DNA of 64,000 bases from a virus: the IMG/VR virus record IMGVR_UViG_3300035183_000720, positions 3,144 to 67,143 of that record, one strand, 5' to 3'. Positions 1-64,000 of the stretch are shown here, in pieces. The position numbers and the translations under genes are program-made. Below the pieces are notes generated by a model, which had not been told where the DNA came from, did not search any database, and worked only from the letters and a program-made list of their open reading frames with translations. Numbering within the stretch: position 1 is the stretch's first letter; each line of letters starts with the position of its first letter.

Positions 1-2
1 AC

Positions 3-533
3 AAAATTCTGTGCATGTATAACAATGCTTTTTGTATCATTGAAACAAATGGTATTGGTAAAATTGTGGCTGAAAATTTATATTTTGATTATGAATATGA
101 TAATATGCTCACCACCAATCGTTCTAAAGATGATGAAAATGTTATTAGTAGTAGCGGTAATATAATAGGTTTACGTCAAACGAAAAGAACAAAAATTGTT
201 GGTTGTAATAATTTAAAAACGATGATCGAAAGCAACACGCTTCTGATACGAGATTTCATGACTGTGCAAGAGCTTAGTACTTTTGTTAAAAGGCATAATA
301 CATATATAGCAGAAGAAGGTAAAACGGATGATATTGTTATGACTTTAGTGATGTTTTGTTGGTTTACAACTCAGCCGTACTTCGAGTATCTTACAGATGT
401 AAACGTCAGAGATTTAATTAAAAGTAATTATTTGAAAGCTGAAGAAAATAATCATTTAATTTTTGGGTTCTACGATGACGGAATAAATGAAATTGATGGA
501 GTTATAGAGGATCCAACTCTTTTGAAAAAATAA
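3..533 (+). CDS. 17: Terminase large subunit, C-terminal nuclease part (5' truncated)
   Basis: IETNGIG and ELSTFV...EEGKTDDIVM motifs of T4 gp17 RNase H-like domain; directly upstream of sheath. Confidence 0.92.
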   Translation, partial: KILCMYNNAFCIIETNGIGKIVAENLYFDYEYDNMLTTNRSKDDENVISSSGNIIGLRQTKRTKIVGCNNLKTMIESNTLLIRDFMTVQELSTFVKRHNTYIAEEGKTDDIVMTLVMFCWFTTQPYFEYLTDVNVRDLIKSNYLKAEENNHLIFGFYDDGINEIDGVIEDPTLLKK

Positions 534-536
534 ATA
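529..536 (+). promoter_or_regulatory. T4-type late promoter (AATAAATA)
   Basis: TAAATA core upstream of gene 18; gp55 encoded in window. Confidence 0.6.
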
Positions 537-586
537 TTCCCGGAGACATCTTCATGGTTGGCAAAAAACGAATTTAGGAGATTTAA

Positions 587-2554
587 ATGATAAATGTAAC
601 ACAACTTAGCCCTGGGGTCGCTATCAAAGAAGTCGACCTCACCAATTTTTTATCTAATACTGGTGTAAGTGGCGGTGCGTTTGTTGGCCAGTTTATTTGG
701 GGTCCAGTGATGAAATATACCATTGTGGACGATGCCAATGAACTCACTAAAACTTTTGGTAAACCAACTGACGCGAATTATATTGATTGGTACACCGCTA
801 GCAATTTTTTAGCTTATACGAGTAACTTAAATATTATTCGGGTTATAGATAGTACAGCTAAAAATGCAACAGGCGATGGTCTTGGGTTACTCATAAAGAA
901 TGAGACTCATTTTCAAAGTATTTTTGGCACGAATCAATCCGCTTTATTCGCCGCTCGTTATCCCGGTGCACTTGGCAATAGCTTAAAAGTCAGCATGGCT
1001 GATTCTGCGACTTTTTCAACTTGGGATTACAAAGAACATTTTGACTTTGCTCCTGGTACAAGTGAGTTTGCTGCCGCTCTTGGTGCTTCTAATGATGAGG
1101 TTCATATTGTTGTAGTTGATGAAGATGGTTTGTTTACAGGCACCCCTGGGTTGATCTTAGAAAAATATGCTTTCTTAAGTAAAGCCTCTGATGCGAAGCA
1201 ACTGGACGGTTCTCCTGCTTTCTATGGAAATGTCCTGAATAATCAGAGTCGTTATGTTTATTACTTAGGCGCCCCATCTGATGCCGATTTAGCTACTAAT
1301 CTCAAAGTAACGAGCGTGAATATTACCAGTGGTGGATCTGGTTACACATCTGCAACAGTCACATTTTCTTCTGCCCCGGTGGGAGGTGTAACTGCGACTG
1401 GTACCGCTGTTATTTCTGGTGGGGTTATTACGGCTATCAATATTACAAATCCCGGTTCGGGTTATTTAACCGCGCCGACGATTACTATTACAGGAGATGG
1501 TTCGGGGGCTACTGCAACCGCAGTTATGGGGGATGTTGACGCGGACGATTGGGCGCAGAATGCTCTAGATGAAAGTGGTCATCCTCGTAAATTTGCTAAT
1601 CTTGCTGGCCAATTCAATAGGAGTTTATCTGGCGGTGCTAATGGATCTACCCCAACGAGTGCAGATTTAATTGCAGGTTGGGATATGTTCCGCAATTCTG
1701 AGGAAGTTGATGTGAGTTTACTTATTATGGGAGCCGCTGGCGGTTCTGCTTCTAGTACTACTGTTATTCGTCATGTAATTGACAATATTGCTGAAGTTCG
1801 TAAAGATTGTATGGTGTTTTTCAGCCCAGATTTACAAGACGTTTTGAATAAGACGCAAACTGAAGCGACTACTAATGTTGTCGCCAAGCGTAATGGTATC
1901 GCCCGTGATTCGAGTTACGCTGTGATGGATAGCGGTTGGAAACTCCAGTATGACGTATTTTTCGATAAGTACCGCTGGATTCCTTTGAACGCTGACGTAG
2001 CAGGGTTATGTGCCAGTACTGATCAGAATTATGATCCTTGGTGGAGCCCTGCAGGATTCAATCGCGGGAAAATTAAGAATGTCGTCAGTCTTGCATTCAA
2101 TCCTAATAAGACTTCGCGCGATGAATTATATAAGAACAATATCAACCCTGTAGTTACTTTTACAGGTGAAGGTACTGTACTTTATGGCGACAAGACGCTA
2201 CAACCAAAAGCTAGTGCGTTTAGTTATATCAATGTGCGTCGCTTGTTTATTGTGCTCGAGAAGATGATTTCTAGAGCTGCTAAATACCAGCTATTTGAAT
2301 TTAATGATCAGTTCACGCGTGCTCAGTTCAAGAATATGGTTGAGCCGTTCTTGCGCGAAGTTAAAGGTCGACGCGGTATCTACGATTTTGCTGTAATTTG
2401 CGATGAAACAAATAATACTCCTACAGTTATTGATAGAGGTGAATTTGTAGCTAGCATATTCGTTAAACCGGCTCGCAGCATCAATTACATCACTCTTAAC
2501 TTCGTCGCTGTCCGGACGGGCGTTGAGTTTACTGAAGTAGTGGGATCAGTTTAA
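587..2554 (+). CDS. 18: Tail sheath protein
   Basis: LSPGV..KEVD start, WWSPAGFNRG, YGDKT, INVRRLF, KPARSINYITLNF; AGGAG RBS. Confidence 0.97.
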   Translation: MINVTQLSPGVAIKEVDLTNFLSNTGVSGGAFVGQFIWGPVMKYTIVDDANELTKTFGKPTDANYIDWYTASNFLAYTSNLNIIRVIDSTAKNATGDGLGLLIKNETHFQSIFGTNQSALFAARYPGALGNSLKVSMADSATFSTWDYKEHFDFAPGTSEFAAALGASNDEVHIVVVDEDGLFTGTPGLILEKYAFLSKASDAKQLDGSPAFYGNVLNNQSRYVYYLGAPSDADLATNLKVTSVNITSGGSGYTSATVTFSSAPVGGVTATGTAVISGGVITAINITNPGSGYLTAPTITITGDGSGATATAVMGDVDADDWAQNALDESGHPRKFANLAGQFNRSLSGGANGSTPTSADLIAGWDMFRNSEEVDVSLLIMGAAGGSASSTTVIRHVIDNIAEVRKDCMVFFSPDLQDVLNKTQTEATTNVVAKRNGIARDSSYAVMDSGWKLQYDVFFDKYRWIPLNADVAGLCASTDQNYDPWWSPAGFNRGKIKNVVSLAFNPNKTSRDELYKNNINPVVTFTGEGTVLYGDKTLQPKASAFSYINVRRLFIVLEKMISRAAKYQLFEFNDQFTRAQFKNMVEPFLREVKGRRGIYDFAVICDETNNTPTVIDRGEFVASIFVKPARSINYITLNFVAVRTGVEFTEVVGSV

Positions 2555-2570
2555 ATTAGGAGACTAGAAG

Positions 2571-3113
2571 ATGCCAAACCCCAGTATTAATAGTTTTATT
2601 GCTAATTTTCAAGGAGGTGGGGCTCGTCCTAACCTCTATGAGGTGATTTTGACCTTTCCTGCATTAGTTTCGAATCCGTTTGCTACATTGAAGGCTAGTT
2701 TTACTTGCAAAGCCGCGACCATTCCTGCTAGCAATCTTGGGTCCATCGATGTTCCTTACATGGGACGTGTCGCAAAAGTTGCAGGTGACAAAACTTTTGA
2801 TGATTGGACTGTAACGATTATCAATGATACTGATTTTAGTGTTCGTGATACTTTTGAGCGTTGGTTAGATCGTATTAGTGGTCATGAAAGTAACGTTTCT
2901 GCAGCTAGTTGGGAAAATCCTTCTAATTATTATGCAAATGCAATTGTGCGTCAATTCGGGCGCGAGCATCAAGTACTGAAAGAATATTTTATTGAAGGCA
3001 TGTTCCCGACACAAGTCGGCGAAATTCAATTAGGCTATGATCAAAATGATCAAGTCGAGGAGTTCCAAGTTACTTTTGCGATCAATTACTGGAGATCTAA
3101 TACGACAACCTAA
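2571..3113 (+). CDS. 19: Tail tube protein
   Basis: GGARPNLYEV, KVAGDKTFDDWTVTIIND; synteny. Confidence 0.95.
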   Translation: MPNPSINSFIANFQGGGARPNLYEVILTFPALVSNPFATLKASFTCKAATIPASNLGSIDVPYMGRVAKVAGDKTFDDWTVTIINDTDFSVRDTFERWLDRISGHESNVSAASWENPSNYYANAIVRQFGREHQVLKEYFIEGMFPTQVGEIQLGYDQNDQVEEFQVTFAINYWRSNTTT

Positions 3114-3119
3114 GAATGA

Positions 3120-3154
3120 AATAGGGGAGGTGAAATTCCTCCCCTATTATTTTT
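3120..3154 (+). terminator. Rho-independent terminator
   Basis: ATAGGGGAGG-loop-CCTCCCCTAT followed by T-rich run. Confidence 0.8.
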
Positions 3155-3174
3155 AATTTGGTTGAGGAATATCC

Positions 3175-4677
3175 ATGAATATTTTCGGCTTTAGTATTAC
3201 GAAGAACAAGAAGAAAGCTAAATTAGATACATTTCAGGTAGAACCTGACGCTTCGGCTGAAGTTTTAAGCGCAGGCTCTGCTGGGGTTGTATTATACAAC
3301 TATGATCTCGTTACAGTTCCTGAAAATGAAGCAGAATTAATCAGAACTTATCGTAGAATTTCTCTGAGTCCAGATATTGATTTAGCTCTCACAGAAATAA
3401 AAAATGAGATTTTTATTTTTGATGTGACTGGTCGACGTGCTATTGATATTGGATTTGTCAGTGATTCGAAATTAAGCGAGGCGCTACAAAAGAAAATAAT
3501 TGAAGAATTTGTTAATGTTTATGATATACTTGATTTTAGTAACAATGGTTTGGCGTTGTTTATGGATTGGTATATTGATGGGAGATTATTTTTACATAAA
3601 GTTATTGATTCTGCCAATCCTAAAGAAGGCATCAAGAAAATTATTTCTATCGATCCATTAAAGATCAAAAAAGTTCGGGAAATTCCTAAACCTGATGAAA
3701 AAGGAATTTACAATATAGCTGACATCACCGAATATTATGTTTATGTTGATTCACCTAGCGGCATAAACAAAGCAACCCAAGCAGAAATAAACCGCGGACT
3801 TAAAATTCAACCGGATGCTATTACATATTCTGATAGCGGAATCTACGATAAAAATTCAAATTGCGTGCTGGGATATTTGCATAAGGCAATTGTTCCTTTC
3901 AATAATCTTCGCTTGATGGAAGATAGTCTTATCATTTATCGGGTGAGTCGCGCTCCTGAACGTAGAGTAATTTATGTGGATGTCGGTAATCTTCCCAAGA
4001 ATAAAGCTGAACAATACATTCATGATTTAATGAATCGGTTCAAGAACAAACTCGTTTATGATAGCAAGACAGGTAGCGTTGCTGATAGAAAAAACGTGCT
4101 GAGTATGATCGAGGACTATTGGTTACCGCGTCGTGAAGGAGGGCGAGGGACAGAAATTTCAACGCTTCCTGGTGGTGATAATCTCGGCATTGTTGATGAT
4201 GTGAATTATTTTAAGAAGAAGCTGTATCAAAGTTTGAATGTTCCTATAAGTCGATTTTTAGACGATGCACCTACTTTCGTTTTCGGTAAAGGTGTAGAAA
4301 TAAATCGCGATGAGTATCGTTTCAAGAAATTCATAGATCGTTTGCGCCAGCGTTTCATGGTGATCTTTGAAGATTTATTGAAAACGCAGCTGCTTCTCAA
4401 AAAAATTATCACTGAACAAGATTGGGAAGATATACGCCGCGAAATTCAGTGGATATACGCTGAAGATAACAATTTCGTTGAATATAAAGAGAGCGAAATT
4501 TTAAATAATAGAATAAACACTCTAACACAAATCGATCCATTCGTAGGCAAATACTTTACTCGGGAATGGGTTATGAAAAATGTATTACGTATGAGTGATA
4601 CTGAAATTCAAGATTTAGTTCAAAAAATTAGTACAGATTCAGAAAACAATTCTGAGTCGGAAAATGAATCTGCATAA
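3175..4677 (+). CDS. 20: Portal protein
   Basis: WYIDGR, IYRVSRAPERRVIYVDVGNLPKNKAEQY, EDYWLPRREGGRGTEISTLPGG. Confidence 0.98.
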   Translation: MNIFGFSITKNKKKAKLDTFQVEPDASAEVLSAGSAGVVLYNYDLVTVPENEAELIRTYRRISLSPDIDLALTEIKNEIFIFDVTGRRAIDIGFVSDSKLSEALQKKIIEEFVNVYDILDFSNNGLALFMDWYIDGRLFLHKVIDSANPKEGIKKIISIDPLKIKKVREIPKPDEKGIYNIADITEYYVYVDSPSGINKATQAEINRGLKIQPDAITYSDSGIYDKNSNCVLGYLHKAIVPFNNLRLMEDSLIIYRVSRAPERRVIYVDVGNLPKNKAEQYIHDLMNRFKNKLVYDSKTGSVADRKNVLSMIEDYWLPRREGGRGTEISTLPGGDNLGIVDDVNYFKKKLYQSLNVPISRFLDDAPTFVFGKGVEINRDEYRFKKFIDRLRQRFMVIFEDLLKTQLLLKKIITEQDWEDIRREIQWIYAEDNNFVEYKESEILNNRINTLTQIDPFVGKYFTREWVMKNVLRMSDTEIQDLVQKISTDSENNSESENESA

Positions 4678-4701
4678 CAAGTAAAATTTTAAGGAGAAGC
4701 C

Positions 4702-5496
4702 GTGGATAAACAAGAGTTTGTAAACAAAATTGCAGATAGCATAAAACAGAATAATTCTTTAGAGTTCCATAAAGTATTCGCTGAGCGTCTGAATGAATTA
4801 TTGAGCCAGAAGACGACGCAACTAAAAGAAGATGAAGATATTGATCCAGAAATGGATGCAGTAACGAAAATTCAGGTGGCGGCTAAGAATTATGGCGCAG
4901 GTGAAGTATCGTATGATCAAGGGGTGCTTATTGCTGTTTTGCGTAACAAGCAAGCTGCCATTGAATTCAGTGATTGGCTCGAAGATTGCGATTGTGTTGA
5001 TAGCTACGGAATGGAAGTAATTCATAACAAACCTCTGAAAGGATATTTTGATAAGGATGATGTTGATATTGATTCTATAACTGATGATCGCAATTTCCAA
5101 TTCCTGTTTACAATTTACCTCGATCCTGAACTTGTGCAGTATGCTCCTTATAGTGGTGAGGAAGATGAAGAAGAGTATGACGAAGACGAATATGATGAGG
5201 ATGATCAGGAGGAAATGGGTGAAAGTGTTGAAAATATCGATGAAGTGGAACGTAAAATTAAAGTAACCTCAAGAGGCCAGAAGTGGATTAAAATGCAATG
5301 TCCTCGAGGATTCAAGTGGAATCCTGAAACAAAGGCATGTGAGAAAATTTCTGGCGCTGAATTAGCAAATATGCGCAAGGCAATTCGCAAAGCGTTGATA
5401 ACGAAAAAATCTCTTGGCAATGTATATCGCATGCGAATCATTCGCAAAATGAAAAAAGCCTTGCGTTATCGGAAACAGATGGGTTTATCGGTGTAG
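4702..5496 (+). CDS. Probable prohead core protein (gp67/gp68 position)
   Basis: Between portal and protease; acidic tract then basic C-terminus; AAGGAG RBS before GTG. Confidence 0.6.
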   Translation: MDKQEFVNKIADSIKQNNSLEFHKVFAERLNELLSQKTTQLKEDEDIDPEMDAVTKIQVAAKNYGAGEVSYDQGVLIAVLRNKQAAIEFSDWLEDCDCVDSYGMEVIHNKPLKGYFDKDDVDIDSITDDRNFQFLFTIYLDPELVQYAPYSGEEDEEEYDEDEYDEDDQEEMGESVENIDEVERKIKVTSRGQKWIKMQCPRGFKWNPETKACEKISGAELANMRKAIRKALITKKSLGNVYRMRIIRKMKKALRYRKQMGLSV

Positions 5497-5500
5497 AGCC

Positions 5501-6154
5501 ATGAAACTCTTAGTCGAATTAAACGACAGTTTAGATGTACAAGTATTGACTGAAGGTACAGGGAAGGAAAAACAATATTTTATTGAAGGTGTGTTTCTGC
5601 AAGGTGAAGTTAAAAATAAAAACGGACGTTTATATCCTATAGAGGTATTACGGAGGGAAACTGATCGTTATATTAAGGACTATGTTGAGGCTAATCGAGC
5701 TCTCGGTGAATTAGGACATCCTACTAATCCTTCTATTAATCTAGACAGGGTTTCCCATAAAATCATTGGTTTGCGGGAGGATGGTAATAATATTGTCGGG
5801 AAAGCCAAGATTATGGACACTCCATATGGGAAAATTGTTAAAAGTTTAATGGACGAAGGAGTTAAGTTTGGGGTTAGTAGTCGGGGGTTAGGTAGTCTTC
5901 GCGAGAAGGATGGTGTTAAAGTAGTTTGTGAAGATTTTCATTTGATTACTGCAGCTGATATTGTAGCTGATCCTTCTGCACCTGATGCGTTCGTCACTAA
6001 CATTATGGAAAATAAAGAATGGGTTTGGGAAAATGGGAAATTGATTGAACGTGAAGTGGAAATTAAAAACATTATAAATAAAACAGCGAAAAAAGGTAAA
6101 TTAAATGAAGAAAATTTGATTAAAATTTTCGAATATATTTTATCACAAGTCTAA
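5501..6154 (+). CDS. 21: Prohead protease
   Basis: ALGELGHP, GVSSRGLGSL, DIVADPSAPDAFV. Confidence 0.97.
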   Translation: MKLLVELNDSLDVQVLTEGTGKEKQYFIEGVFLQGEVKNKNGRLYPIEVLRRETDRYIKDYVEANRALGELGHPTNPSINLDRVSHKIIGLREDGNNIVGKAKIMDTPYGKIVKSLMDEGVKFGVSSRGLGSLREKDGVKVVCEDFHLITAADIVADPSAPDAFVTNIMENKEWVWENGKLIEREVEIKNIINKTAKKGKLNEENLIKIFEYILSQV

Positions 6155-6163
6155 GGAGAACTC

Positions 6164-6874
6164 ATGGATATTACAAAAGAATTGAAAAATCTTCTCGAAG
6201 GTTTAGAGCTCTCTGAGGATACTTTAGTCAAGTTGAAACTCATGATCGAAAAAGCAATTCAGGAACGCACAGCTTCTTTGCAAGAGAAAGTTGAAGACGC
6301 TAAGAAAGAAGCTGAACTCCAGATTGAATCGATCAAGGTGAAAGCTGACGAGTATGCTCAGTACGTAGTTCAAGAAATAAGCGAAAAAGTTGATTCTTAC
6401 GCTGAGTATGTAGTAGAGAAATTCATCAATGATAACAAAGCTGCTTTAGTTGAACATCAAGAATATGAGCGCATGAAGCATATTTTTGAAAACATCAAGC
6501 GTGCTTTTGAGGATGGATTGTTCAAGTTAGATGAATCTTCTGCGCTTCAGAAGATGCAGGAGAAACTTGATGAAGCTGCTGAAGCTTATAATAAATTGTT
6601 TGAAGAAATGGTGACTCTCAAGAAGCAGCTTGAGGAACAGCAATTTGCGATCGTTTTTGAAAATCTTACAAGAGATTTAGCTGACACACAGCGCGAAAAG
6701 ATTTCGAAATTGATCGAAAATATAAGTTTCGCTTCCATTGATGAATTTAAACGTGGAGTAGAATTGATGATTGAGGAAATCGTTTCTTCTAAGAAGGAAC
6801 AGGTAAATGAGGTTAATGAAAAGCCTCAGCCTCAAATTGGTAATAAGATGAAAGAATATTTAAGTCATCTTTAA
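6164..6874 (+). CDS. 22: Prohead core scaffold protein
   Basis: Helical, acidic, VDSYAEYVVE; between 21 and 23. Confidence 0.88.
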   Translation: MDITKELKNLLEGLELSEDTLVKLKLMIEKAIQERTASLQEKVEDAKKEAELQIESIKVKADEYAQYVVQEISEKVDSYAEYVVEKFINDNKAALVEHQEYERMKHIFENIKRAFEDGLFKLDESSALQKMQEKLDEAAEAYNKLFEEMVTLKKQLEEQQFAIVFENLTRDLADTQREKISKLIENISFASIDEFKRGVELMIEEIVSSKKEQVNEVNEKPQPQIGNKMKEYLSHL

Positions 6875-6883
6875 TCAACTAAT

Positions 6884-6891
6884 TATAAATA
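6884..6891 (+). promoter_or_regulatory. Late promoter TATAAATA
   Basis: Exact T4 late consensus upstream of major capsid gene. Confidence 0.85.
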
Positions 6892-6930
6892 AAAAGTGTT
6901 AAATTTTTCTGATTTAAAGGAGAAAAATAA

Positions 6931-8109
6931 ATGAGTCAAACATTACTCGAAAAATGGGAACCTGTTCTCGAGTCTGATAAGGTCGAGAAGATTACTGATC
7001 CCTATCGTAAAAAAGTTACTGCTCAGCTGTTAGAGAATCAAGAAAAATTCCTGGCTGAGACTGCACAAACTGTAGCGGGCAATATACAAAATTGGGATCC
7101 TGTATTGATCAGCTTAGTTCGCCGTATGGCGCCTAAGTTAATCGCTTATGATGTTTGCGGGGTACAACCCATGACGGGCCCTACTGGATTAGTTTTTGCG
7201 CTCCGTGCTCGTTACACCAATGCCACTGGCGCTGAAGCTTTATTCAATGAAGCTGATACTGATTTTTCTGGTACTGGTACTCATGCGGGTAGCGATCCTT
7301 TTGCTGTCGGTTATACTACCGGTACTGGTAAAGCTACCAACGATGGTGAGGCAGATCCTTGGCCTTCCATGTCGATGACCATTGAGAAGACAAGTGTTAC
7401 TGCCCGCACTCGTCAACTTCGTGCTGACTACAGCTTAGAGTTAGCTCAAGATTTGCGCGCTATGCACGGTTTGGATGCTGAAAATGAGTTAGCAAATATT
7501 CTGTCGTCCGAAATTATTAGTGAAATCAATCGCGAGGTAGTTCGTACTATTTACGCGATTGCCAAGCCAGGCGCTCAATTTGCATCGACTGCTGGCACGT
7601 TTGACCTTCAAAGCGATTCTGACGGCCGTTGGTCGGTAGAGCGTTTCAAAGGTCTTCTGTTCGCTATTGAGCGGGATGCCAATGCAGTTTCTATAGAAAC
7701 TCGTCGCGGTAAAGGTAATATCATCATCACTTCCGCGGATGTTGCTTCTGCGTTAGTGATGGCAGGCGTTCTTGATTATGCTCCTGCTCTTCAGAGCAGC
7801 ACCGCTATGGATGTCGATGCGACGGGAACGACTTATGCAGGCCAGATGGGTCGTTTCAAAGTTTTTGTAGATCCGTTTTTGGGCGCTGACGGTTATGTTG
7901 TTGGCTACAAGGGCACGAATGCTTATGATGCAGGCATGTTCTATTGTCCTTATGTTCCTTTACAGATGGTTCGTGCTACGGATACTGCTACGTTCCAACC
8001 GGCGATTGGTTTCAAGACGCGTTATGGGATGATTGCTAACCCGTTCACGACTTTGAACGCCAATCAGAACATTTACTACCGTAAGGTTAAGGTCCTGCAC
8101 TTGCTGTAG
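6931..8109 (+). CDS. 23: Major capsid protein
   Basis: LLEKWEPVL, GVQPMTGPTGLVFALR, ELAQDL, FYCPYVPL, FQPAIGFKTRYG. Confidence 0.98.
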   Translation: MSQTLLEKWEPVLESDKVEKITDPYRKKVTAQLLENQEKFLAETAQTVAGNIQNWDPVLISLVRRMAPKLIAYDVCGVQPMTGPTGLVFALRARYTNATGAEALFNEADTDFSGTGTHAGSDPFAVGYTTGTGKATNDGEADPWPSMSMTIEKTSVTARTRQLRADYSLELAQDLRAMHGLDAENELANILSSEIISEINREVVRTIYAIAKPGAQFASTAGTFDLQSDSDGRWSVERFKGLLFAIERDANAVSIETRRGKGNIIITSADVASALVMAGVLDYAPALQSSTAMDVDATGTTYAGQMGRFKVFVDPFLGADGYVVGYKGTNAYDAGMFYCPYVPLQMVRATDTATFQPAIGFKTRYGMIANPFTTLNANQNIYYRKVKVLHLL

Positions 8110-8138
8110 AACTAGAATAATAACGTTTCTGTATTTCG

Positions 8139-8164
8139 AAGCCTAGGGAAACCTAGGCTTTTTT
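8139..8164 (+). terminator. Rho-independent terminator
   Basis: AAGCCTAGG-GAAA-CCTAGGCTT then TTTT. Confidence 0.9.
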
Positions 8165-8168
8165 GTTG

Positions 8169-8176
8169 AATAAATA
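8169..8176 (+). promoter_or_regulatory. Late promoter (AATAAATA)
   Basis: TAAATA core just after the terminator, upstream of lysozyme. Confidence 0.6.
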
Positions 8177-8202
8177 TTATCATCTAATTTCAGGATACTA
8201 TC

Positions 8203-8673
8203 ATGAAAGTATCGCAGCAAGGATTAGAACTCATAAAAGCATTTGAAGGTTTCAGGTCGAGATCATATCAAGATGTAGTCGGTGTTTGGACGATTGGTTA
8301 CGGCACAACTCGTGTGGATGGGCAGCCTGTTTGTCAAGGCATGGTTTGTACGCGAGAGCAAGCAGAAGAATGGCTCCGCGAGGATGTTGAGAAGCATCTA
8401 CAAGAAGTTTCATTTTTGATCAATCCTAAGATAAAACTCACCCAAAATCAGGTTGACGCCATTGCGAGTCTTGTTTATAATATTGGTGTGGGTAATTTTA
8501 GTAGAAGTACACTTTTGAGGCTTATCAATGTGGGTGATATGGAAGGAGCTGCGAAGCAATTTCTTCGTTGGAATAAAGCTGGCGGTAGAGTAGTAGAAGG
8601 GTTGGTTCGCCGACGTCAAGCAGAAGCTGAATTATTCATGACCCCAGACGAGCAAAATATATGGGAAATTTAA
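8203..8673 (+). CDS. Endolysin, GH24 lysozyme
   Basis: E-x8-D-x5-T triad (EGFRSRSYQDVVGVWTIGYG); GLVRRRQAE. Confidence 0.93.
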   Translation: MKVSQQGLELIKAFEGFRSRSYQDVVGVWTIGYGTTRVDGQPVCQGMVCTREQAEEWLREDVEKHLQEVSFLINPKIKLTQNQVDAIASLVYNIGVGNFSRSTLLRLINVGDMEGAAKQFLRWNKAGGRVVEGLVRRRQAEAELFMTPDEQNIWEI

Positions 8674-9119
8674 ACTACAATCTCGCAACAAATACCAATT
8701 TCAAAATTGAGATCGCAGGGGCACCTGAATTCAATTACTTCGTTCAAAGTGTCAGTTTGCCTGGCATCTCGATGGGTGGCGTTGAAATCGATTACATAAA
8801 TAATCAAGTATTCATGCCTAGTGATAGAATTGATTACGACCCACTTGTTTTTACATATGTTTTATCAGAAGATTGGGGAAATTATAGGTTTCTTCATCAA
8901 TGGATGCGCGACATTCGATCGGTAGATTATCCTCCTAGACATTTTCGTGATGTCACATTACATATACTCAACAATAATAAACTTGAGAATTTTAAAATTC
9001 TATTCTATGATTGCTTCCCGTCATCTCTCTCAGAAATTGATTTAGAGTCTGCTGTTACTGACACATCACCATTAGTATCAACTGCAACTATTCGTTATCA
9101 ATATTTTGATATAAGGTGA
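8661..9119 (+). CDS. 3: Tail completion / tube terminator protein
   Basis: YFVQSVSLPGIS, YDPL, FYDCFPSSLS; synteny with uvsY/uvsW. Confidence 0.85.
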   Translation: MGNLNYNLATNTNFKIEIAGAPEFNYFVQSVSLPGISMGGVEIDYINNQVFMPSDRIDYDPLVFTYVLSEDWGNYRFLHQWMRDIRSVDYPPRHFRDVTLHILNNNKLENFKILFYDCFPSSLSEIDLESAVTDTSPLVSTATIRYQYFDIR

Positions 9120-9123
9120 AAAG

Positions 9124-9552
9124 ATGAAAATTGAAGATATTCGTGATTTGATGGAAAAAGATAGCAAGATTGATGACACGGCTCTTGATGCTGAAAGTCT
9201 CAAAATTCCTTACTTACATAGCAAATGGTACAGTATTTTCATAGATGAATTGCGTTTATTGAGAGGTCTCGAACAAGAGTACAATCGCCTACATAAAGAA
9301 AAAACTGAGTATTATCTCGGTAAAGCTGATGATGAAGTTTATGAAAAGAAACCTCTTGATCACAAAATTCTCAAGCAAGATCTCGATATCTACTTAAAAG
9401 CGGACGATGATCTGATGAAACTTGAAAGTAGGAAAATTTTGCAACAAATGAAAGTTGAAATGATTGAGAGCTTCATAAAGAACATCAATCAACGCACTTT
9501 CATTATTCGAAATGCCATCGAGTTCATGAAATTTAAAAACGGTATTGCGTGA
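9124..9552 (+). CDS. uvsY: Recombination mediator UvsY
   Basis: ESLKIPYLHSKW, IRNAIEFMKF. Confidence 0.9.
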   Translation: MKIEDIRDLMEKDSKIDDTALDAESLKIPYLHSKWYSIFIDELRLLRGLEQEYNRLHKEKTEYYLGKADDEVYEKKPLDHKILKQDLDIYLKADDDLMKLESRKILQQMKVEMIESFIKNINQRTFIIRNAIEFMKFKNGIA

Positions 9553-11045
9553 CGGCTGATATTAAAGTCTATAAGTACAACGAACTTTACATTCGAATTG
9601 ATTCTGAGCGTAGCATACTTTACGAGATTCAGGATCATTTTAGTTTCTTAGCAAGGAACTACAAATTCATGCCGCAATATAAACATGGAGGTTGGGATGG
9701 TAAAGTTCGTCTCTTCAATGTTGCCACGAGGCTACTCCCTTCAGGATTGCTCGTTGATTTAGTAAAATTTTGCGAGAAATACAACTATTCAATTGAGCTT
9801 GTAGATAAGAAGAAATTCAAGCCTGTTGATTTTAAAGAAGATATTGAAGAATTTCTGAAAGATTTGCCCACCATTACAAAAATGTCAGTGGAAGGCGAAT
9901 ATCAGTATCAGTTGGATGCTTTTTTGAAATGTCTCAAGTACAATAAAGCACTCGTATTATCTCCTACTGGTTCTGGTAAGAGCCACATCATATATCTCAT
10001 TACTCGTTTCTTACACAGATATACTGACGAATCGATTCTCATCTGTGTTCCTACCGTATCATTAGTCGAGCAGATGGTGAGTGATTTTGCCAGCTACGCG
10101 AATGACGGTTTCAATGCTAAATTTGAATGTCATAAGATTTATAGTGGCAAAGCTAGAAAATCTGACAAGAGAATTGTCGTAACTACTTGGCAAAGCATCT
10201 ATAAACTACCGAAAGAATGGTTCAGTAATTTTGGTAGTTTTATTTGTGATGAAGCCCACCAAGCCGACAGTAACAGTATCACTAAAATCATTCGTAATCT
10301 TCCTCATGCGCCCTTTAGGTTTGGATTTACAGGGACGTTAGATGGGAGTAGAACTCATGAAATGTGTTTGCGGGGAATGTTCGGTCCTATCTTGAAAACG
10401 ACAACAACGAAAAAACTCATGGATGAGGGTGTCTTAGCTAAATTGAGAATTGATGTTGTGGTGCTTCAGTACAGCACAGAAGAACGTAAGCACGTCCATA
10501 AAAATTGCAAAACGTATCATGATGAGATCAGCTGGTTGGTGGATCATGACAAAAGAAATAAATTTATAGTTGCTACTGCACTCTCGCAACCAAAGAACAC
10601 ATTGGTGCTTTTCAATTTCATTGAAGGACATGGTGAAAAATTATATAATCTCGCAAAGACATACGCAAAAGAACTTGGAAAAGAAGTTTTCTTCGTTCAT
10701 GGTGATGTGAAAGTCGGAGAAAGAGAGCAAATTCGTCATCTAGCCGAGAAGCAAGATAATATTATTATTTTTGCCAGTTACGGCACATTCAGTACGGGTA
10801 TTAACATCAAGAATCTTCATACCGTTATATTCGCACATCCTTTCAAAGCTCGAATTCGAAACCTACAATCTATTGGCAGATCATTACGTAAAAGTAGCGG
10901 GAAAGAAGAGGCGAAATTAATTGACATTAGTGACAATCTATCATATGGTAGTAAGCGCAATGTGACATTTGAACATCTTTTAGAAAGGCTTAAGATTTAT
11001 GCGGCTGAGCAATTCAGATATACCACCAGAGAACGAAAACTTTGA
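9549..11045 (+). CDS. uvsW: SF2 DNA helicase UvsW
   Basis: WDGKVRLF, SPTGSGKS, DEAH, LQSIGRSLR. Confidence 0.96.
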   Translation: MTADIKVYKYNELYIRIDSERSILYEIQDHFSFLARNYKFMPQYKHGGWDGKVRLFNVATRLLPSGLLVDLVKFCEKYNYSIELVDKKKFKPVDFKEDIEEFLKDLPTITKMSVEGEYQYQLDAFLKCLKYNKALVLSPTGSGKSHIIYLITRFLHRYTDESILICVPTVSLVEQMVSDFASYANDGFNAKFECHKIYSGKARKSDKRIVVTTWQSIYKLPKEWFSNFGSFICDEAHQADSNSITKIIRNLPHAPFRFGFTGTLDGSRTHEMCLRGMFGPILKTTTTKKLMDEGVLAKLRIDVVVLQYSTEERKHVHKNCKTYHDEISWLVDHDKRNKFIVATALSQPKNTLVLFNFIEGHGEKLYNLAKTYAKELGKEVFFVHGDVKVGEREQIRHLAEKQDNIIIFASYGTFSTGINIKNLHTVIFAHPFKARIRNLQSIGRSLRKSSGKEEAKLIDISDNLSYGSKRNVTFEHLLERLKIYAAEQFRYTTRERKL

Positions 11046-11046
11046 A

Positions 11047-11430
11047 ATGCCTCTGAGGCTCATTAGTCTGTCTAACGGTGCTCTTGTTTTAGGAAAAATA
11101 GCTGCAATAGAGCAAAATATAGTTCAGATGGTGTTTCCTGTTTCACTGAGAGTCGTTTATGATGGCGAAGGGGATATTGTTACTACTAGCGCTATTCCCT
11201 ATCAGATGCCATTCGCAGTACTAAGTCCTTTCAGTGTCGTTAATTTCAATCTCAGTCAGATAGTGAGTTTCGCTGAACCTGCTCCGGAATTGATTGAACA
11301 ATATAAGAGTATTATGCAAAAAGTAACAGAGAAGTTTGTGTTAACCACGATGAAAGATATGAAACAAATTTCTGATGAGACGAATAAAACAGATGATATA
11401 TGGGAGTACTACCTAAAAACAATTCATTGA
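11047..11430 (+). CDS. Hypothetical protein
   Basis: ORF filling uvsW-55 gap; ATG just after uvsW stop. Confidence 0.7.
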   Translation: MPLRLISLSNGALVLGKIAAIEQNIVQMVFPVSLRVVYDGEGDIVTTSAIPYQMPFAVLSPFSVVNFNLSQIVSFAEPAPELIEQYKSIMQKVTEKFVLTTMKDMKQISDETNKTDDIWEYYLKTIH

Positions 11431-11438
11431 GGATATCT

Positions 11439-11903
11439 ATGGCAACAAACTATGTGGATAATACGAAGTTTCTTAATTTACTGAACGAATATATTGAAGA
11501 ACGCGAGAAACGGAAGCAACAAGGTTTACCTCCCCCTAAAATTTCGAATGAAATTGGCAAGATCTTCATTGACATTGCAAAAAATTTAAGTCTTCGTTAT
11601 AATTTTAATGGATATACTTTCAGGGATGAGATGATTGGAGATGGTATCTTGAATGCAGTAGAAGCAATTGATAGTTTTGACCCTCAGAAGAGCAATAATC
11701 CTTTTGCATATTTCACGCAAATCATTTATTGGGCATTTGTTAGACGTATAGAAAAGGAAAAGAAAGAAAGAGATGTTCGCGATAATATGATGTTTGATGT
11801 TGAAATTGAGACTTACACAACTATTGAGGGTGAAAAGTTCAATTTAAATCAAGATAATCTTTACCTGTGGTATTATAACCAAAACAAGGAAAGGTTAGAA
11901 TGA
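11439..11903 (+). CDS. 55: Late sigma factor
   Basis: NYVDN..F, YTFRDEMIGDG, FDPQKSNNPFAYFTQI..AFVRRI. Confidence 0.95.
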   Translation: MATNYVDNTKFLNLLNEYIEEREKRKQQGLPPPKISNEIGKIFIDIAKNLSLRYNFNGYTFRDEMIGDGILNAVEAIDSFDPQKSNNPFAYFTQIIYWAFVRRIEKEKKERDVRDNMMFDVEIETYTTIEGEKFNLNQDNLYLWYYNQNKERLE

Positions 11904-12964
11904 AAATTGCGATGATAACGGACATTCACTTTGGTGTCCGTAATGATTCGAAGTTCTTTCATGATAATCTTTTCAAGTTCATCGAAAATACTTTCTTGCC
12001 GTACATCAAAGAAAATAATATTAAGACTTTACTCATTTTAGGTGATACGTGGGATCGTCGAAAATATATCAATTTTTATACATTTTATGATGTTCGCAAG
12101 CGATTTTTTGATAAGTTGCGCGATTTAGACGTTGAAACTAAAATAATCTACGGGAATCATGACGTTTATTTCAAGAATGTGAATGATGTGAATGGTATTG
12201 ATTTCTTAGCGCAAGCTTATCCTAATATAGAAGTAGTTGAAACATATAAAGTTTTTGATTTCGATGGATTAAAATTGGGCATGATTAGTTGGATTCATAA
12301 TGGAAATTTAGAAGAAAGTCTTGACTGGATTTCGAAAGTTGATTGTGATGTGCTTTGCGGTCATTTTGAGATCAAAAATTTTGAAATGATCAAAGGACAA
12401 TATTGTGAGCATGGTTTTGAGGCTAACATCTTCAATCGATTCGAATATGTTTTCAGTGGACATTTTCATGTTACCAGTTCAGATGGTCGAATTTTTTATC
12501 TAGGCAATCCGAATCAAACTAATTGGAGTGATTATGGCCTAAAGAAAGGTTTTCATGTTTTCGACACTCGAACGAGAGAATTAGAGTTCGTAGAGAATCC
12601 TTTCTATGTCTATAAAAAGTATCAGTACGATGAGTCAGTTGATTTGTTGACATTCAACTATGATGAATTTCAGGATAAAATTGTAAGGGTTTATGTAAAT
12701 ACATTTGACCTTTTGAATCGACGTAAATTTGATCTCTTCATCGATAAGTTATCGCAGATCGCTTTTAATGTTGATGTGCAAGAAACAGATACTACTTTGA
12801 ATGAGATTGATCCTGATGAAGCATCTGCAATTCAATATACAGATACTATGAGTTTGATCGATCAGTACATCGAAGCTATCAACTCAGAAGGTTTAGATAA
12901 GAAGAAGCTGCGTTCATATTTCCAAGAAATTTATAATGAAGCTTTGGAAAAGATGGCTGTATGA
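11900..12964 (+). CDS. 47: Recombination nuclease (Mre11-like)
   Basis: ITDIHFG, LGD..DRRK, GNHD, SGHFH. Confidence 0.95.
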   Translation: MKIAMITDIHFGVRNDSKFFHDNLFKFIENTFLPYIKENNIKTLLILGDTWDRRKYINFYTFYDVRKRFFDKLRDLDVETKIIYGNHDVYFKNVNDVNGIDFLAQAYPNIEVVETYKVFDFDGLKLGMISWIHNGNLEESLDWISKVDCDVLCGHFEIKNFEMIKGQYCEHGFEANIFNRFEYVFSGHFHVTSSDGRIFYLGNPNQTNWSDYGLKKGFHVFDTRTRELEFVENPFYVYKKYQYDESVDLLTFNYDEFQDKIVRVYVNTFDLLNRRKFDLFIDKLSQIAFNVDVQETDTTLNEIDPDEASAIQYTDTMSLIDQYIEAINSEGLDKKKLRSYFQEIYNEALEKMAV

Positions 12965-14688
12965 TTACATTCCATACTATTCGTTATAAGAATCTCTTGA
13001 GTTTCGGTAATATGATGACTGAAATTCAGCTTGATCGAAGCCCTACCACTCTCATTCAGGGTAGAAATGGTAGTGGCAAAAGTGCTCTATTGGATGGAAT
13101 CTGTTTTGCTTTATTCGGCAAGCCATTTCGAAAGATTAATCGACCTCAGTTAGTCAATTATAAAAATCGCAAAGAGCTTTTAGTTGAGATTGAATTTTCG
13201 ACTAGAGGCAGCCGTTATATGATTCGACGTGGAATGAATCCACAAGTTTTTGAGATTTACAAGGATGGAGAACTCATCAATCAGAATGCCGCTTCACGCG
13301 ATTACCAAGAATATCTTGAGAGAAATATTCTGAGTTTTGATTATTCAGCCTTCACGCAAATCGTTATTCTAGGTAAGGCGACTTATGTGAGTTTCATGCG
13401 GCTGAATGCTGATCAGCGTCGAAAGTTTATTGAAAGTATACTTGGCTTGAATATCTTCAGTGCAATGACTGAAGTTCATCGTTCAAAGTTATCGGAGCTC
13501 AAGGAGAAAATCAATGAAGTGAAGAATGCGATAACAATCACAAAAGAAAAGATTGAGCTTCGCGAAAATTATATTCATAAGTTAGAAGCAGATGCGGCCG
13601 CAAAACGTGAAGAGTTGACTACTAAAATTGAAGCTCAGATTGAAACTATTCAACGAGAAATCGCGGATATAGATAAACAAATACAAGAGATAAGCAGCCA
13701 AAAACAAGAAATCGATACTGAAAAGCAAGAGAGTTTGAAAGCTCGCATTCAGCAGCTCAATGGATTGATTGCTAAAAGTGAAATTCGACAGAAGCAATTA
13801 TTAAGTGATATTCATTTTTTTATGGGAAATGATGCTTGTCCTACTTGTGGTCAATCTATAGAAGAAGACTTTAAGAAAATTAAAATTTCTGAGCTTGAGA
13901 ATAAATCAAAAGAAATTTCAAAAGTAATTGAGGAATTAAGTAAGAAAAGCAATGAAGCGGTTTCAGCTTTAAATGAATTCAATCATGCCGTTGAAACCAA
14001 TCATAAGTTAGCCAAACAAATATCAGCGTTGGTTGCCAGTAAAGATGAAAAGTACAAACAAATTGCCTTGTTGAGATCTGAAAAAGAAAAGGAATGTGAT
14101 AATGATATGGAGAAAGTAGAAGCCGAAAGAAAGAAATTGGATGATCTTCGTGACTCTTACAATAAATTATTAGACAAGAAATCAGAATTGCTTGAACGCC
14201 TTGAGTATTTTGAATTGATTTCAAGTATGTTGAAGGATACTGGCATCAAGCGCATGGTGATTCGAAAGTACATTCCTTACATTAATAATATCACTAACGC
14301 GTACTTGAAAAATCTTGGTTTCTTTGTTAAATTTACACTGGATGAAAACTTTGATGAGAAGATTTTAGCTAGAGGCATCGATGAACTGAGTTACAATAAT
14401 TTCAGTGAAGGTGAGAAGTTGAGAATTGATCTTGCTATCTTACTGACCTGGCGAGAAGTTGCTAAGATGAGAAATAATATGAGTACTAATTTACTCATTT
14501 TCGATGAAATTTTTGATAGTTCGATGGATCAAGCAGGCGTGGATGCTTTTGTTGAATTGTTAGGGAAGATGAAGAACACGAATGTTTTTGTCATCAGCCA
14601 TACGCCTGACAAGCTAGCAGATAAGTTCCATAGCAGCATCAGCTTCAGTAAAGAAAATGGGTTCAGTAAGATGACAAATTTTGCTTGA
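12961..14688 (+). CDS. 46: Recombination ATPase (Rad50-like)
   Basis: GRNGSGKS, CPTC zinc hook, FSEGEK, IFDEIFDSS. Confidence 0.96.
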   Translation: MITFHTIRYKNLLSFGNMMTEIQLDRSPTTLIQGRNGSGKSALLDGICFALFGKPFRKINRPQLVNYKNRKELLVEIEFSTRGSRYMIRRGMNPQVFEIYKDGELINQNAASRDYQEYLERNILSFDYSAFTQIVILGKATYVSFMRLNADQRRKFIESILGLNIFSAMTEVHRSKLSELKEKINEVKNAITITKEKIELRENYIHKLEADAAAKREELTTKIEAQIETIQREIADIDKQIQEISSQKQEIDTEKQESLKARIQQLNGLIAKSEIRQKQLLSDIHFFMGNDACPTCGQSIEEDFKKIKISELENKSKEISKVIEELSKKSNEAVSALNEFNHAVETNHKLAKQISALVASKDEKYKQIALLRSEKEKECDNDMEKVEAERKKLDDLRDSYNKLLDKKSELLERLEYFELISSMLKDTGIKRMVIRKYIPYINNITNAYLKNLGFFVKFTLDENFDEKILARGIDELSYNNFSEGEKLRIDLAILLTWREVAKMRNNMSTNLLIFDEIFDSSMDQAGVDAFVELLGKMKNTNVFVISHTPDKLADKFHSSISFSKENGFSKMTNFA

Positions 14689-14713
14689 CATTTGAGAGTC
14701 TTTGTGGTATAAT
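14685..14713 (+). promoter_or_regulatory. Sigma70 promoter
   Basis: TTGACA-17-TATAAT with extended -10 TG. Confidence 0.85.
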
Positions 14714-14752
14714 TGTTTTTCCTGGTGGTAATAATTTGGATGGAGGATTCAA

Positions 14753-15406
14753 ATGAAATTATCTAAGCAAACTGTTGAAGTATTGAAGAATTTTAATGGC
14801 ATCAACCAAGGTCTTCTTTTCCGTAAAGGTAATGTGATCAGAACTATGAGCGTCATGAAGAACATTTTTGCCACTGCCGTTGTTGCGGATGAATTTCCAA
14901 GGGATTTTGCGATTTATGATTTGAGCGAATTTTTATCGACAGTAAGTCTTTTTAATGATCCTGAGCTTCAGTTCAAGGATGAATATTTCGTCATTTCTGA
15001 AGGTAATATGAGGGTTAAATATTTCTACAGCAACTCAAGTGTAATTGTAAGCCCTCCTGATAAAAATATTGCTATGCCAACGCCTGATGCGACTTTTACG
15101 ATAACTAAGTCGCAGTTAGAGCAGATCTTGAGAGCAGCTGCGGTGATGAAGTTGAAGGATTTTGCAGTGACTCAGGAAGGATTGAAAGTTTTTAATCGCA
15201 GTGGTGTTGGAAATGAATATACGATTGAGATGCAAGTTGAATCTGATGATGTTGTTTTTGAATATATACTAAAAGTTGAGAATCTCAAGTTGATTCCAAC
15301 TGATTATGAGGTTGCGATGACGAAGAAAGGTATTGCACAATTCAAAGCAGAAGCCACTAAAGAAACTCCCAGCCTCGAATATTTTGTTGCACTTGAATCT
15401 GAATAA
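14753..15406 (+). CDS. 45: Sliding clamp
   Basis: MKLSKQTVEVLKNF..IN, FAIYDLSEFL; synteny. Confidence 0.95.
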   Translation: MKLSKQTVEVLKNFNGINQGLLFRKGNVIRTMSVMKNIFATAVVADEFPRDFAIYDLSEFLSTVSLFNDPELQFKDEYFVISEGNMRVKYFYSNSSVIVSPPDKNIAMPTPDATFTITKSQLEQILRAAAVMKLKDFAVTQEGLKVFNRSGVGNEYTIEMQVESDDVVFEYILKVENLKLIPTDYEVAMTKKGIAQFKAEATKETPSLEYFVALESE

Positions 15407-15423
15407 CTGATTGAGGTAATACT

Positions 15424-16371
15424 ATGTCTGAACGTGAAGAGTTTTTATGGGTCGAAAAGTATCGCCCTCAAAAAATCGCTGATTGTATCTTACCTGATCG
15501 TTTGAAGGATTATTTCATTAGTATGGTCGAAAAAGGTGAGCTACAAAATATGCTCTTGGTCGGAGGACCAGGGACAGGTAAAACTACCGTCGCAAGAGCG
15601 CTTTGTAATGAGTTAGGTCTGGATTATTTGATGATCAATGCCTCTGAGAATGGTAATATTGATACATTACGTACAACTATTCGTAGTTTTGCTTCAACTA
15701 TGTCATTTACGAGTAGTTATAAGGTGGTAATTCTTGATGAGGCAGATTATCTGAATCCTAATTCAACGCAACCTGCACTTCGAAACTTCATTGAGGAATT
15801 TAGCAAAAATTGTCGTTTTATTATGACGGCAAATTATGCTAATCGAATTATCGATCCTTTGAAGAGTAGATGTGCGGTGGTTGATTTTCATTTTTCCAAG
15901 GAAGAGAAACAAGAGATGGTCATTGCTTTTGATCGTCGTGTCAAAGAAATTCTCGCCAAGGAAGGCGTTGAATTTGATAAGAAAGTACTTGCGCAAATAC
16001 TCGTTAAGTACTTCCCAGACTTTCGAAAGATTCTGAATGAACTTCAGCGTCATTCATCTGGTGGAGTACTTAAGAATACGGTTCTTACTAGCTTAAGTGA
16101 TGATAATATTCGAAAGCTTTATGGTTATCTTCGTGATACTAGTAAGTGGCCAGAAATGCGTAAGTGGGTGGCTGATAATTTAGATAATGATTTTAATCTT
16201 ATTTGTCGAGCTCTTTATGAGAAAGCTGATGAGTATGTGAAACCAGGTAGTATTCCTCAACTGGTTTTGACTCTAGCCCAGTATGATTACAAGAACAGCT
16301 TCGTGATGGATAAGGAAATCAATTTAGTGGCAATGTTAACTGAAATCATGGCACAGGTGGAATTCAAATGA
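15424..16371 (+). CDS. 44: Clamp loader large subunit
   Basis: LWVEKYRP, GPGTGKTT, ILDEADYL, LKSRC. Confidence 0.96.
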   Translation: MSEREEFLWVEKYRPQKIADCILPDRLKDYFISMVEKGELQNMLLVGGPGTGKTTVARALCNELGLDYLMINASENGNIDTLRTTIRSFASTMSFTSSYKVVILDEADYLNPNSTQPALRNFIEEFSKNCRFIMTANYANRIIDPLKSRCAVVDFHFSKEEKQEMVIAFDRRVKEILAKEGVEFDKKVLAQILVKYFPDFRKILNELQRHSSGGVLKNTVLTSLSDDNIRKLYGYLRDTSKWPEMRKWVADNLDNDFNLICRALYEKADEYVKPGSIPQLVLTLAQYDYKNSFVMDKEINLVAMLTEIMAQVEFK

Positions 16372-16754
16372 GTGAAAAATTAGGTTTGTTTGATATCATC
16401 AACAATATATACGAGAAGAAAGGAGGATTTCTTTCTTCGGATGAGCTGAAAAGTTATCAACCGTATATGGTGAATCGAGCTCTTAGTCAGCACAGGGATT
16501 TGGTTTTTTTGGCTAACGAGCTAAATAGCTTGTATAATATTGATAAAGACATGCATTATGCGTTTTTGTACTATGGCGTACCGAAAAAACGACGTTATGG
16601 TAAATGGGCTAAAAATGAGGATGACAAGGATAAGATTGCTGTGATTCAAGAGTATTGTAGGTATTCTTACCGCCGAGCTAAAGAGGTTTTGCCGATGTTG
16701 GTTGATAAAATCTCTGAACTTGAACAAAAACTAAAAAAAGGTGGAAAAAAATGA
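16368..16754 (+). CDS. 62: Clamp loader small subunit
   Basis: YQPYMVNRALS, KKRRYGKW; synteny. Confidence 0.9.
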   Translation: MSEKLGLFDIINNIYEKKGGFLSSDELKSYQPYMVNRALSQHRDLVFLANELNSLYNIDKDMHYAFLYYGVPKKRRYGKWAKNEDDKDKIAVIQEYCRYSYRRAKEVLPMLVDKISELEQKLKKGGKK

Positions 16755-17173
16755 GTGACAAAGAAAATCTTTTAGATACTTTTATTGAAATCGAACCTGT
16801 TGATAACAACGAGTTTTTGAAAATTAAGGAAACTTTGACACGCATTGGGGTTGCGAGTAGGAAATCTGGCAAGGAAAAACCTACTCTTTGGCAAAGTTGC
16901 CACATCTTGCATAAAAAGGGCAGATACTACATTGTTCATTTCAAGCAACTTTTTCTGCTGGATGGGCGCGATGATAGGACTGAACTTACACAGCAGGATT
17001 TAGATCGTACTGCTTTGATTGCGAGTATGTTGGAGCAATGGGGTTTGGTTAGATTGAAAAAGGAATTGCCTGAATTCGATCGAACTGTCAAAACGGTAGT
17101 GATTCCTTACAAGGAAAAAGAAAATTGGAATTTGCAAGCAAAGTATAATATTGGTAAGAAGGTGAGAAAATGA
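16751..17173 (+). CDS. regA: Translational repressor RegA
   Basis: FLKIKETLTRIGVAS, LWQSCHILHKKGRYYIVHFKQLF. Confidence 0.97.
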   Translation: MSDKENLLDTFIEIEPVDNNEFLKIKETLTRIGVASRKSGKEKPTLWQSCHILHKKGRYYIVHFKQLFLLDGRDDRTELTQQDLDRTALIASMLEQWGLVRLKKELPEFDRTVKTVVIPYKEKENWNLQAKYNIGKKVRK

Positions 17174-17898
17174 CTACTCAAAAACGTCGTAGCTCGAAGA
17201 AAGCTGAATCAATTGATCTTGGTGTGATTGAAATGCTTCCAGTTGATACGGACGAAGAAGAGTTATCTGATGAAACGATTGTGGTGGACGAAACGAAATT
17301 GAATGTCACTATGACAGCAAATCTTTCAAATGCGGTGCAAACAGTCTTATCGAATGAAATTATCACCAGACCGCGAATCTCCGTCGGCATATATAAATTA
17401 TCTGACACGGCGAGAACGCCGACTTATGCTACTTCTGGAAGTGCTTGTTTTGACTTGTACGCTGACTTTTCTGGGGTTAGCATTGTTAGAGTTCACACTC
17501 CTTCTAATTTCGAAACAGAACGTTTCGTGCAGGGTTTCCCTGAGTATGGTGGCGTCCAAGGTGTGGTGATTGATTCAGGGGAAAGAGCACTCATTCCTAC
17601 GAATTTGATTTTTGATATTCCTGAAGGATGGAAGATGTTGATATATGCTAGGAGTGGGAATGCTTTGAAATTTGGCATGTCGTTAGCGAATAGTGTGGGT
17701 GTGGTTGATCATGATTATATTAATCCGACGTATATTATTGTTTCTAATCAGAGCAAAGAGCGTCTTGTTATTAAACAAGGCGATCGTATAGCTCAAGCTG
17801 AATTAGTTCCCATTCATCAAGTCGTCTTCAATTCTTTGGCTGAGGCCCCCAGCCAAAAGACTGAACGTGATGGCGGATTTGGTTCAACTGGTCAATGA
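17170..17898 (+). CDS. dut: dUTPase with N-terminal extension
   Basis: GSACFDL, ARSG, GVVDHDY, GDRIAQ, RDGGFGSTG. Confidence 0.92.
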   Translation: MTTQKRRSSKKAESIDLGVIEMLPVDTDEEELSDETIVVDETKLNVTMTANLSNAVQTVLSNEIITRPRISVGIYKLSDTARTPTYATSGSACFDLYADFSGVSIVRVHTPSNFETERFVQGFPEYGGVQGVVIDSGERALIPTNLIFDIPEGWKMLIYARSGNALKFGMSLANSVGVVDHDYINPTYIIVSNQSKERLVIKQGDRIAQAELVPIHQVVFNSLAEAPSQKTERDGGFGSTGQ

Positions 17899-17907
17899 GG
17901 TAATTAC

Positions 17908-18231
17908 ATGGAGATTAAAGCAGTTTTCTTAAATACGGGTCTTGTGATGGGTGTTTTTGAAGAAGTCATTGAAGGTTACTACAAGATCAATAAACCTGCG
18001 CTTGTCCTAGCCACGCGCGATAATGTTACCCTTGTACCTTTCCTGAATATGATGGAAGAGCAATCAATCACAATTGAATCGAGTGATTGTTTGTATGGCC
18101 AAGTATTCACGCCTATCACTGAGCTTCGAAACTACTATAATCAAGTTTTCGGTTCTAATGTCATAGACGCCATGGACGAAGATGTCATGGATGATGATGA
18201 AGATGATGAGAGCGAAGTCGAGAGCGCGTAA
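17908..18231 (+). CDS. Hypothetical protein
   Basis: GAGG RBS; acidic tail. Confidence 0.7.
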   Translation: MEIKAVFLNTGLVMGVFEEVIEGYYKINKPALVLATRDNVTLVPFLNMMEEQSITIESSDCLYGQVFTPITELRNYYNQVFGSNVIDAMDEDVMDDDEDDESEVESA

Positions 18232-18254
18232 TCCTAAACGGAGTTAGACGATAA

Positions 18255-18281
18255 AGAAGCGGGGAACAGAACCCCGCTTCT
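18255..18281. terminator. Hairpin terminator between convergent genes
   Basis: AGAAGCGGGG-7-CCCCGCTTCT. Confidence 0.75.
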
Positions 18282-18733
18282 CATTCATCAGGATTATCAA
18301 TTTTCGAAGCACGAAAACGTTTTCTTCTTTTTGGTGCTATTTCTTCGCAATCTTCATCAGCATATTCTTCAGTTACATAAGTTGGTTGTTTTTTTGTTTG
18401 GAATGCGTTATATTTGTGCTTTATCCATTTATTAGCGACAGCATTGCTGGCAACAACGCCAAGATATATCAGCCAGATCATTTCAAAAGAATCTGGAGTA
18501 GTAGTACTGAATAAATTCAAGCTGAGAAAGGCAAGTGTCGCGGCAAAATATGCCACGTTGCTCCAGAATTTAGTATGACTTAGATGACTAGATGCTTCAT
18601 CTCTAAAAAGTTCAGTCATATCTATTTTTTTGCCCAATTTGAGCATTACTATGAATAAAGTTATGAGAAACAGTGATAAGAAAGCGAAGCTTACTATTTT
18701 GAATGAATCCGTTAGAAGATGGCTAAAGTCCAT
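18281..18733 (-). CDS. Membrane protein, possible holin
   Basis: Three hydrophobic segments, SHTKFWSNVA motif, charged C-terminal tail. Confidence 0.5.
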   Translation of the reverse strand: MDFSHLLTDSFKIVSFAFLSLFLITLFIVMLKLGKKIDMTELFRDEASSHLSHTKFWSNVAYFAATLAFLSLNLFSTTTPDSFEMIWLIYLGVVASNAVANKWIKHKYNAFQTKKQPTYVTEEYADEDCEEIAPKRRKRFRASKIDNPDE

Positions 18734-18745
18734 GAGGGTTTACCG

Positions 18746-20218
18746 ATGAAAGAATTTTACATGTTCGCGGATGAACAAGGATCTCGTATTTTTCATCGTT
18801 ATTGGGACGGTCAAGAAAGAAAAATGGAAGTTATTGATGGTTTTCCAATTGAGCTATTTATCGAAGGTGGGCGTAAAGATGCTCGGGGCTTGAGAGGCGA
18901 AAATCTTAGTCGGGTTGAATTTACTAAGATCGATGATGCACAGGAATTCATCAGAGAGTATAAGGATATCACACCAATTCATGGTCTGACGAGTCTGGTG
19001 CATCAGTTTTTGGCTTATCGATATCCTGAGGAAATTGAATTTGATATTTCGAAGTTTGTAATAGCCAATATCGACATAGAAACTAGATTCGACAATGGAT
19101 TTCCTTCTCCTGATCGGGCTGATCAAGAAATAATTTCAATTACATTGAAATGTTTCAATGATAACAAATTTGTGAGTTGGGGCATTAAACCTTATAAAGT
19201 AAAAAATGAGAATGATGAATATGTCTTATGTGAAGATGAAAAGGATTTGCTGATCAAATTTGTGAATTATTGGAGTCGCTTAAAACCAGATATCGTCACA
19301 GGTTGGAATATTCAAGGATTTGATATTCCTTATCTCATCAATCGCATCACTAATGTTCTAGGTGAAAAAGTTGCGGCTAAATTATCGCCTTTCAATGCCT
19401 ATACTTCTAAAGTTTTTAGTGATTTTGAAATTCAAGGCGGACAAAAGAGCTATCGCATCTTAGGCGTGACTGTATTTGATTATATTGAGTTGTACAAGAA
19501 GTTTAGTTACAAGAAACTTGAACGTTATTCTCTTGATTTTGTCTCGCATGTTGAATTAGGGGAACGAAAAGTTGATTATTCTGAGTATGGGAACCTGATG
19601 AATCTTTATAACACTAACTATGAATTGTTTATGGATTATAATATCCATGACGTACAATTAGTTGAAAATCTTGATAAGAAACTGAACTTCATGTTCTTGG
19701 CGCTCACGTTGGCATTCATGGGGCGTGTGAGAATGAATGAAATTTTCTCACAGGTTCGATTCTGGGATATGTTGGTGTGTAACAAACTTCGTCAAGAAGG
19801 AATTCAGGTCCCTCCGCATATCCGAAGAAAGGGTTCGGGGGATATTGAAGGTGCTTATGTAAAAGACCCTGTGCCTGGTTTATACAAATGGGTGGTAAGT
19901 CTCGACTTGACTTCTCTGTACCCATCTATTATGATGCAATACAACTTATCTACAGAGACAGTCGTCGATCCCGCTACTGGTAATTTGGTTGATAAGTTGC
20001 TTGATATGTCTTATGATACAGGTTTTTTAAAAGAAAGAGACCTAACTATGACAGCCAATGGCGCGACTTTTACACGCAAATTCAAGGGTGTGATGCCTCG
20101 TTTAGTTGAAGCAATGTTCAATGACCGCAAGAAGTACAAGAATATGATGCTTGATGTCAAGCGTGAAATAGAAGCCATCAAAGTTGAGATGGACAAACGA
20201 GGCTTGAAATATGAATGA
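18746..20218 (+). CDS. 43: DNA polymerase B, N-terminal subunit (split gp43A)
   Basis: Exo DIET, TGWNIQGFD, YNIHDV; motif A SLDLTSLYPSI; ends in fingers helix. Confidence 0.93.
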   Translation: MKEFYMFADEQGSRIFHRYWDGQERKMEVIDGFPIELFIEGGRKDARGLRGENLSRVEFTKIDDAQEFIREYKDITPIHGLTSLVHQFLAYRYPEEIEFDISKFVIANIDIETRFDNGFPSPDRADQEIISITLKCFNDNKFVSWGIKPYKVKNENDEYVLCEDEKDLLIKFVNYWSRLKPDIVTGWNIQGFDIPYLINRITNVLGEKVAAKLSPFNAYTSKVFSDFEIQGGQKSYRILGVTVFDYIELYKKFSYKKLERYSLDFVSHVELGERKVDYSEYGNLMNLYNTNYELFMDYNIHDVQLVENLDKKLNFMFLALTLAFMGRVRMNEIFSQVRFWDMLVCNKLRQEGIQVPPHIRRKGSGDIEGAYVKDPVPGLYKWVVSLDLTSLYPSIMMQYNLSTETVVDPATGNLVDKLLDMSYDTGFLKERDLTMTANGATFTRKFKGVMPRLVEAMFNDRKKYKNMMLDVKREIEAIKVEMDKRGLKYE

Positions 20219-21431
20219 TCTTTCAAAGCTTTCAAATGAAGAATTATTGGCTTTATACAAAGAAAAGAAAAACAGAGAAGCGACTTACGAAGCCATGCAA
20301 ATGGCCTTGAAAATTACTTTAAATTCATTGTATGGCGCACAAGCAAATGAACATTTCCGTTATTATTCTACGGATATCGCAGAAGGTATTACATTAACAG
20401 GTCAATTTACCATTCGGTATATTTCGAATGTTTTGAATGAATTTTTAAATAAGAAGTTGAAGACAGATGGGGTTGATTATGTAGTTGCAAATGATACAGA
20501 TTCTGCATACATTCGTCTTGATACTCTAGTTGAAAAGATTGTGCCTAAAGACACTCCAATTCAAAAAATTGTTGATTTTCTTGATAAATTTGTCTCAACT
20601 GTACTCGAACCATTGATCGCTGAAAAATTTGAAGCTTTGGCTGCTTACATGAATACACCTGAAAACAAGATGCATATGAAACGGGAAGCCATAGCTGACC
20701 GCGCTATTTGGAGAGCTAAGAAGAATTATATTTTGCAAGTTTATGACAATGAAGGCGTTCGGTACAATGAGCCGAAGTTGAAGACAGTTGGAATCGAAAC
20801 AGCAAGGTCTAGTACACCGGAGCTAGTTAGAAAAGCTTTGGAGAAATCTCTTCTCATATTGTTGAATGAAGATGAAGGGGATCTTCATACATTCGTGAAA
20901 GAATTTCGCGAGACATTTATGAATGCACCTGTTGAGGATATTGCATTTCCTCGTGGGGTAACAGATTTGGATAAGTGGGTAGATCCGACTGGACGAGAGT
21001 CATGGAAATTAGGCGCCCCAGTACATGTCAAAGCCTCGTTAGTTTATAATGAGCGATTGCGAACGACTGGATTGATTAAAAAGTATCCTGTGATTAAGAA
21101 TGGGGATAAGATCAAGTTTGTGTATCTCAAACAACCCAATCCTGTTAGAAATAATGCTATTGCATTCACCGATGTTTTTCCACCTGAGTTTGAGATGGAT
21201 GAGTATATTGATCGGGAACTTCAGTTCGAAAAGACATTTCTTGAACCACTTCGTAGCTTCACAGACATCATTGGCTGGCAAACTGAGAAGGTTAACACCT
21301 TGATGGATTTTTTCAGCGAAGAAGGTCCAGTGACGCAAACGAAGGCGTTGACAACCTCAAAAGAGTCTGTTAAAATTAATAAACAGCCTGCTGGTAAGCA
21401 GACACGCGTGACATTGGAATCATTCTTTTAA
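20211..21431 (+). CDS. 43: DNA polymerase B, C-terminal subunit (split gp43B)
   Basis: Motif B KITLNSLYG, motif C NDTDS, KKNY; C-terminal VTLESFF. Confidence 0.93.
   Translation: MNDLSKLSNEELLALYKEKKNREATYEAMQMALKITLNSLYGAQANEHFRYYSTDIAEGITLTGQFTIRYISNVLNEFLNKKLKTDGVDYVVANDTDSAYIRLDTLVEKIVPKDTPIQKIVDFLDKFVSTVLEPLIAEKFEALAAYMNTPENKMHMKREAIADRAIWRAKKNYILQVYDNEGVRYNEPKLKTVGIETARSSTPELVRKALEKSLLILLNEDEGDLHTFVKEFRETFMNAPVEDIAFPRGVTDLDKWVDPTGRESWKLGAPVHVKASLVYNERLRTTGLIKKYPVIKNGDKIKFVYLKQPNPVRNNAIAFTDVFPPEFEMDEYIDRELQFEKTFLEPLRSFTDIIGWQTEKVNTLMDFFSEEGPVTQTKALTTSKESVKINKQPAGKQTRVTLESFF
21348..21376 (+). promoter_or_regulatory. Sigma70 promoter for uvsX
   Basis: TTGACA-17-TAAAAT inside 3' end of gp43B. 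Confidence 0.6.
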
Positions 21432-21446
21432 GATAAGAGGAGTCTT

Positions 21447-22523
21447 ATGGTATCAATCACTGATTTTTTAAAATTGACTGGCAATGAATTTGCTAGTGTT
21501 GCTGCGGATGGTATTGCAGCCGGGGATGTTTCAGGGTGGGTTGATAGTGGAAGTTATGCTTTGAATGCCCTCTTAAGTGGAGATATCTATAAGGGATTTC
21601 CCGGAAATAAGATTGTTGTTATTGGTGCAGATCCTGCGACAGGTAAGACTTTTTTCGCTCTTGGAGCAGCAAAGAATTTTTTAGATCAAAATGAAAATGG
21701 TATTGTGATTTGTTTTGAAACTGAAAGTGCCATCACGAGTGATATGCTAAAAGAGCGCGGCATAGATGTTAAGCGCTTTGGTATCGTACCAGTTTCGACT
21801 GTTCAAGAGTTCAGGACCCAAGCCTTGCGAATTATCGACAACTATGAAAAACAAGATAAAGAAGAGCGCCCTCCTTTGTTTTTCATTTTAGATTCTTTAG
21901 GTATGCTGTCAACTGATAAAGAAATGGGGGATAGCGTCGAAGGTAAGGATGCCAGGGACATGACACGAGCGCAATTGCTTAAAGCTGCTTTTCGCGTGCT
22001 AACTTTAAAGTTGGGTCGCGCTGGGATTCCAATGTTAGTCACAAATCATGTTTATGATGACATTTCGGGCGGTCCTTATGCGTCTAAAAAACAATCAGGA
22101 GGAAGTGGGGCAGTATATGCCTCAAGTACCATATTAGGTTTAAGTAAAGCCAAGGAGCGTGATACCAGCACGAATGAAGTGACGGGAGTAATTATTACGG
22201 TGACGGCAATCAAAAGTCGCTTAACAAAAGAAAATAGCAAAGTAAAATGTTTAATTCGTTATGATGGAGGGCTTGATCGCTATTTTGGTTTATTAGAATT
22301 GGCAGAGGAAGCAGGGGTATTCAAGAAAGTCAGTACTCGTTATGAGCTAGAGAATGGCACGAAGGTATTTGGGAAGACGATTATTGAGAATCCTGAAAAA
22401 TATTTCACAGATGACGTATTAAAGAGGATTAATGAATATGTTAAACGAAAATTCTGTTATGGAAATGGAAAAGACGAAACAGGAATTACTGAACCTGCTG
22501 AAGACGAAGAAAGTCAAGGTTGA
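21447..22523 (+). CDS. uvsX: RecA-like recombinase UvsX
   Basis: [36 protein letters not shown]. Confidence 0.95.
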
Positions 22524-22716
22524 ATTCAAGAGGTTAGATGGAAGTACACGCGTGATGGTTTGTCTTCCATATGATAGCATACTGGAAGAGCATAAACCGA
22601 AATTGGCCGATCCGACGAAAGATGTTCATCCTACACTTATAAAAGTGTACGAAGAAGGTGTCGGTTGGCGTAGCTTCCACACAACTAATATTATTTCCTG
22701 CGAGGTAATTGAATGA
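22459..22716 (+). CDS. Small SH3/WYL-like fold hypothetical protein
   Basis: [13 protein letters not shown]...GWRSF pattern; start uncertain. Confidence 0.55.
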
Positions 22717-23039
22717 ATAAATCAACTGATTTCATTATTTTAAAAGCCGAAACGTATGAGCAAGAAGGTGATGAAAAATTTCGATTCGCAGTCTCAACGA
22801 CAGACGATGAAGATACTTCAGGGGTGATTTTCATGTTCAACGACTATACTTTAGTTGAGTGCGGCGGCGATGTTCAAGCACAATGCTTTGTTCATTTTGG
22901 CGAAACAAAAGATGATAAAATTGTTCCAATAACAAAAAATGATCCTCGTTATGACAAGTTGTACGAGAAAGCACATGAAATTCTAGAGCAGATAACCAAA
23001 CCTCATATTGATGAATTGTTATCAATGACTGAAAACTAA
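22713..23039 (+). CDS. Hypothetical protein
   Basis: Coupled ORF with GAGG RBS. Confidence 0.6.
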   Translation: MNKSTDFIILKAETYEQEGDEKFRFAVSTTDDEDTSGVIFMFNDYTLVECGGDVQAQCFVHFGETKDDKIVPITKNDPRYDKLYEKAHEILEQITKPHIDELLSMTEN

Positions 23040-23082
23040 ATACTCGTATTCAAATCATCCTGCGTAAGGAAAGGAGAAATAA

Positions 23083-23754
23083 ATGAGCTTCCAGAAAACA
23101 AAAATCGATGCATCTCTTGGTCTCCGCGTTAATCAGTACTTATCTGATATTGGAGTTCAGACTCCTTTGAAAGATAACGGATTGACAAATCAGCAAAAAA
23201 TTGATATAATTGAAGAGAAGGTCAAGGAAATTTTAGAGACATTAGGGCTTGACTTGAGTGATGATAGCCTAGCAGAAACACCCCGTCGTGTTGCGAAGAT
23301 GTTCGTGAATGAGATTTATTGGGGATTAGATCCAGAAAAATTTCCCAAATGTACACTAGTAGAGAATAAGATGAGATATGATGAAATGGTGATTGAGCAA
23401 AATATAAAAGTAATGTCTGATTGCGAGCATCATCTGAGACCGATTAGTGGCGTTGCTCATGTCGCTTACATCCCTAAGGATAAAGTGCTCGGTCTGTCTA
23501 AAATGAATCGCATCGTAGAATATTTTTCTCGGCGTCCTCAGATTCAGGAACGATTAGCCGAGCAAATTTACCATGCTCTTTCTTTTATTCTAGGAACTGA
23601 AGATGTGGCGGTTGTAATTAAAGCGGAACATTTCTGCGTGAAGCAACGAGGTGTGGAAGATCAGAACAGCTATACCGTGACGAGTAAATTAGGTGGTAAG
23701 TTCTTAAAGGATCCTACAGTTCGTGCCGAGTTTATGAGTATCATTCATTCGTGA
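23083..23754 (+). CDS. folE: GTP cyclohydrolase I
   Basis: ETPRRVAKM, CEHH, GLSKMNRIV, RRPQIQERL, HFCVKQRG. Confidence 0.96.
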   Translation: MSFQKTKIDASLGLRVNQYLSDIGVQTPLKDNGLTNQQKIDIIEEKVKEILETLGLDLSDDSLAETPRRVAKMFVNEIYWGLDPEKFPKCTLVENKMRYDEMVIEQNIKVMSDCEHHLRPISGVAHVAYIPKDKVLGLSKMNRIVEYFSRRPQIQERLAEQIYHALSFILGTEDVAVVIKAEHFCVKQRGVEDQNSYTVTSKLGGKFLKDPTVRAEFMSIIHS

Positions 23755-23762
23755 GGTGAACA

Positions 23763-24494
23763 ATGAAAGAGATGTTTTTGAAAGAATTCCCTGAAGCGTC
23801 TAAAGCTGTGATAGTGATGAGTGGCGGCATGGATAGTGCTATCGCGGCTCGTTTAACGGTTGAAAAATTAGGCACCGAGAATGTTCACGCTCTCAGTTTC
23901 TTCTACGGCCAGAAGCAGAGCATCGAGCTCGAGAAGGCCCAGATCAATTCGAAGAAGCTAGGCATCGCAAAACACACAATCGTTGATATTTCTTTTCTTG
24001 GCGACATGGTGCGCGGCGTAAGTTCTAATATTTCTGGTGGGCTCGAAATGCCTACGATTAAGGATATTCTCGGTGATCCACAGCCTGTTACTTATGTTCC
24101 GAATCGTAATGCTATTCTGCTCATGATTGCAGCGAGTTATGCTGAAGCGAATGGAATCGATCTGGTTGTGACGGGGTTGCAAGCACAAGATGAGTATTCA
24201 TATTGGGATACGACTCCTTCGTTTGTTTCCGCAGTCAACAATCTACTTTCACAGAATCGTCAGAAGAAGATTCGTGTTCATGCTCCTTTCATGGGTAAGA
24301 ACAAAGCAGAAGAGTTGAAGCTTCTTCAGGAGCTCGATGGTAATGTAGATTTGACAAAAACTACTATTACTTGTTATAATCCTGCTGGTGATGTGAGTTG
24401 CGGTAAATGTCCTAGCTGCGCTGAGCGGATCGCAAATTTCAAGAAAGCAGGCTTGGTTGATTCGATTAAGTATGCAATTGATATTCAATGGTGA
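23763..24494 (+). CDS. queC: 7-cyano-7-deazaguanine synthase
   Basis: SGGMDS, YGQKQ..E, TYVPNRN, TCY..CGKCPSC. Confidence 0.95.
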   Translation: MKEMFLKEFPEASKAVIVMSGGMDSAIAARLTVEKLGTENVHALSFFYGQKQSIELEKAQINSKKLGIAKHTIVDISFLGDMVRGVSSNISGGLEMPTIKDILGDPQPVTYVPNRNAILLMIAASYAEANGIDLVVTGLQAQDEYSYWDTTPSFVSAVNNLLSQNRQKKIRVHAPFMGKNKAEELKLLQELDGNVDLTKTTITCYNPAGDVSCGKCPSCAERIANFKKAGLVDSIKYAIDIQW

Positions 24495-24505
24495 GGAGCT
24501 AATAG

Positions 24506-25120
24506 ATGTGTGGCATATTTTGTAGTTTTGAACGTGATAAGCTCATTGAGCTTTCGAAACTGAACAGTTACCGAGGAAGTCATAGTTTCAGTTTTATGCG
24601 AGTTGGTGATAGCCCGATACGAGGCCTCGGTAAATTTGATACTTCATTGGCTGATCAAGAAGGATATAAAATTTGTCATGTTCAGGCGCCAACAACGGAA
24701 GTGCGTGATGCTTCTAGCATTCATCCCGCAGAATATCCAGGAGTAAGACTTTGGCACAATGGCATCGTGAAAGATTTTGATGTTAGGCGACTTCAAGAAA
24801 AGCACGGTGTAAGTGAAGCATGGGACACGAAACTTATTTTGCTTGAATTGTTAGAGGATAATTGGCTTGAGAATTTAAGTGAAATAAATGGTAGTTTTGC
24901 TTGCGTCTTTCAAGAAGATGATATGCACTATGTTTTCAGAAACGAGATTTCGCCTTTGTTCTTCGATTATGATCTCAATATAAGTAGTGTACGTTTTGAA
25001 GGATCTTTTTCTTTGCCTCCCAATAAAGTTTTCATTCTTGATTTAGAAAACAGGGAACTCTCAGAAACAGAATTCGAATTTTCGACTAAAGAAAATCCCT
25101 ACTACTTTGGGGGCGTGTAG
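24506..25120 (+). CDS. Class II glutamine amidotransferase domain protein
   Basis: N-terminal MCGIF, HVQAPT, HP, WHNG. Confidence 0.85.
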   Translation: MCGIFCSFERDKLIELSKLNSYRGSHSFSFMRVGDSPIRGLGKFDTSLADQEGYKICHVQAPTTEVRDASSIHPAEYPGVRLWHNGIVKDFDVRRLQEKHGVSEAWDTKLILLELLEDNWLENLSEINGSFACVFQEDDMHYVFRNEISPLFFDYDLNISSVRFEGSFSLPPNKVFILDLENRELSETEFEFSTKENPYYFGGV

Positions 25121-26431
25121 ATGAAACTCAGATATGTTTTCAGTGCTCCAGGTATGTTTTCTTTAAATTCCTGTGGTCGGGAGATGGATAATCCCGAGGA
25201 GTATATTAAATTCGCTGAGATGGTAAAAGAAGGTGTAGATTTAATACGCACTGACATCAATAAAAAAATTGATGGCGTAAAATTTGGCATGGATGTTTTG
25301 TTTAATGCTTTCACCGAAAAGCATGTTGGCGAATGGCTCCGTAAATATGGCACTTTCGGTTTTGAGAAATTATATGCAGACTCAGGCGGTCTACAGATTG
25401 TGACATTAGGTAAGCAAATTGATGATGAGATGAAGTACAAAATCTATGGCACACAAAGTTGTGCTGATTTTGCGATGTGTTTTGATGAAATTCCTGTGAG
25501 AGTTGTTAATGCTTTTGATTCTAAAAGCAATCGCACTGTTATAGGAAACAGACTTTATTATCCCAGTCTCAAGAAAGAATCAGCCATAAAAACTGCAAAT
25601 AATATCAAAGAACAGATTGAGATTCTTGACAAATTTAAAACTGACACATTGGTTCATTATATTGTGCAGGGCAATAATCATCAGGACATGTATGAGTGGT
25701 TTGATGATGGCGCTAGAATTCTAACCGATAAACATTTTGAAAAGATTGGCGGCGTTTCTATAGGATTTGTTTGTTTAGGTAATGGGCAATTAGAATCTAT
25801 AGAAATGCTTGTTGGTTATCATAGGATTATGAAGGATTTTGGTATTGAAAAAACTAAGAAACATGTTCATTTATTAGGATTTGGGAGTGTGAAACGTTTG
25901 CTGCCAGTTTTATACATTATGAAAAGTAAATTACTTCCTGATGATCTTACAATCAGTTTTGATAGCACTTCTTTTAGTATGAGTTACATAATGGGTCGAT
26001 TCACGGACGATGAAGGTAAAGAAGTTGGAAAAGATCCAGAAGATGTAAGGAGAATGTTTGAAAAAGTTTACAATTATTTTCAAGACATATACCATAAGCA
26101 TGTCCCCAATCTAGACAAAGAAAGATTCATTGATCATCTTGTAAAAGAAGTTCGTAGTATTGCCAATACGATTAACAATGCCCCAGACGATATAAGACCT
26201 GTTGTCCATGCCAATACTGTATTGACTACTTGTTGGCAACTTGTTGGATTTGCCGAACAAGTAAAAAGAATTTTACAAAAAGCAGAAAATGATAATTCTC
26301 CTTTAGGCATGATTAAACATGTAAAAGATTTTAATGATTATGAAGCCTGGTATCGCGAATTCGGAAAATTTGTTAAAAGTAATAGAGTCAAGCGAGAGAG
26401 TTTTGTGACGCTTGACAGTTTCTTTGAATAA
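25121..26431 (+). CDS. dpdA: TGT-fold DNA guanine transglycosylase (DpdA-like)
   Basis: ADSGGLQ, FDEIP, IVQG, HLLGFG, SFDSTS; embedded in preQ0 pathway genes. Confidence 0.8.
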   Translation: MKLRYVFSAPGMFSLNSCGREMDNPEEYIKFAEMVKEGVDLIRTDINKKIDGVKFGMDVLFNAFTEKHVGEWLRKYGTFGFEKLYADSGGLQIVTLGKQIDDEMKYKIYGTQSCADFAMCFDEIPVRVVNAFDSKSNRTVIGNRLYYPSLKKESAIKTANNIKEQIEILDKFKTDTLVHYIVQGNNHQDMYEWFDDGARILTDKHFEKIGGVSIGFVCLGNGQLESIEMLVGYHRIMKDFGIEKTKKHVHLLGFGSVKRLLPVLYIMKSKLLPDDLTISFDSTSFSMSYIMGRFTDDEGKEVGKDPEDVRRMFEKVYNYFQDIYHKHVPNLDKERFIDHLVKEVRSIANTINNAPDDIRPVVHANTVLTTCWQLVGFAEQVKRILQKAENDNSPLGMIKHVKDFNDYEAWYREFGKFVKSNRVKRESFVTLDSFFE

Positions 26432-26440
26432 AATTAAAAT
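26412..26440 (+). promoter_or_regulatory. Sigma70 promoter
   Basis: TTGACA-17-TAAAAT upstream of queE/41. Confidence 0.55.
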
Positions 26441-26470
26441 AGATGGTATGTTAAATTAAGAGGTGAGTTT

Positions 26471-27364
26471 ATGAAAATTCGAACCAGTGAGGTTTTTGCA
26501 AGTTTTCAAGGTGAAGGTCCTTTCGCGGGGGTGCCGAGTTTGTGGGTTAGATTTTTCGGTTGTAATTTGTTGTGCAATGGTTTCGGTCAGAAAGATCCTT
26601 GTAATCCTGAAACTTATGTATTGCCATACCAGACAATAGATATCAGTAACATCAAACGCATGGAAGATCTTCCCGTGTTTGAATATGGCTGTGATTCGAG
26701 TTATAGTTGGAGTCCGAGATTCAAACACTTAGCTAGAGATTGGGATGAAAAAGAATTGGTTGATGAATTATATCGTCTCGGTGTTGAACGTTTTGGGATG
26801 GCTGAAGGTTGGTTTAATCAAAGAACTCTTCAAGAAATTCAACTTTGTTTCACAGGCGGAGAACCGATGCTCCAGCAGAGAGCTATGATGGCTATTCTTG
26901 CTGAAGCCAATGAGAGATTCGGAGCTTCGGGCCCTAAACTTGTCACGATTGAAACTAATGCCACCAGATTTCTAACTGAAGATTTTAAGAAATTTCTTTA
27001 TGATAGAGATTTTGAATTAACTATTGCCTGTTCTCCGAAATTATTCACGGTAAGCGGAGAAAAGAATGCAGTTCGTTTAGATGTCATTAAAGAATATATG
27101 CATTATGCTGACACGGGTATCTTGAAATTTGTAGTGAATGGTACTAAGGAATGTTGGGATGAACTTGATAGCTACACGGATAAATTAGCTGAGCTTGTTA
27201 GCGAAGATAGATTCTGGAGCCTTTGGGTGATGCCTGTTGGGGCAACTAAAGAACAGCAAGAATCGCCGAGTATAGCAGAGATTGCCAATGAGGCAATGCG
27301 CCGTGGATTTTATGTTGCGACACGTAATCATACTTATGTTTACGGTAATGTTGTGGGTAGCTGA
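26471..27364 (+). CDS. queE: 7-carboxy-7-deazaguanine synthase (radical SAM)
   Basis: EVFASFQGEG, RFFGCNLLC...CDS, FTGGEPM, IETN, CSPK. Confidence 0.92.
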   Translation: MKIRTSEVFASFQGEGPFAGVPSLWVRFFGCNLLCNGFGQKDPCNPETYVLPYQTIDISNIKRMEDLPVFEYGCDSSYSWSPRFKHLARDWDEKELVDELYRLGVERFGMAEGWFNQRTLQEIQLCFTGGEPMLQQRAMMAILAEANERFGASGPKLVTIETNATRFLTEDFKKFLYDRDFELTIACSPKLFTVSGEKNAVRLDVIKEYMHYADTGILKFVVNGTKECWDELDSYTDKLAELVSEDRFWSLWVMPVGATKEQQESPSIAEIANEAMRRGFYVATRNHTYVYGNVVGS

Positions 27365-28740
27365 TGGATGTCACAAGTGAGAAGCTCATCTTAAGTTCTT
27401 TAGTTCAAGATGAAGATTATGTACGTCAAGTATTACCATTCTTAAAGAACGAATATTTCAACGATAAAGTCGAAAGAGCAGTTTTTGAAACTATTCGTTC
27501 GTATCTTCTAGAATACAATACCCTGCCCAATAAAACTACTCTGTTGGTTGACATTCGCAATCATGATGGTCTAAATGAAAAGGAGATTACCGAAGCCGAA
27601 TCTATCATTCGTGATATTTTCAGAATTGAACGTCCAACTGATTCCAAGTGGCTGATTGAACAAACAGAAGAGTTTTGTAGAACGAAAGCCATCTACAATG
27701 CCATCGTGAAGGCAATTTCAATATATGATGGTACTGACAAAACCATGACTCCACATGCCATTCCTGATATGATAAAGGAGGCGGTGAGTGTAAGTTTTGA
27801 TAGCCACATAGGCATGGACATATATGATGATGCAGGGATTCGTTATGATTATTATACATTACCAGAAAGTAAGATTCCTTTTGACATTGATCTATTGAAT
27901 GATATTACAAATGGTGGAGTCGGTCGAAAGACATTGAATGTTGTTGTCGCAGGGGTGAATGTTGGTAAGACTTTGTCTCTGATACATTTTGCTTGTGCTT
28001 ATGCTCGGGCAGGTTACAATGTGCTTTATTTCACTTTGGAGATGCGAGAGGAAGAGATCTTGAAGCGAATGGATGCTAATATGTTGAAAATTTCAATTAA
28101 TGAATTAGGTAAATTAGGACGCGAAACGTTTATTGATGAGGTTGAGAAACTTCGAGCGAAATCTTATGGTAAAATAAAAGTAAAGGAATATCCTCCAGGT
28201 TCAGCGCATGCGGGCCATTTCAAGCATATCATCAATGAATTGAAATTAAAACAACGTTTCATTCCTGATGCCATCATAGTGGATTACATTGGAATAACAG
28301 GTAGTTCAAGGATAAGAGCAGGTCAACAGAATAGTTATTTTTATTTGAAGGCTGTGGCTGAAGAATTGCGCGCTTTGGCTGTCGAAACTAACACCATTCT
28401 TTGGACAGCAATGCAACTAACTCGAAGTGGCATAACAAACACAGACGTAGAAATCACTGATGTTTCTGAGTCGATGGGTATTCCAGCAACTGCAGACTTC
28501 ATGATATCTGTTACTCGAACAGAAGAATTGGATGGCTTAGGACAAGTACTTTTCAAACAGCTTAAGAATCGTTATGGTAATAAATCGAATAGGTTGAGAT
28601 TTGTAGTAGGTGTCGATCTAGATAAACAAACACTATATAATGTCAGTAGCAGTGAACAAGATGATATAATTGCTCAAGAAAGAATAGTAACTAATACGGC
28701 TAGTCTGAAAGAGAAATTCAAGCAGCTGAATGGTGATTGA
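27364..28740 (+). CDS. 41: Replicative helicase
   Basis: AGVNVGKT, TLEM, IVDY, AEELR, KQLKNRY. Confidence 0.95.
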   Translation: MDVTSEKLILSSLVQDEDYVRQVLPFLKNEYFNDKVERAVFETIRSYLLEYNTLPNKTTLLVDIRNHDGLNEKEITEAESIIRDIFRIERPTDSKWLIEQTEEFCRTKAIYNAIVKAISIYDGTDKTMTPHAIPDMIKEAVSVSFDSHIGMDIYDDAGIRYDYYTLPESKIPFDIDLLNDITNGGVGRKTLNVVVAGVNVGKTLSLIHFACAYARAGYNVLYFTLEMREEEILKRMDANMLKISINELGKLGRETFIDEVEKLRAKSYGKIKVKEYPPGSAHAGHFKHIINELKLKQRFIPDAIIVDYIGITGSSRIRAGQQNSYFYLKAVAEELRALAVETNTILWTAMQLTRSGITNTDVEITDVSESMGIPATADFMISVTRTEELDGLGQVLFKQLKNRYGNKSNRLRFVVGVDLDKQTLYNVSSSEQDDIIAQERIVTNTASLKEKFKQLNGD

Positions 28741-28746
28741 TAAATA
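28739..28746 (+). promoter_or_regulatory. Late promoter (GATAAATA)
   Basis: TAAATA core 5' of ATG 28769. Confidence 0.55.
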
Positions 28747-28768
28747 TTCAGAAATGAAACAAAAAGCC

Positions 28769-29875
28769 ATGTTAACGTTCAAGCAATTTTTCTTACTCGA
28801 AGGCGGAAATGTAGTCATAGATGACCAAGAAGCAACTCGTATCGATCTCAATAAAGTTAAGAGATCAGAGATTGTGAAGTTGCTGCTTACTGGTCTGGAT
28901 GCTATCAATCGCGCATTCGAAAAACAGCATGGCTTGCCCCTTTGGAGTAAAGACTTATTCAAATCTAGAGAATTTTTAAGTGGCAGTGCTTTTCATTTCT
29001 TTGATCTTGGAAAAATAAGCGATGAAGAATTTGTTAATGTCAAATCTACCGTCGGGGACATTGATACCCAGGTTGATAGTAACTTAGATAAGTCCATCGT
29101 AGAGTTCTTGAACGCAAATAAAGGGAAGAGTTTTGGGCCATTGACTCTAATTGGATATAAAACAAGTGCTGGACAGCACATCACACTGTGGCGCCTCGAC
29201 AAGTATAACATGAACATTCAGATTGATCTGGAACTAGTTGAATTTGGTCCAGATGGTAAACCGACTCCTTGGTCTAAGTTCAGTCATTCTAGTGCCTGGG
29301 AAGATTTGAAAGCAGGATTGAAAGGCGTTGCACACAAATATCTGCTGCAAGCTTTAAATGCTCGAGGGTTGCACGACCTAGTCATTAAAGCTAAAACATC
29401 TCGCGGCAAAGATAAGGTTGTGAAGAAAAGTATTATGGCATTTTCTGTGACGCATGGATTGCGTCAACGCTTAGTGCCAGTAAGAGATGAGCAAGGCAAT
29501 CATGTTCATGTAGATGGCTTGCCAGCTTATCACGAGATTAGTACATCAGAAAGTAAGAACACCACGGATCTGGATCAAATTTTCAAAATATTTTTCAATC
29601 GAGAACCCACCCCTGAAGATCTCAAAGATATGGGTAGTTTCATTGGACTCGAAAAATTGATTACTCGTTACTACAATAAACAAGAGCAACAGATGGTGGT
29701 TGATGGCTTCATGAACAAACTTTGGGGTCCAGGAGCTCAAGGTCTTTATCGAGGGGATAAAGAACGGGATTATCGAGAAAAGCTCGCCATGGCAAAACAT
29801 CTTCTTCAAACGTTTGGTGGCTCTCTCGACAAGTATCAAGAAATGATTGAAGACTATTACAAGAGCTACAAATAA
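28769..29875 (+). CDS. Pol-beta-superfamily nucleotidyltransferase-like protein with capsid-targeting-like N-terminus
   Basis: LSGS...GDID...QIDL; starts MLTFKQFFLLE. Confidence 0.6.
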   Translation: MLTFKQFFLLEGGNVVIDDQEATRIDLNKVKRSEIVKLLLTGLDAINRAFEKQHGLPLWSKDLFKSREFLSGSAFHFFDLGKISDEEFVNVKSTVGDIDTQVDSNLDKSIVEFLNANKGKSFGPLTLIGYKTSAGQHITLWRLDKYNMNIQIDLELVEFGPDGKPTPWSKFSHSSAWEDLKAGLKGVAHKYLLQALNARGLHDLVIKAKTSRGKDKVVKKSIMAFSVTHGLRQRLVPVRDEQGNHVHVDGLPAYHEISTSESKNTTDLDQIFKIFFNREPTPEDLKDMGSFIGLEKLITRYYNKQEQQMVVDGFMNKLWGPGAQGLYRGDKERDYREKLAMAKHLLQTFGGSLDKYQEMIEDYYKSYK

Positions 29876-30768
29876 TGTTAAGTTTCAAAGAATTCATTGA
29901 AGAACAAGTTGCGCCGACAACCAGACAAGGAATCACTCATCTTCAGGACATGAAACCTGAAGAGTTTATATCTTGGATCAAGGAAGTTAAAGCAGCAGGA
30001 GGAATTCTTTCGAATTACAAAGTCGTAATGAAAATTGATGGGCTTGGTGCTCGTTTCGGTAAAGCAAAAGATGGTAGACCATTCTTTGAAGGTAGTAGAA
30101 CAGGACCGATTTTCGATTCAGGGGCATTCAGCGCTTATGCCTTAGCAAAAGGAGCTTCTGAAGAGATCTTATTGCGCGCGAAACATTATGATGATATGCT
30201 TGAAATTATAAAGAATGCTGAGTTCATGAAAGTGATCCCTAATGACACGAAAATTGTTTGTGAAATATTTTATAATCCTATGGCTCATGAAGATGAAGAT
30301 GGAATTACTTTCGTGACGGTAAAATATGATAAAAGTAAACTCGGCAAACTTATGAGCATCATGCCCTATACTGTCTTACAAGCCAGTACGGGATTGGATC
30401 ATCCACAGAAACAAGAAATTTTGGATGCTCTTTATAAACAAAGCAATGATAAAATTCGTATCATAGATCCGAATTTGAAGATGCATAGTATTGACATCAA
30501 CGGCATCATCGATACCGTACATACTCTCGATGATGATGCTCTCAGAATACTTAAAAGCAGAAAAGCTTCTGACCGAGAAGCAAGACAAAATATTCTAGCT
30601 ATCATTCAGAAAGCAAAAGATGGATTAGCCAAGTACTTGCTTGCTCATCCTGGCATCGAAGGTAAATTTAAACTCGGGCCGAATATCGAAGGTATCGTCA
30701 TACACATTAATAATAAGCCGTACAAGATCACGACTGATGAATTCAAAGCTAGCAAAAGGAAAGCTTGA
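29875..30768 (+). CDS. Ligase-like (KxDG) covalent nucleotidyltransferase with capsid-targeting-like N-terminus
   Basis: KIDG, CEIF, EGIVI, YKIT resemble ligase motifs I/III/IV/V; starts MLSFKEFIEE. Confidence 0.6.
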   Translation: MLSFKEFIEEQVAPTTRQGITHLQDMKPEEFISWIKEVKAAGGILSNYKVVMKIDGLGARFGKAKDGRPFFEGSRTGPIFDSGAFSAYALAKGASEEILLRAKHYDDMLEIIKNAEFMKVIPNDTKIVCEIFYNPMAHEDEDGITFVTVKYDKSKLGKLMSIMPYTVLQASTGLDHPQKQEILDALYKQSNDKIRIIDPNLKMHSIDINGIIDTVHTLDDDALRILKSRKASDREARQNILAIIQKAKDGLAKYLLAHPGIEGKFKLGPNIEGIVIHINNKPYKITTDEFKASKRKA

Positions 30769-31472
30769 TGGAAGAGAAGAAAGAATATCCGAAACCTGGA
30801 TCCAAGAAAGTCCAGCTCTTTATAGGTCGAATGCAGCCCGTCCATCTGGGCCATAAGAAGATTATTGACAGTATGACTAATCCCGTGATTGTTATTGTGA
30901 AAGGTGAAAAGTCTAGCGAAGATCGCCTCAGAAATCCATTCAGCGCAGAATATCAGGTTAAACTCATCAAAAAGATTGCTCCTCAGGCAGAAATTATTAC
31001 CGCGTCTAGTGGTTACCTCCCGAAAATAATGGCGCAACTTCGTGAAAAAGGCATGGAAGTAGATACGGTTTATGCGGGAGCAGATCGAATTGCAGGTTAC
31101 AAGAAACAAGTTGAAAGCGCTAATGCCAAGATGGATCCTGAATACAGATATAATGTTAAGTTCAAAGAAACTGATAGGGTGACAAGTGCAACAGCAGTCC
31201 GCGATGCTATTCGCGCGGGTGATGAGCAAGAATTTAGGAAACTCATGCCAAAAGAACTTTGGGGAGAATTTGAAACCATGAAGGAAATACTTAGTGAGTC
31301 TTTCAATTTTGATTTGTTGTCATTTGAAGAATGGTTGAACGAAGAAGGCGAAGGTCCTGCACTGAACGCATCGGATCAGATAGCCCAGAAAGATCAACCT
31401 CTCGGGATTAAAAAGAAGAAAAAGAAGAATGAAGAAGATGAATGCGAGGAGGATGAATCTGAATCTGAGTAA
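30765..31472 (+). CDS. HxGH nucleotidyltransferase (NMNAT/cytidylyltransferase-like)
   Basis: GRMQPVHLGH, RNPFS, AGADR, TSATAVR. Confidence 0.85.
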   Translation: MMEEKKEYPKPGSKKVQLFIGRMQPVHLGHKKIIDSMTNPVIVIVKGEKSSEDRLRNPFSAEYQVKLIKKIAPQAEIITASSGYLPKIMAQLREKGMEVDTVYAGADRIAGYKKQVESANAKMDPEYRYNVKFKETDRVTSATAVRDAIRAGDEQEFRKLMPKELWGEFETMKEILSESFNFDLLSFEEWLNEEGEGPALNASDQIAQKDQPLGIKKKKKKNEEDECEEDESESE

Positions 31473-31486
31473 CATGAGGATTTGAT

Positions 31487-32254
31487 ATGGCATTACCTAC
31501 CGTAAAATATCCGACTTTTGAGCTGACTGTTCCAAGTACTAAAAAGAAAATTAAGTTTCGTCCTTTTTTAGTCAGAGAACATAAGTTATTATTACAAGCC
31601 ATTGAACTAAATGATAGCGCCAATTTCATCAACACAATTTACAAAATAATTGAAGCTTGCACTTTTGGGAAGGTTGATGTTGAAAATCTTGCAATGTATG
31701 ATATTGATTACATTTTCTTAATGCTTCGCGCCCGCAGTATTGGTGAATTGGTTCCTGTTGAATATAAATGCATAGCTGAAGTCAAAAAGACGAATGAAGA
31801 TGGTGAAGAAATTACTGAAACTTGTAACAATAAAGTTCGTCTGAATCTTGATCTGAACCAAGTGGAAGTTCATATTCCTGAAGGATATGAAAAGAATCGT
31901 ATCATTATGATAGGTCCTGATATGGGACTTAAATTACGAGCTCCGACTTTTGCACAATTTAAAGAACTGAGTAAAATTGAAAACGTCGGGGGTTTATTTG
32001 ACGTCACAGAAGCTTTCATCTATAGTTGCACAGAGTGCGTTTTTGATGGAGATAAGATTTTTGTTCCTGGAAAAGATTTTACGCAACAAGAGTTATCAGA
32101 GTTCATAGAAAATTTACATGGCGATGCAATTGATAAGATCAATGAATTTTTTGCTGATATGCCTTATGTAGCATTAAACATACATGTTCGTTGCCCCAAA
32201 TGTGGCAATGAAGATGATATGGAAATCAGAGGCTTAGAGGATTTTTTCGTGTGA
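31487..32254 (+). CDS. Baseplate hub assembly protein (gp26/gp51-like)
   Basis: MALP..P.F.L.VPS, FRPFLVRE, LRARSIGE, CPKCG, GLEDFF. Confidence 0.85.
   Translation: MALPTVKYPTFELTVPSTKKKIKFRPFLVREHKLLLQAIELNDSANFINTIYKIIEACTFGKVDVENLAMYDIDYIFLMLRARSIGELVPVEYKCIAEVKKTNEDGEEITETCNNKVRLNLDLNQVEVHIPEGYEKNRIIMIGPDMGLKLRAPTFAQFKELSKIENVGGLFDVTEAFIYSCTECVFDGDKIFVPGKDFTQQELSEFIENLHGDAIDKINEFFADMPYVALNIHVRCPKCGNEDDMEIRGLEDFFV
32242..32248 (+). other. Candidate -1 frameshift slippery heptamer T TTT TTC
   Basis: In-frame X XXY YYZ; -1 frame is open into ORF 32254-32427. Confidence 0.6.
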
Positions 32255-32427
32255 TGATTGGTAATGGCGAGCTGCTTGATCTCATGAAGAGTAATTTTTT
32301 GCTAATGAATGAACATCATTTCAGCTTGTCAGAGATCGAAGATATGGTACCATACGAACGAGAAATTTACATCATGTTGCTTTTAGATCACCTGGAACTT
32401 AAGAAAAAAGCAGCACAGCAGAAGTAG
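32254..32427 (+). CDS. Small gp51-like hub assembly protein (57 aa, absent from ORF track)
   Basis: NFLLMNEHHFSLSEIEDMVPYEREIYIMLL. Confidence 0.8.
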   Translation: MIGNGELLDLMKSNFLLMNEHHFSLSEIEDMVPYEREIYIMLLLDHLELKKKAAQQK

Positions 32428-32429
32428 AC

Positions 32430-35213
32430 ATGTTACCTGTATTTTTAGCCGCAGCCAGAACAATTGCTCGTAGTGCTAGTATTTCTCGCGCCATCAATGG
32501 AATCAAAACTGGTAATTTAAGAGAAATTGCTAGAAAAGTTAGACGAGAAGCCCCTGAGGCGGTTTGGCGCTCAGCGGGCGGTAATCAAGTGCCTGTGTTG
32601 GATGCCATATTCAATAAATGGAATAAGAGAAGGATTTCTCGTCTTGATGAAATGGAAGGTGATGATACCGCAGAAAACAAGAAAGTTAAAGCAGATGATG
32701 CTAAATTTGAGCGCGAGATAAATCGCGAACGGGCGGTTAATAGAAAAATACAAGAAGAAATCTTGAGAAAAGAAGAAGCAGATAGAGTCGCGGCGGCCCA
32801 TGAAGCTGCCCATCAGAGAGCTATTGCGGCGACTTTAGGTAGAGAAGAAGTCAGCTATCTTCAGCGGATTAGTTATGACATCGCGCAATTGAAAGAGTAC
32901 ATGCTCAAACATGGAATGTGCTGTGATTCTGGTGATGAGGATAAAAAATCAAACGGATTATTTAAAGGGTTGCTCAGTATTTTACCTTCAGGGCTCCCAT
33001 CTCTTGGTAAGAAAATTTTAGGGGCTTTTGGAGGAAGAATAAGTACCATTAAAAACATTGGTAGTAAAGCAATTGATCTGGTCGGAGCTGGTGGAAGGAG
33101 AATCGCTGGGGCTGCTAAAAATTCTGTGCCTAAAATTAAAAGATTTCTGGGAGGCATAACTGGGTCGATAGGAAAATCGATAAAAGGATTAAAAACAGGC
33201 GCAGCGGATGTGGTCGCCCATGGGGGTATGCTAGAAGGAGCAAAGAATGCATCTTCTGGTGTATTAAAAGGCGTAGGAGCTGTAGGTAGAACTGCTGGTG
33301 CCGCCAAAAATATTGCCTCTTCACTCTTGGGTGTTGTCGCAGATTTTGAGAATCCTATTGAAGCGGTCCAATCTGCGGCAACGACTGGTTGGGAAATTGG
33401 CAAATGGCTCAATGAAAGCATGGAAGGGACGGAAGTTGGTAGGATCAAGGATGCGATTTTCAATAAAATCTTTTCGACTATAGATGTTTTAACTGGTGGC
33501 GGAATCAGTGGAAATAAAGATATTGCTAAACAGCTTCAGGGAGAAAGTTTTCTTGGTGAATCTACTGCAAGTACGGAACAGAAAGTTTCAGACGCACAGG
33601 CAGCTGGTGATATTAAACAGAAAGTAGCCAGTACTGTCGCTAGTGCTGTTGCACAAAAAATGGTTGATATTGCTGCGCAAAAAGTAGCGGGCGTTATTAT
33701 TCCATCTTCAGATAATGTTACAAAAAAAGTAGTTGATATTATTTCTCCAGTCGCTGATGATGCTAAACAGAAAGTGGCTGATACTATTGCCCCATCTATT
33801 GGTGATGCTCTAATGAAGGTAGTTGATACTATTGTGCCGTCTGCAGGGGCCGCAGAAGTTGACGAAAAGATAGAAAAGCAAAAGTTTCAGAGAATTGAAT
33901 TACAGAAGTTCGATAGAATGGAAAAGATTGATAAAGATTTGATTGCTGCTATCAATGCTAATAATGAAAAATTAGATCAGACGAATGAATCTTTAGAAAT
34001 TATTAGTAGTGATAACTGGCTTGAAAAATTAGGGGATAATCTAAAAAATGGAATGGGTTTCCTAGCAAGTCGATTCAGTGAAAGGTTGAGAAGCGGCGCT
34101 CAAAAATTAGAGGAATGGGGAAGAAAACTCCAAGAAGGTACTGGTACTGGAGTCGCTCAGAGATTGAAAAGATTTGTAGGCGGAGTTGCTGAAAAAGTTG
34201 GTTCTGGTTTAGAATCTACTGCTATGAAAGCAGGTGAAATTGGTTATGATTTGCAGAAAGGAAGTAAAAATCAACTTGAATTGGCGAGATCATTCCAAGG
34301 TAGTAAAACTATAAAGGGCTTAACACCCGAGCAAACGAAAGCTTACGCCGGTAATGTAGCGGCTACTGAAAGTGGCGGGAAAGTAGACATAGTAAATTCA
34401 TTTGGTTTTATGGGGCAATATCAGTTTGGCGCGGATGCTTTAGCTGATCTTGGGTTCATAGATAAAGAGAAACTTGCTAGAGCAAAAGCCGAGGCTAGAG
34501 CTGCAGGTAAGGATTGGTATAAGAGTGGCTTACATAAAAGATTCTTAGAAGATCCTAGCAATTGGATTAACAAGGGTGGCCGTGAAGCTTTCATAAAAAA
34601 TAAAAAAATTCAGGATGATCTCTTCGTCGAGTATACAAACAGAAATATTGAAGCAGGATTTAAAAGCGGTGCACTTACCAAAGAAAGTACTCCTGAACAA
34701 GTAGTTGCTTATGCCAAAGCGGCGCATCTAAAAGGAGTCGGAGGGGCTAACAATTACTTCTTACGGGGAATAGATAGTGCAGATGCTTATGGCACTACGG
34801 TCAGTAAGTATGCGAAGGATGCCGCTGAAAATGTAATAGCCTTGAGCAGACAAGTTAATGTTCAGCCAGTTACAAATAAAGCTGAAATGAGCATATTTCC
34901 CCTCACTCATGATAATTCTTTAGCGACATCTGGTAAGATTGAGATGGCCTCAGCCAATGATTTGACAAGACTGATGCCTGTCTCTCAAGCAAATATTGGG
35001 GATGTTGTCAGTTTACAAACGATGGAAACAAGAAAGGCTGAACAACAAAGTCTTCAGCCTGTTGTTATCAATGCTGGTGGGTCAGCTCCAGCGCCTGTGG
35101 TTGTTCCGACAAATAAAGTATCTAATACTGGATCTGCACCTATGGTCACTCGCAATCAAGACAGTAGCATTCGCCGCGTCACCGATGCATTGATGAGCTA
35201 CGGTTTGTCTTGA
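32430..35213 (+). CDS. Tape measure / baseplate hub protein with lysozyme-like domain
   Basis: Long Ala/Gly-rich helical protein after hub genes; TESGG..NSFGFMGQYQFG..AAHLKG. Confidence 0.75.
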   Translation: MLPVFLAAARTIARSASISRAINGIKTGNLREIARKVRREAPEAVWRSAGGNQVPVLDAIFNKWNKRRISRLDEMEGDDTAENKKVKADDAKFEREINRERAVNRKIQEEILRKEEADRVAAAHEAAHQRAIAATLGREEVSYLQRISYDIAQLKEYMLKHGMCCDSGDEDKKSNGLFKGLLSILPSGLPSLGKKILGAFGGRISTIKNIGSKAIDLVGAGGRRIAGAAKNSVPKIKRFLGGITGSIGKSIKGLKTGAADVVAHGGMLEGAKNASSGVLKGVGAVGRTAGAAKNIASSLLGVVADFENPIEAVQSAATTGWEIGKWLNESMEGTEVGRIKDAIFNKIFSTIDVLTGGGISGNKDIAKQLQGESFLGESTASTEQKVSDAQAAGDIKQKVASTVASAVAQKMVDIAAQKVAGVIIPSSDNVTKKVVDIISPVADDAKQKVADTIAPSIGDALMKVVDTIVPSAGAAEVDEKIEKQKFQRIELQKFDRMEKIDKDLIAAINANNEKLDQTNESLEIISSDNWLEKLGDNLKNGMGFLASRFSERLRSGAQKLEEWGRKLQEGTGTGVAQRLKRFVGGVAEKVGSGLESTAMKAGEIGYDLQKGSKNQLELARSFQGSKTIKGLTPEQTKAYAGNVAATESGGKVDIVNSFGFMGQYQFGADALADLGFIDKEKLARAKAEARAAGKDWYKSGLHKRFLEDPSNWINKGGREAFIKNKKIQDDLFVEYTNRNIEAGFKSGALTKESTPEQVVAYAKAAHLKGVGGANNYFLRGIDSADAYGTTVSKYAKDAAENVIALSRQVNVQPVTNKAEMSIFPLTHDNSLATSGKIEMASANDLTRLMPVSQANIGDVVSLQTMETRKAEQQSLQPVVINAGGSAPAPVVVPTNKVSNTGSAPMVTRNQDSSIRRVTDALMSYGLS

Positions 35214-35719
35214 CTATACTTGTCGAGTAGCTCTTTCACTTCTTTTGCCCAGGACTTGCAAAGATTAAGCTGTTCGACTACTGTGTCTGCTCGAGCGGCT
35301 TCAGAGAGAAGAAATCTACTAGCCTCTTCAGAAAGTTCGGTTCCTGTTCCTCCTGTAGTACTGGCGGTAGAGGAGGAATCTGTGGAAGAGGTGTTTTGAC
35401 AACTCGAACGGGAGCCTGGATCGCGCAGCCTGTGACCAGCGCTGATAGCAGAATTGTACTTATTAAGTAATGCTTTGGTGCGTTTTTCGTTTTCAGCATA
35501 GGCCAGTTCTAGTTTATCTCTAGTTGTAAGAAGTTCATGTTCAACTTGTGTGGCACGTTCTCTTTCTTGTTGTAAAGCTTCATTAGCTATTCGTTCAATT
35601 TCAGCAATCCTTTGTGCGTATATAGCATCTTTGTACTTTGCGGTGAAATGAATTGAGATAGCGCTGCTAGCAGCCGCCGCAGCAATTGTTGCTAATGCGA
35701 TTATTCTAACGTCGAACAT
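35198..35719 (-). CDS. Inner-membrane spanin (Rz-like)
   Basis: N-terminal TM, coiled coil, RLRDP, ADTVVEQLNLCKSW. Confidence 0.85.
   Translation of the reverse strand: MFDVRIIALATIAAAAASSAISIHFTAKYKDAIYAQRIAEIERIANEALQQERERATQVEHELLTTRDKLELAYAENEKRTKALLNKYNSAISAGHRLRDPGSRSSCQNTSSTDSSSTASTTGGTGTELSEEASRFLLSEAARADTVVEQLNLCKSWAKEVKELLDKYSQDKP
35278..35499 (-). CDS. Outer-membrane lipoprotein spanin (Rz1-like), embedded in Rz
   Basis: Signal peptide with lipobox LVTG-C, Pro-rich mature region, alternative frame inside Rz. Confidence 0.82.
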   Translation of the reverse strand: MLKTKNAPKHYLISTILLSALVTGCAIQAPVRVVKTPLPQIPPLPPVLQEEQEPNFLKRLVDFFSLKPLEQTQ

Positions 35720-35817
35720 CTTTGCTCACCAGGTGGTATCTCTTTGCAGTATCGTTTAAAATATCATCGACGATTCTGTTTGATTCAGTTTCATCATCCC
35801 AAAGGCAATAGCATCCG
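35706..35817 (-). pseudogene. Orphaned 3' end of gene 37259-37666
   Basis: Translates GCYCLWDDETESNRIVDDILNDTAKRYHLVSKDVRR*; 35732-35817 matches 37294-37379 at 78/86 nt. Confidence 0.85.
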
Positions 35818-35930
35818 TCGTATCACGGATGCAATAATGAGTTATGGATTATCTTGATTTGCTTGGTATTTATCCAGTAGATTCTTCACTTCTTTTACCC
35901 AAGCCTTACACAGAGGTTGAACTGCTCGAC
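35806..35930. pseudogene. Diverged duplicate of tape-measure 3' end and Rz 3' end
   Basis: + strand SIRRITDAIMSYGLS* versus SIRRVTDALMSYGLS*; - strand VEQFNLC/KAWVKEVKNLLDKY versus VEQLNLCKSWAKEVKELLDKY (35162-35278). Confidence 0.85.
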
Positions 35931-35988
35931 AAATATAATCAGAATGATCATTGAACAAATTTGAAGAATTCTAGCAATTAACATAGAA

Positions 35989-35996
35989 CATAAATA
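35989..35996 (+). promoter_or_regulatory. Late promoter (CATAAATA) before tnpB
   Basis: TAAATA ends 5 nt before ATG; no obvious RBS. Confidence 0.5.
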
Positions 35997-36001
35997 ACAT
36001 C

Positions 36002-37258
36002 ATGAAACAACTCTGCGCTTACAAATACCGAATTTATCCGACGGAAGAACAACAAGTTCTTCTGTCTAAAACCTTTGGTTGTAAGCGCATGATCTATAAT
36101 TATTATCTCGAAGTACAGCAAACCAGATTCAAAAATAAAGAACCTCTGTTAAGTCATTTCGACATTAATAGGGATATCACTAAACTGAAAAAAGAAAAGG
36201 AATGGCTGCGTGAAGTTGACTCAAATGCCCTATTAGCGGCAGCAGCAGATTTATGGTCCGCTTTTAATAATTTCTTCAAGTCGATCAAAGGTAGGAGAAA
36301 AGGTCCAAAGGTATCTCCTCCAAAGTTTAAGACTAAGAAATCTCGCCAGTCGTATCGAACAGAATATGTTCATATCAATGATGACGGAACAATACATATT
36401 CCAAAACTGAAAGCCGTCAAAGCAGTTATTCACAGAAAAATTCCAGAAGGCTCGATAATCAAATCAGCCACGATTTCAAAAGACCCAGATGGAAGATACT
36501 ATGCGTCAATTCTGGTTGAAACAGAAGTAGCTTTAAAACCGATGACAGGTAGAGAAGTTGGTTGTGATCTGGGTCTCAAGGATTTATTCATCATGTCGAA
36601 CGGATTGAAATTCAAGAAGCCTGATGATTTACCGAACATTGCGAGAACCAAGCAATTGTTGAAATTGAGACAAAAACAGTTCGCGAGAACTGTCAAAGGC
36701 AGCAAAAATCATGAATCTCTGAGGCTTCGAGTAGCACGTTTGTACTCGAAATTAACAAGACAAAGAAATGAGTATTACCATTTGATTAGTAGATTCTTAG
36801 TTGATAATTATGATTCCATCTATCTTGAAGACTTGTCGAGTAAGAACATGCTACAAAACAAGAAGCTGAGTAGGGCAATTCATGAAGTAGCATGGTCAAC
36901 CTTAGTGAGAATGATCGAATACAAATCGTCCTGGTATGGTCGAACATTCCATAAGATTGATCGTTGGTATCCGTCAAGCAAGACTTGTTCTTGTTGCGGT
37001 CATGTACTTGAGAAATTAGATCTCGACATAAGAAAATGGACTTGCCCTGCTTGTAATGAACACCATGATCGAGATGTCAATGCTGCCAAGAACATTCTCC
37101 GTATCGGTCAAACAGACTGCTACGGAGGACCTATGAAGTCGCAGACGACAGGCGACTTGGGACTAGAAATCCCAATGGCCCTTCAGAAAATGATCGTTAA
37201 AACCGAGAGGTCTGGCGTATCTTCGCCAGTTGATCATGGGAGGGGGCAAGCTGCATGA
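36002..37258 (+). CDS. tnpB: RNA-guided endonuclease TnpB
   Basis: AYKYRIYP HTH, RuvC GCDLG / LEDL / DRDVNAAKNI, CSCC..CPAC zinc finger. Confidence 0.96.
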   Translation: MKQLCAYKYRIYPTEEQQVLLSKTFGCKRMIYNYYLEVQQTRFKNKEPLLSHFDINRDITKLKKEKEWLREVDSNALLAAAADLWSAFNNFFKSIKGRRKGPKVSPPKFKTKKSRQSYRTEYVHINDDGTIHIPKLKAVKAVIHRKIPEGSIIKSATISKDPDGRYYASILVETEVALKPMTGREVGCDLGLKDLFIMSNGLKFKKPDDLPNIARTKQLLKLRQKQFARTVKGSKNHESLRLRVARLYSKLTRQRNEYYHLISRFLVDNYDSIYLEDLSSKNMLQNKKLSRAIHEVAWSTLVRMIEYKSSWYGRTFHKIDRWYPSSKTCSCCGHVLEKLDLDIRKWTCPACNEHHDRDVNAAKNILRIGQTDCYGGPMKSQTTGDLGLEIPMALQKMIVKTERSGVSSPVDHGRGQAA

Positions 37259-37666
37259 TTAAAGATCATGTGGTAGTCGGCGAAAAAACCATTGGTGGTA
37301 TCTCTTTGCGGTATCGGCTAATATGTCATCGATGATTCTGTTTGATTCAGTTTCATCCTCCCAAAGGCAATAACATCCGATAAAAAGAAGCATGCTTTTG
37401 GCGACAGAAAATTCATCATCCGACAAGATTATACGAAGTATTTGATTGATTTTTTTGATACCAAAAGTGTTGATTGAAATTATGATATTATTTAAGAGCA
37501 ATTTCTCATTGATCATACCCGTTCTTAAGAAACGGGCAATCATTTTTCGGATGATGAAGAGATTGTATATGTCTTTTTTGAACTCAATTTCATCGGAGAA
37601 ACCATTGATGGCATAACCATCCTTGGCAATTTCTATGATTTTCTTTTTTCTGCCGCGGTTCGCCAT
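37259..37666 (-). CDS. Conserved T4-like hypothetical protein; its last codons come from the tnpB right end
   Basis: EFKKDI..IRKMIARF..G.INEKLLLNNII..NTFG pattern. Confidence 0.75.
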   Translation of the reverse strand: MANRGRKKKIIEIAKDGYAINGFSDEIEFKKDIYNLFIIRKMIARFLRTGMINEKLLLNNIIISINTFGIKKINQILRIILSDDEFSVAKSMLLFIGCYCLWEDETESNRIIDDILADTAKRYHQWFFRRLPHDL

Positions 37667-37948
37667 TTACTGCGCGGTTTTCGAACTTTTTACCCGACGG
37701 CGAGGCTTCTTTTCTGCTTCATCATCATCTGCTTTGGTTTCTACTTCAACTGGAATTTGTTCTGGTTCAGTTTCAGCAACTTCCACAGGAACTTTCCCCT
37801 TATATGGCCGATTAGGTACAAATCCCTCGACTGGATTGGGTAGTCCTCGTACACAGACTAGTACTTCGCCAGTTTTGGGAAGAGCCCAACCGTAAATAGT
37901 AGGAATTGCATCTGGATGTGGTTTTCGAAAACGTCTTTCAGTTGACAT
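37667..37948 (-). CDS. Hypothetical protein
   Basis: AAGGAG RBS; DAIPTIYGW..P.TGEVL. Confidence 0.75.
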   Translation of the reverse strand: MSTERRFRKPHPDAIPTIYGWALPKTGEVLVCVRGLPNPVEGFVPNRPYKGKVPVEVAETEPEQIPVEVETKADDDEAEKKPRRRVKSSKTAQ

Positions 37949-37978
37949 TTGTATTAATCTCCTTTATAATATATTAAC

Positions 37979-38088
37979 ATGAGCTAACACACAGCCAAAG
38001 ACTGCATGTCTTCCGGACTCATCGACTCAGCCACTGCTGACGCCTCCTCCGGTTTTTGTTTAATGTCCGACTTGGCTCCCAAACCAGA
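37979..38088 (-). ncRNA. Orphan TnpB omegaRNA / IS605 right-end-like element, copy A
   Basis: Hairpins, AAACAAAAAC linker, terminal hairpin ending TAGCTCAT; encodes TnpB-tail-like SGLGAKSDIKQK; 72/110 nt identical to 63517-63626. Confidence 0.7.
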
Positions 38089-38094
38089 CGATAT

Positions 38095-38102
38095 TATTTA
38101 TG
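38095..38102 (-). promoter_or_regulatory. Late promoter (CATAAATA) on minus strand
   Basis: Immediately 5' of omegaRNA-like copy A and the leftward genes. Confidence 0.6.
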
Positions 38103-38136
38103 ATAATTTATTCACTATCAGTCGCATCATAATTTA

Positions 38137-39195
38137 ATGCACCATGTAGACTACAAGTACATGCTACTCGTCAGCCCAAGACTTGAGTTATTCAAGGACT
38201 TGGGGAATGATATTTACAATTTCAGATGTCCTTTCTGTGGTGATAGTAAAAAGAAAAAGAATAGAGCCCGTGGTTACTTTTTCCCTGTGGATGATACGGT
38301 TATTTTTAAATGTCACAATTGCGGAAAAAGTGTCAACCTTCCGAATTTTCTTCAAGAATTGGACTATGGGTTGTTCACGCAATATAAGTTAGAGAAAATT
38401 GGTAAGCCCAAGCAAACTGACGCTTTTCCTGAATTAGTTTCTGTGAAACAAAAAGAACTTGCTTTGAAAGCAAATGATGCTCTCCGAGAATGCTATAAGT
38501 TAAGTGATGTTCCTGAAGATTTAAAATCTGTGCTCGAATATGCTAAAAGCCGTTGTATTCCTGAAGTATTTTTCGAAAAGCTTTATGCTGCGAGAAGTTT
38601 GAATTTAATTGCGAAACATATTGATCGTTACAAAGATAAAGAATTTTCTGATTTTCCTATCTTAGTTATTCCTTTCTTTAGAGTAGATGGCAGTTACAGC
38701 TACATACAATGTAGGAGTATTGATTCAGAAACTCCGTCGCATCTACGTTTTGTCACGTTTGGTGTCGATACCAATGCGCCAAAATTGTGGGGCGAGTTTC
38801 GCGTGAATTGGAACAAGCCAATCTATATACTAGAAGGACCAATAGATGCTATGTTTGTAGTGAATGGTTTGGCTATAGCAGGCGCGATGCATACAGGCAC
38901 CATAGATTACATAAAAGAATGTCAAGTTAAATTTCGCGATGAACTGAACTTGAAGGATATTTGTTTTTGTTATGATAATGATTATTCGACGAATCAAGAT
39001 ATTATGAAACAATTATTGAAAAGAATCGATGAAGGATTCAGTGTAGTCATTTATGATAAGAAGTTTAAATTCAAAGACATCAATGATGCCATAAAAGGTG
39101 GATGGAATATTCAAGAAATAAATACTTATATTCGAAGTAGAACATTTAGTGGATTAACCGCAAAACTAGAGCTCAGTAAATTAGGCAGAAATTAA
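38137..39195 (+). CDS. 61: DNA primase
   Basis: NFRCPFCGDS..RARG..CHNCG; toprim LEGPIDAMF, YDND, KDIND. Confidence 0.95.
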   Translation: MHHVDYKYMLLVSPRLELFKDLGNDIYNFRCPFCGDSKKKKNRARGYFFPVDDTVIFKCHNCGKSVNLPNFLQELDYGLFTQYKLEKIGKPKQTDAFPELVSVKQKELALKANDALRECYKLSDVPEDLKSVLEYAKSRCIPEVFFEKLYAARSLNLIAKHIDRYKDKEFSDFPILVIPFFRVDGSYSYIQCRSIDSETPSHLRFVTFGVDTNAPKLWGEFRVNWNKPIYILEGPIDAMFVVNGLAIAGAMHTGTIDYIKECQVKFRDELNLKDICFCYDNDYSTNQDIMKQLLKRIDEGFSVVIYDKKFKFKDINDAIKGGWNIQEINTYIRSRTFSGLTAKLELSKLGRN

Positions 39196-39196
39196 C

Positions 39197-40471
39197 GTGG
39201 CATCTATCAAAGATCTTCAAGAAAAAATTAAGATTAGCACAGGGTACGACAGCTCAATCAGTAAAAAGAGCAGTACCGTTCTCATTGTCGAAACGTCAAA
39301 AGGAGAAGATCGCAAAGAAATCTTGCGTGATATCATTGCGCCATTAGTTGGCGGAGAATATGTCCCTGGCAACAGATTAAAAAGCACCGCAAAATCTAGC
39401 AAAGGTGGTGTAATTGTCGATAACATCACCATAATCGCAAAAGAAGTTATCAATGGCAAAACTGTCAGCCAATTAGATGCCCGAACTTTTACAGCAGGAG
39501 CTAAGAAAACGACTATCGATTACAATGGCAGCGAGGTTCTTTGTTATGTGTTCGGCGACGCAGAAGAAATCGAAGAAAGTATTATAAAAGGATGTCTGCA
39601 AGATCCATTGCTCGGAGAAAATGTCGCTGACACGTTCACGGATTTCTTTAAAAATGGATTTTTTACTTGGGGTAAAGTCGTACCAGAAACGCTGCTTAAC
39701 AAAATTGGTGTTTATGCAGGTGAATTATTGAGTGGATGGGTGCTTCTCAGAGGGCTGCAAGCAAAATATATGGTTGGTAATACTCCTTTCAAAGGAAAAG
39801 CAAAATGTTTTTATATTCCGGATGATCCTAGTTTTAATGTAGTTGACTCGATAGTTGATATGGCTGATGGTAACACTTATGCCATTTCTAGTAAATTTGA
39901 TAGAGGCGCCGCAGCTAGTCTTTTTGCGAATGTGCTTCCAGGCGCAATCAAAAGATTAAACTTGCTCAAAAATAATACGCTGAAAGAACTTGCTACTATT
40001 TGCAAGAAAGGAAATATAGATCCAGGTAAAAACTCAAAGAAGATTGTTTATGAATGGGGCGTTAACTATTTGCTTGGCATGAACATGAGAAATCCTGAAA
40101 AAATTGCGGATGTGATTAGAATGGATAAAACTTCACCTGAACAAATGGCTGTGTGTGGTCGTGTAATGGACATTATGAAGAAAGAAAATGACCCTCGTTA
40201 TGAGAAAATGAATCGCAGTTTGAGTAGTTTCTTTAACAAAAAATTGGCTGAAGCCTTGACAGAAGACAGCAAAGATGATATAATTAGTATCGTGAGTGCG
40301 AAGAGTTACTATCAATTGAATCTCGACAAGAAATCTTTCATGAAAGGAGTGCTGAAATTTCAATGTGTTAAAGCTGGGGATACTGAAATTATCATTAAAG
40401 GTAACAAGTCGAGTCAGGATGACATCACTTGCAAACAAGGGTGGGTGAATTATGAAATCGTAAAGAAGTGA
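39197..40471 (+). CDS. Putative PD-(D/E)XK endonuclease
   Basis: VVDSIV...YAISSK resembles a restriction-fold active site. Confidence 0.4.
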   Translation: MASIKDLQEKIKISTGYDSSISKKSSTVLIVETSKGEDRKEILRDIIAPLVGGEYVPGNRLKSTAKSSKGGVIVDNITIIAKEVINGKTVSQLDARTFTAGAKKTTIDYNGSEVLCYVFGDAEEIEESIIKGCLQDPLLGENVADTFTDFFKNGFFTWGKVVPETLLNKIGVYAGELLSGWVLLRGLQAKYMVGNTPFKGKAKCFYIPDDPSFNVVDSIVDMADGNTYAISSKFDRGAAASLFANVLPGAIKRLNLLKNNTLKELATICKKGNIDPGKNSKKIVYEWGVNYLLGMNMRNPEKIADVIRMDKTSPEQMAVCGRVMDIMKKENDPRYEKMNRSLSSFFNKKLAEALTEDSKDDIISIVSAKSYYQLNLDKKSFMKGVLKFQCVKAGDTEIIIKGNKSSQDDITCKQGWVNYEIVKK

Positions 40472-40514
40472 GTACATTAAATAATCATGTCAAAAACAAA
40501 CAAGAACTCACTCA

Positions 40515-41297
40515 ATGGCAAAGAAACGGATAAAAATCAGCTACCGTTCCGTTCTCTCTACAAACGACGCCCTTTCCAATCTAAAGCCATTTAAACCACT
40601 CACGCCTAATCAAGATTTAGCTTATCAGGAGTTCAAGCAAGGTAAAAATTTGTTTTTGTACGGATATGCAGGTACTGGCAAAACTTATCTCGCCTGTGCA
40701 TTCGCGATTGAATCTCTTAAGAAAAGAGAAGTGAGTCAAATTCGCATAATCAGAAGTTCAGTTCCCACACGTGATATTGGATTCTTGCCTGGCACAGAAG
40801 AAGAGAAAATGGCTGCTTATGAAACTCCCTATGCGGCAATTTTCAATACGATCCTAGGGCGCGGAGATGCTTATAGTATCATGAAACAAAAAAGTATGGT
40901 TATTTTTGAAAGTTCAAGTTTTCAGAGAGGTATTACTTATGATAACACTTTTTTGATTATTGATGAATTTCAGAATATGAGTTTCGAAGAACTGAACACT
41001 ATCATCACACGTATTGGTGAAAATACTCGTATTATCTTCTGTGGTGATATTCGGCAATGTGATTTGGGGAAGCAGGAAAGTGGATTTGGTGTGATGAAAA
41101 AAGTCTTGACATCTTTGGAGAAGTACTTTAAAATGATTGAAATGGGTCAGGACGATATTGTCAGGTCTGATCTTGTACGTGACTACATCATTGCTCTAGA
41201 GAGGCTTAAAGATGAAAGATGCAATTCGAAAAAAGTTGAGATTAACGATTCTGATCATAGGGCTATTTCTCGCCTTCTGTCCACTGCAGTTGGTTAG
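40515..41297 (+). CDS. phoH: PhoH-like ATPase
   Basis: GYAGTGKT, GFLPG, IIDEFQN, TRIGENTRIIFCGD..Q.D, DIVRS. Confidence 0.95.
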   Translation: MAKKRIKISYRSVLSTNDALSNLKPFKPLTPNQDLAYQEFKQGKNLFLYGYAGTGKTYLACAFAIESLKKREVSQIRIIRSSVPTRDIGFLPGTEEEKMAAYETPYAAIFNTILGRGDAYSIMKQKSMVIFESSSFQRGITYDNTFLIIDEFQNMSFEELNTIITRIGENTRIIFCGDIRQCDLGKQESGFGVMKKVLTSLEKYFKMIEMGQDDIVRSDLVRDYIIALERLKDERCNSKKVEINDSDHRAISRLLSTAVG

Positions 41298-41559
41298 TGC
41301 TCAGCAATTTAATATCAATGTCTGGGCCCCAGGAGGTTTGGGATTCTCAATGGGGCCCTATGGCACAACAATGAGTGTGATGGTGCCTGGTATGGCTTCA
41401 TTTAATGGTTACTATCCGAGCTACTATCAGCCTGTGCGCCAAGTTTTCATTGAAAGAACGATTGTGTATCCTTCTTGGCCTGATGGGTACTTTGAAACTG
41501 GTAGGGCTTGTCATTCAAATGTTGTTTGTATAAATGGTGCTTGTTACAGGTGCAACTGA
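41212..41559 (+). CDS. Hypothetical protein with signal peptide
   Basis: Basic N-terminus, hydrophobic helix, Cys-rich end. Confidence 0.55.
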   Translation: MKDAIRKKLRLTILIIGLFLAFCPLQLVSAQQFNINVWAPGGLGFSMGPYGTTMSVMVPGMASFNGYYPSYYQPVRQVFIERTIVYPSWPDGYFETGRACHSNVVCINGACYRCN

Positions 41560-41570
41560 GAGGTGTAGAA

Positions 41571-41756
41571 ATGTCTAGTCGTCGTGATAAATTTGATGAA
41601 GATCAATTTGAAATTCATCATACTATCATTCAGAAGAAACGGGAGCGAAACAAACAAAATTTCAGATGTGTGAATGCACGTGAAATTCTCGAGGATGACT
41701 GCGGTGATGAAGAAATGTATGCTCACTTTGAACGGTTTCATAGGAGACGTGGATGA
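41571..41756 (+). CDS. Hypothetical protein
   Basis: GAGG RBS before ATG 41571. Confidence 0.55.
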   Translation: MSSRRDKFDEDQFEIHHTIIQKKRERNKQNFRCVNAREILEDDCGDEEMYAHFERFHRRRG

Positions 41757-42607
41757 TTTTATTTGATTTCTCGCAAGTTGTGGTTGGTGCCGCTCTCGAA
41801 TATCATGCACGAACAAAGGAACTAATCGATGTGCCACTTTTACGACACATTTCTCTTAACAATACTCTGAGTCTTAAAGATAAACTTCGTAAGTATTCTG
41901 ATGAAATTGTTCTATGTCTAGATGGTCGCAATTACTGGCGCAAGAAAATTTTCCCCTACTACAAGCAAAACCGTAAGAAAAGCCAAGAGAAGCAAACATT
42001 CGACTGGAAAACTTTCCATGAGTCATTTAATATTATCAAACAAGAATTTATTGAAAATTTGCCATACAAAGTAATCGAGATTGAAGGTGTAGAAGCAGAT
42101 GATATCATCGCGGTACTTTGCACTATTTTTGGCAATCAGCGAGATGTTGTTGTAGTTAGTTCTGATAAAGATTTGTTACAGATTCAAATGAACATTGCTT
42201 CTCGTGTAAAGCAGTATTCTCCTTTCCATAAAAAATTCCTTCAACCAGACTCCTATAGTCTCTTTGAGCATGTCGTTAGAGGTGATCCTGGAGATGGCAT
42301 TCCGAATATTCTGAGTGATGATGATGTTTTCTTATGTGAAGGTAAAAGAAGCAGGCCAATTCGAACGAGTCAAATAGAAGCCTGGAGCAAATTTGGTCTT
42401 GATAATCCAGAAGGTTTCTGTAATGATCTAGTAGAACTAGAAAAGTTTCGTCGAAATCGCACGCTCATCGATTTACGGATGATTCCTGAAGAAGTGGTTG
42501 ATTCGATTGCTTCGACTCATCAGAATGCAAAACCGCATGCAGATAATACTTTCAACTACCTAGTGAAGCACAAGATGAGAAAAATTCTTGAAAGAGGAGA
42601 CTTCTGA
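41753..42607 (+). CDS. rnh: T4-type RNase H (5'-3' exonuclease)
   Basis: [33 protein letters not shown]. Confidence 0.95.
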
Positions 42608-42608
42608 G

Positions 42609-42866
42609 ATGCCAATATATGACTATAAATGTCAGGCTTGCTCGCATCATTTCACTGAAATGAAGCGCATGGATGATAGAAAAGTACCAGAAAGTGAACC
42701 TTGTCCGTCTTGTGGAAAAGTGGGTGAAGTGAAGCAAATTATTACGACAAATTTTGAACTGATGGCACCAGATCAACTTGGACGTGTTAAGCCGCCATCA
42801 GATTGGAGAAACTTTCTTCAAAATTTGAAACGAAAAAATCCTGGTTCTGATTTTACAACTTACTGA
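42609..42866 (+). CDS. FmdB-family zinc ribbon protein
   Basis: [11 protein letters not shown]...CPSCG. Confidence 0.88.
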
Positions 42867-42876
42867 GGGGGTCACC

Positions 42877-43005
42877 GTGAAGAAGATTATTAAAAATTCT
42901 GATGTTGCATTTTTCATTGCATTCTTCTTCGTTGAATTTGTTAGTCTTGCTCTTCTGTCTTCTATCCTGCTTTGGTTGTTTGATGCTATCATCAAAAAAT
43001 CATGA
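42877..43005 (+). CDS. Small membrane protein (42 aa, absent from ORF track)
   Basis: GAGGGG RBS, GTG start, single hydrophobic segment, stop overlaps next ATG. Confidence 0.5.
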   Translation: MKKIIKNSDVAFFIAFFFVEFVSLALLSSILLWLFDAIIKKS

Positions 43006-43706
43006 ATGTTTCAGAATGCAAAATCAAACTGAAAAACTTTGAATCTCAAGCAAGAGTAATACGTGACAGAATTGAACCTTCAGTTGGTCGCATATACACC
43101 ACCCCTGAAGGGAAAGAATATGTTTCTGTTACGACTGTCTTGTCTGCCGTTTCTGATAAAACTTGGCTTGAAGACTGGAAAAAACGAGTAGGAGAAGATG
43201 TAGCCAATCGAATTACCCAAGCAGCTGCAGCTAGAGGCTCTAGCTTGCATGATATTATTGAAAGACATTTCAAAGGAAATTTGAACAAGGAGGATCAAGC
43301 GGCGTCAGGGTGGAAGTTGTATAAATCATTGAGGATTCATTTAAATAAGATAGAGCCTCTTTCTCTTGAATTGCCACTATGGTCTGATCATTTACGTATT
43401 GCAGGCAGAACAGATTGTATTGGGATTTATGAGGGGAAATTGAGTATTATTGATTTCAAATCAAGTCGACGTGAAAAACGGGAAGAAGAAATAAATAATT
43501 ATTTTCTCCAATGTGCATTATATGCCTTGATGTTATATGAGTTACTAGACATTGAATGTAAGCAAATTGTAGTGCTGATTGGTAACGATAGTGGATTCCC
43601 TCAGGAGTTCAAAAGAAAAACTCGTACTCATGCGAGAGAAGCTATCGAAGCTGTTAGGCGCTATCATTCTCTTTTCGAGCACAGCCGCGATGTCTGCGCA
43701 GTATAA
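43002..43706 (+). CDS. PD-(D/E)XK exonuclease
   Basis: YVSVTTVL, RGS.LH, AGRTDC, IIDFKSS, Q..LY. Confidence 0.88.
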   Translation: MNVSECKIKLKNFESQARVIRDRIEPSVGRIYTTPEGKEYVSVTTVLSAVSDKTWLEDWKKRVGEDVANRITQAAAARGSSLHDIIERHFKGNLNKEDQAASGWKLYKSLRIHLNKIEPLSLELPLWSDHLRIAGRTDCIGIYEGKLSIIDFKSSRREKREEEINNYFLQCALYALMLYELLDIECKQIVVLIGNDSGFPQEFKRKTRTHAREAIEAVRRYHSLFEHSRDVCAV

Positions 43707-44109
43707 CACCAAGAAAGAGATTGAGTGCTTAGCAAAAACGATTTATCATGAAGCGCGTGGTGAACCAGAAATTGGCAAGAAAGCGGTTGCCATAGTGCTA
43801 ATGAATCGAGCGAAGAGTGCAAACTTTTCTAACTCGATTTGCCGCGTTGTGCTCGAAGAAGGGCAATTCCCCTGGAAGTTGAATAGGAGGATTGCAAAGA
43901 AAGATGCTCAAACGTTCATGAAGATTCGCAAATTGGCAACTTCTTTGTATAAGAGCTATCACGTGAAACGGAGGTTGCCAAGAGGCTTGACAATTCTTAG
44001 AAATGCATTATTCTTTAGTAAAAAAGGGTTCAAGAACAGGAACTTGAAGTTTGTTGCGAAGATTGGCAGTCATAGATTTTACACGGTAATTGGGAGTGAG
44101 GTACATTAG
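43630..44109 (+). CDS. SleB-like cell wall hydrolase
   Basis: CLAKTIYHEARGE, AV..V.MNR, QF.W, IGSHRFY. Confidence 0.88.
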   Translation: MREKLSKLLGAIILFSSTAAMSAQYNTKKEIECLAKTIYHEARGEPEIGKKAVAIVLMNRAKSANFSNSICRVVLEEGQFPWKLNRRIAKKDAQTFMKIRKLATSLYKSYHVKRRLPRGLTILRNALFFSKKGFKNRNLKFVAKIGSHRFYTVIGSEVH

Positions 44110-44337
44110 ATGAGCTACAGCGAGGAAGCATTGTTACGCATTCAAGAAATTGCCCATGAGCAAGGTGTTGATATTGTAGAAGCTACTTCTCTTTTCTGTG
44201 AAGAGAACAATATCGAAGTACATGATTTCATCAAAATGATTGACAAGAACTTCATTGATCTGTTAAAATATACTGCAATTGAAATGCGTAAAGTTAGGAA
44301 ATCAGTAGCTAAGCCCATTAGTAAACTACCCATCTGA
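44110..44337 (+). CDS. 33: Late transcription coactivator
   Basis: VEA...FCEENNIE pattern, size, position before gene 32. Confidence 0.7.
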   Translation: MSYSEEALLRIQEIAHEQGVDIVEATSLFCEENNIEVHDFIKMIDKNFIDLLKYTAIEMRKVRKSVAKPISKLPI

Positions 44338-44371
44338 AAGCAGTGTTGTCATGTGATTAGTGAAAATTTTG

Positions 44372-44400
44372 TTGACGGGTGACTAAAAATCTTTTATACT
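44372..44400 (+). promoter_or_regulatory. Sigma70 promoter for gene 32
   Basis: TTGACG-17-TATACT. Confidence 0.65.
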
Positions 44401-44504
44401 TGATCGTGTTGGAGGTATAATTGATGAAACGTTGACATAATTTGACCATAAAACAGATGATTCAATTCTCAAACTATGTATTGCATGTAACAAGAGGTAA
44501 ACAT

Positions 44505-45398
44505 ATGAGCTTTGCAGCTTTGAAAAAATCTAGCAAAACTTCCTTCGCCGCTCTCGTTGAGAAAATCAAAAATGAACAGAAAAAGATGGCTGATTTCAAT
44601 GAAGGGTTTTGGCAGCCAGAAGTAGATAAAGCAGGAAATGGCTATGCAGTCATTCGGTTTTTACCGCCCGCTGATGGTGAGGATATGCCTTATGTGAAGT
44701 TGTATAATCATGGGTTCAAAATTGGGGATCGATGGTATATTGAAAATTGCCCAACGACTATCGGCAAGAGGTGCCCGGTTTGTGATGCAAACAACGAATT
44801 GTGGGGAAGCGGTATTCAAGCAAACCAAGATTTAGTTCGTTTCGAACGTAAACGTCGCCTGAGTTACATTTCTAATATTTTGGTGATTTCTGATCCCAAA
44901 CATCCCGAAAATGAAGGGAAAGTGTTCTACTTCCGTTACGGGGCGAAAATCTTTTCTAAGATTATGGGCGCGATTCAACCCGAATTTGAAGATGAAATAC
45001 CATTCAATCCTTTTGATTTTTGGGCTGGGGCAAACTTCAAATTGAAAATTCGTAATTTTGAAGGTTATCGTAATTATGATAAGAGTGAATTTGAATCACC
45101 CTCTGCTTTGTTTGATGGTGATGATGAAGCACTAGAAGCTCTTTGGAAGTCTGAGAAACCGCTTAAGGTTTTGGTGGATGAATCTCAATTCAAATCATAT
45201 GAAGAGCTGAAAAAGAAGTTTGATGAATTGTCGGGCGCAAAATCTCCATTTGTAGCGACTCAGGTTCGTACAGACCAAGAAGTTGATGATGAACCACCAT
45301 TTGATGTAGATCCTCCGAAACATTCCAACAAATCTACGACTCCGGTAGAGGATGAGGATGATTTAGCGATGTATGCTAAATTACTTGAAGGTGAGTGA
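44505..45398 (+). CDS. 32: Single-stranded DNA-binding protein
   Basis: DKAGNGYAVIRFLP, WYIENC, CPVC, GANFKLK, NYDKSEF; acidic tail. Confidence 0.97.
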   Translation: MSFAALKKSSKTSFAALVEKIKNEQKKMADFNEGFWQPEVDKAGNGYAVIRFLPPADGEDMPYVKLYNHGFKIGDRWYIENCPTTIGKRCPVCDANNELWGSGIQANQDLVRFERKRRLSYISNILVISDPKHPENEGKVFYFRYGAKIFSKIMGAIQPEFEDEIPFNPFDFWAGANFKLKIRNFEGYRNYDKSEFESPSALFDGDDEALEALWKSEKPLKVLVDESQFKSYEELKKKFDELSGAKSPFVATQVRTDQEVDDEPPFDVDPPKHSNKSTTPVEDEDDLAMYAKLLEGE

Positions 45399-45420
45399 TT
45401 AGCTGTCGTATGGCCGGAGA

Positions 45421-45448
45421 GAGGGGCTTCGAAGCCCCTCCTTTTTTT
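45421..45448 (+). terminator. Rho-independent terminator
   Basis: Palindrome GAGGGGCTTCGAAGCCCCTC then T7. Confidence 0.9.
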
Positions 45449-45453
45449 AAAAA

Positions 45454-45461
45454 AATAAATA
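45454..45461 (+). promoter_or_regulatory. Late promoter (AATAAATA)
   Basis: Between terminator and ATG 45505. Confidence 0.65.
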
Positions 45462-45504
45462 TTTGGACTGCATTTCAGATAATCGAATAAACAAGGACAA
45501 ACGC

Positions 45505-48500
45505 ATGAGATTTAAAGAATTTATTCAACTCCAGGAAAATAGTTTATACACCGATCCCGCCAGCAAAGCCGCTCTTCTTGCAGATAAAGAGCGAGTGATG
45601 GATAGTTTGATGTTCAACTTTTTTGGCTTTCTTGGATTGTATAAGCTGAGCGACACTCGTGGTTACATGAAAAGTTATGAAACGACTGAAGGGAAGTTGA
45701 TTGTTCATAACATTGGTGATACTAACCACGACGTAAGTTTATCGATTAAATTGGCTTATGATGCAGGTTTATTGAATTTGGATGTCGTGAATAAGATGAC
45801 GCGTCTGCTTGCATTGATCAAACAGAAAAGATTGAAGAGCGAGGATCTTAATGAAACTTTAATTAGGGCTCTATTAGATGAAATTCATTATGCTACCCAT
45901 AAGCCTAGCTTAAGAGTTTTTTCAATCATACAAGCTTTTCATAATGGTGCTCTCGATTTACCTAATTTAGCAAAAGAACTTTATCAACTCGCAAAGTTGC
46001 GGGAATATAAAAACATTACAGGTGAATTTCGTGATTTAGTTTTGAAGGGACAATATAACAGTCTTTTCGCGAAATTGAAACCTCAGGCGAATGTCACTAA
46101 TGATTCCCCGACCACTTCTGAAATATCTGCGGCTGACATTCAAGATGTAAACAAGCAAAGTCAACCTAAGTCTTCTGAACCAGAAAAACCGGTTTCGCCA
46201 CCACCTTCAAAATTAGGGCAAACAGATGAGTTCATGGATGGAATTTTTGAAGCTAAGGATCAAGCGCAGTTTAAAGAATTGTTCAAAACTTATGATGTCA
46301 AGGAATTTGATTTTGATAAGTTCATGAAGTGGTTCAAATCACCCAAAAACAAAGAAAAGTTTCCTCCTGGGGCACTGGACAGCCCTCTTTACAAATGGCT
46401 TCTAGAAACTTTAAATTCTTCGACAGATCAAAAAGTACGTCAAACTGTTAATGGCATTTTAGAAAAAATTCTGGTTAATTTTATTTCGAGCTACGCAACC
46501 TCGAAAGATGTCAGAGGATTTCTTGAAGCTATCAAAGACATCGATCCGAAAGTTGTTTATACAGACGAAATTTCTAAAAAAAGCCAGAAGATACTTTTAG
46601 ACGCTCTAGATGAGCTTTTAGACCTTTTTGTTTCTAATGTTGTTGGAAACGCTCCTGATTTTTCAGATGCTACATTGGCGCAACTCAAAAAACAATATGA
46701 ATCTTTTAAAGCGTTTGCATGGAAGTTTGGGTCTGAAGCTAAATTAAATGCAGTTAAAACAAAGGAAATTTTTAAGACCGGATTCGATAAGATTAGCGTC
46801 TATGCTTTGGTTCTTGATCTTGCATACATTACTTACGCTGAAATTAATTTGGTTGCTTGGCTTGAAAAAACTTTTGGCCGCGGGAGTGTGCTCGTCACTT
46901 CTAGAACAAATTATAGGGTGCCGTCTTTTGAGCTAAGAAAGAGCGCTTACGATCAAGCCCCAGAAGAAGCTCAGCAGGCTTTTGAATTGTTAATTCGAAA
47001 TAAAATTCAGAACGCGAAATTAATTGACATTAAAAACAATGGGGTGGAATGGGCAAGACATTGGATTTATGAGGGAAGTATAGATTCAAGAGACGCTCAT
47101 TATAAAATGAATAGTTATGATAAAGTTGATCTCAAAACATTTACAAAGAAGGAAATTGATTCGGCATATGAAGTATTCGCTGATTTAACACCTACTGTTC
47201 TTATTAATTGTATAAAAACATTTTGTAAAATTCGCACAGCGAGATTGAATGATAATGGAAATGCTTATTATAAAAATTTAAAGGATATAGTCATTAAATT
47301 AGTGAAAGCAGATAAAATTGAAGATGTCAATTGGCTCGTTGTTTGTGCTGGTTTGGATGATTTGTTATTTGATGAAGTTACTAAATTGATTTCGAATAAT
47401 AAAAAATACTTGGATAATTTAAATGGCGCCATAGAGCGCTTGATTGATAATAGAAATGATTATGATATAACATATGCTTCAATTGAGAAGATTTATACAT
47501 GGTATTCAAAGTTAGTTGAACAAGGAAAGATTATTCCCACAGCAAAAGTAATTATCGGAATTAGGCTTCATGGGAATGATATTTACATTATGCCTAAGCA
47601 AGAAGATATTGAAGAAGTTTTTCGTGAATTGAAGAGCAGCCGAGGGTCGTTGAATTATCTCCGTTGGTTAGTTAAACATAACGATGATTTAAGGAAAAAA
47701 ATTATTAAATATAATACAACAGCCGGGCATGGCGGTGAGGTTAATCCCGCTAGAGTGCCTTATTCCGCAATCTTCTTGTCTGATGAAGATGTTACTGTTG
47801 GGATTATTGAAAATTTCAAACAACAGTGGATGATCAATCCTAAATTTGATAACATTGCGGATTATGCCTTCAGCAAGAAATTGACGGATGCTTGCTATGA
47901 AACGATGAAAGAGGCGTTAAAAACGTCTGATAATAAATTGCTTATACTGAAGGCATTAAGTGCCGTTGATGGGAAATCATTTAACGATTATTTCAATAAT
48001 ACAGATATTTCGGTGATAAAAGGTGTTTTTTCTGACAGACTGGTAGGGTCAGGAGATATTATTAATGTGCTCAGGACAATGGCGGGTAATAAAGAATTCA
48101 TTTCCGATATTGAGCCTGCTGCTGCTGCTAAATTCACAACAGTTCTCCAAGAATCCTTTCAAGATAAGAAAAAATTTGACAAGTCTGATCGCGATGAGTT
48201 GGGCATGTTGCTCTGTGAGCTTATGGCTTCAGGAATACAAATTAACAAATATGATGTATTGGAGGAGATTTTTAATAATTTAAAAGGAGAACTCAGGAAA
48301 ACAATCATTGGATATTTTGTGGGTTATAATTTCGCAGAAAGAGCGCTAAAGGTTATCTACGCAGACGATGTTTTGATTAAGCCTTATGAGAAATTAAATC
48401 ATCAGCGTCTACTTGATGTTCTTCGTTATAACCACGTTGACCCACCTTCTGTATCAATTCGTGAAGCCCCGGCCTTTAAGACTCTTTTGCAAAGGGCAAA

Positions 48501-49431
48501 CATGGCGAATGCTGTCATTTCTGATCTAAATGTCGAACAAGTGGATAATGATGAAGAGACTTTAGAACGAAAGAGCGTCGAGTATGATGTGTTTAACAAA
48601 TATCGTCATGGACAGATTGCTGTTAAATTCCTTCGTGAGTTTAGAGTTAATATCCCCGAGCAAGAGAAAGGACAGCAAGAGTTTCTGAAGTACATGCCCA
48701 ATACAGATGAGATTGATCCCGCCTTTCATGGTACAGGATCGGTCGCCGCCTCTATGGTCTTGCGTTATGGATTTGCCGTTATTAGAAGTGGCGACGAGTC
48801 GGTCGTTGGCCGCATGTTGGGTAATGGAATCTATTTCTCAAATGTGCTTGATAAGGTTGCTCAATATGTATCAGATGAAGGTTATACACGCGGAATTGGC
48901 ACTAGGGGTTATATCTTTCAAATGCATGCATTGCTTGGCGAAGAAGGTGTTGATTATAGATCCGCTGGACTTGGTAATGACCATATTGTTTCACCTGAGT
49001 GGTGTGTGTTCCAGCCCAACAAACAACTTAAAATTTACAAGGCATATGAAGTCGAAATCATTAGTAAAGATGACATGGATGCCTTGAAAGCAAAATACAA
49101 GATAAATGAGGAAACGGCGGTTAAGATGCTCTCTTTCAAAGAATTTTTACGCGAAGCAAGGACTCCAGGCAAACAAGTGACTACTTATGTGTTTGTCGAT
49201 GGAACAATTCCTGTTTCTGAACATAAAGCAGTTGATTTTGAACAATTCAAACCTGAACAATTCGGTCCTCATGTATGGCTCGAACCATCGAAGAATGGTC
49301 CTATGGTCTGTATTGAACACGATGGAGATCAAAGCGAAGCATTTTGTGTAAGATTTACGAATGCTTTCATGAGACAAGGGCAAGATTTGATGAAGTTCTT
49401 GAATTTGCTTCGGAAAAATGGCGCTCGGTAG
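45505..49431 (+). CDS. Large putative virion protein with PARP-type ADP-ribosyltransferase domain, paralog 1
   Basis: FHGTG, GRMLGNGIYFSNVLDKVAQY, SPEWCVF; starts MRFKEFIQLQE. Confidence 0.75.
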   Translation: MRFKEFIQLQENSLYTDPASKAALLADKERVMDSLMFNFFGFLGLYKLSDTRGYMKSYETTEGKLIVHNIGDTNHDVSLSIKLAYDAGLLNLDVVNKMTRLLALIKQKRLKSEDLNETLIRALLDEIHYATHKPSLRVFSIIQAFHNGALDLPNLAKELYQLAKLREYKNITGEFRDLVLKGQYNSLFAKLKPQANVTNDSPTTSEISAADIQDVNKQSQPKSSEPEKPVSPPPSKLGQTDEFMDGIFEAKDQAQFKELFKTYDVKEFDFDKFMKWFKSPKNKEKFPPGALDSPLYKWLLETLNSSTDQKVRQTVNGILEKILVNFISSYATSKDVRGFLEAIKDIDPKVVYTDEISKKSQKILLDALDELLDLFVSNVVGNAPDFSDATLAQLKKQYESFKAFAWKFGSEAKLNAVKTKEIFKTGFDKISVYALVLDLAYITYAEINLVAWLEKTFGRGSVLVTSRTNYRVPSFELRKSAYDQAPEEAQQAFELLIRNKIQNAKLIDIKNNGVEWARHWIYEGSIDSRDAHYKMNSYDKVDLKTFTKKEIDSAYEVFADLTPTVLINCIKTFCKIRTARLNDNGNAYYKNLKDIVIKLVKADKIEDVNWLVVCAGLDDLLFDEVTKLISNNKKYLDNLNGAIERLIDNRNDYDITYASIEKIYTWYSKLVEQGKIIPTAKVIIGIRLHGNDIYIMPKQEDIEEVFRELKSSRGSLNYLRWLVKHNDDLRKKIIKYNTTAGHGGEVNPARVPYSAIFLSDEDVTVGIIENFKQQWMINPKFDNIADYAFSKKLTDACYETMKEALKTSDNKLLILKALSAVDGKSFNDYFNNTDISVIKGVFSDRLVGSGDIINVLRTMAGNKEFISDIEPAAAAKFTTVLQESFQDKKKFDKSDRDELGMLLCELMASGIQINKYDVLEEIFNNLKGELRKTIIGYFVGYNFAERALKVIYADDVLIKPYEKLNHQRLLDVLRYNHVDPPSVSIREAPAFKTLLQRANMANAVISDLNVEQVDNDEETLERKSVEYDVFNKYRHGQIAVKFLREFRVNIPEQEKGQQEFLKYMPNTDEIDPAFHGTGSVAASMVLRYGFAVIRSGDESVVGRMLGNGIYFSNVLDKVAQYVSDEGYTRGIGTRGYIFQMHALLGEEGVDYRSAGLGNDHIVSPEWCVFQPNKQLKIYKAYEVEIISKDDMDALKAKYKINEETAVKMLSFKEFLREARTPGKQVTTYVFVDGTIPVSEHKAVDFEQFKPEQFGPHVWLEPSKNGPMVCIEHDGDQSEAFCVRFTNAFMRQGQDLMKFLNLLRKNGAR

Positions 49432-49479
49432 TCTAAATTGATGTGAGAAGTTATGTTTATACTATTTTCATATTTCAAG

Positions 49480-49487
49480 AATAAATA
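49480..49487 (+). promoter_or_regulatory. Late promoter (AATAAATA)
   Basis: Intergenic, upstream of paralog 2. Confidence 0.6.
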
Positions 49488-49544
49488 AAAGGTATTTGGC
49501 TTCTCTAAGATTGTCGTTTCACGGTTATCTACTTTGAGGGACAC

Positions 49545-52500
49545 ATGAAATTCAAAGAATTTTTAGAACTCCAGGAAAATAGTTTGTACACGGATTCTGC
49601 CACGAAAAACGCTCTTCTTGCAGACAAAGAACGCGTGATGGATAGTTTGATGTTCAACTTTTTTGGTTTTCTTGGATTGTATAAGCTGAGCGATACTCGC
49701 GGTTACATGAAAAGTTATGAGACGACTGAAGGTGAATTGACGATTCATGATATTGGCGACACTAACCACGATGTGAGTTTATCAATTAAATTGGCTTACG
49801 ATGCTGGTTTGCTGAATTTGGATGCCGTGAATAAGATGACTCGCTTGCTCATACAGATTAAGCAGAAAAAGCTAAAGAGTGAAGATCTTGATGAAACTTC
49901 GATTAGAGGTTTATTAGATGAAATTCATTATACCACTCACAAACCTAGCCTGAGAGTTTTTTCAATCATACAAGCATTTCATAATGGCGCCCTCGATTTA
50001 CCTAATTTAGCAAAAGAACTTTATCAACTAGCAAAGTTGCGAGAGTATAAAAGCACCACGAAAGAATTTCGCAATTTAGTTTTAAAAGGGCAGTATAATA
50101 GTCTTTTTGTGAAATTGAAGTCCCGAGTGAATACTATTAGTGATACCGCCGCCGCTCCCGAAATATCTGCAGTTGGCATTCAAAATGCGAACAAACAAAA
50201 TAAATCTAATTCCCCAAAAGCAGATAAATTAACACCGCCCCCTTCTTCAAAATTAGGGCAAACAGATGAGTTCATGGATGGAATTTTTGAAGCTAAGGAT
50301 CAAGCGCAGTTTAAAGAATTGTTCAAAACTTATGATGTCAAGGAATTCGATTTTGACAAATTCGCAAAATGGTTCAAATCATCCAAGAACAAAGAAAAGT
50401 TTCCTCCTGGAGTATTGAATAGTCCTCTTTGTAAATGGCTTCTAGAAACTTTAAATTCTTCGACAGATGAAAAAGTGCGTCAAGCCATTAATGATATTTT
50501 AGAAAAAATTCTAGTTAATTTTGTTTCGAGTTATACCACCTCGGGAGATATCAGAGGATTTCTTGAAGCTATCAAAGACATCGATCTAGAAGTTGTATCT
50601 ACAATAGAAATTTCTAGAAAAAGTAAAAAGACTCTTTCGAATTCTTTTGATGAACTATTAGATCATTTCGTTTCTGATATCATCGGAAATGCTCCTGATT
50701 TTTCAGATGCTACGCTGGCGCAACTTAGAAAACAATACAGGTCTTTCAAAGCATTTGCTTGGGAGTTTGGTGTTGAAATAGAATTAAGCGCAGCAAAAGC
50801 AGAAAAATTTTTCGATGCTGGGTTTAATAAGATTAGCGTCTATGTTTTAGCTTTAGATCTTGCCTATCTTACTTCTGCGCAAATTGATTATGTGAAATGG
50901 CTTGAAAAAGCTTTTGGTTCTGGAAGTGTGATTATCAAAGCTAATGGAAGTTCTAGAGCATTACCTCTTATACTGAAAAAAAGTGCTTATGATAAAGCCC
51001 CAGAAGAAGCCAAGCAAGCTTTTCAGTTGTTAATTCGAGATAGAGTTCAAGGCGCAAAGATAGTCGATGATGATAATGCTGGGGTGTCATGGGCGAAGCA
51101 TTGGATACATAATGTAGAATTGGCAAGATATGGTATTTATAATGAAATTGACAAATATAATGAAGTTGATCTTAAAGCATTTACTGAAAAGGAAATTGAT
51201 GAGGCATATGAAGTATTCGCTGCCCTGACGCCCGCAAAACTTACTAATTGTGTAGAAGTATTTTGTAAATTCGATACAGAAGGTTTAAGCGATAATGGGA
51301 GAGCTTATCTCAAAAATTTAGCAAAAGTGTTTGCTAAGTTAATAAAAGCAGGTAAGGTTAAAGATACCAATTTGCTTGTTGCCTGTGCGGCCAAAGATGG
51401 TGTATTATTCGATGCGGTCACTGAAGCGATTTCGAATGATAATGAGCATTTAAATAATTTAAATGCCGCTTTAGAAAATATATCCTCTACCTCTGAACAA
51501 ATCAAATATGGTGTAACTTCAGGGTCAGTACAAAAAATTTATAAATGGTACACAGAACTTGCTGATCAAGGAAAAGTTACCCCCACAGCAGATATAATTC
51601 TTGATATTATTAAATTTAAAGGGGAAAATCTTTTTCTTATGCCTAAACAGGAAGATGTTGAAAAGGTTTTTTCCACACTCAAAGGCCGCCAAGAGTCAAT
51701 TGATTATCTTCGCTGGCTGGTTAAACAAGACACTAAACTAAGAGAAAAAATTATCAAATATAACGAGACTGCCAGTCATGGCGGAGATGTTAACCCCGAT
51801 GAAGTACCTTATTCCGCAGTCTTTTTATCTGACAAAGAAATTACTGATGGGATTATTGAAAATTTCAAACAACAGTGGTTAACCAACCCCAAGTTTAATA
51901 ACATCTTAGATTATACTTTCAGCGAGAAATTAACTAATGCTTGCCGCGAAACAATGAAGAGGGTGTTGGAAACATCTGATAGTAAACCGTTTATATTAAA
52001 GGCGTTGAGTGCCGTTGACGGGAAAACATTCAATGATTATTTTAATAATACAGATATTTCTAAGGTGAAAGGGGTTTTTTCCGACAGTTTAACAAAGCCA
52101 GAAGATGTCGCTAATATACTCAGATCAATAGCCAGCGATAAGAAATTCATCGCTGATGTTGGACCCGCTGCTGCTGCCAAGTTTGTAGTTACTCTCCAGC
52201 AAACTCTTGGAGATAAGAAAAAATTTGATAAATCTTATCGAGATGAAATTCACAAGTTGTTCTGTGAATTTATGGTCCCGGGAATTGAATCTAATAAATA
52301 TGATGTTTTAGAGGAGATTTATAAAAACGCAAAGGGAGAATTCAAGAAAGCAATTGTTGATTATTTTGTGGGCTATGGTTTTTTGAAAAAAGCATCAGAA
52401 GCTATTTTCAGGGGTGACGATTTAATTAAACCTTACGATAGATTAGATTCACAGCGTCTACTTGACGTTCTTCGTTACAATAATGTTAATCCACCTTCCT

Positions 52501-53483
52501 TAACTGTCCGTGAAGCTCCAACTTTTAAAATGCTCTTACAAAGAGCAGATGCTGCAGGGGACATTATTCCCGATTTGAAGGTCGAACAAGTTGAGCATGA
52601 TAAAGAGTCTCTGGAACGAAAAAGTGTTGAGTACGATGTATTTAACAAATATCGCCATGGACAGATTGCGGTTAAATTCCTCCGTGAATTCAAAGTCAAT
52701 ATTCCGGAGCAAGAGAAAGGACAGCAAGAGTTTCTGAAGTACATGCCCAATACAGATGAGATTGATCCCGCCTTTCATGGTACAGGATCAATTGGCGCGT
52801 CCATGATTTTGCGTTATGGGTTTGCAGTCATTAAAAGGGGAGATGAAATGGTCGTTGGACGCATGTTAGGTGATGGAATCTATTTCTCGAATGTGCTCGA
52901 TAAGGTTGCTCAGTATGTGTCAGATGCAGGTTATACGCGTGGTATTGGTTCTAGAGGTTATATCTTTCAAATGCATGCATTGCTCGGTAAAGAAGATGTT
53001 GATTATAGAGCCGCTGGTCTTGGGGGTGATAATATCATTTCTCCTGAATGGTGTGTATTTCAACCTAACAAACAACTTAAAATTTACAAGGCATATGAAG
53101 CTGAAATCATTAGTAAGAATGACATGGACGCACTGAAAGCAAAGTATAACACAAATGAAGAAACAGCGGTGAAGATCCTCTCTTTCAAAGAATTTTTACG
53201 TGAAGCAAAAACTCCAGGCAAACAAGTAACTACTTATGTGTTTGTCGACGGAACAATTCCTATCTCAGAGCGCGAAGCAGTTGATTTTGAACAATTCAAA
53301 CCTGAGCAATTCGGCCCTCACGTATGGCTTGAGCCGTCTCAGAATGGGCCTATAGTTTGCATCGAACACGATGGGGATCAGAGCGAAGCATTTTGTGTAA
53401 GATTTACACATGCTTTCATGAGTTATAAAGATGATTTGAATAAATTTTTAAGTTTATTGAGAAGAAAAACAGTGGTTACTTAA
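49545..53483 (+). CDS. Large putative virion protein with PARP-type ADP-ribosyltransferase domain, paralog 2
   Basis: Colinear with paralog 1; FHGTG, GRMLGDGIYFS, SPEWCVF; starts MKFKEFLELQE. Confidence 0.75.
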   Translation: MKFKEFLELQENSLYTDSATKNALLADKERVMDSLMFNFFGFLGLYKLSDTRGYMKSYETTEGELTIHDIGDTNHDVSLSIKLAYDAGLLNLDAVNKMTRLLIQIKQKKLKSEDLDETSIRGLLDEIHYTTHKPSLRVFSIIQAFHNGALDLPNLAKELYQLAKLREYKSTTKEFRNLVLKGQYNSLFVKLKSRVNTISDTAAAPEISAVGIQNANKQNKSNSPKADKLTPPPSSKLGQTDEFMDGIFEAKDQAQFKELFKTYDVKEFDFDKFAKWFKSSKNKEKFPPGVLNSPLCKWLLETLNSSTDEKVRQAINDILEKILVNFVSSYTTSGDIRGFLEAIKDIDLEVVSTIEISRKSKKTLSNSFDELLDHFVSDIIGNAPDFSDATLAQLRKQYRSFKAFAWEFGVEIELSAAKAEKFFDAGFNKISVYVLALDLAYLTSAQIDYVKWLEKAFGSGSVIIKANGSSRALPLILKKSAYDKAPEEAKQAFQLLIRDRVQGAKIVDDDNAGVSWAKHWIHNVELARYGIYNEIDKYNEVDLKAFTEKEIDEAYEVFAALTPAKLTNCVEVFCKFDTEGLSDNGRAYLKNLAKVFAKLIKAGKVKDTNLLVACAAKDGVLFDAVTEAISNDNEHLNNLNAALENISSTSEQIKYGVTSGSVQKIYKWYTELADQGKVTPTADIILDIIKFKGENLFLMPKQEDVEKVFSTLKGRQESIDYLRWLVKQDTKLREKIIKYNETASHGGDVNPDEVPYSAVFLSDKEITDGIIENFKQQWLTNPKFNNILDYTFSEKLTNACRETMKRVLETSDSKPFILKALSAVDGKTFNDYFNNTDISKVKGVFSDSLTKPEDVANILRSIASDKKFIADVGPAAAAKFVVTLQQTLGDKKKFDKSYRDEIHKLFCEFMVPGIESNKYDVLEEIYKNAKGEFKKAIVDYFVGYGFLKKASEAIFRGDDLIKPYDRLDSQRLLDVLRYNNVNPPSLTVREAPTFKMLLQRADAAGDIIPDLKVEQVEHDKESLERKSVEYDVFNKYRHGQIAVKFLREFKVNIPEQEKGQQEFLKYMPNTDEIDPAFHGTGSIGASMILRYGFAVIKRGDEMVVGRMLGDGIYFSNVLDKVAQYVSDAGYTRGIGSRGYIFQMHALLGKEDVDYRAAGLGGDNIISPEWCVFQPNKQLKIYKAYEAEIISKNDMDALKAKYNTNEETAVKILSFKEFLREAKTPGKQVTTYVFVDGTIPISEREAVDFEQFKPEQFGPHVWLEPSQNGPIVCIEHDGDQSEAFCVRFTHAFMSYKDDLNKFLSLLRRKTVVT

Positions 53484-53501
53484 ATCATTCTGCTATTACA
53501 T

Positions 53502-53545
53502 CAGATGCCAAGTATTAATTTTGCGATTGAAATACTTGGCATCTG
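53502..53545. repeat. 15-bp perfect inverted repeat
   Basis: CAGATGCCAAGTATT (53502-53516) / AATACTTGGCATCTG (53531-53545). Confidence 0.85.
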
Positions 53546-53564
53546 GCGATTTTTATGTTATAAT
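53536..53564 (+). promoter_or_regulatory. Sigma70 promoter
   Basis: TTGGCA-17-TATAAT with extended -10 TG. Confidence 0.6.
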
Positions 53565-53620
53565 GTCAATTGATGATATCAAATGTTACACAAAATTTAC
53601 ACAGAATCAAAGAAAACGCA

Positions 53621-54211
53621 ATGATCACACATCTAAACTTCGACATTGAAACACTTGGTAAAAAATCTGATAGCGTGGTATTAAGTTTGTCATGTGTTGC
53701 TTTTACATTTGAGGATGATACTCCTTATTCGGAATACATACTAAATGGATTTTATGTTAAATTTGATCCTGTAGAACAAGTTAAGATGGGAAGAACGGTT
53801 GATCAGGATACAATAGAATGGTGGAAGAAACAAAGTGAAGAAGCTCGTAAAGTCACGAAACCTAGTAAAGACGATGTTCATCTCAAACAAGGGCTAAAAT
53901 TACTGCGAGAATACATTAAAAAAACAGACTATGATTGGAAGGTTGGTTACTGCTGGAGTCGCGGCAATTACTTTGACTTTCCCGTCATAGAGGATCTTCA
54001 TCGACAAATTGGCTTGGAATTACCATTCAATACTTGGAAGATTCGTGATATTCGAACCATGATTGATGTATTAACGGGTGATGATAGAGGGCAATATGAG
54101 TTACGTAACGGATTGCCTGCTGAGTACGTTGCTCACCATGCTCTGCACGACGCAGCGTTAGATGTGATGCGAATGAAAGAAATATTTAAAAGTCTGTTGG
54201 AAGGAGTGTGA
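53621..54211 (+). CDS. dexA: DEDDh 3'-5' exonuclease (DexA-like)
   Basis: FDIETLG, TIEWWKKQ, RGNYFD, RDIRT, HHALHDA. Confidence 0.85.
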   Translation: MITHLNFDIETLGKKSDSVVLSLSCVAFTFEDDTPYSEYILNGFYVKFDPVEQVKMGRTVDQDTIEWWKKQSEEARKVTKPSKDDVHLKQGLKLLREYIKKTDYDWKVGYCWSRGNYFDFPVIEDLHRQIGLELPFNTWKIRDIRTMIDVLTGDDRGQYELRNGLPAEYVAHHALHDAALDVMRMKEIFKSLLEGV

Positions 54212-54212
54212 T

Positions 54213-54506
54213 ATGAAAAAATTTGATTCTTTGACGTCTGAAATGGGTGTAACAATTCCCTCGAATCCGCAAGATCGTGCAGCCATCAAAGCTGTCATGC
54301 GAGATATCAGTGATGCAATGACCATGATTGAAGCCAGACGTGAATTCATTAAGGAAGAACTGAAAGCTCTTGCGGAGAAGTATGAAATGCCAGTGAAATT
54401 GTTAAGAAAAATGGCAAAAGCCTTTCATCGGCAAACCTTTGAAAAAGAAAGACAAGAAATGGAAGATTTTGAGATTTTGTATTCTTCCATCATTGGAGAA
54501 GAATAA
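54213..54506 (+). CDS. dsbA: dsDNA-binding protein (T4 DsbA-like)
   Basis: ISDAMT.IEA.REFIKE...LRKMAKAFH.Q.F..E pattern. Confidence 0.65.
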   Translation: MKKFDSLTSEMGVTIPSNPQDRAAIKAVMRDISDAMTMIEARREFIKEELKALAEKYEMPVKLLRKMAKAFHRQTFEKERQEMEDFEILYSSIIGEE

Positions 54507-54509
54507 ATA
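54502..54509 (+). promoter_or_regulatory. Late promoter (AATAAATA)
   Basis: Upstream of AAA ATPase gene. Confidence 0.6.
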
Positions 54510-54546
54510 ACAACGAATTAAAAATTTTTCATTTAGGAGTCTTCAC

Positions 54547-56022
54547 ATGCTTTCTTTCGAAGAATGGTTGACAGAAGCTTTTTCAGCTGCCAGTTCTAAT
54601 CGAGTTAATGAGCTCATCCGAAAATATCTTGAAAAGAAACTGGGCGGAAGAGTAGTTAAGATGCCTGGTATTGAAGAATTCAGTAATAGTATTGAAAAAG
54701 GTTTTGGTATTCGTTATTTTTATGGTGGAAATAAGAGTGTTCGTTTCAATTGGAAGTCAGCCATTAGTGCTATAAATCTTCATTCGGTTGACATTTGGTT
54801 AGGGAAAGGTCACGACCCTGATTTTCATATCGAATTTGATCAGGATGTTAGCATCGTCAAGATTTTGCCTAGTATTGTTGATGTATTGAAGAATCCTACA
54901 ATTGGCACATTTGAAGCCGTTCCTGCCGATAATTTGAACGAAGATACTGGTATTTCGATTGTCGCTGAAGCGACCATTCATGATATTTGGGATGAAGTCA
55001 TGAAGTATATCAAGAATGGCCAGCCTGTTCGTGTCGCAGAGATTTTTAAAACGCTAGGAAGTCGTGGTTATAAAATTATTAATGCTATTCGCGCTGAATT
55101 CCCAGATTCTTTTTCACAAGAAGGACGTACTATTGTATTTAATGGCGATGTACATGCCATTTATATCGCGAAAGATAAAATTCTGAATAAAATTGGCGGG
55201 ATTAAGATGCGAGTCACAAAAGGTGGCTCGAATGATACTGTTAAAGTTGATCCCAAGATAGAAGCGTTAGAAAAAGAAGGACTTGATAAGGTAGCTTATG
55301 AAGATCAATTGAAAGATCTTAGTGGTCTCGTCAAGTTGGTTGTGAAAGGAGCTTCGAACGCGCTTTTTGTTGCCGGTAGAGGTGGAATTGGTAAAACCCA
55401 TACCGTCGAGTCTGTTCTGAATGAATTAGGGTTACATGACGGCGAAGGCTATTTTAAGAACACCGGCAGTGCATCGGCTATTGGAATCTACAAGTTACTG
55501 TATAAACATCGTGATGATATCATTCTTTTCGATGATAGTGATGGGGCTCTTGCTGATCAAGATAGTCGAAATCTTCTCAAAGCCGCAACTGATACTAAGA
55601 AAGTCCGCAAGCTAGTTTGGAATAAGGACAGTAAGAATCTGGTTGATCCTGAAGAAATGGATGAAGATGATGATACTAAGATTCCCAAGTACTTTGAATT
55701 TACTGGAAAAATTATTTTCATTTCAAATCTTAGCATCGATAAACTTGATCCCGATGGTGCGCTGAGAACCCGCGCTTTAATGATTTCCATCGATCCGTCT
55801 GACGAAGAAGTTCTCAATTTCATGGAAAAAATCGTCAATAAAATTCCACTTGAGGATGGCCTGGAACTTGATGAAGCTGCTCGAAAAGAAGTTGTTGAGG
55901 TAATGCGAAAGAATATGCGGAAGGGTGATATCAATCTCCGTAAATTGGTCAGAGGTCTGAATATGCGTGCAGCTTTAGGTCCTGGAGATGAATGGGTACG
56001 TTTAGTTAAACTGTATGCCTAA
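54547..56022 (+). CDS. AAA+ ATPase with capsid-targeting-like N-terminus
   Basis: Walker A GRGGIGKT, Walker B ILFDDSD, FISN, ALRTR; starts MLSFEEWLTE. Confidence 0.8.
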   Translation: MLSFEEWLTEAFSAASSNRVNELIRKYLEKKLGGRVVKMPGIEEFSNSIEKGFGIRYFYGGNKSVRFNWKSAISAINLHSVDIWLGKGHDPDFHIEFDQDVSIVKILPSIVDVLKNPTIGTFEAVPADNLNEDTGISIVAEATIHDIWDEVMKYIKNGQPVRVAEIFKTLGSRGYKIINAIRAEFPDSFSQEGRTIVFNGDVHAIYIAKDKILNKIGGIKMRVTKGGSNDTVKVDPKIEALEKEGLDKVAYEDQLKDLSGLVKLVVKGASNALFVAGRGGIGKTHTVESVLNELGLHDGEGYFKNTGSASAIGIYKLLYKHRDDIILFDDSDGALADQDSRNLLKAATDTKKVRKLVWNKDSKNLVDPEEMDEDDDTKIPKYFEFTGKIIFISNLSIDKLDPDGALRTRALMISIDPSDEEVLNFMEKIVNKIPLEDGLELDEAARKEVVEVMRKNMRKGDINLRKLVRGLNMRAALGPGDEWVRLVKLYA

Positions 56023-56025
56023 ACC

Positions 56026-56382
56026 ATGAAACCTGCAGTAATAAATCTCACCATCTATCAAGGCAGTACTTTTTCACAAAAGTTCAAATGGAAGACAGGC
56101 AATCCTGCAACTCCTGTTAATTTGGCTGGATATACAGCTAGGATGCAGATTCGTGAAAAAATCAAATCTCCGAACTATATCATAAATTTAACCACAGAAA
56201 ATGGCGGGATTGTAATAACAAATGCCGCTAATGGAGAATTTTCAGTTGAAATTCCTGCTACCGTCACTGCTTCTATGAATTTCAAAGTTGGAGTATATGA
56301 TCTTGAATTTGTTTCATCTGGCGGAATTGTGGAGAGATTATTTCAAGGGACTATTACACTTTCTCCTGAGGTAACTAGATAA
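56026..56382 (+). CDS. Beta-sandwich fibre adaptor-like protein
   Basis: NLTIYQGSTF, NLAGYTARMQIR, YDLE, LSPEVTR. Confidence 0.6.
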   Translation: MKPAVINLTIYQGSTFSQKFKWKTGNPATPVNLAGYTARMQIREKIKSPNYIINLTTENGGIVITNAANGEFSVEIPATVTASMNFKVGVYDLEFVSSGGIVERLFQGTITLSPEVTR

Positions 56383-56618
56383 TGTCTGAGACTATCGTTG
56401 TCGTAGAAAACGACACTATAGTAATTACTGTAGAAAAAGATCCTATTGTGATTGAAAAGATTGAAGTAGGGCCACAAGGGCCGCCAGGGCCTTCAGGGCC
56501 TCCAGGGCCGCCAGGACCTTCGGGGGTAATTAGCGCAGATGATGGAAATGCACTTACACATGGATCTGATGGTGGTTTATATTGTCCTGCGGTTATAAGT
56601 TCAACAACACATTGGTAA
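56382..56618 (+). CDS. Short collagen-repeat protein
   Basis: GPQGPPGPSGPPGPPGPSG; ISADDGNAL..GSDGGLY. Confidence 0.75.
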   Translation: MSETIVVVENDTIVITVEKDPIVIEKIEVGPQGPPGPSGPPGPPGPSGVISADDGNALTHGSDGGLYCPAVISSTTHW

Positions 56619-56633
56619 ATCTAGAGAGGTTAT

Positions 56634-57200
56634 ATGGCACTCATCAAAATTCATAAAACTACTACTTTGCCCGGCACGCTCGAAGGGCATAGTGTCTATC
56701 TCGTCGCGCCATCAACAAAACCCAATTACGTCGAGATGTATGTCACCAATGCGGCGGGTACTCAGGCGCGACGCATTATTAACTCAGATGACATCCAGGC
56801 GATGATTGATGCGTCCCTAGCGGGTTCTGGTAGTAATATCGAGATCGTCGCGGATATTGCCGCGCGTGACGCTCTCACAAAAACTAATGGCAAATACGTA
56901 CTAGTACTTGATGCGACCGGCGATTCGACTGTTAACAGTGGCGCGGCGTCTTATGTTTGGCGAGCAGCTACCAATCAGTGGATCAAGCTGACTGAATACG
57001 AGTCGATGGATCTGACCATCACCTGGGCAATGATCCAGGGCAAACCATCTTCGTCTCCCTCGGCTATCGACACTGCAGTGTCAAACAGCCACACGCACCC
57101 CAATCTTACGCAACTTGGTAAGGTCGGGGAGGATGCCAACGGCGATTTTACCTATAACGGCGACTATCCGCGGGCGAGGTTAGAAACATCAGGCTGGTAA
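56634..57200 (+). CDS. Fibre-associated protein
   Basis: VADIAARDAL, DATGDSTVNSGAASY, WIKLTEYESMD. Confidence 0.6.
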   Translation: MALIKIHKTTTLPGTLEGHSVYLVAPSTKPNYVEMYVTNAAGTQARRIINSDDIQAMIDASLAGSGSNIEIVADIAARDALTKTNGKYVLVLDATGDSTVNSGAASYVWRAATNQWIKLTEYESMDLTITWAMIQGKPSSSPSAIDTAVSNSHTHPNLTQLGKVGEDANGDFTYNGDYPRARLETSGW

Positions 57201-57203
57201 GGC

Positions 57204-57416
57204 ATGGCTGCAATACGATTTACTAAAGTTGTAGCAAATTTACCAGCAACGCTTGAGCCCAATACACTTTACTTAGTGCGAGTCGGGGCAGGCTTTGACT
57301 TGTATGCTTCTGATATGACAGGAAGCGTCGCGTACTTAATTAACAAAGACACTTCAACCCCCTCTACCAACCTAGGACTTGTATATGCTATGCGCCTTAA
57401 TATGTTTGTGCTTTAA
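57204..57416 (+). CDS. Small fibre-associated protein
   Basis: KVVANLPATLEPNTLYLV, similar to the N-terminus of the preceding ORF. Confidence 0.6.
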   Translation: MAAIRFTKVVANLPATLEPNTLYLVRVGAGFDLYASDMTGSVAYLINKDTSTPSTNLGLVYAMRLNMFVL

Positions 57417-57428
57417 GGAGTAAAACAC

Positions 57429-58169
57429 ATGGCTGCTAATACCTCACCGATCTTTTCTCGTGCTGGCGACATTCAAGGCGGTGTAGTTCTAACTACCGCT
57501 GCCAATGATTATAATGGACAAAATGCCAACAACGCCGTAGTTTTCACTGCCGATTCTACGAATGGCGGATATATTCAGCGTTTGCGCTTCAAAGCGCTAG
57601 GTACTAACGTCGCTACGGTGTGTCGAATCTATATTAATAACGGCCAAGGGCGTTTTGCTTCAGTTGTTTCAGCGCCTTCTTCCGCCCCTACAGGAACTGC
57701 CTCTACGTCAGGGGGCAGTCTACAATCGGGGTCCTATTACGCTAAGATCGTTGCCGTCGATCAATACGGTGTCCCAACCTCACCGTCGCCAGAATCCACA
57801 GCCGTTTCAGTCACTGGCCCTACGGGATCTATCACTTGGAACTGGACAGCGGTGACAGGCGCAGTAAGTTATATGATCTTTGTGGGGAGTGTTTCGGGTG
57901 GACAAGTATCGTACTTCACTTCAAACACAAATTCATTTACTCAGACGGCCCCTACTGGAATTGTCAAATCTATAAACGGCTCAACTACTAATAACTGGCT
58001 GTACGGTGAACTTTCTTTACCAGCCACCACGGCCTCTGCGACTGCAGCTACTATCGAGGCTGATTACCCACTGAACTTTGTTCTACCTCCAGGGTATTCT
58101 ATTATAGTCGGTCTAGGAACAACGGTTGCCGCTGGTTGGGCAGTTACTGCCATTGGAGGCAAGTACTGA
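57429..58169 (+). CDS. Fibre/structural protein with FN3-like insert
   Basis: Thr/Ser/Gly-rich beta sequence; WTAVTGAVSY. Confidence 0.6.
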   Translation: MAANTSPIFSRAGDIQGGVVLTTAANDYNGQNANNAVVFTADSTNGGYIQRLRFKALGTNVATVCRIYINNGQGRFASVVSAPSSAPTGTASTSGGSLQSGSYYAKIVAVDQYGVPTSPSPESTAVSVTGPTGSITWNWTAVTGAVSYMIFVGSVSGGQVSYFTSNTNSFTQTAPTGIVKSINGSTTNNWLYGELSLPATTASATAATIEADYPLNFVLPPGYSIIVGLGTTVAAGWAVTAIGGKY

Positions 58170-59110
58170 TGCTAGATGTGATGCATTTAGCTGAACAGCC
58201 AGGCGCGGATGTTCAGATTTTTAGAGGTACGGGAGCGACTGGTGCTCCCGCATGGTTGACTTGGCAGAAACGCCGCGGTGTGTCGATGTGCTATATGATT
58301 TGTATTGGTGGCGGTGGCGGAGGAGGATCAGGAGCGGTTGGCGCGGCTTCTACTGCGGCAGGCGGCGGAGGAGGAGGATCAGGCAGTCAATCTATGTTAG
58401 TTATCCCTGCCTGCCTCTTACCTGATACTTTATTTGTAAGCGTAGGTAGAGGAGGGGATCCAGGTACAGCGGGTGCACAATCAATTGTTTCAACTCAGCC
58501 TCATACTTCGAATATACAGAATTATGTTTTACTTGCCAATGGTGGTGGCGCTGGTGGTATCGCTTCAGGCTCAACCGCTGGTGCTGCTGGCAATGCTGGT
58601 TCAGCTGCTACAATAGCCTCCTGTCCTCTTGCTGGGTTGGGGGTTTACATTTTCCTTGCCGGTCAAGCTGGCGGGGCTGGAGGTGGTACGGTTATCGGCA
58701 CTTCAATCACATACCCCACAAATGGCGTAGTTGTTACTGGCGGGGCTGGAGGTGGAGGACTTCCTGCGCTTTCGACCGCAGGAAGTAACGGCGGAGTAAT
58801 TACTGCTCTTACGCAACCAACGTATTTTGTCGGTAGCCCAGGAGGAGTCGGCGGAGCTGCAAGTAACTCCCCAGGTAGTAATGGATCAAACGGAGCTAGC
58901 TTGTTTCCGAAGCTGCTTTATGGTTGGGGTGGAACAGGTGGGGGAAGTGGCGGTTTAGGTGCATCAGGTGCTTCTACAGCCGCAGGGGGTCGAGGTGGTG
59001 ATGGCGGTATGGGTTCTGGTGGCGGAGGCGGTGGGGGGGGATTTACTGGAGCTACGCAAGCCACGGGCGGTCGAGGCGGAGATGGTATTGTTATTATCAT
59101 TTCATGGTGA
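58169..59110 (+). CDS. Glycine-rich adhesin-like protein
   Basis: Many GGGG tracts; ends GGRGGDGIVIIISW. Confidence 0.7.
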   Translation: MLDVMHLAEQPGADVQIFRGTGATGAPAWLTWQKRRGVSMCYMICIGGGGGGGSGAVGAASTAAGGGGGGSGSQSMLVIPACLLPDTLFVSVGRGGDPGTAGAQSIVSTQPHTSNIQNYVLLANGGGAGGIASGSTAGAAGNAGSAATIASCPLAGLGVYIFLAGQAGGAGGGTVIGTSITYPTNGVVVTGGAGGGGLPALSTAGSNGGVITALTQPTYFVGSPGGVGGAASNSPGSNGSNGASLFPKLLYGWGGTGGGSGGLGASGASTAAGGRGGDGGMGSGGGGGGGGFTGATQATGGRGGDGIVIIISW

Positions 59111-59142
59111 ACATTTTCGAGGAAAGGAAAGGAGATTCAAAA

Positions 59143-59364
59143 ATGAAAACATTCGATGAATTTCTCAAAGAAAGACATCTTACGCCAGCTGAATTAGAGA
59201 AACGCGAAGAAATTGCAAAAGCTATCGAAAAAGAACATCCTGATATACCCAAGGATCAAAAGATGGCAATTGCCACCGCGGCAGCTAAAAAAGCACTCAG
59301 GAAGAAAAAGAAGAAGAAAGGGATGGAAGGGAACGAAGAAAACAAAGAGAACGAGTCCATGTAA
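59143..59364 (+). CDS. Small basic internal-head-like protein
   Basis: MKTFDEFLKE start; AIATAAAKK; AAGGAG RBS. Confidence 0.7.
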   Translation: MKTFDEFLKERHLTPAELEKREEIAKAIEKEHPDIPKDQKMAIATAAAKKALRKKKKKKGMEGNEENKENESM

Positions 59365-59376
59365 AAGGAGTTCTAC

Positions 59377-59922
59377 ATGAATATCATAACCATATTTGAT
59401 AAAATTTTTGGGAGCCCAAAACCCGAAGAACAAGCAAACAATGAAGGAGTTGAAAACTTGAAGCCAAAATTTCATGTGCAATTAGCTCTATATAAAGGTC
59501 CGCCGAGGTATGATTGGCGGAACATTCTCTTCCACTATGCGGTTCGTCTACGAACTTTAAGCGAATGGAGCCATGCTGAACTAGTCATCAATGATGTTTG
59601 TTGGTCATCATCTGGCAGGGATGGGGGTGTTCGCGGCAAGATAATCAATCTCAATAGTGGAAGATGGGACGTACTCGATCTAAATTTAACTGACGAGCAG
59701 GCGGCTAAAGCTCTCGCTTGGTTCAAGACTCATGAAGGAGAAGGATATGATTGGTTGGGTGTTCTTTGCTTTATCCTACCTTTCGTGAAACAAGAACGTA
59801 AGCGCTGGACTTGCTTCGAGGCAATTGGTGAGGCTCTAGAGATGGAAAATTCTCATTGTTTGGATGCAAATGATCTCTTCGACTGGGCTCTTGAACATCT
59901 AGAGTCCGATGTCAAAGAATGA
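59377..59922 (+). CDS. Permuted papain-like (NlpC/P60) enzyme
   Basis: WSHAEL...YDWLG...WTCFE (His before Cys). Confidence 0.7.
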   Translation: MNIITIFDKIFGSPKPEEQANNEGVENLKPKFHVQLALYKGPPRYDWRNILFHYAVRLRTLSEWSHAELVINDVCWSSSGRDGGVRGKIINLNSGRWDVLDLNLTDEQAAKALAWFKTHEGEGYDWLGVLCFILPFVKQERKRWTCFEAIGEALEMENSHCLDANDLFDWALEHLESDVKE

Positions 59923-59941
59923 AAATTTTTTAAAAAATTGC

Positions 59942-59970
59942 TTGACATCTTGTGAAGGTTGTGCTATAAT
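59942..59970 (+). promoter_or_regulatory. Early sigma70 promoter, repeat 1
   Basis: TTGACA-TCTTGTGAAGGTTGTGC-TATAAT, A/T-tract UP element. Confidence 0.92.
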
Positions 59971-60001
59971 ATAATCGAAAGTTGTGAAAAGGAGACATAT
60001 C

Positions 60002-60274
60002 ATGAAAAACGATCTTTTGTATACGATTGCGTTGAATGGCCATGACGTCCTTGCAGTCATTCCGCAGGGCCAAGGCAGAAGCGTGAAAGCTACGATTCAA
60101 ACAGCAGTCGATGAAGCTGGAATCACTGACTACAGCGGAATTCAGATCTTCCTCAACTGCGAGCTAAAAGATGAAGCGTTCGAAGGTGATTTGGTTCTGT
60201 ATCGCTCGAAGAAAACAGGTGATCTGATTGATGCTCGCGGCAATCCTCGGCTCTGTGCCATCTTGCCTGAGTAA
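60002..60274 (+). CDS. Early hypothetical protein
   Basis: AAGGAG RBS after promoter. Confidence 0.75.
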   Translation: MKNDLLYTIALNGHDVLAVIPQGQGRSVKATIQTAVDEAGITDYSGIQIFLNCELKDEAFEGDLVLYRSKKTGDLIDARGNPRLCAILPE

Positions 60275-60355
60275 TTACATGCAGATCCTTTCGCTCTCAA
60301 AACTAACATGTTTAAGGACAAGGATGTCCTCCCCTAAAAATTTTTCAAAAAGCGC

Positions 60356-60384
60356 TTGACATCTTGTGAAGGTTGTGCTATAAT
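60356..60384 (+). promoter_or_regulatory. Early sigma70 promoter, repeat 2
   Basis: Identical to repeat 1; preceded by AGGACA-AGGA-TGTCCT hairpin (60315-60330). Confidence 0.92.
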
Positions 60385-60414
60385 ATAATCGTGAAATGTG
60401 AAAAGGAGAATATC

Positions 60415-60822
60415 ATGATGAAAAAGTTCACTCTTTCAGCTGGCAAGTACTACCTCGGTGATCCTCGTCGCGTCATTTCTGATCGCGATGCGTGGATTGA
60501 GTTCCTTGATAGCTGCGGATATCTTGTAGCTTCTCCTGAAGCTCGCAACGGAGAAGACAAATTTTGGGCTTACGGAACTACTATTGGTAGTAAGACCTAT
60601 CATTGCAGCAAAGGCAAAGAGTTGCATTCTGATTCTGGATTAGTTGGAATTGTTCCTCTCAATGTCGTCGAAAAGTACTACCGCGGAGATATCAATAAAA
60701 TCAGTGACCTCGGTATCATCGTTGAGTTTGGCGATACATTCGACGCAATCTTCGATACCAAAAATGAAGTAACTCACGTCTTTGGTGACATTCATGTCTA
60801 CGCAGGTAATGATGGGCAGTGA
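60415..60822 (+). CDS. Early hypothetical protein, paralog A
   Basis: AGKYYLGDP, DSGLVGIVP; paralogous to 60951-61376. Confidence 0.8.
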   Translation: MMKKFTLSAGKYYLGDPRRVISDRDAWIEFLDSCGYLVASPEARNGEDKFWAYGTTIGSKTYHCSKGKELHSDSGLVGIVPLNVVEKYYRGDINKISDLGIIVEFGDTFDAIFDTKNEVTHVFGDIHVYAGNDGQ

Positions 60823-60890
60823 CTGCGAGCACCTGCTGAAGGACAGGGATGTCCTCTCTCAAAAAAGTTCAAAAAATTTTCAAAAATTGC

Positions 60891-60919
60891 TTGACATCTT
60901 GTAAAGGTTGCATTATAAT
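60891..60919 (+). promoter_or_regulatory. Early sigma70 promoter, repeat 3
   Basis: TTGACA-17-TATAAT; preceded by AGGACA-GGGA-TGTCCT hairpin (60840-60855). Confidence 0.92.
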
Positions 60920-60950
60920 ATAATCGTAAGGTGAAAAAAGGAGACATATC

Positions 60951-61376
60951 ATGAGCAAGACCACTTTGACACTTCCGGCCGGTAAATACTACATCGGTGA
61001 CCCCTGCTACGTTATTTCTGATCGCGATGCGTGGATTGAATTCATTGAAAGCTGTGGGTACTTTGAAGCCTCTTGCGAGGCTTATATCGGGGAAGATAAG
61101 TTTTGGGCTTATGGAACTGCCCATGGCGACGGATCTTACTGGTGCAGTGAAGGCAAGAGGTTGTCTGTCGATTCAGGATTGATTGGCATTGTTCCCATTG
61201 ACGTTGTCGAAAAATACGGGGACATTGATTATATCAAAGGCCTCGGTATCATCGTTGAGTTCGATGACGCATTTGATGTAGTCTTTGACGTTGAGGCTGA
61301 GGCAACGCACATCTTCGGTAACGTTCATGTCTTCACGAACGTCGATGATGATGAGGATGAATACGATATCTTTTAA
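60951..61376 (+). CDS. Early hypothetical protein, paralog B
   Basis: LPAGKYYIGDPCYV, TAHGDGSY, VDSGLIGIVP. Confidence 0.8.
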   Translation: MSKTTLTLPAGKYYIGDPCYVISDRDAWIEFIESCGYFEASCEAYIGEDKFWAYGTAHGDGSYWCSEGKRLSVDSGLIGIVPIDVVEKYGDIDYIKGLGIIVEFDDAFDVVFDVEAEATHIFGNVHVFTNVDDDEDEYDIF

Positions 61377-61435
61377 TCAATAAGAAAAACGTTAGTTTGG
61401 GTGGGTGGGCGGATGGACAAGAAGGAGAATTTATC

Positions 61436-61807
61436 GTGACACATGAAGTCGCACAGAACGTTGAAGAGATTTTAAAAGAATACGGCAACGACCGCATTCG
61501 GGAATACCTATTGCAATTTACCGAGCTCTTGGATGTGATTCCAAAAGCGGTAGATGCTGCAAAGAAGCACTTTCCCGAAGCGAAGCTGGTTATGGATGTC
61601 TACCAGGATCCTGAAATTGATGATAACTATATTGTCTTGTATATCAGACTGAAACACTACGATGATTCGGTCATTGAACGGTTGGAGAAGGCGGAAGCGG
61701 AGTTTCTTGATCAGCTCGTGAACAAAGCAGGGTGGATTCAGCTGACCACGGACTTTCAGGAGCCGAGCGTTGAAATAGTTTTAGGTCAATCTCACATTAA
61801 ATCGTAA
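61436..61807 (+). CDS. Hypothetical protein
   Basis: AAGGAG RBS before GTG. Confidence 0.7.
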   Translation: MTHEVAQNVEEILKEYGNDRIREYLLQFTELLDVIPKAVDAAKKHFPEAKLVMDVYQDPEIDDNYIVLYIRLKHYDDSVIERLEKAEAEFLDQLVNKAGWIQLTTDFQEPSVEIVLGQSHIKS

Positions 61808-61823
61808 TTGAAGGAGATTTGTC

Positions 61824-62807
61824 ATGGCACATGAAATCACTATTCGCGAAAACGGATTTGCTGAAATGGCTTTTACTGGGTCGCGCGAGGCGATCTGGCA
61901 TGGTCTAGGACAGCAACTTGACGAAAATGCCCCTATTGAGACTTGGAAAGTTCAATCAGGTCTCGACTGGGAAGTTTTTGAATCTGCTATCACTTATCAA
62001 ACTCTAGAGAATGGTAAGATTGTTTCGAAAGTCTTTCCAGATAAGAAAGCTCTCTTTCGTTCTGACACAAAAGCACCTCTCTCAATTGTAGGTTCAGATT
62101 TTAAAGTCGTACAGCCAGGAGAGGTGCTTGAATTCTTTCGCGATCTAATGCAGTTACATGGGATGAAATTATCAACTGCAGGTTCTCTCTTTGGCGGCAC
62201 TCGTTTCTGGGCACTAGCAGAGACAGGTAAAGCTGAAAATGTTATTGAAGGTGATGAAATCAAAGGACATTTATTATTAGTCACTGCAGTTGATGGAACT
62301 CTTGCGACTACCGCCAAGTTCGTTTCGACGCGGGTTGTTTGCAACAATACACTTACAATTGCTTTGTCAGGAAATTCGAAAAGGGTGATTAAGAGAACTC
62401 ACAAGGTCGCATGGGATCCTGCTGCGGTGAAAATTGATCTAGGGCTATTAGATAGATCATGGAATGAATTTATGGAGAATCTTCGCAAGTTGGCGAATTT
62501 CGAAATGTCTGATAAAGAAGTTCGAAAATTTTACCAGGATATGTTCTTCGATCCCAAGAAAACAGCTGAAGAACAGACTTGGGGCGCTACCAGACGCGTT
62601 AATGAACTTATGCGGCTGTATGGTAATGGGGCAGGAGCAACTCTTTCGCATGGAACGGCTTGGGGTGCTTTGAATGCCATCACTGAGATGTATACGCATG
62701 GGACAGGTAAGCGTGATGCCTCAAGACAATTTTGGGATGCATACTATGGAAACGGTGATGAAATTAAAAATGAAGTGTTATCTAAATTGCTTGCTATGGC
62801 GGCATGA
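61824..62807 (+). CDS. DUF932-family phage/plasmid protein
   Basis: WHGLG, GLDWEV, VVQP.EVLEFF, AGSL.GG, RVVCNNTL, GTAWGALNAITE. Confidence 0.88.
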   Translation: MAHEITIRENGFAEMAFTGSREAIWHGLGQQLDENAPIETWKVQSGLDWEVFESAITYQTLENGKIVSKVFPDKKALFRSDTKAPLSIVGSDFKVVQPGEVLEFFRDLMQLHGMKLSTAGSLFGGTRFWALAETGKAENVIEGDEIKGHLLLVTAVDGTLATTAKFVSTRVVCNNTLTIALSGNSKRVIKRTHKVAWDPAAVKIDLGLLDRSWNEFMENLRKLANFEMSDKEVRKFYQDMFFDPKKTAEEQTWGATRRVNELMRLYGNGAGATLSHGTAWGALNAITEMYTHGTGKRDASRQFWDAYYGNGDEIKNEVLSKLLAMAA

Positions 62808-62995
62808 CTGTGGATAAAGAATTGGAAATTCTTCGGGAGATCGAGTCCTTGCTCAGAGAAGCCGAGGACTCACTCCTGATGACAGATCATGAAAGTCCAT
62901 GCAACTGTTCTCCGAAAATTAAGGTTTTCAAGAATCCGCAGGCGTATCTGATTGCGCATAGATTGAAAGAGTTGGAAATTCTTCGATGCAAATAA
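62804..62995 (+). CDS. Hypothetical protein
   Basis: ATGA-coupled to upstream gene; KELEILR occurs twice. Confidence 0.55.
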   Translation: MTVDKELEILREIESLLREAEDSLLMTDHESPCNCSPKIKVFKNPQAYLIAHRLKELEILRCK

Positions 62996-63008
62996 ATATC
63001 TTTTGAAG

Positions 63009-63233
63009 ATGGGCTATAACATACTAGACGTTGCAAAAGATGCACTAACAGGTAATCTTAAGATGGCCACCACCGAAGAGCAGGAAAAACGCTTGTCGAT
63101 TTGCAGGAATTGTGAATACTTGGTCAAAATTCCTGGCAACACAAAGATCACAGGAACTTGCAAAAAATGTGGCTGCTTCATGGATGCAAAAGTTAAATTT
63201 GTGCAAGCAAGTTGTCCTCTTGGGAAATGGTGA
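63009..63233 (+). CDS. Small Cys-rich zinc-binding protein
   Basis: RLSICRNCE..CKKCGCF..K..CPLGKW; AATAAATA at 62991. Confidence 0.75.
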   Translation: MGYNILDVAKDALTGNLKMATTEEQEKRLSICRNCEYLVKIPGNTKITGTCKKCGCFMDAKVKFVQASCPLGKW

Positions 63234-63243
63234 AATCAATTTC

Positions 63244-63319
63244 GCTGGGTTCGCGTAGTGGTCATCGCAGCGGATTTGTAATCCGCCATTCGTGGGTTCG
63301 AATCCCACACCCAGCTCCA
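63244..63319 (+). tRNA. tRNA-Thr(UGU)
   Basis: Acceptor GCTGGGT/ACCCAGC, anticodon arm GCGGA-TTTGTAA-TCCGC, T-arm GTGGG-TTCGAAT-CCCAC, encoded CCA. Confidence 0.93.
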
Positions 63320-63346
63320 TTTCAATAACTGATAGGAGGTGATTGT

Positions 63347-63508
63347 ATGGCCACAAAAAACGACATCACAGGTGATGCCATCAGGAGTCGAGTCATCACA
63401 AAAGCTTATGAGGAGGGGTACGAGCGAATTTTTGGGAAAAACCGTGAAGAGAATAAAGAGTCATTAAATAAGATAGATGATAAAAATCACAAGAATGAAT
63501 CGGATTGA
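63347..63508 (+). CDS. Small conserved phage protein (53 aa, absent from ORF track)
   Basis: AGGAGG RBS; MATKNDITGD...YERIFGK. Confidence 0.7.
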   Translation: MATKNDITGDAIRSRVITKAYEEGYERIFGKNREENKESLNKIDDKNHKNESD

Positions 63509-63516
63509 ATGCATTA

Positions 63517-63626
63517 CCTGGCTTGACTTCCAAGCCAGACGTTAAACAAAAACTGAAGGAGGCGCCAGTGACGACTAGATCGATGAATTCGGAAGATGTA
63601 CGGTTAAAGGACGCGCGCCAACGCAT
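63517..63626 (+). ncRNA. Orphan TnpB omegaRNA / right-end-like element, copy B (more decayed)
   Basis: Ungapped 110-nt alignment with 37979-38088(-), compensatory changes in stems. Confidence 0.65.
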
Positions 63627-64000
63627 GAACCAAGAAGATTTCAATGAAAATCTCGATCTCAATACACCAACCAATGCTTTTTTAAACATTCCTATTGCCC
63701 GCCAGCACAGTTTCTATTTAAGTGGTCCCATTTTGTCCCCTGAGCATTATTCGAAGTGGTTTCATGTAATTCGAAATGCCAGTGAGAACGATATCGTCAT
63801 TCTACATATAAACAGTCCTGGGGGTGACGTTGCGACTGCGATTCAATTCATGCGGGTGATTGCAGAGTCCCCAGCAACTGTCGTGGCTAGTGCAGAAGGT
63901 AATTGTATGAGTGCCGCCGCAATGATTTTCTTGGCTGCAGATTCTCATCAGATCAGTGAACATAGTTGCTTCATGTTCCATAACTATAGTGGAATAAGTG
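63625..64000 (+). CDS. ClpP-like protease (3' truncated; start may lie upstream)
   Basis: HINSPGGDV, CMSAAAMIFLA, FMFH. Confidence 0.85.
   Translation, partial: MNQEDFNENLDLNTPTNAFLNIPIARQHSFYLSGPILSPEHYSKWFHVIRNASENDIVILHINSPGGDVATAIQFMRVIAESPATVVASAEGNCMSAAAMIFLAADSHQISEHSCFMFHNYSGIS

Follow-up and report, generated by a model that had tools for sequence, protein, structure and literature searches.

How did an intact tnpB gene come to lie between conserved genes of a T4-like myovirus, amid duplicated ends of its neighbors, and does its product act there as an RNA-guided homing endonuclease? TnpB is the ancestor of Cas12, and in bacteria it restores its own transposon after excision. The window analyzed here is a stretch of 64,000 nucleotides (positions 3,144 to 67,143) of IMG/VR record IMGVR_UViG_3300035183_000720, which totals 67,143 bases (CheckV completeness 37%). 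The tnpB locus is situated between the spanin genes and a DUF7207 gene, termed gene X, in the following arrangement:

32430..35213, + strand: large tail/baseplate gene (upstream gene), 927 aa; its last ~40 nt recur, diverged, at 35818-35858
35198..35719, - strand: Rz-type i-spanin gene, 173 aa; its 3' end runs into the last bases of the upstream gene
35278..35499, - strand: candidate Rz1-type o-spanin gene, embedded, 73 aa, with a lipobox-like LVTGC; assigned by position and sequence
36002..37258, + strand: tnpB, 418 aa, with intact RuvC triad (D189, E276, D358) and zinc finger
37259..37666, - strand: gene X (DUF7207 / PHROG 407), 135 aa; assigned by Pfam and PHROG matches

The i-spanin matches PHROG 2466 (Rz-like spanin, 1.1e-12) and Pfam Phage_lysis (0.0016), and the embedded Rz1-type candidate has no family match in Pfam or PHROG. 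The upstream gene had been taken for a tape measure in the original prediction; its weak family match is instead to PHROG 27932 (baseplate hub subunit and tail lysozyme, 4e-18), alongside a weak transglycosylase match in Pfam.

The tnpB Gene and Its Late-Promoter-Like Motif

The tnpB product matches three Pfam families, all above the family cut-offs: PF12323 (HTH_OrfB_IS605, 5.8e-16), PF01385 (OrfB_IS605, 3.1e-17), and PF07282 (Cas12f1-like_TNB, 2.6e-26). In an alignment with the solved ISDra2 TnpB (E 1.5e-68 over residues 6-367), D189, E276, and D358 fall on D191, E278, and D361, the catalytic residues of that protein, and the zinc-finger cysteines are C329, C332, C348, and C351 (CxxC...CxxC). 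This alignment bears out the earlier reading of an intact D-E-D triad and zinc finger. The absence of tnpA, first noted for the window, extends to the rest of the sequence available, as a PF01797 search of all 67,143 bases of the record (∼37% of the genome) found nothing. In one relative (L006), a Y1 transposase adjoins tnpB (E 2.1e-32), and the sequence upstream in this relative is common to L007, L012, L015, and L018.

The start of the gene carries a motif of the T4 late-promoter type:

35989..35996, + strand: CATAAATA, T4-type late-promoter-like, ending 5 nt upstream of the tnpB ATG

A ribosome-binding site is absent from the window tnpB. In 21/21 relatives, NATAAATA occurs 5-7 nt ahead of the ATG and none has a ribosome-binding site; bacterial relatives have AGGAGG sites instead. 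Within the window, NATAAATA also stands ahead of the sheath and capsid (major head) genes. Half of the ATAAATA sites (9/18) are intergenic and, with tnpB left out, seven sites precede the start of a gene on their own strand by ≤84 nt; the genes that follow these seven include the sheath, the major head, and two 1,300-aa ORFs. The 8-mers overall are not enriched (TATAAATA, 3 versus 3.9 expected; CATAAATA, 3 versus 4.3 expected). With CATAAATA upstream of the gene and NATAAATA ahead of the sheath and capsid genes, the late promoter postulated for tnpB is plausible. The sequencing runs listed as holding this sequence include no RNA run. The TnpB clade of the window was found only in viral contigs; it seems to be resident in T4-like phages, and to have replaced its bacterial promoter and its ribosome-binding site with a late-promoter-like motif, set at leaderless distance from the start codon.

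Flanking Repeat, Diverged Fragment, and Joints

Both sides of tnpB carry sequence that belongs to neighboring genes:

35732..35817: stranded 3' end of gene X, allele A, directly adjoining the start of Rz, which is also the arrangement of the empty alleles
35806..35817: joint J1, CAATAGCATCCG, X end to upstream-gene end
35818..35930: imported fragment, 113 nt; diverged upstream-gene end and frameshifted Rz 3' end
35867..35874, - strand: GATAAATA, part of the imported fragment; the Rz start follows 148 nt downstream
35931..35988, + strand: 58 nt after joint J2 (35930/35931), without a left-end hairpin
37294..37379: X 3' end, right copy (allele B), belonging to functional gene X

The gene end to the right of tnpB is also stranded on the left, as had been observed, forming an 86-nt direct repeat (35732-35817 versus 37294-37379) with 78/86 identical positions (91%). 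When the left and right flanks are compared, the window scores 132 versus a shuffle maximum of 29 (100 shuffles), and it is the only one of 22 elements with a flank duplication above shuffles. A second likeness, seen by eye between the right flank of L024 and the beginning of the gene that lies to the left of its left end, was dropped because its score was not above shuffles (p 0.25). Both 86-nt copies align to the same stretch of the related contig L002. Four of six left-specific states and one of two right-specific states recur in two further relatives (L051/L052), and the left copy has more private changes than the right. The two copies are different alleles, from different parents.

The sequence left of tnpB had been described as a diverged copy of the upstream-gene end plus a frameshifted Rz end, and it is so: positions 35806-35930 (the fragment and the 12-nt J1) agree with the window's own upstream-gene and Rz ends in 90/125 columns (72%), and a 2-nt insertion shifts the Rz frame. 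Agreement with L002 is 100/134, and for 35810-35913 it is 79/106 with L051 and 81/106 with L052, which places the fragment closer to the three relatives (75-76%) than to the window's own copy. The fragment and L002 also have extra bases, TGCTTGG, in common, which are absent from the own copy. Judged from these alignments, the fragment is a third allele. The GATAAATA that it carries has no counterpart in the homologous sequence of L002 or of the window's own copy, and could possibly serve as a replacement late promoter for Rz/Rz1.

A single-genome origin, by tandem duplication (upstream-gene end to X end) and then insertion of an IS, deletion, and decay at the same place, would account for direct repeats on both sides of the block and for a left copy whose excess of private changes is pseudogene-like. 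We regard it as improbable, however: the allele-specific states of the two copies recur in relatives, the fragment has TGCTTGG like L002 where the own copy does not, and it is only 72% like the own copy, whereas the 86-nt copies are 91% alike. The different parentage of the 86-nt copies and the nearness of the fragment to relatives uphold the proposal that the block came from a related phage by recombination.

At J1, the X end and the upstream-gene end have nine exact bases in common, TAGCATCCG (the counterpart is CAGTAGCATCCG in L002 and CAGTAGCATTCG in the window's own copy), so that the left joint does fit both parents by microhomology. The sequence following J2 (35931-35988) shows only weak likeness to the inner left ends of relatives (p 0.03-0.1), and does not significantly resemble X, Rz, or L002. 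On the right, a homologous junction had been proposed; this part falls, as 12 bases foreign to the X end stand between it and the element's right end. These bases match a site in the N-terminal part of X, and therefore the right joint (J3) is illegitimate as well. The element's right end and J3 supply the last 11 codons of gene X; the resulting tail, QWFFRRLPHDL, occurs in 0/19 homologues and is unique among the 20 sequences.

An assembly chimera, with two strains joined via the repeat, would produce such an arrangement. The contig is metagenomic, both sequencing runs that hold it may be its source, and the Logan contigs break at 37310-37339, within the right copy. Against this, Logan contigs of two runs cover 35022-37339 and 35442-37339 with zero differences to the window; one contig per run spans J1, J2, and the right end and continues 46 nt into the right copy, and the next contig overlaps it across 30 nt found in the right copy only, bridging the right joint. 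Depth is even (224 versus 206-224 in one run; 299 versus 303-319 in the other). Moreover, no identical run between the copies exceeds 24 nt, a length shorter than the ∼31-letter words suggested by the 30-nt contig overlaps and the word size of the run index, and a word-based assembler therefore cannot join the copies. We consider a repeat-induced chimera, the outcome named at the outset as fatal to the original prediction, highly unlikely.

Empty Alleles

The locus is empty in four related contigs, representing at most three distinct alleles (L002/L003, L051, and L052). In these, the upstream gene, Rz, and X are contiguous, and the tnpB present between conserved genes in the window is absent. 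The sequences that form the left flank of the block (upstream-gene and Rz ends) and its right flank are ∼560 nt apart in the empty alleles.

Searches for other states of the locus covered IMG/VR and metagenome contigs. A 26-mer across J2 had no match in IMG/VR, and a lineage-specific 22-mer of the right end had none in metagenome contigs. Alignment of X returned at least five distant loci in metagenome contigs (42-53%), with no donor-type allele among the matches listed, and seven loci in IMG/VR, none with tnpB at this position; an Rz query returned only two contigs, both already found. Among the matches listed from IMG/VR and the metagenome contigs, none carried the element inside X. The donor allele without spanin genes that had been envisaged stays conjectural, as none was found in IMG/VR or among the metagenome-contig matches listed. 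Sliding identity to L002 revealed no clear conversion-tract boundary on either side of the block.

ωRNA, Right End, and Guide

The 3' part of tnpB overlaps a predicted ωRNA, which is followed by a guide and, within gene X, by a site that resembles it:

37137..37281, + strand: ωRNA scaffold and right end, including a terminal hairpin and a 4-bp pseudoknot
37282..37301, + strand: predicted guide; its first 12 nt (37282-37293) are the candidate relic of the X N-terminal site, and J3 lies at 37293/37294
37589..37614, + strand: TTCAT (TAM-like) and guide-like site in X, with mismatches at guide positions 2, 4, 14, and 18

In an alignment of 20 ωRNA sequences, 98.7% of cells are paired and every helix is kept in the window; 24/46 pairs are changed on both sides, which 0/500 shuffles reach. 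Two of the compensatory pairs are specific to the window. The right end was set at 37281 by the alignment of 20 elements and by the pseudoknot, which is paired in 20/20; in the terminal hairpin, 7/10 pairs covary. By this covariation the scaffold is intact. Nuclease and ωRNA are probably both active.

The 12 nt after the right end match an N-terminal coding site of X, 313 nt away, that adjoins TTCAT, a motif also present at the left-end flank of L008. The agreement is 11/12 with the corresponding site in L002, the only match to the 12-mer with ≤1 mismatch in 12.4 kb (0.20 expected). The full guide matches the L002 site at 17/20 positions, with one seed mismatch and TTCAT adjoining; L051 and L052 are diverged here. 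The window's own site has two seed mismatches (guide positions 2 and 4), and its likeness to the 12-mer is by itself unremarkable (21 matches with two mismatches in the window versus 18.3 expected). One of the two substitutions yields a serine that is unique at its column among 20 X homologues (the others being F in 16, L in two, and Y in one). A guide-like site with a nearby TAM-like motif occurs in the window only (1/22 elements). The TAM was taken from left-end flanks rather than from filled and empty pairs, and its register to the guide is uncertain by 1 nt. From the L002 match, the adjoining motif, and the position, an argument that is post hoc, we infer that the 12 nt are a relic of an earlier canonical insertion beside TTCAT in X.

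Arrival of the Element

Left ends with a TTTAT-type flank and a hairpin are found in 13 relatives, and the window is without both. The DNA of 35931-36001 folds at -1.8 kcal/mol (z +1.14), compared with -16.3 kcal/mol for the left end of L010, and likeness of the window to its relatives begins only ∼14 nt before the ATG. Missing its left-end hairpin, the element cannot transpose. Canonical transposition into the Rz/X junction was also considered and rejected: there is no TTTAT or TTCAT at that place, and the present guide has no match to the X-end/Rz junction where the block sits. The earlier view that IS200/IS605 transposition did not place the block is thus sustained, by the missing hairpin, the missing left-edge TAM, and flanks that are non-adjacent in the empty alleles.

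We give an even chance to the reading that the locus is a left-end-truncated IS200/IS605 module in a phage recombination scar, its guide left from an earlier insertion in X. The module (tnpB, ωRNA, and guide) would have been brought in by recombination between diverged co-infecting relatives. In this import an upstream-gene end would have become attached to the X end at the 9-nt microhomology (J1), the element's inner left end to the Rz 3' end (J2), and the X end to the right end with its 12 extra nt (J3). Three illegitimate joints would leave two X-end copies of different parents. The 12 nt of the guide would stem from a canonical insertion beside TTCAT inside X, and TnpB would be a passenger in the import. 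The order of these events is a reconstruction, because neither a donor-type nor an in-X allele was found. If TnpB is a mere passenger, the locus is still a clear case of microhomology-mediated mosaic formation rescuing lysis genes. The intact, compensated ωRNA and the seed-mismatched own target, however, fit an active role better than that of a pure passenger.

Candidate Roles of TnpB

One such role is RNA-guided, intronless homing between phages, which we regard as plausible but less likely than not. The donor's TnpB, guided by this ωRNA, would cleave X at the N-terminal site in a relative infecting the same cell, and seed mismatches would shield the donor's X; repair would copy the donor X, the right end, and tnpB, and run on into the donor upstream-gene end; and the second end would be caught at the TAGCATCCG microhomology, keeping the recipient spanin genes and stranding the recipient X end. 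Several observations are consistent with this sequence of events, including the match of the guide to the L002 site beside TTCAT, the own-site mismatches with their unique serine, and the restriction of such a site to this one element of 22. The nuclease and ωRNA are intact, with compensatory changes, in a clade that seems phage-resident and has a late-promoter-like motif. In the static pattern, X and tnpB come from one allele, and Rz and the stranded X end from another; that X and the right copy are one allele and the left copy another is what co-conversion predicts.

Against homing, no X allele with a perfect TAM and seed was found (nine exact matches in IMG/VR, none in an X homologue), and guide positions 14 and 18 mismatch both close X alleles compared as DNA (the window's own and that of L002), because J3 altered the guide. 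A fossil guide of an old insertion predicts the same likeness of guide to X, and the donor allele is hypothetical. Of the claim that TnpB behaves as an RNA-guided homing endonuclease, there stands a candidate target in gene X with a seed-mismatched own allele; neither a perfect target nor a donor allele was found. In its general form, which we hold just as tentatively, the left-end-less TnpB and its ωRNA would be an RNA-guided, free-standing homing endonuclease of T4-like phages, made from a late leaderless mRNA, with a guide directed against the competitors' common X allele and an own X bearing seed-escape substitutions, where the cut would drive co-conversion of X and tnpB into the competitor. 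If homing is true, the window would be a caught product, ended by a microhomology capture that saved the recipient spanin genes.

A domesticated TnpB in another role, such as repressing X by means of its guide or excluding competitors without any homing, seems to us quite improbable. The element is immobile yet intact, a guide-like site is found in the neighboring gene, and nuclease-dead regulators derived from TnpB are known; but those regulators differ from this protein, which keeps its catalytic triad, and the phage carries seed mismatches at its own site.

Relation to Known Systems

Among the closest known systems is the TnpB-ωRNA complex of ISDra2, an IS200/IS605 element (solved structures 8EXA, 8BF8, and 8H1J). 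The window TnpB resembles it in domain order, RuvC D-E-D triad, and zinc finger, and in both elements the ωRNA overlaps the gene's 3' end, stops at the right end, and is followed by a flank-derived guide. Unlike ISDra2, the window element is without a left end, the record is without tnpA, and NATAAATA with no ribosome-binding site precedes the ATG, in a T4-like phage host. The TAM also differs, with TTTAT/TTCAT inferred here and TTGAT in ISDra2.

In fungal mitochondria, endonuclease ORFs such as that of Allomyces atp6 bring a foreign gene 3' end and strand the resident one. In the window, as in this case, two copies of one gene end flank a mobile nuclease gene, one in use and the other stranded; the nuclease class and host are different, and the window's used copy has a new tail from the element's right end.

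IS200/IS605 elements resident in T4-like phages are also described for the Campylobacter phages CP220 and CPt10, where ISCaje1-4 are mostly TnpB-only (some with tnpA, most without) and occupy sites that differ between related phages (PMC2853527). Unlike those discrete IS copies with their target sequence, the window element is a truncated one within a mosaic scar, and its guide resembles a neighbor gene.

TnpB-driven transposon homing has been reported in bacteria (Meers et al., PMC10055086), and "non-restorative homing" has been proposed (PMC13565253). There, an RNA-guided cut of the element-free allele is followed by copying of the element through homologous repair, and what is cut is precisely the empty site, where TAM and flank adjoin each other. 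The window offers only a candidate for such a cut, and differs in that the candidate target lies 313 nt away from the element and that repair would end on microhomology. A parallel in arrangement is intronless homing by the free-standing endonucleases of T-even phages (SegF, SegB, and others; PMC13565253), in which a nuclease gene lies between conserved genes, the target is in a neighbor gene, substitutions protect the own allele, and flanking markers are co-converted; in the window the nuclease gene does lie between conserved genes, and the other features are candidates read from sequence. Unlike the window TnpB, these endonucleases are protein-guided. A 2026 review names homing between co-infecting phages as theoretically possible, and raises Seg/Mob-style spread of TnpB between genomes only as a theoretical possibility (PMC13565253). 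Our literature search found no demonstration of TnpB homing in phages. The present locus supplies parts for such a test, namely an intact, non-transposing nuclease and ωRNA, a candidate neighbor-gene target, a seed-mismatched self allele, and empty alleles, and it points to a TnpB clade seemingly living in T4-like phages.

Other Features of the Region

GenBank phages gave no match to 34000-39000 by megablast and blastn, and an Rfam scan of 34500-39000 gave none. A tRNA search located a single, distant tRNA-Thr, at 63244. A trace of another element lies beyond gene X:

37990..38102, - strand: solo right-end or ωRNA-like remnant of a second TnpB family, by alignment with L030-L035

This remnant is preceded by CATAAATA and heads the string of genes ORF93-X(-Rz). 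It is present in L002 at 95% identity, and in the sequencing runs it occurs at 2-3 times the depth and with other flanks.

Assembly and Genomic Context

The window covers bases 3144-67143 of a 67,143-base viral record (37% complete by CheckV). The record is from a T4-like myovirus, as shown by family matches to the tail sheath, portal, major head protein, UvsX, a gp46/47-like SbcCD, and the clamp loader, as well as to DNA polymerase (two ORFs), a DnaB-like helicase, primase, ssDNA-binding protein, and baseplate hub. The two polymerase ORFs (18719-21431, +) overlap, one matching the N-terminal and the other the C-terminal half of a single PHROG family; at 45463-53483 (+), two paralogues lie side by side (1322 and 1312 aa; PHROG 18612, function unknown), each preceded by AATAAATA. 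The stretch is present in two microbial-mat runs, and a search of GenBank phages with 34000-39000 returned nothing similar. The features of the locus are:

32430-35213, large tail/baseplate ORF (the upstream gene)
35732-35817, left copy of the gene X end
35817/35818, joint J1 (X end/upstream-gene end)
35818-35930, fragment between J1 and J2
35930/35931, joint J2
36002-37258, tnpB
37293/37294, joint J3
37294-37379, right copy of the X end
37259-37666 (-), gene X (DUF7207/PHROG 407)

The assembly is sound. The original prediction had allowed for a chimera of two strains, which was not borne out: Logan contigs, built with another assembler, span the block in both runs (35022-37339 in one, 35442-37339 in the other) with zero differences, and depth across it is even. 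The contigs that follow overlap these by 30 nt found in the right copy alone. The longest identical run between the X-end copies is 24 bases, too short for a word-based misjoin. Both runs may be of the source sample, such that the assembly is independent and the sample is not.

An Intact TnpB of a Viral-Contig Clade

As predicted, tnpB is intact: all three TnpB Pfam domains are present, the protein aligns with the solved ISDra2 TnpB (E 1.5e-68), and the D-E-D triad (D189, E276, D358) and all four zinc-finger cysteines are kept. The predicted lack of tnpA extends from the window to the whole record (37% complete), which encodes no Y1 transposase. IMG/VR holds 21 loci with TnpBs 71-80% identical to this one, and a T4-like major head gene occurs in two of five host records tested. 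A 129-kb T4-like contig has three copies (L020, L023, L024; 76-78% identical to the window's) within 25 kb, and its major head gene match is in two pieces. Nothing above 44% identity was recovered in a pattern-limited scan of 185,579 prokaryote species (one genome per species).

In each of the 21 viral-contig relatives (L004-L024), NATAAATA ends 5-7 nt upstream of the ATG, and a ribosome-binding site is lacking. AGGAGG sites lie upstream of all six Bacillota relatives inspected from the prokaryote scan (Shimazuella, Paenactinomyces; identity 44% or less), four Shimazuella copies also having TTGACA and TATAAT boxes before tnpB, and two cyanobacterial loci (31% identity) have neither AGGAGG nor TTGACA/TATAAT. 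In T4, the transcript begins ∼6 nt past the late-promoter motif; by analogy, the tnpB mRNA would therefore be leaderless. Of 18 ATAAATA sites in the window, nine are intergenic and precede sheath, head, and other large genes; full 8-mers of the late-promoter-like motif show no overall enrichment there.

The ωRNA (the guide RNA scaffold of TnpB) is also intact. Across 20 aligned right ends, 98.7% of structure cells are paired and both sides have changed in 24 of 46 pairs, a level of covariation matched by none of 500 shuffles. The structure from this alignment was extended by a 4-bp pseudoknot joining the first loop to the final scaffold bases, which pairs in 20/20 sequences. The window-specific T to C at 37278 is offset by an A-to-G in the loop, and a second double change unique to the window (columns 81 and 88) preserves its pair. 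The scaffold end is therefore placed at 37281 and the guide start at 37282. By eye, the terminal right-end hairpin (37250-37274) is better fitted by the reverse complement of the L006-type hairpin (21 of 25 bases) than by its direct form (16 of 25), as if its loop had flipped, and the X stop codon lies inside the loop.

Absence of a Left End

A normal left end, a hairpin after a flank motif, is present in 13 distinct insertions of relatives (TTTAT in nine; TTCAT, ATTAT, and GTTAT in one each; one unclear). That of L010 folds at -16.3 kcal/mol, and L006, which has a divergent Y1 transposase gene, shares its upstream sequence with four other relatives. The window element lacks a left end, since likeness to relatives starts ∼14 nt before the ATG and extends no further left, and the 71 nt upstream of the ATG fold no better than shuffles. 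Such a copy could not be moved by TnpA, and transposition did not bring in the block.

Three Alleles at the Locus

The diverged flanking copies of the original prediction were both verified. The 86-nt repeat is identical at 78 positions, and 35806-35930 is a diverged copy of the upstream-gene end and the 3' end of Rz (a spanin gene, with Rz1), in which a 2-nt insertion disrupts the Rz frame. Among 22 clade elements, the window alone has a flank repeat above shuffles. In L024, a canonical element, the right flank resembles by eye the RBS and first codons of the gene immediately left of the left end (3780-3830 and 5275-5300); this likeness adjoins a TTCAT motif, and its alignment scores no higher than shuffled sequence (p 0.25).

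The proposed comparison with related phages yielded empty alleles: L002/L003 carry the upstream gene, Rz, and X as an uninterrupted row, and L051 and L052 have the same layout (X identity 75% and 71%, respectively). Compared with these layouts, 35818-37293 and one X-end copy are additions in the window, both X-end copies mapping onto a single L002 stretch (6289-6372). At six positions, the left copy has a state found neither in the right copy nor in L002; four of these six states occur in L051 or L052, and L052 shares one of two right-specific states. The differences are allelic and do not reflect decay in place. The fragment represents a third allele: its identity is 72% with the copy in the window itself and 75-76% with L002, L051, and L052, and it has extra bases common to L002 and absent from the own copy.

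The Right Joint and the Guide

Homology had been predicted to join the block on its right. J3 is not homologous: the 12 bases after 37281 are foreign to the X end, and X-end likeness runs from 37294 on. The window X ends in QWFFRRLPHDL, and none of 19 X homologues has such a tail. The match to these 12 bases lies on the plus strand of an N-terminal coding site of X, at 11/12 in L002 (the sole such match in 12.4 kb; 0.20 expected); within the window, a 12-mer match is ordinary on its own (21 found vs. 18.3 expected). Over 20 nt, the guide matches the L002 site at 17, with TTTCAT directly before, and the site in the window itself (37594-37614, preceded by TTCAT at 37589-37593) at 16, with mismatches at guide positions 2, 4, 14, and 18. 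By the logic of IS200/IS605, in which the guide is the insertion-site flank, this indicates that an element had once inserted within X in some relative. Its right end, together with 12 nt, would later have been joined to an X end across patchy microhomology.

Proposed Origin of the Block

The simplest path would start from a donor with the upstream-gene end, an Rz stub, truncated tnpB, the right end, 12 nt, and X; its partner in recombination would be a phage with the upstream gene, Rz, and X. On the right, homologous exchange would fall within X or past it. On the left, capture of the copied strand would occur at TAGCATCCG in the X end of the recipient, so that Rz and Rz1 are retained and 86 nt of X are left stranded. 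J2 and J3 would predate this event as scars in the donor. Among the matches listed from IMG/VR and metagenome contigs, none was a donor allele.

The break itself may have been caused by a TnpB cut. The guide resembles the neighboring gene X, the phage's own X allele is seed-mismatched via a serine unique among 20 homologues, and only the window, of 22 elements, has a guide-like site with a motif like the TAM (target-adjacent motif) nearby. However, no perfect target allele turned up in IMG/VR, and a fossil guide would give the same likeness. Published work describes IS200/IS605 elements in T4-like Campylobacter phages (2010; PMC2853527), a cyanophage tnpB induced during infection (a 2026 preprint), and, as theoretically possible, "transposon non-restorative homing" into co-infecting phages, for which a plasmid experiment is cited (a 2026 review; PMC13565253). 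A literature search, with supplements outside its scope, returned no demonstration of TnpB-driven homing between phages.

Neighboring Lysis Genes and a Second TnpB Family

X overlaps Rz in the empty alleles, where the two are probably co-transcribed; in the window, 1.56 kb of antisense tnpB lies between them. On the Rz strand, GATAAATA occurs inside the fragment (35867-35874, -), 148 nt before the Rz start; neither the window's own copy nor L002 has it in the homologous stretch. A motif like this would be expected there with a chance of ∼0.04 by rough estimate, no more than a hint that the spanin genes, separated from their operon, may have acquired a new late promoter.

At 37990-38102 (-), a second TnpB family is represented by a solo right-end/ωRNA-like remnant without a nuclease gene; full copies of this family (L030-L035) encode proteins ∼40% identical. 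The remnant is preceded by CATAAATA, heads the ORF93-X gene string, and has a counterpart of 95% identity in L002, an empty relative. In both runs, it is covered 2-3 times as deeply as its flanks, with other sequences attached.
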